NCBI GenBank assembly: GCA_004431415.1
Contig: QPMI01000195.1
Location: 124,001-188,000 of the forward strand
Length of the DNA: 64,000 nucleotides
DNA from: Cyanophora paradoxa CCMP329
Lineage: Eukaryota > Plantae > Glaucophyta
Direction: 5' to 3'
The translations under genes and the position numbers were made by a program. Position 1 is the first letter of the stretch. Each line of letters begins with the position of its first letter. Under the pieces are notes generated by a model. The model searched no databases and was not told the origin of the DNA. It worked only from the letters and a program-made list of their open reading frames with translations. Positions 1-64,000 of the stretch are shown here, piece after piece.

Positions 1-359
1 ACTGGGAACACCTTCCAAGTCAAATTAGTACAGCGCTGGGGCCGTCGAGGTCCCCGTACTAATTCGACTTGAAAGTCGCCGGGGCCTACAGTAGTTTATT
101 GAAATGTTCACGTCCACGCAACAACAAATAATAGCAAACTCGCTACTTTACATGTCGACATGTAATTTTCTAAAAGCGAAAACGAAAGATTTCTGATTTA
201 GCGCCCGCTATTTTCCTTCAGTTCGTTTCGGGCTCCAGATATTGTGCATGTGCGACCCTTATGATCACAGGTGCGTGCTGAGAATGAAAGCAAGGGCGCC
301 GCTGAAGGCGAAGCCGACAATGGCAAGCCCCTGGATGCGCACTCAACAAGTTAGAGGCG

Positions 360-3300
360 GAATCTGCAGAAACGGGTGTACAAAATGTTTGCAAGTTGCA
401 CTAACCGAGGGCACGCTTGAGGGCACCGCAGCGTTCGGCCCTGCAACAAAGAGCATGGATCCGCAGATTAGTTTCGGTTGGTATTCATAAAAACGTATAA
501 AAGTATAGTTATTCTTACTGTACGGAATCGTTGCCGAGCCAGCCGCCGTCCACTGGAATGCCTACCAGAGCACGTATCAGTCATTGACCAAACTCTGCAA
601 TTGCGATCGCGTTCTGCAATTGCAGTTGGACGTGTGGGCTGTGCGCACATTCGCGAAGACCACCGGAATGAACGGAATCTCGCCAGGACCGGCCTCGATT
701 TGGATGTTGTACTGTGCATATGCATGCGATCAGTTTGTTCAGTCCAGAATGAGATATTCGTTGCGATCAATACGCGTACCGGAGTATTGGTCGAGAACAG
801 AAGGCGACGACGCGACAATGCCGGTGCCTCTGCATTTTAAAAACGTATTTATCAATTATCAAACGTAAAACGCGCTCGATAAATTTATGGTGCTTGCAAT
901 TGACGCACTGAATCGCACGACGACGTCGACGCCAGTTTCCGAGACACTCACATCGCTGGCCTGCCGGCTGTTGCCGGCGTTGTCGGTGATAAAGACCAGC
1001 AGCGCTTTCCGGCCACCCTGCGGGATCCGAAGAGTCCGTCAGCAAGTTCGAGAGAAAATTTGTGTGTGAACTGTCAGGTTAATTGTAATGCAAAGCACGT
1101 ACCAACGGGAAATTGCCGAGAGAGATTGATATGAAGTCAGTAGAGCCGTTCTAAAGACGCAAATTGAACACGGTTAGCAAGGGAATGACAATTAAATATT
1201 CTCTTCACGCGTACGGCCACGTTTATCAACTCGCGATCGAACTTAAGCTCACCTGAGGGGCCTGAGCGATGATGTCTGTGAGATTAAGCTTGTAGATCTC
1301 GCGGCCTTTAACGTCCTGCGGGGATGCGCATATTATAATCAGATGGTTTCGATCGCGAGCAACGCGAGGTCGACGTCGCGACATCGATCAATCACGCAAT
1401 TGCAAGAGATGACACCTTGTCTTTCACGAATGCAGACACGTTGAACTGAGAGCGCAATGATTACTTAAAAATGGAGTACATGCAAAGCAAGCTTAAATGA
1501 TTACAGGGGCGAACCGCTTTGCCGTTCACGAGCACGGGCACGGTGGAGGTTCCAGAGCTGAAAATTGGCTGCAAACGTTCAAGCGATTGTGGTCTCAATT
1601 GCAAATTGCGGCCAGAAATCGTGAAATTGAATGAAAGCAATTGCACCAGGATAGGAATATCACCAGGGGTCGGAGACGGCGTGGGCAAAGACGCAGGGGG
1701 GGGCGAGGTGGGGGTGGGCGTTGCGACGGCCGCGGGGGCTTCGCTGCACGCGCACGCGGAACCAAAGTCAGCAGCCCGATCGCGAGAGTTCAAGCGTCTA
1801 GAAGATTTCGATCGTTATGTATACCTTGGGGTCGGGCTCGGCGAAGGGTCCGCGATCTTGCTCGGGCTCGGCGACGGGCTCGGGCTCGCGATCGGGCTCG
1901 GGCTCGCGCTCGGGCTCGGGCTCGAGCTGGGAGACGGGCTTGGGCTCGGGCTCGGGGACGGGCTGGGGGACGGGCTCGGGCCTGGAGTTGGAATGCAATT
2001 CACTGCCCCCAAAAGCATTCAACAATGCGATTGAACTTGATCGACTCAAAAGCCGCACCGACGGACGAGGCATTGAAACCGCCGCCGGCAGCAGGCAGCG
2101 CTAAGTCTGACTGGAACACCACAAAGAGCTTCGCGGAGGACCCCGTAGCAGTGTACAGCGGGAGGGTGCTTCCTTCAATGACGCCATCAGCTGGAGGGGA
2201 TATGCCTTTAAGTGACGTCAAGTTGGTGAGCGTGGGCGTTGAACCCGCCACCGAGCTCGAGCTCGAGTACACCTGATCACGCGCATATATATATATATAT
2301 GATAAAACGGAATTCGAATGATCGTTAGTGGTGACGCTGACCCAGGTTGGATCACAAGGCGGATTGCAGGCATCTTCCGTGACGATCTTCTCGAACGTGA
2401 GGGTCACGTTGCTGTCGGGGCTGCAGCCGGCTGGCACCTCGAAAACCCTGCTCGGTCGTGACCAGCGCGAAAAAGGACGAAATGCAACGCATAGATAAAC
2501 ATGTGTTACGTGAACCACACGAACCAAAAGCCGAAGCTGCCGTCGACGTAGGGCCCGTAGCTGATCGATGTCGTTGAGGTGTTGTACTTGGCACTATCGA
2601 AGGTTTGGACCCAGCCAGCTGCAGTCGTGTCCAGCGCCGGCGGGGCCGACGGCGTCGCTGGAAACGTTTGCGAGCAGGGTACCGGTGATAGCGCAATAAT
2701 GAGAAATAAAATCTCGCGAGCCCATGCGCCACTTACTTTCGGTCGCTGGGACGCTCCAGTAAAGGGCAGCAAAACTATAGGGCCAATAGGTGTGATACGC
2801 GTCCACAAAAATATGGGACGAAGAAGATGTTAGCAAGGTGCCGTCGGTCCGTACGCTCGAGCCGATCGCCATCAGAGCCGGCGGGGACACGCCGAAGTCG
2901 ACTACCTGCGAGAAAGTCAAACCAACGGACTGGAAGTTTGATCTCGTGCTACTAAGCTATAAATATCATCTTGAGGCCAGGACTTATGACTTGCCCGGAC
3001 TCCTGTTCCGGCCGGTGAATTGGGATCGCCGCCAGCCCCTCCATACTGCTGAGCGACGAATTCTATCTGCACAACCTCGCCGTCCGCGGCCTTGATTATC
3101 CTGCGTCAACGCTCACGCGTGTCAGTGATGCACACGAACGTCAACTCAGACAGACGAACTCTGCCACCGCACCATGCGCGACTGTCTGCGGGTTCTCCAT
3201 CGCCCTCGTAGGTGATGTTCAGCCAAGCGGGGGTCGAGGACGCCGGCGCGATCAGCACTCCCGACGGCGTGCTGTCCGCCGTGATCTTTTCTTCGACGGC

Positions 3301-3369
3301 ATTGGCAGCGGGGATGCAGACACACACTGCCGCGACCAAGAGAAGGGCCTGCCTAGCTAGACTCGCCAT
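360..3369 (-). CDS. Gene A1: multi-exon secreted/cell-surface protein with signal peptide, CUB-like domain and (Ser-Pro)n linker; 3' end approximate
   Basis: ATG at 3369 gives [24 protein letters not shown], a signal peptide. Exons read [20 protein letters not shown] and LFVVFQSD...GGGFNAS, a CUB-like pattern. SPSPSP run at ~1830-1985. Coding blocks are separated by short introns, and exons are homologous to 27150-30173. Confidence 0.7.
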
Positions 3370-3957
3370 GACGTTAAAAGGTGCTATTAATGTGCTCTGA
3401 CCAAAACTCTTTAAGTCTTGTCGATCGCTTTGTGCACGTTCACTCACTGCCAGGCTGAGCTCGCGATCGCCGAGTCGAGTCGACGTCCTGCAGACTGCAG
3501 TCCGCTAGGTATAGTCTTTAGCCTCGTCGAGTCGGTTCCGAAGTTATCGCCAAGTCATTGCGATCGGTTAATTAATCAATGAGGCTGTGACTGAGCCCAC
3601 TGCAGGCTGCAGCCAACGCGACCGATCGATTCGCAAGTGACTCGCGATCGCAACTTGCAATATTAATTGGACTCGCACGACTCATTTAATTACGTATCAT
3701 AATATATACGTACGACGGTAGCTATACGTATATACGTATACTATGACAGTAGTACCGTATTACGGTAGTACGGATTCGTAGTACGGAGTGCGGGAGTCTG
3801 ACCGACTCCGACGCCAATCGCGATCAATGAGTCAACGGTCATATGCATGATCACGGAAATCGAATATTTTAATCGAGCGCGGCGGGAATCAAAAGATCGC
3901 AATTGTTTCTGTTTGCAAGCCACTGGGCCAAATTATTTCAAGTTTAGCGTGAGCCTA

Positions 3958-4245
3958 CCGTGTGACGCTATATACCATGACGGTCAAATTAATGTCGTTA
4001 TAAAAACCGAGCCTTCTCTTAAAAATTCTCTTTGAGAAATATGACGTCCCAAAATTATGTCGTCATGAAATTTTCAGGCGTACACGAATGGGACGGTAAA
4101 TTGGGGGGGGGGGGGGTAACACTAAGCACGCCTTTTTATGACGTCCCCAAATTAGGATGTCGCTATGCAAGTTTTCGGCGACATAATTTGGGGATGACAC
4201 AACAAAGTGCGTATCTTAATATAGTGTTAATATAGTGTTACACGG
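3958..4245. mobile_element. Tc1/mariner/pogo-type MITE with TA target duplication
   Basis: TA|CCGTGTGACGCTATA ... TATAGTGTTACACGG|TA, an imperfect 15-bp TIR around an AT-rich non-coding interior. Confidence 0.65.
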
Positions 4246-5447
4246 TAGTCTAACGCTCATGCTATGAGCCTATGACTCACAGTGATGGCGCCGCGCGACG
4301 GCACGCGGCGCCGTATCAGTGATATCGATGGTAAGTACCGGTGATCAAAACTGTGACTCAGTGACTGCTCCTCTTATTTGTACAAATAAAAGAAAAAGTG
4401 TAGCCAACTTTTACAGCTCTTATCATCATTATATTGTTCAATCAACTTTTACAGCTCTTATCAATTCAGTATAATTCAATTTAGTATCATACACTGACTT
4501 CCATAGTATCAGGCCCCGTTCCGCATGCCATGATGATTCTAGTACTGTATACTGAGCTCGAGCCACGAGTCCCACGACTCCCACGAGGCAATCGGGCGCA
4601 AAAAACCGATTGGAGTCCGTTTTTCATCGCTTTATGATCATTTTTGTCTTTTCTTTGTCGCCGGATGCCCCGTAAGGGCCGCAAGGGCCCGTAATTATAA
4701 GTTCAACGTTGGGGACCGTAAGTAACCCCCATTTACGTATACGTAACCCCCGTAACCATATACGTAACCCCCGTAACCGGGCCCCGTTCATGCTTTGAAA
4801 TTTCAGGCGGCGTCGCCGGCCCGGGGTCCGCCCCGCGCCGCCCGCGCGCGGCCGGCGCGCCCCGGCCCCGGCTCCGCCCGGCGGCCCGGCGCCGGCGGCG
4901 GGCCGGCGCCGGCGGCACCGCGCCGTGCAGCGTGACTCAGTGACCGCGGCGGCGCCCAGCGTGGGCACGGAGGATTGATACCGCCGCATTACCGCGTCAC
5001 ATCATTGCAATTCAGGTGCTGCAGTGTTCCGATTGTTTTTATTTTCTCTACGTCGCCGGATGCCCCGTTCATGAAGCTGCAGGGCCAGTCACTGAGTGCG
5101 CTGAGTGCAGCCTGCAGCTGCAGGCTGCAGCCTAGGCCTGCAGCTAGGCGGCGCCGCCGGCGGATTGCGGATCCGGGAATCAGGGCCGGGACTCCGGGAT
5201 ATGGATGGCCCGGATCATGGCCGGATGGGCCGGGCCGGGGCCCGGGGGCCGGGAGCCGGGGCCTGCGAGGCTGCGCCGGCGGTGCCCGGCGGTTCTCCGA
5301 GTCCGGGGCCCCGGCCCGACTCGGCGGTCGCGCGGCCTGAAATGTTTTTAAATTGAAGAGTACGTTGCTACCGTACTAACCAGGGGTATTGTTTTGAGAG
5401 ACTACGGTGGGGCGAACCCCCCGTAGGTAGTGATAGTATACGTAAGG

Positions 5448-6000
5448 ATAACAAATCACAAATCATGATCAAAGATAGAGCAGACTATCACAAATCACAT
5501 AATCAAGAAGGATCACGAGAAGGGACACGATCATAACAACACAAAAGATAAGGAAACCGAGCACGAGGAGAACTCGGAAGTAGTAGAAGAGCTCAAAGGC
5601 ATCGACACAGCAGTACTAGTCACACTAGAACGACGAGCTCGAGGAGCACGGGGACGCAGTAAATAAGGAGAACGAACACGAGAAACTACAGTCGAAGATC
5701 CAGATCTAGAGCTGAAAGACACGACAGAACTAGTCGCACTCAAACTAGCAGGTACAGGAATAAAAGACGAGGTAGCAGTACTAACAGATCTAGACGAAGA
5801 CGACGAGATGGAGTTAACAGCAGAATGAGAAGACGTAGTCGCAAGGGACGGAGACGGCAGAACAGTCCAAGCTCGAGGGGCGAAACGAGGGACACCACTA
5901 GAAGGGAAAGTCGAAGCCTTGAAGCTGACGAAGTGTGTACTCCGTAGACATCCCCGCCATGATGATATATATAACAGGTGCTTTCATCATGCCATGATGA
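5448..6000 (-). mobile_element. Possible 3' UTR remnant of a non-LTR retrotransposon
   Basis: Strongly A/G-rich plus strand, similar in style to the 3' part of the LINE fragment at 56116-56400. No ORF motif or TSD identified. Confidence 0.3.
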
Positions 6001-6167
6001 TGCACACATTATGCGTACATATCGGCGTAGTCCGGCGCGGCCGCCGGCTCACTACGGTAGGCGATCGATACGTAGCTATAGTTTACGCCGACGCCGACTC
6101 TACTCGTGCGGTACTATTCCGGATCCGTAGTACGTATTTACCGAATGACGTCCTCGTCCGAATCACG

Positions 6168-6350
6168 GGGTGGGTGGGGGTGGGGTGGATAGATGGGTGG
6201 GGGGGGGGGGGGGGGACGGGGTGGGGGTGGGGGGGAGGGGAGGGGCTGTACTGGTTGGCTGCGGGGGGGCGGGGGGGGGGGGGAGGGGAGGGGCTGTACT
6301 GGTTGGCTGCGGGGGGGGGGGGGGGGGGGGGGGGCTTTACCGGTTGGCTG
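6168..6350. repeat. G-run minisatellite (G-tract + GCTGTACTGGTTGGCTG, about 3 copies)
   Basis: Directly visible tandem units separated by poly-G tracts. Confidence 0.75.
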
Positions 6351-6399
6351 AGGCGGACCCCCGGCGGTTGCGTATACGTATACCGTAGAACCCTTGCGT

Positions 6400-7265
6400 T
6401 ACCAGATAAATGCGTTTTCTGCAAAGACAACGCATTACTTTGGTACCGCTTAATATCAAAACGCTAAGAAACTGCTGTAACCCCCGGCCTTTCAAGTGGT
6501 TGAAGTCGTCACGGCGTGTCATCGGTCGCGGCGGCCGGTGGCCGCGGGCCCGCGGCGACTCACCGCACTCGTCTAAATTCAGTGTCAGCAGTGTCTAATC
6601 GCACTTCGAATTCTATCTACGTATACTTCTCTGCAGTGTCATCACCGTCGGATGTCGAAAAGTGCGCTTTCCAAACCGATGCCCCCATTGCAAGCGTCGA
6701 CGTCGCAACGGCTCGGCGGCCGCGAGCGCGCCGCGGCGGCGCGGACGCCGGCGAGCTCGATATCGGTTGAGCGTTGTCCCCGGAGGGTTGCGGAAGCTGC
6801 CAGCAAAGGGCTCCGCCTCCGCCTCGTCCTCGGCCTCCTTGGTCTCTTTCTCGTCGAGCGCCCGCCGCAGCGACTCGATCACCCACTGGCGCCGCGCCCA
6901 CGCCAGGGCCCGGGAAAAACAAAAGGAGGGCCCGGGAAGAAAAGAGATGGGGCGGGGGGGGCGGGGGCGGGGGGGGGGGGGGGGGGAGCTCGCCGCGGAG
7001 CTGCCGCGTCTGCCCCTTCTGCTAGCGCTTTCCCAGCTCCAAATGCTCCCCCGGAACCTGCCCAGCTCAGCTCAGCTCATGATCAGCGAAGTCGAGCGGA
7101 GGAATAGGCAGCTGCAGGGCAGGGACCTGCGAGCTCCGATGGGATGCAGGTGACGCAGCGCCAGGACTGGCCCACGTACACCTGCCCCGTATCTGAGTAG
7201 CGCCGTCACGTGCACGCCGCCCGCGCATGCCCGGTCCCCGTCAGCGGCCCCGGCGAGCGCTAGCT
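6400..7265 (-). mobile_element. Dispersed repeat copy 1: non-autonomous element with a terminal hairpin and degraded exon fragments
   Basis: Collinear homology with 24262-25045, including the shared GGTACCGCTTAATATCAAAACGCTAAGAAAC and CAGGTGACGCAGCGC.AGGACTGGCCC blocks. Confidence 0.65.
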
Positions 7266-8174
7266 ATCATTTTATAGGTGGATGCACGTCCCCGCTCATA
7301 GCGGTGTGGTTATCATACACGCTTTTCATTTCATGCCTTCCGTGTTCGAATCGCCCTGCGATGAGAATCACGCCTTCGAATCCCGCCCGTTCCACATAAT
7401 TCCGATCGATCATGCCCCACCTTGCCTGTATACGCCCCCACAGTGCTGGAGTAGACTAGAGGCTGTGGCCGGTAATTCACAAAAAAAAAAATAGCAAGCA
7501 CTTATTCTGGATATTCTGGCGTATACATATATACAGGCACGTGCACCCGGCCATGCATATGGCCATGGCATAGCCAGGATAAAAGCATGCGCAGACCGAC
7601 TTTCGAACTGGCCGGCTAAGACAGCGTGACACACAATATTTAATCTGACGGGAGCATGCGCAATCGCAAGGGGTGAATAGCAGCTGACTCCCCCCCCCCC
7701 TCGTCTCCCCCGCCCCCCCCCCCTCCCCCCCCCATCCCCCCTCCCCCTCCCCCTTGCAATCATGGGCGATTCAATAATTTCTTTATTTGCGTAGCCAGCA
7801 CGAAACACATAGCGATTGCAATTGGACTATATATATAGCTAGCTGCAAGCTTTAGGTCAGCGAAAGCGAAAGGGCGAAAACAAGCAGATTTATTTAATTA
7901 TTTGCCATCCATGCGCATGCACGCGCACGTGCATGTGCATGTGTTAGAACTGCAATTCGTGGCCGTCAATGACTCCAAAGATCAAGACGCTTGCAATCAC
8001 CGCGAGCGTGACGATGAGTGACAGCTGCGCGAGACAAAATATGTACAGTGAGAGACCTTAGTTAATTACACGGGGGATAGGTAACGGGTCTTAAACGAGT
8101 TATGTGTAAACGGTGATAATGATTGGGTTTGCGCCTCTAGCTACTTGAAGACAGCAACTGTGATCATCGGTGAT

Positions 8175-9285
8175 CTATGATTTGATCGCGCACCGTCGAA
8201 AAGGATGCAGCTGCCGCAGTTCCGGCGTTCGGCCAGTAAGGTACGAACGTGCTGGCTTCCTGGTACACGAAAGCCTGCCACACGTGCGCAAAAGGAATTT
8301 CAGCTGTACAATTCTATAGCCAGATCTGAAATTTGGTTCCAGTGAACGCAAGGCGCACGTTCCCGAGGACGAAGCTCCGGAAGGCAGGAGTGCCAGTGCC
8401 GCTGTCGCTCTCGATGCGGAGGTTGTAGTTCTTGCCGGCGACGAGCTGGAGCAGGAGGCGCGAGCGCAGCTGGCGGCTGTTCCCGCCCCGGTTCGAGTTG
8501 AGCGGCGGGATCTTGAATCGGATCTCTCTGGTTGACACGATGGCCGGCTGCAAATGAATTCGAATGAGCGTCCGGATATCTTAGCCAAACCAAGCCCAAT
8601 AATTCAACCGAGAAGAGAGAAAAACTATTTGCCTGAATGGCCGCGAGTCTAATTGACGGGTTGTTGGGATCTTCGATGTAGATCTTGATGGGTTCTCCGA
8701 CGGGCAAATTTTCACCAAAAATACTGACGAAGTCGCTTGTGCCGGTCTGCGAGCTCGGGGTGTAAGTAAAAAGTTCGAGATGCCGCATACAATTGCAAGC
8801 AGATCGCACCACGGGAGCATTCACGACGGGCCTGCTGAGCGTCACCTGAACATGACGCACTGCATAAGTGCGCGCTGCTTTTGACGGCAATTATATATAT
8901 CAGGCATGCAGCTATATTGCTAACAACCAACCTTGAAGCTGCCGTCCGGTTGGACTGTGCCGCCCGTGACATTGAAAGTAAAGCCGTTGATGGAGATTTG
9001 CACGAGATTGATGACTGGCTGTCGGGTTTCATTGAGGGTTTAGCCTTAGAGCAATATTGATTGTAACACTCGTGATCATTACCAGGGGAGAGGGCGTCAG
9101 CGGCGGAACAGTCGGTGCAGGCGTCGGAAACTCCGCGGACGGAGTGGGGACGGCCGTCGGGCTCGGAGTCGCCACATTGGAGGGAGAAGCTGCGCGGTAG
9201 CCGAGGAAGTGCTTTTTAGAAGGCATACTATGATTTTGAGTTCAAATAAAAAGCAGGGAGCTCGAGGTGCCGGCGCGCACTTGAG

Positions 9286-9329
<44 letters not shown>

Positions 9330-11826
9330 AGACGGGCTTGGCGATGGAGACGGGCTCGGGGACGGGCTCGGGGACGGGCTAGCCGACTGGTTTAAGTGGG
9401 GCTCGTGATCAATGGCAATATGAATCGTCGATTTCGAGCGAGTCGATGACGGAAAGGCGGGCTTACGGGCGACGGGCTGGGAGAGGGCGTAGGGAAGGCA
9501 AGTGTAACGTTCAAGCGGTGCGCGTAGATATAGTATCCATCCCATGAGGCGTAGAAGATCGGATAGTCGCGCGTTCCCACGTTCGTGAGACCGAATTCGG
9601 GAGTCTCGAGGTTACCTCCCGGCGCAGGTCTGAACATTTGCACGCGCGTCCTCCGGCGGTGAGCTCGAGTACGCATGCATGCGTACGTATATATCTATAT
9701 GCAGCCCCGATAGAAGCGCTATATATGCCATGATGAAAGCAGACGCACGGAATAACAAAATCGATAGCTTCGTCCACCATTTCTGTGCCAGTCGCGTCGA
9801 AAGAACGGATCTTCTCGACATCTGAATATGTGACGGAAGAGACAAGACGCCAGATTTGGGATCTGCCCGACGGTCGAGTTTTTTATTATTCTAATATAAA
9901 CCGTAATCTCAATTGCAATATTAGTTCATTTGCGATCGACGCGCACGTTGATGACGTTGTCTTCACAATTGCGAGTCCTCTGAACATGGAATCCGCAGCA
10001 CCAGGAATTATTGTGAAATTCTGAACTTCCACCGCGCCAGACGAAGGAACTGTCACCTGCGCGAATTCGAAACGGTCACAAGCGCCTTAACATATAGCTT
10101 GCTCCCGCGTTCAATGCCACGATCGCAAGCTTAAGCATACCTTGATGATGCGGCTGGGAAGAGAATCACCCTCAACTTCGGATTGAGTGCGAAACACGCC
10201 CGCGTAGAGCACGTCGTTGCCGTTGGCGTCCTGGTCGATGTCCAACGAAGTGTAGCCTACGTCGTTGTTTCCGGTATTTTCCGACAGCGCCGCGACAAAT
10301 GTTTCACTTCCATCTGGAAAAATGAATCGAATGCGAGATAAATGTGAAATACCGCGCCACCCCGCATTTGCAAAAATATCTGCACCAAGCGAGACGGAGA
10401 AGATTTCCGCGCCAGATTTGCCGGCGAAGTCTGTGCTTGTAAATTGGGACAGATGGCGCCGATCGCTGCAATCACATGCCGTTCGCGTTGCCAGCACGTA
10501 TATCTTGTTGCTGCTTGCGCTGAAAGCCATAGCAAATGGGACAAGTTTGTAGTCGATGTTTTTGGTGTACGGCGCCGAAGATTTGCACGTAGGTTTGTTT
10601 TCTTCAGCCGGGCACTTGCTCTCCCAAATTCGTTTCATGCGGCCAGTCTACGCACGAACCCGAATCAGACTCAGCAAACACCCCGACCCGCTAGATGGAC
10701 GAACCGAAAGATCGAGGTATCCGATGGATTCGGTGTTCCCAGGATTGTCCAAGAAGAACAGACCCGAGCTCGAGTTCGCGGCTAAGTCGTTCACATAGCT
10801 GACGTCGATTGCGCAAGATTCGCGTCAGCTCCACGCATGTGAATTCGATGTACATTTGTCAAACTCTTTATCGTTTGCACCTAAAGAAGACGTCCTCGCC
10901 AACGGCTGCGACCGATTCGCCGAGCGGAACATTCTTGAAAGATGTGCCCCCCTCCGCAGGCGCCATCGGCATTCCAGCCACGAGCTCGGAGCCGCAGGTA
11001 GAGTTGACCCTCCAGATTGCGTATGTAGTGCCGACGTAGAGGTTTCCTGCGAGCCCGCGTTGAGATGTCGTCGGGAAGAATCGGTGTCGGTATCGATATA
11101 TAACTTTACGTCGGTAGTTAACTGTTAGTGAACAACAATATCAAGAATGCGGGGCACCATCATATGCGTTGTAGCGGAGGCCTTCGCGGAAAAACATTGT
11201 GACGAGTCATGACCAGCAGCATATTAAATTTTAATGTGTAATAATTGTGAGCGGGTCTATACTGCAGCGCACTGTTAATATATCCGGTCGAGCCACCCGT
11301 GCCAATTCCTGATCGCGACAGGTGAAGGGGAGCACGTGTAAGTCAACTCGTCATGATCAGTCGCAGTGACATGCATATGTTCACAAGAGTGGGGGCTTCT
11401 TTATGATTTCGAATTCTTAAAACATTCAGCTTTCTTCGCGCGCGGAAGGATCTTTCGGTCTTCTAGATCGATCTATATCTAATTTTGCACGCTTGCAATT
11501 GAGTGATCATAAACCGCCAGACGGCGGCTCGAGAGCCGCGAGCTCGAGACGAACCAGCAAGCGGGACGTCCTGGGGGGGGTCGGAGCCGTCTTGCTTCTT
11601 ATCGCCAAAGCAGAACGTGTAGTTCCCCTGGGCGACATCGTTCCAGGCCGCGCCGACGGGCAGCGAGGGGATGCCCGGCAGGAGGCGGTCCGAAAGCGTC
11701 GCGGTGCTCGCCGCTGGTGTGGAAAGGGGCGCAATCAGTCCGGAGTCGCACTGCCGGGCTCTTCAGCGGGCACGCACCGACAGTCACGGCGACCACAGCC
11801 AGCCAAAGCAAGCCGGGGCGCATCAT
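8175..11826 (-). CDS. Gene B1: multi-exon secreted protein with signal peptide, (Ser-Pro)n linker and C-terminal IPT/TIG-like domain; 3' end approximate
   Basis: MMRPGLLWLAVVAVTVGA signal peptide. Long exon 10140-10800. SP repeat at 9285-9385. YTPSSQTGTSDFVSIFGENLP...AIVSTREIRFKIPP resembles IPT/TIG. Close paralog at 59634-63590. Confidence 0.7.
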
Positions 11827-12583
11827 CGGGATTTGGTGGGGCGTGCGCATCGACTTCGAACCACGTGCACGTCGTTGATGTGCTCCGCTCTTTGAAGTTT
11901 AGGTTTGGCCCTCGCAGACAAGTTCGTGGCAGTGCAAGAGTACTGCCAACTCAGTGCCTTCCGGGTTGTTTGCCGAGTCGGCAGTGACTCGGCACTGAAA
12001 TCACCGGAGTTTTCTTAAATTAAATGCAATTTGAATTGCCGATCATTGCATTTTAATCTAGATCTTAATGGCATCATTGCATACTTAGTAGTAGCGGTCC
12101 TTCATGATCTCTCAGAGTCTACAGCTCGGCACTGGCAGCCCGGCGCCGGGCGGCCCGGGCCATGGCCCATCATGGGATTCATGGCATGGCCCAGTGGCCA
12201 GCGCGCGGACCCGGGAAGGCGCCGGCAGCCGCGCCCCGGGGCCCGCCGGCAGGCCCTGAGGGCATGACAACCGCACTGCGCATGTGGCAAAAATGATTGA
12301 ATATTAATCACCGTGGCACATTGAATCGATCGCGAGCACTGAGTCTACTACTAGGCTATTTAGAATTATCGCGGATGCCAATGATATCGATGTACATGTC
12401 ACCGTTTCTACTGTAGTACTAATAGTTCTGCCGCAGTGCATTAGAACTACGTATACCGTTACTACCGTATACGCGCGCCGTGACTGGCAACTTCGAATTC
12501 AGTCTGTCGGTCCGAGTCACCCGGGGGCCGGGACCGGCAGTCTGTAGGTCGGTACGGTAGCGGTAGGGTGGCCTAGTAGCCTA

Positions 12584-12927
12584 CTGTAATTCGGGTAATA
12601 TTTAAGACCCCAAAATAATTAATAATCCCGGGGTTTGGTCGGTTTAGCAGGCTGAAAATAATTAAGAGATAGCCGCGCGGAGCGCTTTAGTAGCGGCCTT
12701 TCAAGTTTGGAAGGGGGTGGGCGCGCCAGGGGGTCTTGATCTGTTGGAGAGTCCGGAAGCCCCCTCGCACTATAGCTAGCTTCTCCCGCACTGCAACTCT
12801 GGCTGCGCGCGCGGGCTACGTACCCCCCCTCGCACCTCGGTTTAGTATACGATAAAACTTTAGTAGTCAGGCCTCAAAACTTTGGTACTGTAAAGATCCA
12901 GTATACTAAATATTTCCCGGCTTACAG
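12584..12927. mobile_element. Tc1/mariner-type MITE, TA TSD
   Basis: TA|CTGTAATTCGGGTAATATTTAAG ... CTAAATATTTCCCGGCTTACAG|TA. Confidence 0.7.
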
Positions 12928-12986
12928 TATAGCTATTAGCTAGTAGTGGGCCGGGCCTACGCGTAGTAGTCGCGTACACATGCACA

Positions 12987-13211
12987 CTGTAAAACACGAA
13001 ATATCCGGCGGAACTTAATACTCGGCACGTTTCAGTATAGCCTTGTGGAGCCAAATATTTGAAACTGCCGGAATTGTGCACATGTATCGCAAAAGAGGGA
13101 TCGATGTACCCGCCGTCTTGGCGGACTGGCTCCACATTTAATTCATGATCAAGATCGGCGCATTTCTGGGGTTTTGCCGAAATGTCACGCTGGAGATTGC
13201 ATGCTTTACAG
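12987..13211. mobile_element. Second Tc1/mariner-type MITE, degenerate
   Basis: CTGTAAAACACGAAATATCCGGCG ... CGCTGGAGATTGCATGCTTTACAG|TA imperfect TIR. The left flank is CA instead of TA. Confidence 0.5.
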
Positions 13212-13633
13212 TAATACTACATAGTACGGTACATATACGTCGTGTATATAGGCGTCTTGATTCAATGATTGCGTAAATTCCCTCAAGTTAGTGGTCACTG
13301 CCGCTCACTTGTAATCATAAAAGGGAATCAAAAGATTGCTTCGAATTCGATCATTGGATTTGAGATCTAGCTTAGGCCCTTAGGGTCCGTAGTTCTAGAT
13401 CTAGGCTAGACGCCGCTAGAGGCGCCGGGGTGACGCCGTGACGGCGGGGTCCGGTCCCCGTCCGGAATGGCGGCGGAATCCCGGCCCCGGCACTGGGCCA
13501 GCAGACTCCCGGAGACTGGGGCGGAGTCCGGCAAATTAAATATTTGTTCAAATTTGTTTTTTAACTTTCCGCCGGCGGCGCCGCCTGAATGAACGGGGCA
13601 TCCGGCGACAAAGAAACTTGGAACGCCTAACTA

Positions 13634-13935
13634 CTGTAAGTCGGGAAATATTTAGTATACTGGATCTTTATAGTACCAAAGTTTTAATTTGAGGCCCGAC
13701 TAGTAGCGGCGACTACTAAAGTTTTATCGTATACTAAACCTGAGGTGCTGGGGGGGGTACGTAGCGCAGCCGTTGATGCAGCGCGGGAGAATTCGAAGCT
13801 AGCTGTAGTGCGAGGTGGCTCCCGGACGCTCCAACAGATCAAGACCCCCTAGGGCCCTAGCGCCGGCCGCCTTCAAGCGCCTTGTCTGTGTACGTAGCTG
13901 TACATGTCCTGTAGGCTGTAGCTCCTTAATTTTTA
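13634..13935. mobile_element. Inverted, truncated copy of the 12584-12927 MITE
   Basis: 13634-13850 is the diverged reverse complement of ~12730-12927 and starts TA|CTGTAAGTCGGGAAATATTTAG. Second TIR not found. Confidence 0.65.
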
Positions 13936-15402
13936 TAATAGTAATGCACCTAATTGTAACAGTTCCGATCATTTCATTTCATTTCTGCATGTAGATTTCT
14001 AGATCTTTCGCTACGTCATCAGTAAATGGGGGGGTGCGGCCCGTGCGGGGGGGCTTGCCCCCCTGCTTGCAATTGTAATTAATGTAAATTTCAGTCCGCG
14101 CGATTCGAATTCAAGCGCCGCCGGCGCCGGCGCCTTACACGTGCACGGCCCCGGCAGACTCCGGCAAATTAAAAATTCGTTCAAATCTGTTTTTTAACTT
14201 TCCAAGTTTCTTTGTCGCCGGATGCCCCGTTCATTCAGGCGGCGCCGCCGGCGCCACCACTGCGCATGCCACATATAGCGTACGCCGGCGGGACCGGGCG
14301 GGTGCGCGTACTACGGTAACCGCGGCCGACTCGGCAAGCCGCCAACTTGGCAAAGCCGGCATTATGCCATGACCATGCCGGCATATGCATGGCTTAGGAT
14401 GGCTAGCCGCCAACTTGGCAAGTTGCCGGCATACGTATACCTGCCGGCATGAAGGCATGCGCATAGCCTGCGCTGCAGCTGTACTAGTACTGCCGCTACT
14501 ACTGCGGTACTATACGGTCACGGGTACCCGGCTGAAGTTCGGCTTGCGAACAATCATTGAATTGCAAGCCGGCGCCCAGAGTGCACGTGAGATCGAGACA
14601 AGCCCTCGAGCTCCTCCCCGGGCCCGGCCGCGGCCGGGACCATGGCAGGGGGCCAGGGGGGATACCGGTCTGGCATAGTCGGCATGAAGGCTCTGGCTGC
14701 ATCCGGCAGAGCCCGACCGGCGGCCGGCATGTCAAGCCAAAAGCCGGAATTATGGCATCAGGGTCCAAGCCAAGGCACTGCGGCATGTCGGCCGGGCGCC
14801 GGCCCGGCCGCGGCGGCCGGCCGGCATGGCCTATAGCTACAGCCTATAGCTACAAGCAGGGGGGGCTCCGCCCCCTCCCCCCCCCCCCCCCCCCCCCCCG
14901 CACCCCCCCGGCAGCTATGTCGACGTCAGCCGGCTACTAGGCTATGTGCTAGTTGCCATACCGGACGTACCCCCCGTGAAGTAGGGGTGAGATGAATTAA
15001 TGGACCCGCACTAACACCGCGCAAGACGTCGGGCCGGGGGGGCCGGCGCCCCTTCTAGCCCCTGGTATTTTTAGTGCGGCATAATGACCCGGTCCTGGGA
15101 CCCTCGATCACGACTTCCGGGGGAGCCCCTTCCCTCGGAGAGGGGGGAAAGAAGCGAGCAAGCGAGCCGGCGACGCCGGATTCGTGCACTACGCTAGCGC
15201 TCCCGGCTGCGCTAGTAGCGCGCTTGCAGCCGGCAGCGGGCGAGCTGGTGCGGCGGTGGGGCGAGATCAAATCGGGAGCGACTCGCCATGGGGGGGTACA
15301 GCCAGCCGCTGGCGCGGGGGCCCCGGCGGGCGCCCTTAAAGAGATCCCGGGAGCGGCTCGAGGGTCGGGGATGGCAGAGGGGCGCACGGGAACGCCCGTG
15401 GG

Positions 15403-16137
15403 ATGTTCTCCGTGGTGACAGACACCTACGAGAGGGCCGAGTTCCAGGGGCCCTACGGGTGGACGGGCCTGGTCGTGCTCCGCACGGACGCGGGGCCGAG
15501 CGTCTGCGTACCCGAGCTCAGGCGCCTCATCGCGTTCACGGGGGGCGACGCGCGCCTCGGGGAGACCTTTGGGGTCCCGACGCGGCCGCTGCGGGATGAG
15601 AACACGATCCTCCTCCTGGAGCACCTCGCCGCCCTCCCCCGCAAGCACTACGACGCGCAGGAGCGCCCGCCGCACGTCCTCGCGCTGCGCTACGTCGAGA
15701 CGGTCATAGGCAACTCGTGGGAGCGCTCGCAGGACGCGCGCATGCCCCGGGCGGCGGCGGAGCTCTATGCGGCGCTCGAGAGGAGAAAGCAGGGCGCCTT
15801 GCAGCGGCTCGAGATGCAGTTGATTCGGACCGCCGGCGATCGGCTCCTGGCCGTCCGCGCGCGGCGGATCGAGACGCCGGAGCTGCAGTGGTGGATCCCG
15901 CTCGCGAGCCTCGCCGAGGCGGCGTACGGCGACTCGCGCAGCACGAACTGCGTGCGCCAGGAGATCGTCAGGAAGCACCCCGACCTCGCGGTGGGCGGGC
16001 CGCACCGGTTCGAGGCGAGCACGCGGACGGTGGGGCGCGACGTGGCGACGTACCGCTCCGCGCGCCGCTGGGCGTTTATCAGCGCGCTGGGGTGCGAAAA
16101 GGTGCTGGCGGGGCTGCTGGCTCGCCGCCGAGTTTAA
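15403..16137 (+). CDS. 244-aa ORF with a Bro-N/KilA-N-like DNA-binding region; probably the N-terminus of the downstream protease-recombinase gene
   Basis: Strong GC3 coding bias. WWIPLASLAEAAYG...IVRKHP...WAFISALGCEKVL resembles the Bro-N pattern. Same reading frame as the downstream gene, separated only by TAA at 16135-16137. Confidence 0.6.
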   Translation: MFSVVTDTYERAEFQGPYGWTGLVVLRTDAGPSVCVPELRRLIAFTGGDARLGETFGVPTRPLRDENTILLLEHLAALPRKHYDAQERPPHVLALRYVETVIGNSWERSQDARMPRAAAELYAALERRKQGALQRLEMQLIRTAGDRLLAVRARRIETPELQWWIPLASLAEAAYGDSRSTNCVRQEIVRKHPDLAVGGPHRFEASTRTVGRDVATYRSARRWAFISALGCEKVLAGLLARRRV

Positions 16138-18557
16138 ACGAGCGCGGACGACCCCGCGACGCTCGACTCGGCCCCGTCGCTGCCGCTCGCCCCAACCCCG
16201 CGCGTCTCCATCTTCGGACGCAAGACCTGGCTAAAGGTGAGCGGGGCCTCGGGGCGGTGGGGGGTAGGGAGGCGGGGAGGGGGGGGGAGGGGGGGGGTAC
16301 CGACCAGGCCGCAGGACGCCGAGATCGCCAACGTCCTCTCGCTCCTGCTCCTCCGGGCGCACGCGGGGGACAAGGTCAGGGCGCTGTACCCCATGCACGT
16401 CGAGATTCTCGCCTCGCTCCTCCGGCGGTACGCGCGCGCCGACGAGGCCAGGCGCGCGTGGGGAGCCCTTGGCGCAGCGGAGAGGGGCGCCTGCGTCCTC
16501 TGCCCCGTCAGCGTGGGCAACCTGCGGCGCGGCGGGGAGCGCACAAAGGGATGGGCCTCGGGCGGCCACTGGACCCTCCTCGCCGTCGACGGGAGCGCAA
16601 AGCGCGTGGGGTACTGGGACTCGCTCGGCGCGGACCCCGAGCCGAAGCTGCAGCACGCGGCGATGGCGGCCTTTCCGCGCTTCCCGTTCGTCGTCCAGAC
16701 GGGCGGCCGCCTGCAGGTGGGGGACGGGTATCAGTGTGCGCCCGCCCGCCCGCCTCCCCTGGCCCCCTCCCCCGCGCGCCCGCGCCCCCCTTCACCTCAC
16801 CGACGCCGCCGCCGCCACAGGCGGGCCGTGGACCCTCTGGTTCGCCGAGGTGAAGACGCAAGAGGTGCTCACGGGCTTCCCCTAGTCCGACGAGATCGAG
16901 CCTCGGAGAGTGGTTGCCTCTCGTACGTGTACCCTGGCGAGGCGATCTCGTCGGCGATCGCGGCGGAGAACGGGCGGTTCATCGCGGAGAAGCGCGAGGC
17001 GTACCGGACGATGCTGGAGAGCGGCGTCGTCGACCAGGCCGTGGCGCTCTTCGACGAAGACTCGCTGCCGGACGCGGAGCGCGTCGTCCTCCCCGCCGTC
17101 CCCGCCACGGCCGCCGCGGCCGCCGCCGCCGCCACCACCACCAAGTCCGTTCGAAAGGCCGGCAAGGCCGCGGCCGCGGCGGCGGCGGGGGGGCCCTCCA
17201 TCACCGTCCTCTCCTCGTCCTCGTCCTCGCCGTCCTCCGAGGACGGGGAAGAATCCGAGGGGCGCGCCGACGGGGACGGGGCCGACGCGCCGGCGGGGAC
17301 AGAGGAGGCCCTCGCCGAAGAGGTGCACGAAGATGGGGAGCCGGGGGCCGAGCGGCTCGCGCCCTACGCCCTGCGCGAGTCGGAAATGTCACGGGAGCTG
17401 AGGAACCAGCTCGCGGCGTTTCAGACGTGGCGCACCTCGGCCCTCAACCCCGACCGCCAGGGCGGCGCCGCCGAGCGCTCGACGGTCCTCGTCAACGACG
17501 TCGGCACGATCTTCCGCCTGCTGGGGTACGTCAAGGAGCGCGAGAGGGTCGGGCCGCTCACGATGGACCTCTTCGCGCGCACCGATTTCGTGGAGATCTA
17601 CGTCCGCTTCCTCGGCTACCTCCGCTCCGAGCGCAGGCTCGCGGCCGGCACCCTCGCGGGGTACACGCAGAGCGTGATGCAGGCCTACGCGTTCGTTCAC
17701 AGCCGAACCGCCGGGGCCGAGGCGGGGGCCGATCGAGAGGGTCCGCACGCCCGCCCGCTCCGAAACCTGAAGACGCAGTTGGAGAAGGAGAAGAAGCAGC
17801 AGCGGGGGTGGAAGAAGCGCGGACCGAACTGGGTCTCGTTCGAGGCCGTCCTCTCGGCGCGGCGCGAGGCCCTCGAGGCGTTCGAGGCGGCGCCGCTCGA
17901 GCGGGACAGGGCCCTCGCCCTCCGCGAGGCCGTGCTCATCGGGTTCCTGAGCATCACGCCGGCCCGCGTGGGGGTCGTGCGGCGCCTGCAGATCGGTCAG
18001 ACGCTGCGGCGCGACGGCGGCGCGTGGGCGATCTCGCTCACCGAGATGCGGCACGAGACGGGGGAGCTGGTGTCGAAGACGGCCAAGTCGCACGGCGCGA
18101 TCACGGTCCCCATCGCCGGCCCGCTCCAGGCCCCCTTCGAGACCTACGTGGAGCGCTACCGGGCGCGCCGACGAGGGCTGGCTCTTCGCCTCGAGCAACG
18201 GCACCTGCCTCTCGGAGAGCGGGTGGGCCGTCTTCGTGCGCAGGGTGATGCTCAAGTACGTGGGCCTCCCGATCACTGCGAAGACGATGCGGGCGATCAT
18301 CACGACGCACGTGCGGGAGCAGGCGGCCGCGAACCTGATCGAGAACGAGACGGCGGCGGCCGTCGTCGAGGGGGTCGCCCGCCTCCTCGCCCACACGCCC
18401 CAGACGGCGACCCTGCACTACGATTACGGGGCGCGCCAGCGCTCGGCGGCGAGCGCCGTGGCCTACCTCGAGCGCCTCGCCCTCCAGCACGAGGCGCGGT
18501 CCAGAGGTTCGGCGTCGAGCCCCGCGGGCCTCCCGGGCGCCTCGTCGTCGTCGCCGC
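16138..18557 (+). pseudogene. Ulp1/SENP-like (peptidase C48) domain fused to a tyrosine recombinase; disrupted
   Basis: Removing GT-AG introns 16237-16314 and 16736-16820 yields WLKDAEIANVL...HWTLLAVD...YWDSLG...LQVGDGYQCGPW (His-Asp-Gln-Cys). YR motifs follow: ITPAR, SKTAK, WLF..NG, AKTMR, LLAHT..TATLHY. Frame breaks near 16880 and 18165. Confidence 0.8.
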
Positions 18558-21500
18558 TTTTTTTGCAAAAGTGGACGTCGCATTGATACACCACGGCACA
18601 TGTATCAATGTTCTACGTGACGTGCCCTTCCGACCGGTCATCTATCTAGCCGAGGGTGCTAGCTAGGTGCCGGCCATGGGTCGCTCAATATGGGAGGTTC
18701 GCCTGAGTGGGGGAGCCATGGTTTTCGGTGATAGCCGTAACCAGACCCACGCGCCCACCCCTTGATCAACTCCTCCATCCCTCATGAGCCCTGGAAGTGA
18801 AATGTCTCGCAGTCCGCCGCCCTCCCTTGCCGCCGCTCCGCCACGCCTCCTCCTCCCCACTCCGCCTCCTCCCTCCTCCTCACCTGCGCCCCAGGACCCC
18901 GATTAATCGGTGTCCCGTTTTGTCGAGGTGAAGAAGGTGGTAGGAGGAAGAAATGAGGAAGGAGAGGGAGTGGGCGGAGGCAGCAGCTTGGGGCGGGCAG
19001 CGGATGCGGGGCAAGGCAGGGAGAGGTGCCGGGACAGCAGTGTGGAGTGAGCGTGGGCATTGGCAGGCGGCGCAGAGAGCTGGGAGTGCGGAGACGAGGC
19101 GGGCCGCGAGGGGTCGGGAGGGGTCGACCGGGTTAGAGGGGGGGGGCGAGGCCAGGGGGGTGGCCGAAGCCATGGGGTTGGCCGAAGCCAGAGGGGTGGC
19201 CGAAGCCGATGGGGTGGCCGAAGCCAAAGGGGGGGCCGAGGCCATTGGGGGGGCCGAAGCCATAGGGGTGGCCGGAGCCAGCGGGGGGTCTGACACTTGA
19301 GGGCCGGTTGGGGTCGGGGGGGAGACCGTAGGGGGCCGAGGGGCAGCGTCTGGCGAGGTCCCGAGCAGGGGGGTCAGCTGAAGCGAGGGGGGGGAGGGGG
19401 AGTTGGCTGCTTGCAGCGTCGTAAGTGGTTTGTACACTCCGGGTGCAAAGAGGGACGTGATTGTGGGTTGCCCCGTGGGTATCGGCACCGTTCGCGCTTT
19501 TTTGGTCATGCGCCTGGGAGTCTTGCGGCCGGTTGCCTTTCTTTTTTCCGTAGGTACTGGCCGGGCGGGTGTAGAGGCGGGAGGGGGAGGGGTCGCGGGG
19601 CGCGGGCATATGGGTGCCGGGGCGGAGGGGGTATCGGCTGTCCGTTTACGTGAGGCAGGCGACGGGCGTGTTCGTTTTGGGGGAGGGGCCAGGGGGGGCC
19701 CCGGAGCGGGGCGTTTGGAGGGTTGGGTAGTGTTCGTAGGACCCGCGGGCGAAGCGGGCAGGATGCCAGTGTCGGAGTTCTCGTGTGACTGTCGTGCTGG
19801 GGGTACCGCAGGTGGGGAGGCAGGGCAGGAGGTGATCTCAGGGCGGGCGGGGCATTTTCCCCGTCTGGCGTCGGAGTGGGCCTGGAGGGCAGATGCAGAG
19901 GCGAACCGAGTGCCGCAGGTGCAGGAGAAGTCAGACGTCCCGGCGGCGGGTCCTGCATCGGGCAGCTGGGGGAGGGGGGGCCTGGGTGAGGGGGCGACGG
20001 GGAGTCGTGCAATTGCTTGGCGGAAGTTTTCCAAGAGAATCCATGGTTGGCCTTCCGAGCCCAAGTCGCAGCAGAAGTCGGTGATGGAGATGGTATCATG
20101 GAGGGAGGGGGCGGGGGAGGGCGGGGGGAGGGGGGACTGGGCGGCTGCACTAGAGGCGAGCGGGAGGGTTTGGAGTCTGCATGTTTGCGGTACCGACGTT
20201 TGGTTCTGTCATTGATGCCGTGTCGGAGCTCCCAGGCGTGGTTGCGGGCGCAGCGGTCTCTCCAGATCGCACGGAGGTGTTGGTCGAGGAGCAGCGCTAG
20301 GTCTTTTTGGATTGACGATGAGGTGGTCTTGTTGATGCCCAGAGCTGTGCAGAGGGCAGGCAGTCCTGCCGGGGTACCGAGGCGCAGGAGAGCGAGGGCG
20401 GGGAAGGGAAGCATGTCAGCCAGGGCCGGGCTGAGTTTTTTCCATAGTGTATCGGCGAGGCCGGGGGGGCGGAAGAGAGCCGGATTTGCGGTGGGGGAGA
20501 GAAGGGCGGAATGGAGGGGAGAGGCGGGGTCAGGAGAAACGAGGCGGAGGAAGGGGAAGAGTTGAAAGATGGTATCGTCGTGGCCTAGTGGTTTGGGCGA
20601 GTGGCGGAGAACCCGGGTACGGAGGAAAGTCACGAGTGCGTCCTGGAAAGCTTGGAGAAGGAGGCGAGCGGCGGGGCAAGTGAATATGTGGACGAAGTCT
20701 TCGGGGGGGTGGGTTGTGGGGTCGGGCGGTCCGGGGTCTGCGGCCACCGGTGGGGGAAGGGGCGAGGGGAGCCCGGGGGGTGCATGTGGCAGGGGCGGGG
20801 AGGGGGGGGTGGGAAGCAGCATCTTCGGGATGGGGGCAGGGGTGGGAGGGAGGTGACAGAAGGGCAGTGGGCGGTGCCGTCGGGGAAGAGAGGGCCGTAG
20901 AGGTCAGGGTCGTGGAGGAGGCGGATGGTGAGGAGGGAAGGCTTCCAAGCATGCATTGGAATCTGACTTTGCGGAGGTGGTCGCCTGTGGGGGTGCGGCG
21001 GTCCGGTGGCTTGTCGGACACTAGGGAGAGGGCTGGAGCGAGGGTAACATGGGGGTTGCTGAGGATGGCCCCCGCGTTGCGAAGTTGGCGCCAGTCAAGG
21101 TATTGGGAGAGGGAGGCTTCGGCTAGGAAGTGAGGGCGGGGGTCCCCCTCGACGCGGTACGCATGGAGTCTGCCTCGGTAGGGCTCGGCCCCGGGGACTG
21201 GGCCGTGGGATAGTGGGGGCGGGAGGCCAACACGGATGAGGAAGCATTTGAAACTGTGGGGAATGAAAAGAAGGGCGGAGAGAGGGGCGTCGGGGGCTGT
21301 TTTAGCAAGCTTGTCAACGGCGTCATTGTGGCGGTTGTCAGGGGTGTAGGCTGGGTTCGGGATACGATTCTTAGCCGGGGTGCGGGCCGCCTCTTTCTGT
21401 GCGGCTGTTTTGGATGTTTTGGCGGACCGTGGTTGTGGCAGGGTGGCTTCACGGTGAGCGGCTTCAGTTAGGATGGACGCCGCTTCGAGTGGGGTAGCGT

Positions 21501-22006
21501 GGGACGGCCGGAAGAGACGGCGCGCTGTGGCGGAGGCTTCGTTGCGAGCCAGGTCGGCGAGCTGAGAGGCGAGTTCTTGGGCGTAGCGGGCGCCGGGAGG
21601 GAGGGGGGTGGCGGGCCCTTCGGGGCGGGGCGGGGGAGACTCAAGCACAGTTGGGGAGCGCGGGAGGGCTGGATGGTTGGGAGAGGATGGTGGGGAGTCG
21701 AGGGTAGGGAGGGTGCCGCCGGTGGAGACTGGGGGGCGGCGCGGCGGATGGGTACGCCCGGGGAAGGTCGGCGGGGGCCGGAGGGCCGGGAGGGTTGGGC
21801 TGCAGCATAGGGGGTCAAGGGTGACGGACCCGTAGCAGAGGCTGAGGGCAATATATTCACGGTATCTGCGGAGCGCTGCAGCGTCGGCCTGAATGTAGGC
21901 TGGGGGGCGGGGCAGGTCCGACGGGGTAAGTGCTGAGGAGCGACTGAGTAGGTCAGCTGTGAGGAGGAGGAGTGGACCGCAGGCCGTGCTGTTTGGGGGC
22001 TGGAAA
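18558..22006 (-). mobile_element. 5'-truncated non-LTR retrotransposon (L1/Tx1-like, with RNase H remnant)
   Basis: 17-bp TSD CTCGTCGTCGTCGCCGC at 18541-18557 and 22007-22023. T7 at 18558-18564 is a poly(A) on the minus strand. ORF2 C-terminal motifs: HNDAVDKLAK (RNase H), MLGSLP, EDFVHIFTCP and AIWRDRC. Frameshifted. Confidence 0.85.
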
Positions 22007-23143
22007 CTCGTCGTCGTCGCCGCCCCCCCCGCCGCCGCTGCCGCCACCGCCGCCCTCCCTCCCCCTGGAGGCCCTTCCCCCGCGCAGCACCCTCCTCCTC
22101 TTCCTCCTCCTCGCGATCCGCGCGCGCAGAGGGCCCGGCGCCGTCGCCCACCGTTGCCGCGCGGCCGTCCCGCGGCGCGGCCGCCGGGGAGAAGGAGAGC
22201 GGGGCGAGGGCCGGGCCGGGGAGCGCCGGGAGCTCGGGGTCGGGCCGGGCCGCCCAGGAGAGCACCGAGACGAGTTCGGGGTCGCAAGAGGAGGAGGCGG
22301 AAGAGGAGGAGGAGGAGGAGGAGGAAGAGGAGGAGGGGGAGGAGAGCGGGTCGTCCGCCGAGCGGCCCCGGAAACCGAAGCGCTTCCACTGGCAGCGGCG
22401 CCGCCTCGACCCGGGGGACCAGATGGAGCTGGACCTCGCCCGGGGCGAGGGCCGCTACTGCGAGACCTGCAAGCGGGTAAGGAACTCCCCACCCGCGACC
22501 CCCCAAGCACGCGTGCCGCGCACCCTCACCGACTGTAGATCTTCCAGACGGCTCCGGCGGGAGCTGTTCCGGCGGGGCGAGCCGCACGCGGGCGAGGCGG
22601 GGAGGGGGCGCGGGGCACGGGCGAGGGCACGGGCGGGGTGCGGGGTCGTCCGCGGCCCTCCCCGCCCCCGTGCACGTCGCGCAGCCGGCTTCCGAGGGGC
22701 CCCCGCCTCCAACCTGGCACCTTCGGTGGGTCAGCGCGAGCCCGTACCCCCCCGGGCAGGTCGCGGCGGCGATGGCGACGCACTCGACGGACCCGCTCCC
22801 GCGGACGGTCTTTGCTCGGCTCGTCCAGACCGTGCGCCTCCCCAGCGGCAAGTTCGAGTCCCGCTGGGTCGTGCTGCGGCGCTTCGGGGCCTTCTGGACG
22901 CCGGGCTCCGAGGGCAGCGGGCGCGAGTGGAGGGGGGTACGGGCGCTCGCGCCCGTCGACTACGACGCGAGAAACGGGAGCGTGGACATCAGGACGCCCG
23001 CCGCTCGCATCTCCGACCTCCTCGGGCTCGGCTCCGGCACGCGGGCGCCGTCGCCGCCGCCTCCGCGGTCCGGGGAGGGAGCCTGGGGCGAGGGAGGGGC
23101 CTTTCGGCCGCGGGGCCGGCCCCGGAAGCGCCCGGGTACCTGA
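22007..23143 (+). pseudogene. C-terminal part of the YR gene: Pro/Ser-rich linker, poly-Glu tract, CxxC motif, terminal AT-hook
   Basis: Continues SSSSP across the TSD, then EEEAEEEEEEEEEEEEGEE and YCETCKR, followed by a GTAAG...TAG intron at 22477-22538. The last exon ends FRPRGRPRKRPGT-stop at 23143. Needs at least one frame correction. Confidence 0.6.
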
Positions 23144-24261
23144 CTCGGGGGGTCGGTTCGGGTCCCAGCGCCCCAGGCTTGCGGACGCAGCCGGCGCGGT
23201 GCGCACCATCGGATCCGCCGTGCTCGAAAGGGGCGGGCAAAACTTCAACGGGGTCCTGGGGCGAAGGTCGGCTCCGGAGGGGGGGGGGTACGGGTACTTT
23301 GTGCGCACCCCCACGGCGTGCCGCACATCGTTCGATCGGGAATGACAAGGAGAGTGCGGAGAGGCGGTCGGCGGGCCTCGGGGGCGCCGGTGTCGAGGGG
23401 TAGATTGAAAAAACTGCGCGGGGCCGGTCTCGGGACGGGATGGGCGGCAGCGCGGGGCCGGAGGGGCGAGCTTAAAGCGCACCGACGGTGCTGGGCACAA
23501 CCGGAGCGCCCCGACCCGCGATCGGGCGCGGTCGGGGCGACCCGCGGGGCGCCTGGGTCGGGGGAGGCGGCTGCGACTCCTGCGAGCCAGGTCAGAGCGT
23601 AGCGGTGTGGAATCGGTGCTGAAATCGCACGCGGGCACGCCTCGTCCTCGGGAACGCGTGGGGAGCAGTCGGATGGCGCGGTCGAGCGGGCTGCGACGGA
23701 TCGAGGAGCACGTGGGCGCGAGGGAAGAGCGATCGGGATGGATCGGGGCGCCAGGCGCCGTCGGCCGCTCGCTGTGCGCCGATCGGTGCGCTCGGGGGTT
23801 GGGGCGCCGGGAACAGCACGTTCGAAGCACTTGAATGTGGACGACCAGGCCCGCTGCGTCCGCAGCAAACACGAATCTTTGCGCGAGAGCTCCCGGGGGT
23901 ACGCGGCAGCGGGCGGGGTACAAGGGGATAGTGCTCTGGGGATGCCCGGTCCGCCTGTAGTGTGCGTAAAGCTTAAGGCTGACGAACCCACAAAGTACGA
24001 TTGGCCGGCCGTCGAGGCACCTCGGAGCCGAGCCGTCACGAGGTCCGCGCAGCCGCACGCCCGGACGTGCTCTATCGCCCCCGATCCGCCGCGCATCGTT
24101 GAACGGTCCGCCAGGGGACCGCCTCGACCGCCTGCGCGGCTCCGCCTCGCCGCGGCGGTTATCGTTGCGAGGTGAGCGGCGCGGGATGCTAGTTAACTTA
24201 CTTAGTAAAACACTTAAGCAATGCGCGCATGCGCACTAGTACTGAATGCGGTATAACTCTG

Positions 24262-25045
24262 TACCAGATTAATGCGTTTTCTGCAACGAAAACGCATTAA
24301 TTTGGTACCGCTTAATATCAAAACGCTAAGAAACCGCTGTAACCCCCTGCCTTTCAAGTGCGTGTTATCGGCCGCGGCGGCCGTGGCCACGGGCCCATGG
24401 CGACTCACCGCAATCGTCCGAATCATCAGTGTCAACGGTGTCTAATCGCTCTTCTATCTACTAGGCTACTTATACTTCGGCCCCCACCCCCGGTTGCGAG
24501 CGTGGCCCCCGGAGGATACGGAAGCTGCCAGCAAGCTTTAGTGCCACGCGCCCGGCCTGGACAAGTAGAGATGTATCCCCCCTCTGTCTCTGACGAAGGG
24601 CCGAGGGGAGCGGGGGGTGGCACGCGGGGGGCCCACCGGCTCCACCTCCGCCTCGTCCTCGGCATCGGCCTCGAGCTCCTCGGTCTCCTTTGCGTCGAGT
24701 GCCCGCGCAGCGACTCGATCACCGACTGGTGCCGCGCCCACGTCAGGGAAAAAAGAAGGGGGGGGAAGAAGGGAAGGGGGGGGGGGAAAGGACCTCGCGG
24801 TCCGCGAGCTCGCCGCGGAGCTGCGCATGCCGCGCCTGTGCCTTCAGCTTCCCGAGCTCCACCTGTACCCCCCGGGCCCGGCCCGGCCCCGCTCAGCTCG
24901 AGGCCGAGCGGAGGAGGCGGCGGGGTGGGGACCTGCGAGGCGGTGCAGGTGACGCAGCGCAAGGACTGGCCCGCCTGACCCGCGTCCGACGAGCGCCGCC
25001 GCGCCGCCCGCGCCTGCCAGGGCGCCGGCCCCCGTCAGCGCTCGT
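24262..25045 (-). mobile_element. Dispersed repeat copy 2 (homolog of 6400-7265)
   Basis: Collinear similarity, and a 21-bp-stem hairpin GTACCAGATTAATGCGTTTTC-tgcaac-GAAAACGCATTAATTTGGTAC at its left end. Confidence 0.65.
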
Positions 25046-27149
25046 TGTAATCATCACGCAGTCAATTAAGATCGTGAAACAGAAAAGAAGAAGATGATGA
25101 TGAAGAAATTCAAAGCAATCTAGATCTTCTCTCAAATGTTATCCTGCGGCCCGTTCGTTCGCGCCCCCCCCCCCCCCCCCCCCCCCCCCCCCGCCGGCCG
25201 CACCTGCCGCTTCAGCGCCTCCACCTCGTCCTCCAGCGCCGCGAGCCGCTGCGGCGAGGGCGGGGCGGGGCGCGTCGCGTCGGGTCGGGTCGCGTCGGGC
25301 GGGGCAGGGCGGGCGGGCGGGGCCAGGGCGCGGGCCGGAGGCGGCTAAAGACATGTATTCATCATAGAAGCGAGGCTAAATTTATATACGATAGATCACA
25401 TATATACAAAGCGGGCGGGCGGCTTGGCGGACCTCGCGGTCCCTCTGGAGGGTGGCGACCCCATCATGAAAGCGGGGCTCGGATTTGTATGAGATAGATC
25501 ACGCATACTAAAGACGTTTATATGTTTACGGCGCCTTTGCGTTTATATGTTTACGGCGCCTTTACATGTTATGCCATAGAAGCGGGGATCAGATTTTATA
25601 GGAAGATCAGACAGGGCGGACCTCGCGGTCCCTTTGGAGGGCGGCGACCTCGGCCTCCAACGCCGCCTGCTTCTGCGGGCGCGGCGGGGGCGGCTCGGGC
25701 GGGGGCGGGGGCGAGCTTGAAGGCGGAACCACAGAAGGATTCGCATCGAAATCTCTTGCGGCGCCTGACTAGGCGCTCGACGGGTGCTATCGTGGCATCT
25801 CCGAGGCTCTTGGGGCGGCTCGGGCGAGTGCGAAACCAGAGGGGGATTCCCTCGAGGGGGATCTCTCGCGGTGCCTATAGTTGCTATGTCGTCACGCGCG
25901 GCGCAGCGACGCGATGGTGCCGACGCACGTCACGCGGACGACGGCGGAGCCGCGGCCCAACGCATACATCCCTGACGAGATTGGTCCGCGCCCGTGCGGG
26001 CCCTTTGCGGGCCCGTCCTCTGACGCGCAAGCGTACCCCCCGCGCAGGCATCCCGAAGCCGTACGGGTCGCAGGCGCCGTTCAAGCCGTCGGACCTGGCC
26101 GCGCAGGGCCGCTACTACAGGAAACCGCAGGCCCGCGAGATCATCATATAGCGCCCCGCCCCTCGTCCTCGCTCGGCCCCCCGCCCCTTCGATCATCCGG
26201 CCGCCCTCCCGTCCCCCGTACCCCTTTCTCTTCGTGGCCCCCGTCTCCCCTCCCCTCCCCCTCCCCCCCACCCCCACCCCCCACCGCGCACCCCGAACAC
26301 TCCCCCGGGCCCGTGTTTTTTCTCGAGTACAGACCCGCCTTCGGCGCCTCCCCTCCGAACGCACTGACTGCTCCGATCCGAATCTCGCGATGTCGATCGG
26401 TGCACGTGCTGCGGCCCCGCTAGCGCTGCGCGTGCTCGGGTGATCCATGCCGGGGTGATTATGATCATGAGCTAGCTTCGAGAAGCCCGAAGCCCAACGT
26501 CCACTGCAACGTCGACCGCGCGAGATCCCCATCAAGAGCACGAGAGCGTCGACGTCCGACGGTCCTTCGAATTCGAATCGAATTAAGCCGGCGCCTCGTC
26601 TGCAGGAAGAGCGCTAGCAAGGCTAGATCACCTCGCGATCATTGCTGCGACTTTATTCACTTCCTTCAATCTATGCTGCACGTGGCCATGGTACTATAGT
26701 GCGCTGCAAAACTAGAATCGAAAAACGAAAGCGAAAGAGCTGTTCGACATCGACTACGATACTATGATATTAGTGTCGATATCAATGCCGCATTTATTGC
26801 ATATGTGAATGCAGCGAGGCATCTACGGTAGATTACTGATCATGATTTATAAATACGGGCTTGCAGAAATGCACCTGATCATGAGCATATGCATGCGCAG
26901 CAATCATCATGATCAGTACTGAATTGCATTGAAGCCGAGAATCATGATCAGTCCCATGGCCAGAAGACCCTGCGACGACACGTGATCAAATGCATGCGCG
27001 AATCAACTCCAGAATCTCATTGCAGAGAGCTCACCACGGGTGACTGCGCATGCAGCGAGGCAGCAGCGTTCGGCCAGTAGGGGACGTTGGTTGCCGAGGT
27101 GCTTGGCGTCCAGCGGAAGGCCTGCCAAATAGGTGTTAGCTATGGCGGC

Positions 27150-30100
27150 ATGAAATCGAAATTACAAAGAACGGATGGAGAACTCGCGTTTGCAAAGACG
27201 ATAGGAGCGAACGGGGTCTGGCCAGGGGCGGCTTCAATCTCGAGGTTGTACTGCGTTGCGCGATTGGGTCAGATGACTTCGATTTCCACAGACCCAGGCC
27301 GAAAATCGAACCGCGGTGTTAGTGGAAAACAGCAGGTGGCGGCGTGCCAACTTGGGGGCCTCTGCAATGAGACCGTCGTGAGGAGTTCCTAGATTGGGCG
27401 AACCAATAAAATGTACTATATATTTCATTAGAACGCACTGAATCTCAGAACCACGCCTGAGTCGCTTTCGGTTACGCTAACATCCGTGGCTTGAAGCCTG
27501 TTGCCGGCATTGTCGGAGATGAAAACGACGACTTGCCGCCGGTCTGCCTGTCGACGTCGACATCGAGCTCGAGTCAGTTGCAGGTCGATATCATCGCGCG
27601 CGGAATCTCAATTGCAAGGTAAATTTTAGAAGCTTTCTAACCGGAAGCAAAGTGCCGATAGAGAGGGTGACGAAGTCGGAAGATCCACCCTGCCAACGTC
27701 AACGGTAAATTGATATCGCACGCATCTTTCGTAGACTTGCAGTTACCTGAGGCGCCTGAGCGATGACTTCCCCAAGGTTGAGTTTGTAGATTGTGCGGCC
27801 CTTGGAGTCCTGCGGAATGATCGTGGGATTAATTTGCGTAGTCAGATATATATATCCCTCCAACATTAATTGCAAAATCTCACCGTCTCCTTAACAAACT
27901 GAGAGATGTTGAACTGTTCGATCGCGAAGTACGGAACGGCGTCAGAGGAGCTTGCAATTGCAATTGGTCGAGGTTGCAATTGCAAGCGCTATCTTATAAT
28001 TATACCAAGGAGATATTTGATTTAAATTTTTGGCGGTAGACATTTATACCGATTTGCCGTTGACGAGCACGGAGGCGGATCCGGAGCTGAAGATCGGCTG
28101 CGAAAGCAATATCAATTAGTTCAACAAGAGTTTCTCCTGTAGGATTTTAATCTGCATATGTGGATCGGAGTACACCAGAGGCGGGATGGGCGTCGGCGAA
28201 GGCGACGGCGTTGCGACGGTCGACGATGGAGGCAGCGCGGTCGGCGTTGCGGTCGCGACCGGGGGCTCGCTGCAAGGGGCCCCAAGCCCGGGGCCGGTTG
28301 GCCAACAGCAATTCACACATGCATATGCGCGTGCGGGGTTCGTGATCACCTTGACGGGAGTTGGGTAGGCGACGGAATGACGCTTGCCGAAGGCGTCGGG
28401 GTTGGCGAGCTCGAGAGCTCGAGGCTCGAGCTCGGAGACGGGCTGGGCGACGGGCTGGGGCTGGGAGACGGGCTGGGCGACGGGCTGGGCGAAGGAGTCG
28501 CAACGCAGTTGACTGTTTATAGCTTTCGTAAGCATATATATATGCGCTAATTAAAAGCATGAAATGTCAAATGACGTGCGAACCGGTGATGGTCGAATTG
28601 AACCCGCCTGCGGCCCCAGATTCGTCGTCGGTGAGACTCTGATAGCGGCGGTCGGAGTTGAACAACACCAGCATTCGATTGGTCGCCGTCAGGGTGCCAA
28701 TCTCAGTCGCGTTCGGTTGTACCACGTACGGGTCTGCGTCGGTTGTGGCGCCATACCCGGTCGCGCTTCCGACTGAGGCAATCGATGTGCTGTTCAGCTC
28801 GTATAGCTGCAATTGCAAGGGGAGCAAGTTTTAAACGATGATCATGAACCCGAACGTAGTTTACAGGGCGCCGGCGCGCAAGCGCACGCACGTAAACCGG
28901 GTCGCAGGCGGGCGAGCAGCTCGACTCAAAGTCCATAGCAGTGAACGTCATATGCAGAGTGCTGCTCGAGGCGCAGTAGCTCGGGAGCCTGACATCCCTG
29001 TCGCCGGCATTACACACATCTTAAGCTTGACTAGCAGATTATGCGATACCAAAGGCGCACCACAAAGCCAAAAGGTTTCGAGGGTACGGGCTGTAACCGA
29101 TGTACGTTGTTGTTCCCGGTGTCGCGACTACCGTGTTCGGTGCAAAAGTTCCGATATAAGCGTTGTCGTCGGCATCGACGAATGCAGCGGGAACTGTTGC
29201 AAGCGTTGCAGGAGACGAAGCAGCCACTGCGCGTGCGCGTGCGCGCCGCGGCGCGATCGTCATGATCGGCACCGGTACCGCACCGCGCGCGGCAGGTGCA
29301 CGTGCACAAGCTTAAGCTTAAGTGGATTCAGATGTTTGTGATATTTAGAACGATTAATCCTTGAAGGATCATCGGATATATACATATATATGATCGATAT
29401 TCTGTGATATGAGATATTATATAATTAATCGTAGATATCGATCGCCGAGACGAACCGCTCGACTTGGGTGCAGACCAGTAACGCGACGCGAAGGATTGAC
29501 TCCGGTACGCAGTGAATATGTACACGAAAAGAGTTGCGCTGTTACTCGTGTATGCTGTGCCGTTTTCGGCGTTGGCTGCCAGCAGTACAGGAGGACTGAC
29601 ACCTGTCACGTCCGGTTGCAATCGCCTCGTTGTGAGTTGCAAGAGATTGAAGGCTCAAAGAACAAAACAAAGTGTCGAACCGATGTCTATGACCTGTCGA
29701 AGGAAATCAAACGTAAGTCGCCAGCTGCAGCAGATCTAGATCTAGAGATCTAGATGTTCGGATCGGAGTGATCATAAGCATGACATGTCGCGAGCTACAA
29801 ATTTATGCATACTCTCGTGCGCATGCGCACCCGGATAGCGTTGTCTTGTCTGCCGTTGCTCGTGGTCGCCGCTATCGAGACAAATTCAATTTGGACGACA
29901 TCGCCATCCGTTGCAGCAGTGATCGTCCTGCTCGGGGGTTCGGGCTTACGGGAATGGGCTTGCGATTGCGGGCGACTGCATATATATTCATGCGCATGTG
30001 CGGCCTGCACGCGCAGCTGACCATCCAGGTGCGCTTCCGTCGCTGTTGTATGTGGCGTTGAGCCACGCGGGCGTCGAAGTAGCGAAAAGCGCCCCTGGCG

Positions 30101-30173
30101 CCGTTCCGGCCGTGATCTGGGCGACGGCAGCGGGCACCATGGCCAGGAGGGCGACGCAGACGACGCTGAGCAT
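27150..30173 (-). CDS. Gene A2: diverged paralog of A1 (secreted CUB-like / Ser-Pro protein); ends approximate
   Basis: MLSVVCVALLAMVPAAVAQITA signal peptide (an alternative ATG lies at 30233). STPAWLNATY matches [10 protein letters not shown] of A1. MTFTAMDFESSCSPACDP and LVLFNSD...GGFNS are CUB-like. SP repeat at ~28400-28500. Confidence 0.7.
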
Positions 30174-30429
30174 GAACGTTAACCATGACCCGCAGGCCGG
30201 AGCCATATGCATCTTGAGCTTAAACTTCGCCATGGCTTCAAGGCGTGCACGTGAATCTTTCGATCGAGATCTGCAGATCTAGATCTAAATTCTAGAACGA
30301 TATCGATGTGTTTATCTAGCCGCTGAGCTGCGCTTCCGAAGTTCGTATCATATATTATAACCTAGGCGCCGGCCTGCAGCTGCGGCTGTACATGTGTAGT
30401 ACTACGGTACAGTGTACATGTACATGTAG

Positions 30430-30886
30430 ACCGCCAGACTCGGCGGAGTCACTAGTACTGGAGTTGTGTGACTGGAGTCACTGGACCGTCGGACTCATCA
30501 TGATCAGTGGAGTCGACCGGACTCACGGGCCGTCACGGCCGCCGCGCCGGCGCCGGCGGCGCGGCCCCGGACTCGGGGAGTCGACGTCGGGGTCCCGGGC
30601 CTCCCGGCCTGGGAGTCCCGGGCGGGCCCCGGGCCCCGGCCCCCGGGGAGTCGGCGGGGAGTCGCGGGGCTGACTCGCGGGCCGTCGCGGCCGGACTCGC
30701 GGACCCGCGGCCCGACTCCCGAGTCCCGACTCCCGAGTCCCGCCCGACTCGCGGCCGGAGTCGCGGCCCGGCGGGGACTCGCCGGGGAGTCGGGGACGTC
30801 GACTCGGCGTCGAGTCGGCGACTCGGCGGGGCGGCGCCGCGGCGGGGCCGGCTAGAGTCTGGTGAATCTGCTGACTCACTGCTGAC
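30430..30886. repeat. GACTC/GAGTC-rich degenerate repeat tract
   Basis: Dozens of GACTC/GAGTC words in both orientations. Continues at 31204-31310, with similar tracts at 31520-31740 and 63870-63980. Confidence 0.6.
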
Positions 30887-30889
30887 TCA

Positions 30890-31203
30890 GGCTGAAATCC
30901 GGTAGGGCGTTTTTGGCCAAAGCTTAGCTAATCGCAGGTACTTAGCGCTTTTGCAGAGAGGTACCATTACGTCATTACGGAACATGTTAGAGGTTTTACA
31001 AGCTAGCGAAGTGCGATTTGGTAACTTTCTTGGCGCCGGTATGGCCATACCGGCGCCAAGGCCAACTTCGCTAGCTTCAAGCAAACCTCTACGATGCTGC
31101 TCCTAGTAATTCGCTAGGAGTCGGACTAGTCCGAGTCGGAACTAAGCTAGCGACGAAAGCTTAAGCTAAAACCGCTTAAGAAATCCCCTACCGGATTTCA
31201 GCC
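30890..31203. mobile_element. PIF/Harbinger-type MITE, 3-bp TCA TSD
   Basis: TCA|GGCTGAAATCCGGTAGGG ... CCCTACCGGATTTCAGCC|TCA, a perfect 18-bp TIR. Confidence 0.8.
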
Positions 31204-32025
31204 TCAGTGCTGAATCACTGCTACTACTAGTCTGCTAGCTATAGACTATAGTGCACGTGCTGACTCACTGGCAGTCAGTGCCAGTCACTGCTGAGTCACT
31301 GCTGACTATAGCTACCGACTAGAATTAATATCATAGTATTACCGCGCTGACATATATAACACGTATCATAGTATACCCCGTCCCCACAGTGCTGGAGTAC
31401 TAGCTGTGGCCGGTAATATTAAATCACCAAAACAAAAGCTAGCGGAGCCTTGCATGCGCTGCCGGCGCCAAATTACCGCGCTAAAAATATCTAGAACGCG
31501 CCGGCGGTAATTAATTTGGGCTCCGAACCTCCGACTCCCGCGGCCGGAGTGACGGCGGAGTCCCCGAGTCCGAATCTGTCATGTCCCGGCATGTCCGATC
31601 GATCGCGACGGTCCCGGACTCCCGGCGGCGATGACTCGGCGATGAGTCCGCCGGCCGATGACTCCGATCGATATCCGATCATCGGATGATCCTCCGACTC
31701 GGGAACCTCCGAGTCTCCGACTCGGGAATGACTGTCGAATTTCTGAGTTCGGGGTAAGCGTTTCCGGAGTTGTTTTACGTTTTTTTCCATCATTACTGAA
31801 TCAACAATTGCCAAAAGCAAGTTGCTGTTCGCCTCTACAAAAAACACTACAATTTCCAAATTTCAACCAAGTTGCCAAGTTGTTTTAGCCGTAGTTTTAA
31901 ATTGCCGTGTTAGCCGTAGTTTTAAATTGCCGTGAGTTACCGAGAGGCTGAATTCGGCAATTTTAAGCATCGGCAATGTTGCTGGGACCCTGGGGGTTGG
32001 GGTTTTCCTAGGCCGTAACAGAGCA

Positions 32026-32150
32026 GAATTTAAATTCGGCAATTTATCGCCACGCCGTGACGGCAATTTCCGAATTTAAATTCGGCAATTTATCGCCACG
32101 CCGTGACGGCAGAATTTAAATTCGGCAATTTATCGCCACGCCGTGACGGC
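32026..32150. repeat. Three tandem copies of AATTTAAATTCGGCAATTTATCGCCACGCCGTGACGGC at the truncation point of the LTR element
   Basis: Directly visible 38-bp unit, three times, with short spacers. Confidence 0.85.
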
Positions 32151-35100
32151 CTGGGCGGCAGCCGTCGAACGACGCCATCCACGATCTCGTAGCCCTTCAT
32201 CTCGCGTTCGAGGCCCGACTTGGCTCGCAAGCAGTGTTCGCACGTGATCTGATCTTCCACGAGGTCCAGCCCCTTGTGCGAGCGGCAGCGTGCCGGGTTC
32301 ACCCCTCGCAGGATGAAGTCCCGCACGCGTTGACACCACGGGTCGTTCCGCTGCTCCAGCGTCATCGCCGTCGCGTCGGAGACGTGTCGGCGTAGCCTAT
32401 CCGGGACTGGCGGGTCGACACTGCGCCGAGCGCCCTCCGCCCACGTGTCCACGACAGGCACATCGAGCGTCACGTCGATTGGTCGAACGCGGTCGCCCGT
32501 CGGGCCGTACAGGGGTGCCACGAAGCCCGGTGTAACCCGGACTGCGCCCGCCTCCGCGTCGCTGCGGACGGACGCCGCCCCGTCGCGCGCCTCCTGTGGG
32601 AGCTGTTTCCACTGCCCGCGCTTGCGGGGTCTGCGAGGCTGCTGCTCCGCTTGGGGGGGGTCCAGCTGAGCCGACGCCCTCGTCGGCGGCCGCGTCCGCG
32701 TCCGCTGCCGCGTACTCCGGGATTGAAGACGGCGCAATCGAGTACCGCCCTTGTCGCGACTTCCAGCCTCGGAGGCGCTTGCGTTGCAGCTGTGACGCCG
32801 CGTAGCTAGCGCGCTCCTCCTCCGTCGCCAGCGCTGGCCTCGGCTTGCCCTCGAGCGTCTTGCCGCCGTACAAGTACGCCTTGCGCGCGCGCCGCTGGGC
32901 CCGTTTCTCCGTTGGAGAGCGCGGGCCGCCATCCCTGTCGAAGACTTGTGGCGTGAGGTTCGGGTGGTCACCGTCGACGTCGGAGTCACGCCGAGGCCGC
33001 GGGTTCTCCGGGTCGAAGTCGTGGAGCTCCGCCTCCGAGAGCGGTAGCGGGTCCGCCATGCGCCGCGCAGCCTCCTCGTTGCCGTACAGGGCGCCGCTGA
33101 CCAACGAGCTCATCGCTGTCGACGCCTCGGATGGGGGCGCCGGGAGCTGGGCCCGCCGCGTCCGGGGGCGGGGTCCGGGTGCCGTCCGCCAAGCCGGTCC
33201 GAGAGACGACGCCAGGTTGTGCTGCTCGCGCCGCCGTGTCCGCTGCACCGCCTCCTCGGCGTCTGCTGAAGCCGGTCGTGCTCGCTTCGGCTCCGGCGGT
33301 CCGTCCGGGAAGTTGATGTTCAGCCAGGCGTCGACGTCGATCGCGTTGGCCGCCGACGGGCCCGTCGTTCGCCGTCTCGGAGCCGTTGACTGCCAGGCCG
33401 GGCCCAGCGTGTCGCCGAGGTTGAGGAGCTCGCGGGGTTGGCGCCGTGGTGGCTGCAGAGCCGCCTCGCCCTCCGGTGTCGTCCGTGCCATTCGCACCGC
33501 TTCGAGCGCCGGGTCAGTCCGGAGCGGCCGGACGAAGTACATGCCGATCGGCTCGTCGGGGTCTCCAGGAACGGGGACAGCGAAGCCCTTGGCCCCCGCC
33601 GCCGCTCCCGGGGCGTTCTCCGAGCCGTCTGCCTCGCCGTTGTAGACGGGATGGGACAGTGGCGCCCGCGTCAGGGCGTCCGGCGCGCTGTTGCTCGTGC
33701 CCTTGCAGTGCTTGATGGTGTAGTTGTAGCCTTGCAAGTACATGGCCACCTTCGCCAGGTAGCGGTTCGCTGGCTGGCGGAGGTCGGTGTTCCGCAGTGA
33801 CAGCAGCGGTTCGTGATCCGTGTGGATCTCGAACGGCTGGTTGCACTCGAAGTAGTGGTGCCACTGCTTGAGGGCCCACAGCAGCGTCATCGCCTCGCCT
33901 TCAACCGCGCCGTAGTTCCGCTCTGAGTCGCTGCAGGTACGGCTGCTGAAGGTGAGGGGCCGGACGTTCGAGGCCGCGTCGGCCTGGTGCAGGATGGCGC
34001 CCATCGCCTGCTTGCTCCAGTCCGTCGTGATGATGAACGGCCGGGTCGGGTCGTTGAAGTGGGGGAAGGGGAGGGCGACGTCTTCGATGAGGATCCGTTG
34101 CAGCTCCTTGAAGGCCTCGCGGCAGGCGTCGGTCCACGCCTCGGCGAACGACTGCGCCGAACCCCGTCGCTTCAAGATGTCGTAGAGCGGCTGGGCGATG
34201 CGCGCGTAGTTGCGGACGAAGCGCCGGTAGTAGCCCGTCAAGCCGACGAAGGAGTGGAGGTTGTCGACGTTGTTGGGCTCCGGCCACTTGGCGATCATGT
34301 CCATCTTCTTCTTGTCCTTGCGCACGCCGTCGCCGGAGACGCGGTGCCCCAGAAGCTCGATCTCGCGCACCATGAAGCGGCACTTGCTAGGCTTGAGCTT
34401 CAAGTTGCCGCGTTCCACAGCTGCGAAGAACGCCTCGAGGTCGAGGAGGTGCTGATCGACCGTTGAGGAGAAGATGGTGAGGTCGTCGACGTACGCCACA
34501 ACGCAAGTCGACAGGAGCGGTCCCATGATGGACGAGATCGCCCGACAGAACGCCGACGGCCCATTCATCACACCGAACGGGGTCACTTTCCATTGGTAGC
34601 ATCCCCATGGAACGAGGAACGTGGTGTACTTGCGCGACTCCTCCGACAACGGCAGCTGCCAGAAGCCCGACGTCGCGTCGCAGGTCGAGAACACGCGCGC
34701 GTGGCGCAGGCGCTCCAGCTGGTCGTCGATGCGAGGTAGGGGGAAGACGTCACGTGGCGCCAGCACCACGGGCGAGCCGTAACCCGCCTGTGACGGCTCG
34801 ATGAGGTCGTCCCGGAGCAGCTTCTCGATCTCCTTGCGTGTCGCCTCCTCCGCTGTTGGCGACATGCGACGCGGATGCGTGTAGAGAGGGAGATGCGTCT
34901 TGTTGACATCCGGCAACAGCGTCAGCGAATGTTCGAACTTGAGGAGGTCGCGCGGGTCGAGCCTGTTGGTAAACGAGCGTTGGTTCTTGTTGAGGAGCGT
35001 CGCGAGTCGCTGCAGGTGCAGCTTCTGCGTCTCCGGCAGCTGGTCGGCCGCCGACGCCTCCAGTAACGAAGCCAACGCCTCCTTCCAGACTTGCTCCGGC

Positions 35101-36800
35101 GGCTTCTCGTCCGGCGGCTTGTCGGACGTCGGGGGGTCCATCGCGCCTGTGCTGAACGCCGTCTGACGCACCGCGACGGCGGCTCCACTGGTCGTGTTGC
35201 CGTCTGCAGCTGTTGCGTGTTTGTCTCGCCATTGCTTGACTAGCAGTCGCAAGTCGGCGATGTGGACGCGCGCCGCCTCGGCGTCAGTGTCGGTGCGGTT
35301 GGCCATCAACGTGGACCATTTGTCGAGAGCCTTGTCGAGCTCGACGACCTCCTCGGCTGTCAGCGGGGTGGGGTCCTCCTCGACGTCGTCGAGGTTGGTG
35401 CGCGTGAAACACGACGGCCACGTCTGGCGCGCGACGCGTCGGAAGTGCTTGGGGCCGACTCGTCGCGTGACAACGACGGGTTTGGCTGCCTGAAGGATTC
35501 GACGGGCGGCCGCGCGGCGCTGGTCGTTGGTCCATGTTGACGACGGGCCCGCAGGGAAGGGGGTCGCGTCGGGAGTGAAATCGCCCTCCGGCCAGCGGCC
35601 GAACTCCGCGTAGCCGACGATGGTGCCCTCGGCGAGTTTGAGAGGTTTGCGGGAGGGGTTGCAGATGTGGACGGTGAGGTGGCGGACTGTGCGGGAGGCG
35701 TGGCGCCAGAGTTGAGCGGGGGTTGTGAAGGAGGGGGGGAGGAAGGGCGTCTCGTCGCCCTGCAAGATCACTGACGAGTCTGGCGGCGGGCCACCGTCGT
35801 ACTCCGGTGCCGCCGTGATGCGAACTTCATCTTTGTCCACAGGGAGCAAGCCGTGCATGTCGGGCACGTAGCCGCGTACCATGGCTTCGCCTCGGTGGAC
35901 GGTGGTGGGACGTAGTAAGCGGACCGGAAGGGCCCCTCCCTCTCGGTCCGAAGCTGAAAAGGGACGAAGTGGAGTTCTTGGTCGTCAGGCGATGTGACGT
36001 GCATGCCCCACTTCTCCGGGGCGCAGCTGATCTGGGCCCGGAGCGCGATGAGCGTCGAGAGTCCCAGGAGCATCTTGACGTCCCCCATCGAGTTCGCCGT
36101 CGTGACGACGAGCGTACGCGCGATGCGTACGGGCCCGATCTGCAGCACCACGTGCGCGGTCCGTCCGTACGTCGTGATGTTGGTCTGGAACCCGACCAAC
36201 GGGACGCGCTCGTCGAGGTACCGGAAGCCCGGGAGGTGCTCCACGACGTCGGCGCTCGCCACGTCCAGCTCCGCCCTATATCTGCACTTTTGGAGTATTG
36301 CAATACTTGGTCGACAGAATCAGTCGATCGACAGAATCAGTCGATCGACTGATTCTGCGCCAGAATCGGTCGACCGAATCAGTCGAATTTTATCGACTGA
36401 TTCTGCGCCAGAATCGGTCGACAAAATCAGTCGATCGACAGAATCAGTCGATCGACTGATTCTGCGACAGAATCGGTCGACCGAATCAGTCGAATTTTAT
36501 CGACTGATTCTGCGCCAGAATCGGTCGACAAAATCAGTCGATCGACAGAATCAGTCGATCGACTGATTTTGCGCCAGAATCGGTCGACCGAATCAGTCGA
36601 ATTTTATCGACTGATTCTGCGCCAGAATCGGTCGACAAAATCAGTCGATCGACAGAATCAGTCGATCGACTGATTTTGCGCCAGAATCGGTCGACCGAAT
36701 CAGTCGAATTTTATCGACTGATTCTGTCGCAGATTCTGTCGAAGGTATTGCAATACTCCAAAAGTGCAGATATACCGCCCCGGAGTCGATCAAGATCTGC
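32150..36800 (-). pseudogene. pol: pol: aspartic protease, reverse transcriptase, RNase H; disrupted
   Basis: ILIDSGAELDV (after removing the MITE) and MLLGLS. RT motifs FPLPRIDD, DATSGFWQL, TPFGVMNGPS, YVDD. RNase H motifs TTDWS, ERNY, HTDHEPL, DALTR. Ends at GYEIVDGVVRR before any integrase core. Frameshift near 35890. Confidence 0.92.
36277..36774. mobile_element. 498-bp MITE with 30-bp TIR and 6-bp TSD (IS3EU-like termini)
   Basis: CCGCCC|TATATCTGCACTTTTGGAGTATTGCAATAC ... GTATTGCAATACTCCAAAAGTGCAGATATA|CCGCCC. The interior is made of GAATCAGTCGATCGAC/GAATCGGTCGAC repeats. Confidence 0.9.
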
Positions 36801-39800
36801 ACCGGCTTGCTCTCCTGTGCCCACCCGTTCGTGCCCAGCGCCGCGATTCTCCCCTCGACGACGAGTCGAGTCGCCCTCAGCCTGTCCATCCACGACTGCT
36901 CCTGGCGCGCGGCTGCGGTCTTGAGGACCTGTGCTGCGAGCTGCTCACCGACGTCGCCTCCGACAGCGTCCAACACCTGCTTGGCCAGTTCTTGTGCGAG
37001 GATCATGAACGTCGACGGGATCTCCGTAAGCGGCCGGCCCGTCGAGTCGGTGCGCGTTGCCATCACCCGAGATAGCAGCGGGAGACCCGCGGGCTGGAAG
37101 ACGAAGTGAGGGTCCGTGCTGGACGTGAGCATGTTGCGATCGACCCGCATCTGCCTGGAGATGGCGTCGGTGCCACGTGAGCGACGGAGGACGTGGAGCT
37201 TCCGCCTCAGTGCCCGTTGCACTGCCGTGCTCGTCGACTGTCCCGCTGCGTCGTCACCGTCGTCGCCGTCTGAGGATATCGATCTCACCTCGGCCTCCTG
37301 CTCTGTCGGCGGTCCGGGTCCGTCGTGACCCCGCCTGTCGCGCTTCCGTGCGCGTCGCTCCTCCGCCAGCGTGCGGCTCCGCGACGGCTGCCACGCCGAC
37401 ATCACGAGCGGGGTGTCGCGGTGCTTCCCGAAGGCTCCGACTCCCGACTTCTGCAGCACCGTCCGCTGCTTCCGTGGGCCTTCGCCGAAGCGCATGTGAA
37501 AGTAGGGCTTCTCGAACGCCGCGACGGTCACCAGCATGCGAAGGGTACCGTCGACATCGATGCTCGCGAGCGACGCGTCCGCCGCCTCCAACGTGATGCC
37601 CTTGGCCTCCGCGACCCGCGTTGCCGCCTCCACCCGCAGCTGCCTCAGGTTGGAGTTGATGTGCTTGCTGCGCCTGGCGTCGTGACGCAGGTCGTTGAAC
37701 CGACGGTCGTCGTCCAGCGTCGTGCGGTTCGCGTAGATGACGTTAACGGCAGCGTGGTCCTCGATGGGAACGTGGAGGGGGCGACGCTTGTCACATGGCA
37801 GCTCGAAGGATTGGGAGATGTTGTTGAAGTCGTTGACGAACTTGGCCAGTTCGGAGACGGTCGAGTCGAAGACATCGCGGTTCACCCCCGTGAGGCGGGT
37901 GTACCACGTGACCGTGTCGGGAACCGTGAGGGCCGTCTCCTTCGGCAGGTCAGGATGCATTGCTCGGGGATCGAGCGGTGGGACTGCATTCGCCCGGAGA
38001 GTGTCCCGCGTCGTCCATCCGCACGCGTTGCTGACTACCGTGAGGTAGAACGTTGCCTGGCGGTGAATCTCCATGGCCGCCGCCGCCTCGTCGGACTTGT
38101 TGCCGCGCGCCCAGCGCGCCGTCGTTCGCATGATGTAGCTGGCCAGCGAGGTCATGCGATTGATGACGAATTCATGCGACGCCTTGAACTGCCCCCAGTC
38201 CGTGTTGTCGACTTCCGCGACGAAGTCACGGTCGTGCCACGCGCCGCGTGTTCTGCCCCTCTCCTCCCGCTCGCCGCAACCCGCCAGGAACTGAAGCGGT
38301 GGTACCGCGTGGTGATCCATCCACGTGTACGCCGTCTTGAGGAAAACGACGTAGCGGAACTCGTTGTACACCATCGTGTGCAGGTAGCGCTTGATCGTGT
38401 CCGAGAGTCCAGATCCTGGGGCGAACGCTGCTCGCGCGATCCGAACCGGCTCCCCGTTGTCGCCTTCCGAGATGTCCGACGCTGCTGTCTCGTACTCCGA
38501 CGACGCCGACGCCGTACCGTCGGCTGCAGCCGACTCGGACGGTGCCGTCGTGGTCCCCGGGGCCGTGCTCAGCGTCACAGTCTCCGTGGTCGCCGCCACC
38601 GTGGACGCATCACCTCGCGTGGCCCTGGCGCTGGCCGCCTCCAGCCGTCGCAGCTTCTTGCGCCCCATGCGTGTGCGCGGCTTCTTGGACGACGTCGTCG
38701 CCGACGAGTTCGCCGACGGGAAAGAGACGCTAGCCGACGAGCTGGTCGACGTTGAGGCCGCTCCGTCACCCTTGCCCTTGCCGCCATCGCCCTTGCGCTT
38801 GCCGCCGGCGCCGTCGCGACCTCCACTGCCACCGCCTCCCGGCGGTCCCGGGGGCCGCCCGCCCGACGGGCCGCCGCCCGGGCGCGGGGGAAGTGCCACC
38901 CACACGCGCTTGTTGTTCACGCTGTTCCAGTGACGAAAGCGGGTTCTTTCGTCCCAGTGGAGACCGGCATCGTAGCGAAGGAACACGTCCCCTTTGCGCT
39001 TCGGCGACTCGTCGCGCCAGTACGTCAACGGGTCCGCTGTCTGGAACGTTGTCGCGATGTCCACCGACTCCGTTACCGAGTTCGTCACCGCGTCGTACTC
39101 CAGCGGGCCTGCCACCGTAATGCGCAGCGTGTAGTCGCCGAAGACGGTCCGGAGCCAAGCCTCCAGTGTCTCCCAGGCCGTATGTCCCGACGTCGTCGAG
39201 TGCGCCCTGCTCCGCAACAGTGCCTCTACGAAGCGTCGGCGGAGCGGGTCCCGCAAGTCGTTCGAGTCCGTGCTGTGCGTGAGCGCGTGGTGTGCTGACA
39301 GCCACGTGTGGAAGACGTCCAGCCCGAAGCTCGCAACGTGCTCGCGGAGGGTGCTCTCGTCGACGTAGAGTCGAGGGTGCCCGTCGGCCTCGCCGATGGT
39401 GAACGCCTTGGGGGTTGGGACCGCCCAGAGGTTGGCCAGCGACGGCTCCTCTCCTCGCAAGCAACGGTGGAAGCGGATGCTACGCCAGAACTGCGTGCCG
39501 TGAAGGATCCCCGCTCGTATGCACGCTGCGAGCTGCGCTGTAGACGGGGCTTGCAGGTCGAGGGACGCCAGCTGACTCTGCAGTTCGGTTGACACGAAGT
39601 ACGCGCCGTCACTCATCGTCGTTGTCCTCGGCTCCTCGGACGCCGACATGAACGCTGGTTGGCTGCCACCCGGCCCCATACAACAAGTTTCCTGCACCAG
39701 TCGAGAGATCGTGGGGTGAAGGGCCTCAAACGACGTCGGGTCGCTCGCGTGCAAGTTCGCCCCCATTGCCACGAAGAAGGCCGTTGCGTACTGCATGCTC

Positions 39801-42800
39801 ACTCCGTCGTCGGTCAGCGGGAAGATGCCGTAGACGTCCGGGCGGGCCGGGAGCGGGCGAGAGGAGCTGAGGGAGTCGTAGTCGACCCCCGCGGCCGCGT
39901 AGAATCTCCGAGTCTCGTCGAGGTCAGGGGAGCGACCGAGCTTCGTCACCAGCGCGTGCGGCCCAATGTAGTGCCCGTACGTGGACAAGGGTGCTGTGCC
40001 CGGTTCGCCGCGGAGGCCGAGGAGGTTCTGGACGATCTCATGGTGTTGGAGCGCCACCGCTCGAGGGTCCTCCGTGTTGTCCGCGCGTCGCAGGTAGATG
40101 ACGGCTTTGGCGAACGGCTTGACCGTCCCCTCCGGGGTCCTGATCCACTGCTCCCTGGGCGGCGGGGACCACGGCTGTACGGTCGCCGGGAGCTGGGGGC
40201 CCTCCTCGGGGAACTCCGCGCAGAGCTCCGTCGGGATCGGGTGCACCGTGATGTTGCCGAAGTGGAATGGCGCGACTTGGTGCACGGCGTTCGGGGCTGG
40301 GGGCTGGCCGAGCTCGTCGAACGCTAGCCTGGTTGGCCAGTCGTAACGCGACATGATTTCTGGACGTCGGAAGTCCTGGAGGAAGTCGATCGTCCGACAC
40401 AAGAGCGTGCCCAAGTTGAAGAGGATCATGCCCTCGCGCATGACGACGGCGCGGAGTGCATCGGCGGACGCGAAGAAGCGCCGGAGCTTCGGGTCGCGGA
40501 GAAAGAGTGCGTCGACGACGCTGAGGCCTGGTACGGTCTCCGGATCCTCCGGTCTCGCCTGCTCCTGCGGCATGCCGAACAACGCCACGAGGAACTCGGT
40601 GAGGTTGGGAACCAGCGCTTGCCCCCGCAGGGCCGTCGCCATGATCGCCGTCGAGAGGACTGTCAGTCCTCTCCGCTCCCTTCGCGGGTCGGGGACGTGG
40701 CTGACGCCCAGGTGCTGATCGATGCGCGCGGAGTTCGGATCTCGGCTCCGTGCACTCCGAGCGAAGTCTTCCGGAAGATCCGCGGCCATCAGCATGACAG
40801 CGTGGACGTCGTCGTCGCGTTCGTAGGTGACGCTGCTCGACGTCACGGGGAGAAGCTCGCCTGTGCGCGGGTGACTCGGTTTCGTCCATACGTCCGTCGC
40901 CCGGACGATGGCGCGAAACTCAGGTCGACTCTTGGACGCGTCCAGGCCCGCCTTCTCGTCCGTGAGCGCGTGGAGCCGCGCCGGCACCGTTGCCGCCCTC
41001 TGGATCTGGACCGAGTAGCGCTGCCAAGGGTCGTCTGCCGATGGGCCCGCTGCGGGCGCTGCAGGGGACGTCTGCAGTGTTGTCAACGGCGTTGTCGACG
41101 AAGCTGGAGTGGTGTCGGGGCCCTCCGGAGCTGTCGTGCGCGTCGCCGCCGCCAGAGCGCCTCGGAAGATGTTGACCGCCCCGAAAGCTGGTGCTACCCG
41201 CCGGCGTCCTTGCGTAGCCTCCACGACCCCCGTTGTCGGCTCCGCGCGGTCCCGCAGGTCCGCGTAGAGCGCCACGCCGTAGTAGCCCCGCACCGGCTCC
41301 GGCACGTCAGCCAAGGCGCCGATGTCCACCTCCTCAGTTCGCAGACGGCGCGGGACGTACGTCTCGTTGCGGATCGCGATGTCGTCGTTTGTGAGAGCCA
41401 GTTCGCCGTGAAGCGCCGCCTTACCCACCACTTGTGCCAGTGGTCCGCCGCGAGTGAGCATGTCCGTCGCGAGGATCGGGCGGTTCACGAAGCGCCGTAC
41501 CCCCGGCCAGGCCGGAGGTGCCCGAGCGGAGCCGCCCTGTAGTACCTCCGGCGGCGCCCCCGTGTGGCCCGTGACCCGATTCTCGGGCGAGCAAGTCGAT
41601 CCGCCGTCTGCCGGCGGCGGCGTCCGACGCTCTGTCAGCATGTTGTCGTGACCTTGTACGCGCCAGATCCAATCGAGGGCCGAGTGAAGTTCACGCTCCG
41701 GAAATGCGCCCTCCCAGTGCTTCGGGAGGCCAAAGTCGTTGAGGTCCGCGTAGTACCGCCAAGACGCCGGCGGGTGCTGCGGGTCGTGACGCTGCAGATG
41801 CGCGTGCGGCGCCGGCTTCTGCTTGTGCCAGACATCCCGATCCTCCCACATCACCACTGGGAGACACCGATTGGGGACTACTGGGAAGCGACTCGCGTAG
41901 CGCGGCCCCTTGTCCGGCTCGATCTGTGCCCGGTAGAGCGTGCGGAGCAGTGTCCAGAGCTGCGTGGGGTGGCCCATGATCCGCGCCAGGGTGTAGCGCT
42001 TGAACGTTGTGCTGGCGAGTTTGAGAATCCACGATGCTATCCGAGTGATGATCGACATCGTTTGTCCCGTCGACCACTCCAAAGACAGTGCTGCCTGCTC
42101 GATCGGTCGCGTGAGCTCCTGACGGAGTCGTCGGAAGACGATTTGCTTGAATAGCGCCTGATCGAGTGTTGCCGCCACCGCAGCCGCGTCGAGCGTCAGG
42201 TGTTCGCCTTGCGGCCCGATCTGGATCGTGGAGCACTCGAACGGGGCCGCGTACTTCGTGTCTTCGAAGTGAAGCGTCATCCGGACCGAAGGCTGTTGCT
42301 GCAGCCACGTGAAGAGGACGTTGGGGTAGACCCAGTTCACGTTGCACTGGACGTGAAGCTCGGCCGCGATAGTCGCGACGGCATCCCTCAGGATCATGTT
42401 GTCGTAGCGCAATCGAATCAACGCCGTGGAGTAGGGGAGATGGACAATGGCACGCTGACGGCTCTCGACGCCCTTAGCTGTCGAGAGATGCCGAGCCCGC
42501 AGCATGCGTTGTTGCACGTACGTCCGCAGCAGCTGCATTCGACGGCCCTGCAGCATGTCGCCGTCGACGATGGAGAGTGGAAGGTCGATTGTCATGGAAG
42601 TGTCGTAGAGGAGGCTCGCGACCATCTCGATGAAGTTCGACATGCTGTCGGTCTGTTCCAGGTACTGGGTGAACGCCTCACTCCAGCGGAGTGGTGGTGA
42701 GCCGATGGCCGTCTCCGTGAACAGCGTCAGCTCCTCCGGGTCGCCAGTTCGAGGCACTTCCAGCCCCCGCACATCGTCACCGTTGATGACTCTGCCCCGC

Positions 42801-43478
42801 GCGACCATGTTCAGGAACTGTTCGCCGAGCTCGACCGCGTAGGTCATGGTGTAGGCGCTGGGGAGGTTCAAGTCCAGGATCTCGCCAAAGCTGAAGAGGC
42901 TCTGAAGCCACTGTGGCTGGTATCCGCCGTCCAACAGGTCGCGAGTGAAGTCGTAGCCCGTGTGCCCCAAGGCCATGACGTGCGTCAGCGCGCAGGCCTG
43001 GGCCCGGCATCTCATGAGCAAGGCGGCCGGCAAGTCCGGGCAAGTCTCCACGGCTGGCGGCGTCTCGATGCTACGCGCTGCCAACATGAGGTAACGGTTC
43101 GCCTCCTCCATCGTCTTCGCCGCGCATGCCTGCTCCACGAGTTGCGTGTCGACCGTGATCGGTGCGACTCGAGTTGACCATGCGGCGTTCTTCCGGCGTG
43201 GTGGGGACGTCGGCGAAGTAGTTCTTGGTGTGCGCCACCTTCGTGAACTGGTCGAGCGTTTGCTTGACGTTCGACATCGTCAGCGGGGTGCCGAAGCTCA
43301 TGACGACGGCGCCCTTGGCGAGCGTGACCGGCACCGGCGGCTCCGTGTACTGCATCCGCTGGTTGTAGGTCTGCTGCTCCGCCGCCTTCCGGTTGGTGAT
43401 GGCCGCGATGTGGGACATGCCCGCCGTCGTCACCGGCGGCGGCCGCCCGAGCCGCCCGGATCCGGAGCTCGAGTGCAT
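36801..43478 (-). CDS. Very large ORF1 (gag position) of the LTR element, in frame with the protease; function of most of it unknown
   Basis: More than 2100 codons open from 43138 with GC3 bias. One frameshift near 43170 links it to the ATG at 43478. Reads directly into PVQILIDSGA. Confidence 0.75.
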
Positions 43479-43678
43479 CGTAGAGAGGTAGTAGTTGAAG
43501 GGGAGAAAGAAGGGACGGTCAGGGACGAGGCTGTAGCTCGCGGTGCTGGAAGCTGTCCGCGGGCTGGTACGGGGCGACTGTTGGCTGATCGCTGGCGAGC
43601 CGGCGACGAGCTGAGCCAAAAATTTTGGCGGAGTCTCCCCCTTCGACAGGCCGAGGAATGCGCGGCGCTGAAGCGGGC

Positions 43679-44237
43679 TTTACGCCTCGCTTCATTCGAA
43701 TGCAGAAGACCTAGCTATCTTACGCCTGACACTACTTAGCTAGATGCACGGGATAGCGCATCGGGTTGGGCCCTGAGGTACGGCAGCTCAAGGCTGCTTT
43801 CCCGGGAACCACGTATCATAATACGTTGGCGATCGACCAGGGCGGATCGCCGTATGCCATTCCGGCCTTGCCCTTGCGAGTTCCGGAACAAGAACTCTCC
43901 GGGGTAAGCGTGCTAGGCGCCTGTACCCCGGGGAGGGCCGTTGCGGGTCGAGACGGTGTACCCCGCTCGGGGGTACTCCGCTCGGGGCCGTCGCGGGGCC
44001 GATCGGGGTACCCCGCTCGGGGGTACACTTGATCGGGGCCGCTCTGACGCCGTACCCCTCTCCGGGGTACGCGTTCGGCCTCGGGCCGCGCCTTGTGGGG
44101 CCGGTTGGGGCGAACGGCGTACCCCGGGGAGGGGTACGTGGTTTCTTCCGGGTTCGGGGATCCGAAGCCGGGTACCGCCGCCGGAGGCCGCGGGGGTGAG
44201 CGTAGCGAACGCAGCACGAATGCAGTACCCCCTACCA
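43679..44237 (-). repeat. Direct repeat R1 (LTR-like) upstream of ORF1
   Basis: Near-identical to 45209-45689 plus 46599-46676. Confidence 0.85.
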
Positions 44238-45208
44238 CACGCGTAGCGTGCCCGTCGTCCGCAGACGACCATGAGACCAAGGAGTCGTACAACATACGAC
44301 AACCGAGGCTCATCAAAAACCAACAGGACTCCGAATCATGCGCGAAGTCTCCCCCCGCGCCGGGGCGGCAGACTCGAAAACCAGCAAGTTACCGCGGGAA
44401 AACCGCGTAACGGTCATGCGCGCTGGACCCCGGCTCGGCACCCGCGGGTCCAGAGGAAAACAGGGTAAAACCCAGCGGAGAAAACTCGAGACTCTCCACG
44501 AAGCCGCGCGACTGTTTCTTGGGGGCGCGCTGGACCCCGGCCCGGCACAAGTGGGTCCAGCGGACGCGCGTGGAAACACGAATGACGACCGGTACACCGA
44601 GTCTGCGCGGTTCGTGCCCGAATCTTCGACGGAACCATTGTAAATTACCACGGATCAGCTGTGCACGATCGCGACCACGTCCGCGCTGGTGGCCGGCACC
44701 GAGCGGGAGTAACATCCGGAACCGTGTGCACAGGAGACGGCAAGGAACCACGTATTATAATACCCTCGGCGAACGCTGGCGCTGGTCGCCGTATGCATTG
44801 CCTTTTTGCGCGAACTTTTCGCGGCGCCGGGGCTCGCTGGGTGGCGAGGTTCGGCGCCCCGGAAGGAAAAATCGCGGGGAGGTGGGCGGGAGCGATTTCG
44901 CTTCGCCGCTGGTCGCTTCGTGGCCTGGGGCGGCCGCGAGCGAAGCTGGGCGTGAAGGGAAACCCCGAATCAGCGTACCCCCCGGAGCTCGGCGGCTTCA
45001 AGCCCGCCGGCTCGGCCCAACGGCTAGCTCAGCTAGTCCCTTGCGGGGCGCTCGCAGCAGCCTGCTGCTAATCCCGTGCTCGCCTCGCGCCGCTTCCGCG
45101 GCTAGCGAGTCGCTCAGCTCTTTCGTGCCTGGCGCTCGGCTACGGTCGTCTTTGTTTGCATTCCGTCGGCGCAAAACTCGATTTACGCATTGAGAGCGCA
45201 AATCCCGA

Positions 45209-46680
45209 TTTACGCCTCGCTTCATTCGAATGCAGAAGACCTAGCTATCTTACGCCTGACACTACTTAGCTAGATGCACGGGATAGCGCATCGGGTTGGG
45301 CCCTGAGGTACGGCAGCTCAAGGCTGCTTTCCCGGGAACCACGTATCATAATACGTTGGCGATCGACCAGGGCGGATCGCCGTATGCCATTCCGGCCTCG
45401 CCCTTGCGAGTTCCGGAACAAGAACTCTCCGGGGTAAGCGTGCTAGGCGCCTGTACCCCGGGGAGGGCCGTTGCGGGTCGAGACGGTGTACCCCGCTCGG
45501 GGGTACTCCGCTCGGGGCCGTCGCGGGGCCGATCGGGGTACCCCGCTCGGGGGTACACTTGATCGGGGCCGCTCTGACGCCGTACCCCTCTCCGGGGTAC
45601 GCGTTCGGCCTCGGGCCGCGCCTTGTGGGGCCGGTTGGGGCGAACGGCGTACCCCGGGGAGGGGTACGTGGTTTCTTCCGGGTTCGGGGTTGACCGATTT
45701 GCATTAGCACATCCATACAACTAATGAAGTTGTCTACGTCGACCACAATCTCACTGAAAGCACTATCCAGGAAGAGAAAGTGAGGACTCTCGTGTGCTGT
45801 GCTCACAATCTACATACTGGAGAAAGGGGACAACACTCTCCTATTAAACACTGCAAACAGAGAGCCGAAGCTAAGGCCAAGCTACCACAACCTCCCTAAG
45901 GACGCAGGAACTGAGCCTACGTATAGCAAGGGTGAAGTCGAAGCGGCCGAGCCTAAACTGTAGCCCTCCTCTGAGCAGTGCCCTAGAAAAGCGAAGACTC
46001 CAAAAAACTCCAGGGAAGGGCCGGAAACCGGAGCCCGTGAGGGCCCGGGTAAAAACCGGCGGGCGCACAGCGTCGCCAGCCGAAACCAGCAAGCTGTGCT
46101 CCTCGGCACCGGAAGATACCGCCTCCAGCTGGGCACACGCGCCTGCCCGAAGTCCGCTGCGGCGGGGGTTGGGAGGCCCCGGGCCGCCCGAGTGCTCAGA
46201 AGCACATCGCCTCGCCAGGAGTCCGAGTTTCTGTGCGACGACGACGCCCGCAGCCGCTGCGTAGGCGTGCAATCACGCCACCGACGATTGCCTGCAGGGG
46301 CGCACGCAAGCCGTCGGCATGACGCGAGCGGCCGCTCGGCGCCGCAGAGAAGACATCGGGCTGAGCGAGAGAGCAGTTGCTGAAGCCACCGCTGGTGGCC
46401 GCTGGAGTGGCTCGCCGAACCGACCCGCGCGGAGCGGATTCCCAACGGGCGCGCGGCTGATCAGCTAAAAGTGGGCTTGAAGTGCGGCCGAGGCGATTCG
46501 CGACCGTCGGACAGCCGGAGAGGCGCCCAGCGGGCAGGAGCCCGCTACCTACCTTCTCTCCAGGTCGGGGTACGCGAATCCTTCTTCCGGGTTCGGGGAT
46601 CCGAAGCCGGGTACCGCCGCCGGAGGCCGCGGGGGTGAGCGTAGCGAACGCAGCACGAATGCAGTACCCCCTACCAAACA
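45209..46680 (-). repeat. Direct repeat R2 (LTR-like), split by an 892-bp insertion
   Basis: Matches R1 on both sides of the insertion and begins TGTTTGGTAGGGGG on the minus strand. Confidence 0.85.
45690..46581. mobile_element. 892-bp non-coding insertion with 17-bp TSD, probably a retroposed non-autonomous or truncated non-LTR element
   Basis: TTCTTCCGGGTTCGGGG at 45673-45689 and 46582-46598. The empty site is visible in R1 at ~44143-44159. Confidence 0.8.
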
Positions 46681-47020
46681 AGAGTCAGGTCACAGCCAGC
46701 CAGAATAGCATACATAAGGACAAAAGTGATCAAGAGGGCGAGGGTTGATCCACCCTCCTCCTGCCCCCCCCCCCTCTCGTTCCTCCCCCCCCGCCACCCC
46801 AACGTGTCTCGGACGCTGAGCCCCTATCCCCCAGCGCACTGCGCTGTAGGAGGGACGGGCAGAGAGCGTGAATTCGGACAACAACATGGGGCCGGGGCGG
46901 GCCAAGAAGCCCGAGGGAACGAGCCGGCACAGAAGGCTGGGGGGGTTCTCGCCGTACCCCTATGGGACAGTCGACGAACCGGGGCGGCGCTTGATAGTTG
47001 CGCCGCCAGATCCCCGCCGC

Positions 47021-48449
47021 TGTTGCGTGCAGTGTGAGGACCCGGGATGATTCGGGGAATCACTAGCCTCTCGCGAGATGGCCTATTGGTAGAACTGCCG
47101 CCTTGACACCCCTTAGTCGTTGGTTCGACTCCGGCTGGGTCCGGGTCGCAACGCGTCCATAACATGGGGGCTGCTAACGGACCTGGTTCGACTCCCGACG
47201 AGGGATAGACCGGGCTTCGAATCCCACGCGGGGCGCTAGGAAGCGCTGGCTGAGGGCCGCTGCATCGCGGTACCCCGATAAGCCCGGCACCTGCATCGGT
47301 GGCCGCCGAAGAGCCTAGAAACTGCGCGCGCGGAAAAAGCGGCAGTTGCGGCTGTGTGATCATGAGTGGGTGTCACGTGCGGCATGTGACCGAGGTTGAG
47401 ATCGCGAGTTGTGAGGTGAAATGCAGCAATGGAACCGCACGGAAGGATCTCGGGTCGAGATCACCGTGGCGGGGGGATGTTGCGTGCAGTGTGAGGACCC
47501 GGGATGATTCGGGAATCACTAGCCTCTCGCGAGATGGCCTATTGGTAGAACTGCCGCCTTGACACCCCTTAGTCGTTGGTTCGACTCCGGCTGGGTCCGG
47601 GTCGCAACGCGTCCATAACATGGGGGCTGCTAACGGACCTGGTTCGACTCCCGACGAGGGATAGACCGGGCTTCGAATCCCACGCGGGGCGCTAGGAAGC
47701 GCTGGCTGAGGGCCGCTGCATCGCGGTACCCCGATAAGCCCGGCACCTGCATCGGTGGCCGCCGAAGAGCCTAGAAACTGCGCGCGCGGAAAAAGCGGCA
47801 GTTGCGGCTGTGTGATCATGAGTGGGTGTCACGTGCGGCATGTGACCGAGGTTGAGATCGCGAGTTGTGAGGTGAAATGCAGCAATGGAACCGCACGGAA
47901 GGATCTCGGGGTCGAGATCACCGTGGCGGGGGGGATGTTGCGTGCAGTGTGAGGACCCGGGATGATTCGGGGAATCACTAGCCTCTCGCGAGATGGCCTA
48001 TTGGTAGAACTGCCGCCTTGACACCCCTTAGTCGTTGGTTCGACTCCGGCTGGGTCCGGGTCGCAACGCGTCCATAACATGGGGGCTGCTAACGGACCTG
48101 GTTCGACTCCCGACGAGGGATAGACCGGGCTTCGAATCCCACGCGGGGCGCTAGGAAGCGCTGGCTGAGGGCCGCTGCATCGCGGTACCCCGATAAGCCC
48201 GGCACCTGCATCGGTGGCCGCCGAAGAGCCTAGAAACTGCGCGCGCGGAAAAAGCGGCAGTTGCGGCTGTGTGATCATGAGTGGGTGTCACGTGCGGCAT
48301 GTGACCGAGGTTGAGATCGCGAGTTGTGAGGTGAAATGCAGCAATGGAACCGCACGGAAGGATCTCGGGGTCGAGATCACCGTGGCGGGGGGGATGTTGC
48401 GTGCAGTGTGAGGACCCGGGATGATTCGGGGAATCACTAGCCTCTCGCG
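47021..48449 (+). repeat. Tandem array of three ~458-bp units plus a 55-bp overhang, each unit with a tRNA-like head and extra B-box-like motifs
   Basis: Unit starts at 47021, 47478, 47936 and 48395. TGGCCTATTGGTAG (A-box-like) and GGTTCGACTCC (B-box), with further GGTTCGACTCCC and CTTCGAATCCC. Confidence 0.85.
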
Positions 48450-51400
48450 GCAGCGCGGGGCCGCGCGAGGCCGTGACGAACCCCGGGGCGGTGATGGGGC
48501 CATGAGCTCCAGCAGGAGAGCGCGGCTGGCGAGCCAGAGGCCGGCCCGCCCTGCGCAAGCAGGTTATGCGGCGGCGGTGGGTCGAGCAGCAGCCCGGGGC
48601 CGCGCGAGGTCGCTGCAGACCTCGGGGCGGGGGTGGGGCCTTGAGCTCCAGCCAGGAAGCGTCGCGGGCGAGCTAGAGGCCGGCCCGCCTTGCATACGCA
48701 GGTCAGGCGGTGGTGGCGAGCCGAGCTGTGGCATGGGGCCGCGCGAGGTCGCCACGGACCTTGGCGCGGCGGCGGAGCTTTGAGCTCCAGTATGAGGCGC
48801 TGCAGGCGAGCCAGCGGCTGGCCGGGCCCGCCCTGCGCAAGCAGGTCAGGCGGCGGCGGCGAGCCGAGCGGCGGCGCGGGGCCGCGCGAGGTCGCAGTAG
48901 CCCTCGGTGTAGTGGCGGGGCCTGGAGCTTCAGCCAGGGGGCCTTGCGGGCGAGCCAGGGGCCGGCCCGCCCTGCGCCCGCAGGTCGGGCGGAGGCGGCG
49001 GGTCGAGCGGCGGCGCGGGCCGAGCGGCGGCGCGGGGCCGCGCGAGGCCGTGACGGACCTCGGGGCCGCGAAGGAGCCTTGAGCTCCAGCAGGGGGCGAC
49101 GCGGGTGAGCCAGAGGCCGGCCCGCCCTGCGCAAGCAGGCGAGGCGGCGGCGGCGAGCCGAGCGGCGGTGCGGGCCGTGCGAGGTCGCTGCAGACCTCGG
49201 GGCGGTGGTGGAGGCTTGAGCTCCAGCAGGAGAGCGCGGTGGGCGGGCCAGCGGCCGGCCCGCCCTGCGCCAGCGGGTCAGGCAGTGGCGGTACGCCGAG
49301 CTGCAGCGCGGGCCGCGCGAGGCCGTGACGGACCTCGGGGCGTAGGTGGGGCCCTGGGCTCTAGCCGGAGAGCGCGGCAGGCGAGCCAGCGGCCGGCCCG
49401 CCCTGTGCAAGCAGGTCAGGCGGCGGCGGCGGGTCGAGCTGCAGCGCGGGGCCGCGCGAGGCCGTGACGGACCTCGGGGTAGCGGTGGAGCCCTGGGCTC
49501 CAGCCGGAGAGCGCGGCAGGTGAGCCAGCGGCCGGCCCGCCCTGCGCAAGCAGGTCAGGCGGCGGCGGCGGGTCGAGCGGCGGCGCGGGGGCCGCGCGAG
49601 GCCGTGACGGACCTCGGGGCGGGGCGGGGCCCTGGGCTCCAGCCGGAGAGCGCCGCAGGCGAGCCAGCGGTCGGCCCGCCCTGCGCAAGCAGGTCAGGCG
49701 GCAGCGGCGGGTGGCGCGGCGGTGCGGGGCCGCGCGAGGTCGTTTTCGGACCTCGGGGTGGAGGTGGGGCCCAAGGGCTCCAGCCGGGGAGCGCTGTATG
49801 CGAGCCAGCGGCCGGCCCGTCCTGCGCAAGCAGGTTATGCGGCGGCGGCGGTCGAGTGGTGGTGCAGGGCCGCATGAGGCCGTGAACGGACCTCGGGGCG
49901 GAGGTGGAGCCCAAGGGCTCCAGCCGGAGGGCGCGGCAGGCGAGCCAGCGGCCGGCCCGCCCTGCGCAAGCAGGTCAGGCGGCGGCGGTGGGTCGAGCGG
50001 CAGCGCGGGGCCGCGCGAGGCCGTGACGGACCTCGGGGCGGAGGTGGGGCCCTGGGCTCCAGCCGGGGAGCGCTGCATGCGAGCCAGCGGCCGGCCCGCC
50101 CTGCGCAGGCAGGTCAGGCAGTGGCGGTACGCCGAGCTGCAGCGCGGGGCCGCGCTAGGCCGTGACGGATCTCGGGGCGGAGGTGGAGACCAAGGCTCCG
50201 GCCGGGGAGGGCTGCATGCGAGCCAGCGGCCGGCCCGCCCTGCGCAAGCAGGTTATGCGGCGGCGGCGGGTCGAGCGGCCGCGCGGGCCGCGCGAGGCCG
50301 TGACGGACCTCGGGGCGGAGGTGGAGCCCTGGGCTCAGCCGGGGAGCGCTGCGTGCGAGCCAGCGGCCAGCCCGCCCTGCGCCAGCAGGTGATGCGGCGG
50401 CGGCGGGTCGAGCAGCAGCGCGGGGCTGCGCGAGGCCGTGATGGACCTCGGGGCGGAGGTGGAGCCCTGGGCTCCAGCCGGGAAGCGCTGCATACGAGCC
50501 AGCGGCCGGCCCGCCCTGCGCAAGCAGGGTATGCGGCGGCGGCGGGTCGAGCGGCATCGCGGGCCGGGCGAGGCCGTGACGGACCTCTGGGCGGCGGTGG
50601 CGCCTTGAGCTCCAGCCGGGGGGGGCTGCGGACGAGCCAGCGGCGGGCCCGCCCTGCGCGGGCAGGTTATGCGGCGGCGGCGTGTCGAGCGGCAGCACAG
50701 GGAGCGCGAGGCCGTGGCGGACCTCGGGCGGTGGTGGGGCCTTGGGCTCCAGCCGGGGAGCGCTGCATGGGCACCAGCGGCCGGCCCTGCGCAGGCAGGT
50801 TATGCGGCGGCGGCGGGTCGAGCGGCAGCGCGGGGCCGCGCGAGGCCGTGACGGGCCTCGGGCGGCAGTGGAGCCCTGGGCTCCAGCCGGGGAGCGCTGT
50901 ATGCGAGCCAGCGGACGGCCCGCCCTGCGCAAGCAGGTTTTTCGGCGGCGGCTGGTCGGGCGGCAGTGCGGGGCCGCGCGAGGCCGTGATGGACCTCGGG
51001 GCGGGGCGGGCCCTGGGCTCCAGCCGGGGAGCGCTGCGTGCGAGCCAGCGGCCGGCCCGCCCTGCGCAAGCAGGTCAGGCGGCGGCGGCGGGTCGAGCGG
51101 CCGCGCGGGGCCGCGCGAGGCTGTGACGGACCTCGGGGCGGAGGTGGGGCCCTGGGATCCAGCCGGGGAGCGCTGCATGCGAGCCAGCGGCCGGCCAGCC
51201 CCGCGCCAGCAGGTTATGCGGCGGCGGTGGGTCGAGCGGCAGCCCGAAGCCGCGCGAGGCCGAGACGGACCTCGGGGCGGAGGTGGAGCCCTGGGCTCAG
51301 CCGGGGAGCGCTGCGTGCGAGCCAGCGGCCAGCCCGCCCTGCGCCAGCAGGTGATGCGGCGGCGGCGGGTCGAGCGGCAGCGCGGAGCTGCGCGAGGCGG

Positions 51401-54035
51401 TGATGGACCTCGGGGCGGAAGTGGAGCCCTGGGCCCCAGCCGGAGGGCGCGGCAGGCGAGCCAGCGGCCGGCCCGCCCTGCGCAAGCAGGTCAGGCGGCG
51501 GCGGTGGGTCGAGCGGCGGCGCGGGGCCGCGCGAGGCCGTGACGGGCCTCGGGGCGTAGGTGGGGCCCTGGGCCCCAGCCGGAGAGTACCGCAGGCGAGA
51601 CGGCGGTCGGCCCGCCCTGCGCAAGCAGGGTATGCGGCGGCGGCGGGTCGAGCGGCATCGCGGGGCCGGGCGAGGCCGTGACGGACCTCTGGGCGGCGGT
51701 TGCGCCTTGAGCTCCAGCCGGGGGGCGCTGCGGACGAGCCAGCGGCGGGCCCGCCCTGCGCGGGCAGGTTATGCGGCGGCGGCGTGTCGAGCGGCAGCAC
51801 AGGGAGCGCGAGGCCGTGGCGGACCTCGGGGCGGTGGTGGGGCCTTGGGCTCCAGCCGGGGAGCGCTGCATGCGCACCAGCGGCCGGCCCTGCGCAGGCA
51901 GGTTATGCGGCGGCGGCGGGTCGAGCGGCAGCGCGGGCCGCGCGAGGCCGTGACGGACCTCGGGGCGGCCGTGGAGCCCTGGGCTCCAGCCGGGGAGCGC
52001 TGCGTGCGAGCCAGCGGCCGGCCCGCCCTGCGCAAGCAGGTCAGGCGGCAGCGGCGTGTCGAGCAGCAGCGCGGGGCCGCGCGAAGCCGTGACGGACCTC
52101 GGGCGGAAGTGGGGCCCTGGGCTCCAGCCGGGGAGCGCTGCATGCGAGCCAGCGGCCGGCCAGCCCCGCGCCAGCAGGTTATGCGGCGGCGGTGGGTCGA
52201 GCGGCAGCCCGAAGCCGCGCGAGGCCGAGACGGACCTCGGGGCGGAGGTGGAGCCCTGGGCTCAGCCGGGGAGCGCTGCGTGCGAGCCAGCGGCCGGCCC
52301 GCCCTGCGCCAGCAGGTGATGCGGCGGCGGCGGTCGAGCGGCAGCGCGGGGCTGCGCGAGGCGGTGATGGACCTCGGGGCGGAAGTGGAGCCCTGGGCCC
52401 CAGCCGGAGAGCGCGGCAGGCGAGCCAGCGGCCGGCCCGCCCTGCGCAAGCAGGTCAGGCGGCGGCGGTGGGTCGAGCGGCGGCGCGGGGCCGCGCGAGG
52501 CCGTGACGGCCTCGGGGCGTAGGTGGGGCCCTGGGCCCCAGCCGGAGAGTACCGCAGGCGAGACGGCGGTCGGCCCGCCCTGCGCAAGCAGGTTATGCGG
52601 TGGCGGCGGGTCGAGCAGCAGCGCGGGGCCGCGCGAGGCCGTGACGGACCTCGGGGCGGAGTTGGGGCCCTGGGCTCCAGCCGGGGAGCGCCGCAGGCGA
52701 GCCAGCGGCCGGCCCGCCCTGCGCAAGCAGGTTATGCGGCGGCGGAGGTCGAGCGGCGGCGCGGGGCCGCGCGCGGACACTGCGTACCTCGGGGCGGTGG
52801 CCGGTGGAGCCTTGAGCTCCAGTCGAGGAGTGCCGCGGGCGAGCCAGCGGCCGGCCTGCCCTGCGCGAGCAGGTCAGGCGGCAGCGGTGTGTCGAGCGGC
52901 GGCGCGGGGGTCGCGCGAGGCCGCTTCAGACCTCGGGGTGGAGGTGGGGCCCAAGGGCTCCAACCGGCGAATGTCGCAGGCGAGCCAGCGGTCGGCCCGC
53001 CCTGCGCAAGCAGGTCAGGCGGCGGCGGCAGGTCGCGCGGCGGCGCGGGCCGCGCGGGGCTGTGACGGACCTCGGGGCGGAGGTGGGGCCCCAAGGGCTC
53101 CAGCCCGAGAGCGCCGCGTGCGAGCCAGCGGCCGGCCCGCCCTGCGTAAGCAGGTCCGGCGGCGGCGGCGAGTCGAGCGGCGGTGCGGGGCCGCGCGAGG
53201 CCGTGACGGACCTCGGGGCGGAGGTGAAGCCCAAGGCTCCAGCCGGAGAGCGCCGCAGGTGGCCCGCGGCCGGCCCGCCCTGCGCAAGCGGGTCAGGCGG
53301 CGGCGGCGGGTCGAGCGGCGGCGCGGGGGCCGTGCGAGGCCGTGACGGACCTCGGGGCGGAGGCGGAGCCCTGGGCTCCAGCCGGAGAGCGCCGCAGGCG
53401 AGCCAGCGGTCGGCCCGCCCTGCGCAAGCAGGTCAAGCGGCGGCGGCGGGTGGCGCGGCGGTGCGGGGCCGTGCGAGGTCGTTTTCGGACCTCGGGACGG
53501 AGGTGGAGCCCTGGGCTCTAGCCGGGGAGCGCCGCAGGCGCGCCAGCGGTCGGCCCGCCCTGCGCAAGCAGGTCAGGCGGCGGTGCCACGGTGGCGGGTC
53601 GAGCGGCGGCACGGGGCCGCGCGAGGCCGTGACGGACCTCGGGGCGGAGGTGGAGACCAAGGCTCCAGCCGGAGAGCGCCGCAGGCGAGCCAGTGGTCGG
53701 CCCGCCCTGCGTAAGCAGGTCAGGCGGCGGCGGCGGCGGGTCGAGCGGCAGCGCGGGCCGCGCGAGGCCGTGACGGACCTCGGGGCGGAGGCGGAGCCCT
53801 GGGCTCCAGCCGGGGAGCGCTGCGTGCGAGCCAGCGGCCGGCCCGCCCTGCGCAAGCAGGTCAGGCGGCGGCGGCGGGTGGCGCGGCGGTGCGGGGCCGC
53901 GCGAGGTCGTTTTCGGACCTCGGGACGGAGGTGGAGCCCTGGGCTCCAGCCGGGGAGTGCCGCAGGCGAGCCAGCGGCCGGCCCGCCCTGCGCAAGCAGG
54001 TCCGGCGGCGGCGGCGAGCCGAGCTGCGGTGCGGG
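48450..54035. repeat. GC-rich satellite, ~140-bp monomer, about 40 copies
   Basis: CCTGCGCAAGCAGG recurs at 49541, 49680, 49821, 49961 and 50100 (period 139-141). Confidence 0.92.
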
Positions 54036-56115
54036 GGTTGCGTCGCCAGCAGGCCGCCTCGCAGCGAGATCTAGAGCGCAAGCGGGGACCGTAGTCCGCA
54101 GCGTAACGCGCCACTGGGGTAGCGGCAGCACTGCGGTAGCGGAAGCGCCAGCCTGGCAGCTGCAGCTGCGGGCGCCGGCTGACTCGAGCTCGCATGCGCA
54201 CTGCGGCACTGCCAGGCTGCGGCTGTACTGCCACTGCAGACTGCGCATGCCGTGCCGCGCCGCAGCGGCGGCACTGCGGCAGCGGATCCCCCGGAACTTG
54301 GCCGGAAGTGCCCGCCTCAGCGGCCTGGCACTGCGGCAGTGAGACCGCGCGGCGCGGGACCGCGGGTGACGGGTCCGGCGGCTCCGGAGTCCGGAGTCCG
54401 TGTTGCCACTCCACTACGTACCCTTTTGCACCACGTAGCAGAATCGAGTTGGACGGGCCTATTACATGATTGCCGGGGCCCCGTGCCCAAATCCGCTTTG
54501 GGCACGTCGGGGCTAGGGCGCGTCGTGCCCAAAGGCCTGGGCACGGCGGGTAGAGCAGCGTCGTGCCCAAACGACCCCTGACGACGTCTCTTTACTACGA
54601 TGAAAGGCGGACCTACGGGGTTGCCGAAACGCCCCCGCAAGCCTCTTTCGACCGTAGCTGCCTGGAGCTTACGAAGATCGCGGCCGCGATGCGGTGCGCG
54701 ATTCGTGGGCTCCCACTGCTCGCGCAGTGTCCTCTGAGCACTGATCGCTCGCTCGCTGGCTCTGCTGAGCCGACGATGGTCCAAGAGACAAGTTGCCCGT
54801 TGCGCACCGGACCGACCTCGGGCAGCGTGCCCGGGCGGCTTGCGCCGGTGCGCACCTCACGATCTGAGGCTGTTGTCCCTCCCCCGTAGTCGCTAGCTGG
54901 CCGGATGAACCGCTGTTGCTGCGCCACCGCGTAGACGCGCCGCACTCCTACGGCCTCGGCCGGCACAGCTGTTGTTGACAGCTGGCTAGCACGGAGTGCC
55001 CGTAGAGTCTCCGGCGAGGGTATTGCCAGGCTAGATAGCTGGCAAGGTGGTGTATTGGGGGTACAGATGGACTGAGCTACAGGGGTACAGGGCTACAGGG
55101 ACTTGGACAGTATATCACTGCTGCAATACGAATTCGGCAATTTTACTACGCGGCGATTTAAGCCGGCGATTTAAGCGCTAGCGGCGATTTGAATGAACTT
55201 CCTACTACGGTAGTAGTACTGAGTAGTCCTTGCCAGGCTTGAGGCTTGAACGAGTCATTGAATTGAAGTTGTCAACTTGTCAAAGTTGTCGTCATGCAGC
55301 CTGATGCAGGATGATGCAGCAACTAGTACTTGCCAAAACAAACACTTGCACGAACAGTAGCCTGATGCAGGATGATGCAGCAACTAGTATTTTGTCGTGA
55401 ACACGAACACAGGAAGAAAAATACATTTTGCAACGCTCTGCAAAAAAGTGCATTTCAGCCGGCGCGGCGGCGCCTTTGACCGCAATCTCTTCTTTCTGAT
55501 TGGTTGTCTGGTCGGTTTGGCCGAAACGATTGGCCAACTCTTACGCCGTCGTGGCATTGTACGCCGTCGTGGCCGATTTATGCATACTAGTATGGCTGTA
55601 CTACGGTACGCCGTCGTGGCATTGTACGGACCACAGACTCCACAGTAACGTTAACGGTACGTCGCGAATTTCGGATAAGCTCGCCGAGTCGGAATAACGT
55701 TAACGTGTACATGGAACAGGCAGGAAATTAAAATACTGGGCCGGAAACTAGCTACCGGTATAGCCGCTGAGCTCTCCGGAGTCCGGATTCCGGAATAACT
55801 TGGCGCTCCGAGTCCGCCGGCGCCGGGCCGGATCTGGGCCCTGCATGAGGGCCGATGATGAGGCAAACATTGCTAATACTATGTGATACTTTCGACTTCA
55901 ATGAGGCAAACATGAGGCAAAAAGTCAATTTTCGACTCGAATACTTTTGGACTCCAATAATTATCAGCGTCCAGTATTTTCCTGTTACACGGTACTACAT
56001 TTACATGGAAATGTTCTCGCGATCGCTGTCGTATACTGTACGTACGCGCGCGTGTTCACTGTTCATGATCACTAGCTACGTACGCGTATACAGGGAGCGG
56101 CTAGCGACTAGGGTG

Positions 56116-56987
56116 CATAGATCGAGAGACAACAGAAGCAAAATAATTAAGACAAGAGTACGAAGAACGACACAGAGTACGGAGCACGACAAGACGAAGA
56201 GCCAAATCCGACAATAAAGGAAGAAAGACACAGAGGCTCTGAGACAGATCTAGATCTAGAAGAGACGATAAGCGAACAAGCACGACGAAGAACTGTAGGT
56301 AACATCATGATCAGCATCGGTCACGAGCATACGTACACGGAAGACAGAAGCGAGTAAGATAAATCACAGGCCCTAAGGAAGCAAACATGAGAGAGAGGGT
56401 GAGGGCCTACCTAAGGAACAACAACACGAAGAGGAGGCAGCTGCAGAGGCGAATTCGAAGGGGGACGATGCGAATGGCCTAGGGGTTGGGGCGAGTGTCG
56501 GAGGACTCAGGCGCGAAAAAAAGTTGCGAGAGCGTCCTGGAAGGCTTGGAGAAGGAGGCGGGCGGGCCTAGGGGGTGGGGCGCGAAGGAAAAACAAACAT
56601 TTCAGGGGGATGGGCCGTGCAACGTGGGGTCGGGCGCGCGGGTCTGGGGGGTCGGCGGTGGAGGGGGTGGAGGGCCGGGGAAGGCTGGGAACGTGAGAGA
56701 ATCCAGGGGGATAGGCGTGGGCCGTGCAGCGCGAACGTGGGGTCAGGCGGCCGCGGGTCTGGGGGGTCGGCGGTGGCATGGAGGGGGACGGTCTCCGGCG
56801 AGAGAGGGGGCGGGATCCGGAGAGACCCGCGGTCGGGGGTCACCCGGGGGCGAGGAGGGGATGGCAGGGTCTTCGACGCTGTTGGCCATATGCATGGGAG
56901 GAGGGGCGGGCGTGGCAGTGGGCAGTGCCGCCGGGAATATCGAAGACGGAGCCGTTCAGTCATGATCAGGGTCGGGGAGGTGGAGGC
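56116..56987 (-). mobile_element. Short 3' fragment of a LINE related to 18558-22006
   Basis: ARLLLQAFQDALATFFR matches ARLLLQAFQDALVTFLR. Possible 8-bp TSD CTAGGGTG at 56108-56115 and 56988-56995. Confidence 0.65.
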
Positions 56988-57219
56988 CTAGGGTGATTGT
57001 TCTGGAATCGTACTTTACGGAGATGGTCGCCAGTAGCTATAGGGGTGCACTTGCAATTGTCTGAAACAAGCGAGATCTAGATCTAGAGGGCTGGGGTGAG
57101 GGTGGAGTGTGGGCTGCTGAAGATTGCCCACGGCGTTGCGAAGCTGCCTGCTGCACATTTGATTTGCTCGGATAGGTCTGGCCAGGCAGGAAGGGGGTTG
57201 ACCGCCCGTATATATATAT

Positions 57220-57402
57220 GACTCCGCGGCCGTCAATGACTCCAAAAATCCGCGGCCGTCAATGACTCCAAAGATCGAGACGCTTGCAAGCACAGCAAAC
57301 GTAACGATGAGTGACAGCTGCGCACGACAAGATGTATAGTGAGAGACCTTAGTAAATGACACGGGGGATGGCTAATGGGCCTTAGAGTAAACGAGATATG
57401 TA
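57220..57402. repeat. Third copy of the gene-B downstream segment, continuing at 58913-58950
   Basis: Matches 7960-8143 and 59410-59607. Confidence 0.75.
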
Positions 57403-58912
57403 CTAGGGGCCCGGCCGCGTTTGGCGCGCCGGGGGTGCAAGGGGGGAATCGGGATCTAATGAAAGAGTAGTAGTGGCACGAACATGCACGGGGCAGATGT
57501 AGATCGACCCCGGCCCAGCGCGCGCGGCAGGTTGAAGTAGTAAAGATAGACACAGATTATATATGATTGAAAAGAATAGAAAAGGGCTGATATGCAGACG
57601 CTGCGATCTAACCGAATAAAGAAAAGCCTGAATGAAAGGCCAGATTCAGCGCACTGTATATGAAAGATTGTTCTGGAGCGGAAAAACGCTGCGCATCATT
57701 TGTGTTCGCGCGGCCTACCCCTAACCCTGAACAGCTGGCTAAAAGATGATGGTGTTGTCTGCAGAGGGCTCGCCGTAAACATAGGCGATCCAGGCCTTCT
57801 GGAGGGGGTCGAGGCGGAAGTCGCCCATGGGGGTGAGCGGCAGCCAGCGGCGGCGGTCCTGAAGAGAGCCGTCTTGCGAGAGCATGGTGAGGCGGCCCGC
57901 CGCTTCGAGCGCCCGCAGAGCCACGCGGCTGGCGCGCTGCTCGCTCCCGCCGCGCATCTGGTAGACAAGGTCTTGAATTTCGATATCCGCGAGGCCGGCG
58001 TCACGGAGGCGCTTGAGGACTCCCATGTGGAGGTCCTCGATCGCAGGCCTAGGCCTGCCGTGGCAATCATGAACAGAGGTCAGCTATATATGGGCGGTCC
58101 ACTTCAATGAATTTTCGCGCACCCGACAAAGCGAACGACGAAGCGATGCTGCCGCTCAGCCGCGAGTGCTTCGACGGTCGCTAATTATAAAGCGAAGGCG
58201 ACGGCTTGCTCGCGCGTCGGGGGGAAGCCAGCGCGGTCGGGGAGCTCGCGGACGAGGATGAGCAGCGCCTTCTCAGCCGCTCCGAGCACGGACACGTGAT
58301 CCGTCACGAGCGGCAAGCGGTGTGCAGCGGAGCGCCGTGCCCAGCAACCGAGCTGGACTGCTGGCCGGGTGGCAGGCGGCAAGGGCGCAGGCACGCGGCG
58401 CCGGCGCAACGCAGGGCGTACGCGGGGCGCCGACTGAGCAGACAAGCGGCACGTCGTGCGCAACACGCGAACTGGTCTGCTGGCCGGGTGCGGCGTACGC
58501 GCGCGGCGCAGTGCGAGGAAGCGGAAATCTAGAGGAGACAGCTAGAGAGAAGTGGTTCCATGCAGAACCGCGCAACGAAGAGCAAGGCGTATACGTACGC
58601 GGCGCACTGCAGCTGCGAGGAAGCGGAAATCTAGAGGAGACAGCTAGGGAGAACTGGTTCCATGCATAACCGCGTAAGAAATTCGAAGACCGGAGTGAGG
58701 AGAAGTTCGTTTTCCCCTCGAAAACCACTTTTTCCCCTCGACTTTCATGCTCGAAAGTCGAAAGCTGACCGGTCCACCGAGCCAATCGGAATGCGAATAA
58801 AGCCCCATTTTTTTCTGGTGTTGCAAACTGGACCTCGAAAAACGGCCTCATAGAAAAATTTTGGCTGAAGCGAGGGAACGGGAAGCAAGGGGGTCCCCTT
58901 CCCCCCTTGCAA
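57403..58912 (-). mobile_element. Non-autonomous Helitron2/Helentron-like element carrying ORF fragments
   Basis: Inserted between A and T with no TSD, judged from the paralogous empty sites. The minus strand starts TTGCAAGGGGGG and ends with a GC hairpin plus CTAG. An inverted copy of the 5' end (TGCAAGGGGGGA) lies ~35 bp inside the 3' end. Confidence 0.7.
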
Positions 58913-59633
58913 TAAACGGTGATAATGAATGGGTCTGCGCCTCTATAGCTAGACCTAGCAAGCACTTATTCTGGATATTCTGACGTATACATATATACAG
59001 GCACACGGCGCGTGGCGCGCGCGCGTGGCCGCGCAGCGTACATGCGCTGGCCATATGCATGGCATAGCCAGGATAAAACCAGACCGACTTTCGAATATTT
59101 TAATCTGACGGGTGGTATGCATATGCGCAATTGCAAGGGGTGAAGAGCAGCTGACTTGCCCCACCCCTTCTCCCCCGCCTCCCCCCCTCCCCCCGCCCGC
59201 CCCCTTCCCCTTGCAATGATGGGCGATTCAATAATTTCTTTATTTGCGTAGCCAGCACGAAGCACATCGCAATTGCAATTGGAGTAGCTACAAGCTTGAG
59301 GTCAGCGAAAGCGAAAGGGCGAAAACAATCAGATTAATTTCATTATGTGCCGTCCATGCGCATGCACGTGCACGTGCACGTGCATGTGCACATGTTAGAA
59401 CTGCAATTCGTGGCCGTCAATGACTCCAAAGATCGAGACGCTTGCAATCACAGCGAGCGAAATGATGAGAGACAGCTGCGCGAAACGAGATATGCACAGT
59501 GAGAGACCTTAGTTAATTACACGGGGGATAGGTAACGGGTCTTAGAGTAAACGAGTTATGTGTAAACGGTGATAATGATTGGGTATGCCGCAGTGCGCCT
59601 CTAGCTACTTGAAGACAGCAACTGTGATCATCG

Positions 59634-62600
59634 GTGATCTATGATTTGATCGCGCACCGTCGAAAAGGATGCCGCTGCCGAAGTGCCGGCGTTCGGCCAG
59701 TAAGGTACGTATACGAACGAGCTCGCTTCCTGATACACGAAAGCCTGCCACATGTACACGTACACGTATACGTATACGAAAGGAATTCAGATGTACAATT
59801 CTATAGCCAGATTAAGAATTTAGTTCGAGTGAAGAACAAGGCGCACGTTCCCGAGGACGAAGCTCCGGAAGGCAGGAGTGCCAGTGCCGCTGTCGCTCTC
59901 GATGCGGAGGTTGTAGTTCTTGCCGGCGACGAGCTGGAGGAGGAGGCGCGAGTGCAGCTGGCGGCTGTTCCCGCCCCGGTTCGAGTTGAGCGGCGGGATC
60001 TTGAATCGGATCTCTCTGGTTGACACGATGGCCGGCTGCAAATGAATGCACGTCCGCGTATCTCAGCCAAACCAAGCCCACTACTCCAACCGAGAGTAGA
60101 GAAAAATTGCTTGCCTGAATGGCTGCAATTCGAATCGACGGGTTGACGGGATCCTCGATGTAGATCTTGATGGGTTCTCCGACGGGCAAGTTTTCACCAA
60201 AAATGCTGACGAAGTCGCTTGTGCCGGTCTGCGAGTTCGGAGCATAGGTAAATAGGTTTGAGCCTCGGAGATGTCGTTTAAAATTGCAAACACATCGCAC
60301 CACGGGAGCGGTCACGACGGGCTTGCTGAGCGTCACCTGAACATATGCAAGACGCACTGCATAAGTGCGCGCGACTCTTGATAGCATTTTAGCTTTGCGC
60401 CTATGCATATATCGTTGGCAGCCGACCTTGACGCTGCCGTCCGGTTGGACTGTGCCGCCCGTGACATTGAAAGTAAAGCCGTTGATGGAGATTTGCACGA
60501 GATTGATGACTGGCTGCCGGGTTTCATTGAGGGTTTAGCCTTAGAGCAATATTAATTGTAACACTCGTGATCATTACCAGGGGAGAGGGCGTCGGCGGCG
60601 GGACGGTCGGTGCAGGCGTCGGAAACTCCGCGGACGGAGTGGGGACGGCCGTCGGGCTCGGAGTCGCCACATTGGAGGGAGAAGCTGCGCGGTAGCCGAG
60701 GAAGTGCTTTTTAGAAGGCATACTATGATTTTGAGTTCAAATAAAAAGCAGGGAGCTCGAGGTGCCGGCGCGCACTTGAGGGGCTCGGGCTCGGGCTCGG
60801 GCTCGAGCTCGGGCTCGGGCTCGGGCTCGGGGACGGGCTAGCCGACTGAAGAAAGTATGGCTCGTGATCAATGGCAATATTAATATTAATATTAATCGTC
60901 GATTTCGAGCGCGTTAATGACGCCAAGGTGGGCTCACGGGCGACGGGCTGGGAGACGGCGTAGGGAAGGCGACTGTAACGTTCAAACGGTGCGCGTAGAT
61001 ATAGTATTCTCCCCACGCGGCGTAGAACAGCGGATAATCGCGCGTTCCCACGTTCGTGAGACCGAATCCGGCATTCCCGAGGTTAGCTCCCAGCGCAGGT
61101 CTGATCGTGACCATTTGTATGTGCTTCCTCCAGTGAGTACGCATGCACGCGCTATATATATATATATGAAATTTAAAGCAGACGCACGGAATAACAAAAT
61201 CGATAGCTTCGTCCACCATTTCAGTGCCAGTCGCATCGAAAGAACGGATCTTAGCGCCTTCTGGATGTTTGACGGAAGAGACAAGGCGCCAGATTTGGGA
61301 TCTGCTTGACGTTTTTTAGTTTTTGAATATTTAAAAAAATTTTAAACTGTAAGCTCGATATTTATTAATTTGCGATCCACGCGCACGTTGTTAACGTTGT
61401 CTTCACGATTGCGAGTCCTCTGAACATGGAATCCGCAGCACCAGGAATTATTGTGAAATTCTGAACTTCCACCGCGCCAGACGAAGGAACTGTTACCTGC
61501 GCGAATTCAAAACGGTCACGAGCGCCTCAATTTTTGAAATTAGCTTGTTCCCGCGTTTGTTTTTGGGAGGGGTGAGGGCATCGCCCCCACGGTGTTCACT
61601 GCCCAATGCGGTCCCCCCGCCCAGTGGGACGGACAGAGACCTGGTCAGATCCGGCGCCTAGGCGGATACTGCCTCACTGGGCTTGGGCTGTCCGATTTGG
61701 ACGAGTGGGTCACTTATTGCACTTGGTGGGATTTGAACCCAGCCTCGGACCGCGCTCCCCACGTAATAACACGTCCGGGATTCGAGCACGCGTCTCGGGC
61801 TTGCCAAGGAGTGACGTTAACCACTGGGCTATTGCCCCCCCTCTTGTTCCCCCGTTCAAGGCCCCGATTGCAAGCGTACCTTGATGATGCGGCTGGGAAG
61901 AGTATCCCCCGCAGCGGATGAAGTGCGAGATACGCCCGCGTAGAGCACGTCGTTGCCGTTGGCTTCCTGGTCGATGTCCAACGAAGTGTAGCCTACTTCG
62001 TTGTTTCCGAAATTTTCCGAAAGCGCCGCGACGAATGTCTCACTTCCATCTGGAAAAATGAGTTGAATGCGAGATAAATGTGAAATGCCGCGCAAACCCA
62101 GCATTTGCGAAAATATCTGCACCAAGCGAGACGGAGAAGATTTCCGCGCCAAGTTTGCCGGCGTAGTCTGCGCTTGTAAATTGAGACAGATGGCGCGGAG
62201 TGTTGCAAGTACATGCGGTTCGCTTTGCCAGCACGTATATCTTGTTGCTGCTTGCGCTGAAAGCCATAGCAAAGGGGTCAAGTCTGTAATCGGTGTTTTT
62301 GGTGTACGGCCCCGAAGATTTGCACGCAGGTTGGGTACTGGGGCACTTGCTCTCCCAAATTCTTTTCATGTAACCAGTCTACGCACGAACCCGAATCAGA
62401 ATCAGCAAACCACAACCCGATAGTCTTCCCACCCGGACGAACCAAAAGATCAAGGTAACCGACGGAGTTTATGCTCCCGATCGCAGCATCCGGATTGTCC
62501 AAGAAGAGCAGACCCGAGCTCGAGTTCGCAGCAAAGTCGTTCACATAGCTGACGTCGATTGCGAAAGATTCGCGTCAGCTCGACGTATGTGAATGTAGAT

Positions 62601-63590
62601 ATGTGCGGAACTCTTCATCGGTCGCACGTAAAGTAGACGTCCCCGCCAACGGCAGCGACCGATTCGCCGAGCGGAACATCCTTGAAAGCCGTGCCCCCCG
62701 ACGCAGGCGCCGTCGGCATTCCAGCCACGAGCTCGGAGCCGCAGGTGGAGTTGACCCTCCAGATTGCGGTAATAGTGCCGACGTAAAGATTTCCTGCACG
62801 CGCGTGTTATTATGTCTTCGGGAAGGACTGGTTCTGGTAAAGATATTGATTATGTCGTCGGGAAGGACTGGTTCTGGTTAGTAGTTGACTCTAGTAACTG
62901 TTGGTGAACAACAATATATATATATATCAAGCATGCGGGACCGGGCACCATCATATGCGTTGTAACGGAGGCCTTCGCGAAACAGTGTTGTGGGTCAGCA
63001 GCAAATTGCAATTAGACTTCATGATCATTGCGCGAGACCAAGCGGCAGCGCACTGGTGAATAGTCCGGTCGAGCCACCCGTGCCAATTCCTGATCGAGAC
63101 CATGACAGGAGAAGGGGAGTACGCTAACTCGTCAGCCGCAGTACACATATGCATATGCATGCGCGGGCACGCGTATGCATGCGCGCTGTACAAAGGTTCG
63201 AATTCCCGCTGGCCATGGCGGGCCGTCTTCGGATCTATCTCTATACACGTATGCATGGCCGCACGTGATCATGCACGCGCATATGTATATATGAACTTTA
63301 TAATTAGCCGCGAGACGAACCAACGACCACGCCATCGGAGCCATTGCCAAAGCAGAAAGTGTAGTTCCCCTGGGCGACATCGTTCCAGGCCGCGCCAACG
63401 GGCAGCGAGGGGATGCCCGGCAGGAGGCGGTCCGAAAGCGCCGCGGTGCTCGCCGCTGATGCGTATGTGGAAAGGGGCGCAATCATGATCAGTCCCGATC
63501 GCGAGTCGCACTGGCGCGCGGGCTTTTCAGCGGGCGCGCACCGACAGTCACGGCGACCACAGCCAGCCAAAGCAAGCCGGGGCGCATCAT
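59634..63590 (-). CDS. Gene B2: close paralog of B1, with an apparent +1 frameshift near 62095 (pseudogene or sequencing error)
   Basis: Exons, introns and 3' flank (58955-63670) align with 7490-11890. B2 CAAATGCTGGGTTTGCGCGGCATT versus B1 CAAATGCGGGGTGGCGCGGTATT differ by one base. Confidence 0.7.
61558..61842 (-). mobile_element. tRNA-derived SINE in an intron of gene B2
   Basis: Head GGGGCAATAGCCCAGTGGTTAA...GCTCGAATCCC, a second GGTTCAAATCCC, and an A-rich tail. 14-bp TSD CTTGTTCCC(G/C)CGTT at 61544-61557 and 61843-61856. Absent from the B1 intron at ~10098-10111. Confidence 0.85.
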
Positions 63591-64000
63591 AGGGATTTGG
63601 CAGGGAGTGCGCGTCGGCGAAGACTCGGCGTCGAACCACGCGTACGTGCACGTCGTTGATGTGCTACGGGCCTACGGCGCATGCGTCGATACTAGTAGTA
63701 CTCGATACTGCGCATGCGTACGGCGCCGATATCATATATATAGCCTAGTAGTACAAGTTGTACTGTACAACTACTACGTAGTACGTACTACGCACGGTAC
63801 GGCAATTTAATTTCGGCAACTACGTATACTGCCAGGCTGGTACGTAGAGTAACGTAGTACGTACGCCGAGTCGGCGCCGGCGGCGCGCCGCCGGCGCCGG
63901 TGACTCGAGCTCAGTGTGACTCGGCGCCGACTCACTGAGTCACCGGCAACTTCGGCGGCAAGTCGGCGCCGAGTCACCGGCAAGTTGGGCCGCCAACTAC

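What the first reader, a model, noticed from the sequence alone, without database searches (positions are those of the whole stretch)
14947..24194. Crypton-like element encoding a Bro-N-like + Ulp1/SENP protease + tyrosine recombinase + AT-hook protein
Seen: after removing the LINE (exact 17-bp TSD) and three GT-AG introns, one plus-strand gene carries a C48-type protease motif set (WLKD, HW, DS, QC). It also has a core-binding region and the YR catalytic motifs R...K...KxxR...H...Y, then poly-Glu, YCETCKR and a terminal PRGRPRK AT-hook. Established: Cryptons are intron-containing YR DNA transposons without RT, and Ulp1-like proteases are known cargo of Mutator/Kaonashi, CACTA and Zisupton elements. 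Inference: a deSUMOylase-like domain fused to the recombinase, with a virus-type Bro-N-like domain, is an architecture I do not recognise. It may define a new YR transposon group that counters SUMO-dependent silencing or processes its own polyprotein.
Basis: partly seen in the sequence, partly recalled or inferred. Interest (0 to 1): 0.88.

Follow-up and report, generated by a model that had tools for sequence, protein, structure and literature searches.

The report
Virophage-like recombinase transposon carrying a protease
This is a broken copy of a multi-copy mobile element in a glaucophyte alga, whose single gene joins a predicted winged-helix DNA-binding domain, a ubiquitin/SUMO-type protease domain and a tyrosine recombinase most similar, among those I could compare, to virophage recombinases, so it likely marks an unnamed group of DNA transposons.

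Summary
The element is real; this copy is dead. The 17-bp duplication around the inserted retroelement, three GT-AG introns, the CE-clan (C48) protease, the core-binding plus tyrosine recombinase (YR) domains and the AT-hook are confirmed. The spliced frame is not open: two nonsense codons and four net frameshifts remain. Intact-looking 1,250-1,500-aa relatives exist in the same genome, labelled Cyanophora paradoxa, in several subfamilies (41-99% YR identity). The N-terminal domain folds best as a Dachshund/SKI winged helix; Bro-N is a weaker match. A YR transposon with a C48 peptidase is already published for oomycete Cryptons, so that pairing is not new. What I did not find in print is the lineage. 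About 290 mostly environmental proteins share the YR, the one I folded also starts with a Dachshund-like domain, and the family aligns with OLV11-like virophage/Polinton-like virus recombinases (HHalign 98.9%). Crypton YRs could not be compared directly. The protease's substrate and role are untested.

The parts
14947..14954 (+). left 8-bp direct repeat TGCTAGTT (could be 7 bp plus a shared T)
   Evidence: the laid part of sibling contigs starts at 14954 in runs X1 and X2 (table 3: place 14989, 36 letters from the end)
14955..24186 (+). element body, 9,232 bp with the insert and 5,766 bp without; no terminal inverted repeat
15412..15726 (+). predicted Dachshund/SKI-type winged-helix domain (start codon at 15403)
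   Evidence: model pLDDT mostly 73-83 over residues 11-120; VIA Z 9.2, rmsd 2.8, 94 of 99 residues to 1l8r; Foldseek TMt 0.71
15793..16134 (+). second conserved N-terminal domain, fold unresolved; carries an 18-residue deletion in this copy
   Evidence: conserved in Cyanophora copies; pLDDT under 50; weak profile match (15%) to the N-domain of environmental relatives
16135..16137 (+). in-frame TAA in a deleted stretch
16228..17030 (+). CE-clan (C48/Ulp1-like) protease over three exons: W 16228, His 16567, Asp 16618, Cys split 16735/16821; disrupted by TAG 16883-16885 and a frameshift near 16905
16237..16314 (+). intron 1 (78 nt, phase 0)
16736..16820 (+). intron 2 (85 nt, inside the Cys codon)
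17350..18500 (+). core-binding domain plus tyrosine recombinase catalytic domain (R 17965, nucleophile Y 18419); frameshifting deletion near 18162
18541..18557 (+). left copy of the 17-bp target duplication
18558..22006 (-). inserted high-copy, likely 5'-truncated non-LTR retroelement (passenger, not part of the YR element's design)
   Evidence: no profile hit
22007..22023 (+). right copy of the 17-bp target duplication
22456..22560 (+). C2H2-like zinc finger across intron 3, broken by a frameshift in this copy
   Evidence: (zf-C2H2_jaz E 0.04 in P0003, P0005)
22477..22538 (+). intron 3 (62 nt, phase 0)
22712..23030 (+). conserved C-terminal domain of unknown fold
   Evidence: conserved in 7 Cyanophora models; no meaningful PDB sequence match; not folded
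23108..23128 (+). AT-hook-like PRGRPRK; stop at 23141-23143
   Evidence: sequence; RGRP kept in P0002, P0004, P0005, P0007, P0008
24187..24194 (+). right 8-bp direct repeat TGCTAGTT
   Evidence: sibling contigs leave the window sequence after 24186 in 4 of 4 runs

Best explanation
This is a decayed copy of a multi-copy, single-gene mobile element of Cyanophora that likely moves as a Crypton-like DNA transposon, using a tyrosine recombinase predicted to belong with the OLV11-like recombinases of virophages and Polinton-like viruses. Shown: domain order (winged helix, second domain, CE-clan protease, core-binding plus YR, zinc finger, unknown domain, AT-hook), catalytic residues, copy number, ends and lesions. 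Inferred mechanism: the YR binds both ends, recombines across the short direct repeat to release a circle, and integrates it at a site with a short matching or copied core. The winged helix, zinc finger and AT-hook would act as end- or chromatin-binding arms. The tethered protease most likely removes a ubiquitin-like modifier (SUMO, ubiquitin or NEDD8) from chromatin or repair proteins at the recombination site, or from the recombinase itself. It is an accessory, since most environmental relatives lack it. This copy may have been moved in trans after it was broken.
For: Copies: 9 hits among 7,994 candidates, all EukProt gene models on different contigs or loci, 55-100% identical. More divergent ones at 45% appear. 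The source labels read Cyanophora paradoxa. P0002, P0004 and P0007 are colinear over all domains. Ends: left; right; in X5 a contig runs through 24186 into the other flank and this copy's junction has no cover. YR fold: the relative P0014, pLDDT above 85 over most of residues 1-590, matches XerA Z 12.9 and Cre Z 12.2, and its N-domain matches Dachshund Z 9.4. Viral link: 55 of 114 viral ORFs carrying the search motif score E<1e-5 against the family profile, 14 of 114 with the motif masked. 8 of the 14 loci whose neighbours I scanned have Sputnik-type capsid or A32 ATPase genes. HHalign gives 98.9% over 245 columns for the family and 94.4% over 198 for Cyanophora alone, against E 0.001 for the best PDB recombinase. 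No RT, capsid or second gene lies between the ends apart from the insert. Protease. Only 2 of 141 other proteins scanned carry it.
Against: No circle, empty site or excision was observed. The roughly three sibling copies share one 287-bp continuation past 24186, so they may be one insertion later duplicated, or the true element may be longer than this copy. Their left flank was not read, so a duplicated core is seen for one insertion only. The viral set was chosen with a motif picked for resembling this family, and the viral profile does not detect single Cyanophora proteins (P0002 E 19, the other seven listed not hit). No Crypton YR sequence could be scored the same way. P0002 and its kin are predicted gene models, and such models can hide lesions, as P0001 does for this locus. 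Some environmental relatives sit in virus-like neighbourhoods.
Confidence: 0.72

Rival explanations
1. It is a divergent member of the oomycete-type protease-bearing Cryptons (CryptonF-2_PS or CryptonS), so only the host is new.
For: Those elements encode YR plus a C48 peptidase, have short terminal direct repeats and are 2.5-6 kb long (PMC3212892 passages and supplement 1). This element is 5.8 kb without the insert.
Against: No GCR1_C domain in P0002, P0004 or P0007 at E<=1. The termini are not TATGG. The Crypton-derived structures Ndc10 (Z 6.9) and QRICH1 (Z 5.0) score well below Xer/Cre, though they are degenerate. No oomycete-named protein among listed hits, but most hits are unnamed.
Confidence: 0.12
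2. It is the integrase gene of a larger virus-like or linear element (Polinton-like virus, virophage or endogenous giant virus), and this locus is a stranded fragment.
For: The YR is related to virophage/PLV enzymes. Relatives in L042 lie beside protelomerase, helicase and DnaJ genes. In L009 a relative lies inside a 4,485-bp perfect inverted repeat holding part of a primase-like gene. Siblings continue 287 bp past 24186. Giant-virus Ulp1-like proteases are the top viral fold matches.
Against: Three spliceosomal introns. A direct repeat at both points where siblings diverge. No viral gene beside the locus. Four scans of viral contigs with family members found no relative (these need near-exact peptides). 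Family and viral YRs form separate groups in the tree.
Confidence: 0.1
3. The transposon is as described, but the protease works mainly in cis, cutting the polyprotein to free the recombinase, as adenovirus and ASFV CE-clan proteases cut at Gly-Gly (recalled).
For: CE-clan viral proteases appear among fold matches. A Gly-Gly lies in the acidic linker between protease and YR in 4 of 7 divergent copies.
Against: That linker is low-complexity, and the two environmental fusions lack the site. The best sequence matches are ubiquitin-like-modifier proteases. Relatives without protease keep their winged-helix domain attached to the YR.
Confidence: 0.15
4. A domesticated host gene family, with this locus a pseudogene.
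For: Catalytic residues and all domains are kept across subfamilies 41-60% identical.
Against: Near-identical dispersed siblings with different flanks and a junction missing from one run; many broken or chimeric copies (P0009, P0010, P0011).
Confidence: 0.04

Closest known systems
Cryptons, especially CryptonF-2_PS and protease-bearing CryptonS (Kojima and Jurka 2011, PMC3212892; passages, section 5 and supplement 1 seen, Figure 1 not seen)
   Same: Single-YR DNA element without RT or long terminal repeats, short terminal direct repeats, similar size, C48 peptidase cargo.
   Different: No GCR1_C domain, no TATGG ends. The repeat is 7-8 bp and appears to differ between insertions, whereas the supplement lists one fixed 5-9-bp sequence per family. 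The protease lies upstream of the YR in one ORF (a separate protein in CryptonS; the layout in CryptonF-2_PS not seen). Dachshund/SKI-like N-domain. YR aligns with virophage/PLV enzymes.
OLV11-like tyrosine recombinases of virophages and Polinton-like viruses (Yutin et al. 2015, PMC4642659; passages and two supplement entries seen)
   Same: Profile alignment over core-binding end and catalytic domain, shared P.R, KT...YG, LR, H and Y motifs. Some YR-encoding PLVs have 7-23-bp flanking repeats (PMC12220804 section 10).
   Different: The viral enzymes are 300-440-aa stand-alone proteins in capsid-encoding genomes. Here the YR is in a 1,300-aa intron-containing multidomain protein with no virion genes, and the two sets are separate groups in the tree.
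Kaonashi MULEs with C48 domains (PMC6117577, passages seen); Zisupton and CACTA protease cargo (recalled)
   Same: A transposon carrying a Ulp1-like peptidase of unknown role.
   Different: Those move by DDE transposases. The review doubts that Kaonashi proteases act on SUMO.
Starships (PMC11162782, passages seen)
   Same: YR-mobilised eukaryotic elements with direct repeats at the ends.
   Different: Starships are giant cargo carriers with DUF3435 captains; this element is 5.8 kb with one gene and no DUF3435 hit at E<=1.

Membership tests
Crypton (broad: YR DNA transposon) | YR with intact catalytic residues as the only recombinase | tested here: met
   R, K, K-x-x-R, H, Y conserved
Crypton (broad: YR DNA transposon) | no RT of its own, no long direct or inverted terminal repeats | tested here: met
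   the retroelement is an insert with its own duplication
Crypton (broad: YR DNA transposon) | [quoted passage not shown] | tested here: met
   8-bp repeat at the points where siblings diverge; one insertion only
Crypton (broad: YR DNA transposon) | dispersed multiple copies with different flanks | tested here: inconclusive
   many gene models on different contigs; two different right flanks; no genome held for flank comparison
Crypton (broad: YR DNA transposon) | circular intermediate and empty site | not testable with these tools
   only assembled contigs could be laid; none showed a circle junction among the rows displayed
CryptonF | C-terminal GCR1_C domain | tested here: not met
   no such Pfam match at E<=1 in P0001-P0008
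CryptonS | TATGG or TTACTG-type termini | tested here: not met
   termini are TGCTAGTT against the list
CryptonA/CryptonI | no C-terminal domain, DUF3504-type YR | tested here: not met
   zinc finger, conserved domain and AT-hook follow the YR; no DUF3504 at E<=1
any named Crypton group | YR clusters with that group in a tree | not tested
   no Crypton YR sequence was available from the tools; Ndc10 and QRICH1 structures score low but are degenerate proxies
OLV11-like YR | significant profile similarity to virophage/PLV recombinases | tested here: met
   the OLV11 label for the fetched viral ORFs rests on motifs seen and on neighbours, not on a direct alignment to OLV11
Polinton-like virus / virophage | capsid proteins and packaging ATPase inside the element | tested here: not met
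   no other long ORF or Pfam hit between 14955 and 24186
DIRS/Ngaro/VIPER | RT-RNase H with split or inverted terminal repeats | tested here: not met
Peptidase C48 / CE clan | His-Asp-Cys triad and CE fold | tested here: met
   single sequences stay below the Pfam cut-off (14-17 bits against 20.7)
SUMO-specific protease (Ulp1/SENP) | SUMO selectivity | not testable with these tools
   best matches are bacterial CE proteases solved with SUMO or ubiquitin
Bro-N | Bro-N profile or best fold match | tested here: inconclusive
   no Pfam match; one Bro-N model at rank 48 in BFVD, TMt 0.53, below Dachshund TMt 0.71

The most novel reading that the evidence does not exclude
An unnamed superfamily-level group of eukaryotic DNA transposons, independent of Cryptons and Starships, built from a virophage/PLV-type recombinase with a Dachshund/SKI winged-helix arm and exchangeable chromatin modules (chromodomain, zinc finger, AT-hook). 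It spans glaucophyte, green algal and many uncultured genomes, still occurs in linear virus-like elements in some hosts, and in one branch carries a tethered CE-clan protease that strips ubiquitin-like silencing marks at its own sites.
Probability: 0.4. Interest if true: 0.85.

Novelty: new variant of a known kind. Interest (0 to 1): 0.68.

Why it matters
Eukaryotic YR DNA transposons are few and their origin is open: Kojima and Jurka could not tell whether the Crypton groups share an origin. A capsid-less, intron-bearing element whose recombinase aligns with virophage/PLV enzymes would give a traceable link between these viruses and transposons, and a second independent pairing of YR with a C48 protease. 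Intact-looking copies in a cultured alga make two questions testable: how such a YR excises and leaves a variable short repeat, and what transposon-borne Ulp1-like proteases cut. The latter is still unsettled for Kaonashi. The YR may also be a new short-core integrase for genome tools.

Tried and rejected
No whole genome is held, so flanks of other gene models could not be read. The ESM Atlas gave no answer in 8 tries. Scans of viral contigs with family members found no relative; one more did not complete. P0045 found no metagenome locus, so its DNA context is unknown. Prokaryote genomes gave 1 weak hit of 94 stretches on a 5.7-kb MAG contig. No RNA holder listed. Runs guessed to be RNA cover parts of the gene at low depth, but DNA runs give the same alignment start at the intron 1 acceptor, so this shows neither splicing nor expression. 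The siblings' continuation past 24186 is not elsewhere in the window, so a simple insertion into the right end is not shown. A fourth intron at 22726-22759 was considered and dropped: the frame reads through and matches P0002. The two N-terminal domains are not detectable repeats of each other (HHalign 0.1%). No inverted repeat over 5 bp flanks the core in a putative circle junction. No Crypton-related Pfam family is among the 25 shown of 36 matched by 67 relatives; 11 were not shown. The two protease-bearing clades join with SH-aLRT 83 in one quick tree of 30 rows, but are unresolved with 65 rows (careful search unfinished) or with viral rows. A single origin of the fusion is therefore not shown. 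The A1 profile search returned only 7 Cyanophora models among 7,990 candidates. Paper searches listed no description of this family; Repbase and subscription journals were not searchable, and the OLV11 alignment (a pptx supplement) could not be read. Three look-ups of earlier findings were empty.
Full report
Observation. The locus is a GC-rich (about 72%) island in a repeat-rich eukaryotic window. A 3.45-kb insert at 18558-22006 is bounded by an exact 17-bp duplication and starts with a T7 tract. It is far deeper than its surroundings in DNA runs but has no Pfam or PDB match, so I call it a likely 5'-truncated non-LTR element on anatomy alone. Aligning the closest full-length relative, P0002, to the window places three GT-AG introns at 16237-16314, 16736-16820 and 22477-22538. 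The spliced, insert-free reading is not open: stops fall at codons 245 and 440 and the homologous frame shifts four times. This copy is a pseudogene. Its own gene model P0001 hides the lesions by skipping them.

A family in one genome. A search with the YR region gave 9 proteins among 7,994 candidates, all EukProt models, 55-100% identical over the match. A full scan of cluster representatives added more divergent ones among 169 hits. The source labels read Cyanophora paradoxa. YR identities between the models I compared run from 41% to 100%, in at least four groups. P0002, P0004 and P0007 are colinear across all domains in one predicted polypeptide. These are predicted models; I could not read their DNA, as no genome is held.

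Ends. Contigs of near-identical siblings (for example 8 differences in 659 bases) match from 14954 on the left. On the right they leave the window sequence after 24186 in 4 of 4 runs. The other path starts with different bases, so the repeat is not a fixed part of the element. That path is 3-4 times deeper than this copy's junction and runs on for 287 shared bases: the siblings are either one insertion later duplicated or a longer form. Run X5 has the sibling path and no cover of this copy's junction, a hint of polymorphism, since contigs show presence and not absence. One X1 contig crosses the retroelement junction and is 20 bases longer than the window over 18059-18586. Siblings may therefore carry the insert but lack the 18162 deletion, which would mean a broken element was still being moved.

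Domains. The family profile matches 24 PDB sequences, all CE-clan proteases, best E 2e-6. Fold searches agree, and the triad is conserved. The nearest solved relatives are bacterial enzymes crystallised with SUMO or ubiquitin, so specificity is open. Residues 4-108 match the Dachshund winged helix (Z 9.2, rmsd 2.8, 94 of 99 residues) and SKI; a Bro-N model is a weaker match. The YR part of the P0001 model was poor (mean pLDDT 47.8), so I folded an environmental relative, P0014, with 67 rows. It matches XerA (Z 12.9), Cre (12.2) and, at its N-terminus, Dachshund again (9.4); Ndc10 scores 6.9 and QRICH1 5.0. The shared N-terminal fold is structural: sequence profiles of the two N-domains do not align convincingly. 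Catalytic R, K, R, H and Y are kept in 119-128 of 128 sequences, with Lys in the usual His-x-x-Arg position in 106.

Wider family. A profile search gave 293 proteins at E<=1e-5 among 7,992 candidates, nearly all unnamed environmental sequences; one relative is labelled Botryococcus braunii. Only 2 of the 141 other proteins scanned, P0045 and P0085, carry the protease before the YR (E-values for a 155-sequence set). Both have a C-terminal chromodomain match (above Pfam's cut-off in P0085 only). The protease is thus an accessory in a minority branch. Whether the two protease-bearing clades are sisters is unresolved. Among 63 metagenome loci, several hold two YR genes in opposite orientation. L009 has a 4,485-bp perfect inverted repeat ending at the YR start, and L042 has protelomerase, helicase and DnaJ neighbours. 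Some relatives may live in linear or virus-like elements.

Origin of the recombinase. Two OLV11-like proteins in the supplement of PMC4642659 showed the same motif series by eye. I pulled 121 viral loci with a short motif pattern. Of 114 ORFs with the motif, 55 score E<1e-5 against the family profile, best 1.8e-17, and 14 still do so with the motif masked (database size set to one million). Of the 14 loci whose neighbours I scanned, 4 have Sputnik-type capsid genes and 4 an A32 ATPase. Profile-profile alignment gives 98.9% over 245 columns for the family and 94.4% over 198 columns for the Cyanophora copies alone. The viral profile was built from 48 ORFs picked by length and by score to the family, and it does not detect single Cyanophora proteins. 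The tree separates viral and family sequences, has no outgroup and is confounded by composition. So relatedness is supported, direction is unknown, and Crypton YRs were not scored.

Mechanism. By analogy with the model proposed for Cryptons and for YR-bearing PLVs (PMC3212892 and PMC4642659, passages), I infer excision as a circle by recombination across the short repeat, then reintegration. No circle was seen. The protease most likely cleaves after the di-glycine of a ubiquitin-like modifier, since it keeps the WLxD motif recalled from Ulp1/SENP enzymes. Being tethered to a DNA-binding recombinase, it would act locally. Self-processing is a lesser option. All of this is inference.

Prior art and verdict. 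CryptonF-2_PS and some CryptonS elements already pair a YR with a C48 peptidase, and C48 cargo is known in Kaonashi MULEs. The element fails the group-specific features of CryptonF, S and A/I that I could test, but meets the broad Crypton description. Ten paper searches listed nothing on this family; Repbase could not be searched, and an entry there would lower the novelty. I rate it a new variant of a known kind: a Crypton-like element of an apparently unnamed, virophage-related YR lineage. Interest 0.68.

Noticed in passing
L009 2976-20562; also L018, L022, L030, L032, L036, L041, L047: Environmental relatives often come as two YR genes in opposite orientation. L009 has a 4,485-bp 100% inverted repeat that ends at the YR start codons and holds part of a primase-like ORF; L030 and L036 end in short perfect inverted repeats. 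Could be a linear element, an invertible segment or an assembly effect.
   Followed up: partly
L042 2887-18400: A YR relative in an intron-poor gene cluster with protelomerase (Pfam E 4.7e-15), DEAD helicase and DnaJ and, by eye, HNH, SET, RING and a separate cysteine-protease-like ORF: a giant-virus-like or hairpin-ended element.
   Followed up: partly
window 32400-43279 (-): RT-RNase H pol ORF (Pfam E 3.8e-28) preceded by a 2,212-aa ORF with no Pfam match at E<=0.5; 481-bp near-identical repeats at 43679-44159 and 45209-45689. An LTR retrotransposon with an unusually large first ORF.
   Followed up: no
window 48365-54300: Tandem array of about 139-bp units, about 80% GC.
   Followed up: no
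window 7635-11852 and 59094-63616: Two 85-88% identical copies of a multi-exon gene region with Pro-Ser repeats on the minus strand.
   Followed up: no
window 12723-14253: Nested inverted repeats (12728-12929 with 13632-13850; 13570-13623 with 14200-14253), MITE-like, just left of the element.
   Followed up: no
window 24262-24972 and 6400-7173: The right flank of the element is itself a dispersed repeat, 82-96% like 6400-7173 in three pieces.
   Followed up: partly
P0007 residues 1407-1480: One family member ends in a GIY-YIG nuclease domain (E 4.6e-7); may be a real addition or a fused gene model.
   Followed up: no
P0045, P0085, P0059, L062 11177-12232: Chromodomain matches after the YR in several relatives, suggesting chromatin-targeted integration.
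   Followed up: partly
P0009, P0010: Chimeric gene models in which fragments of the element are joined to EF-hand or WD40 host genes.
   Followed up: no
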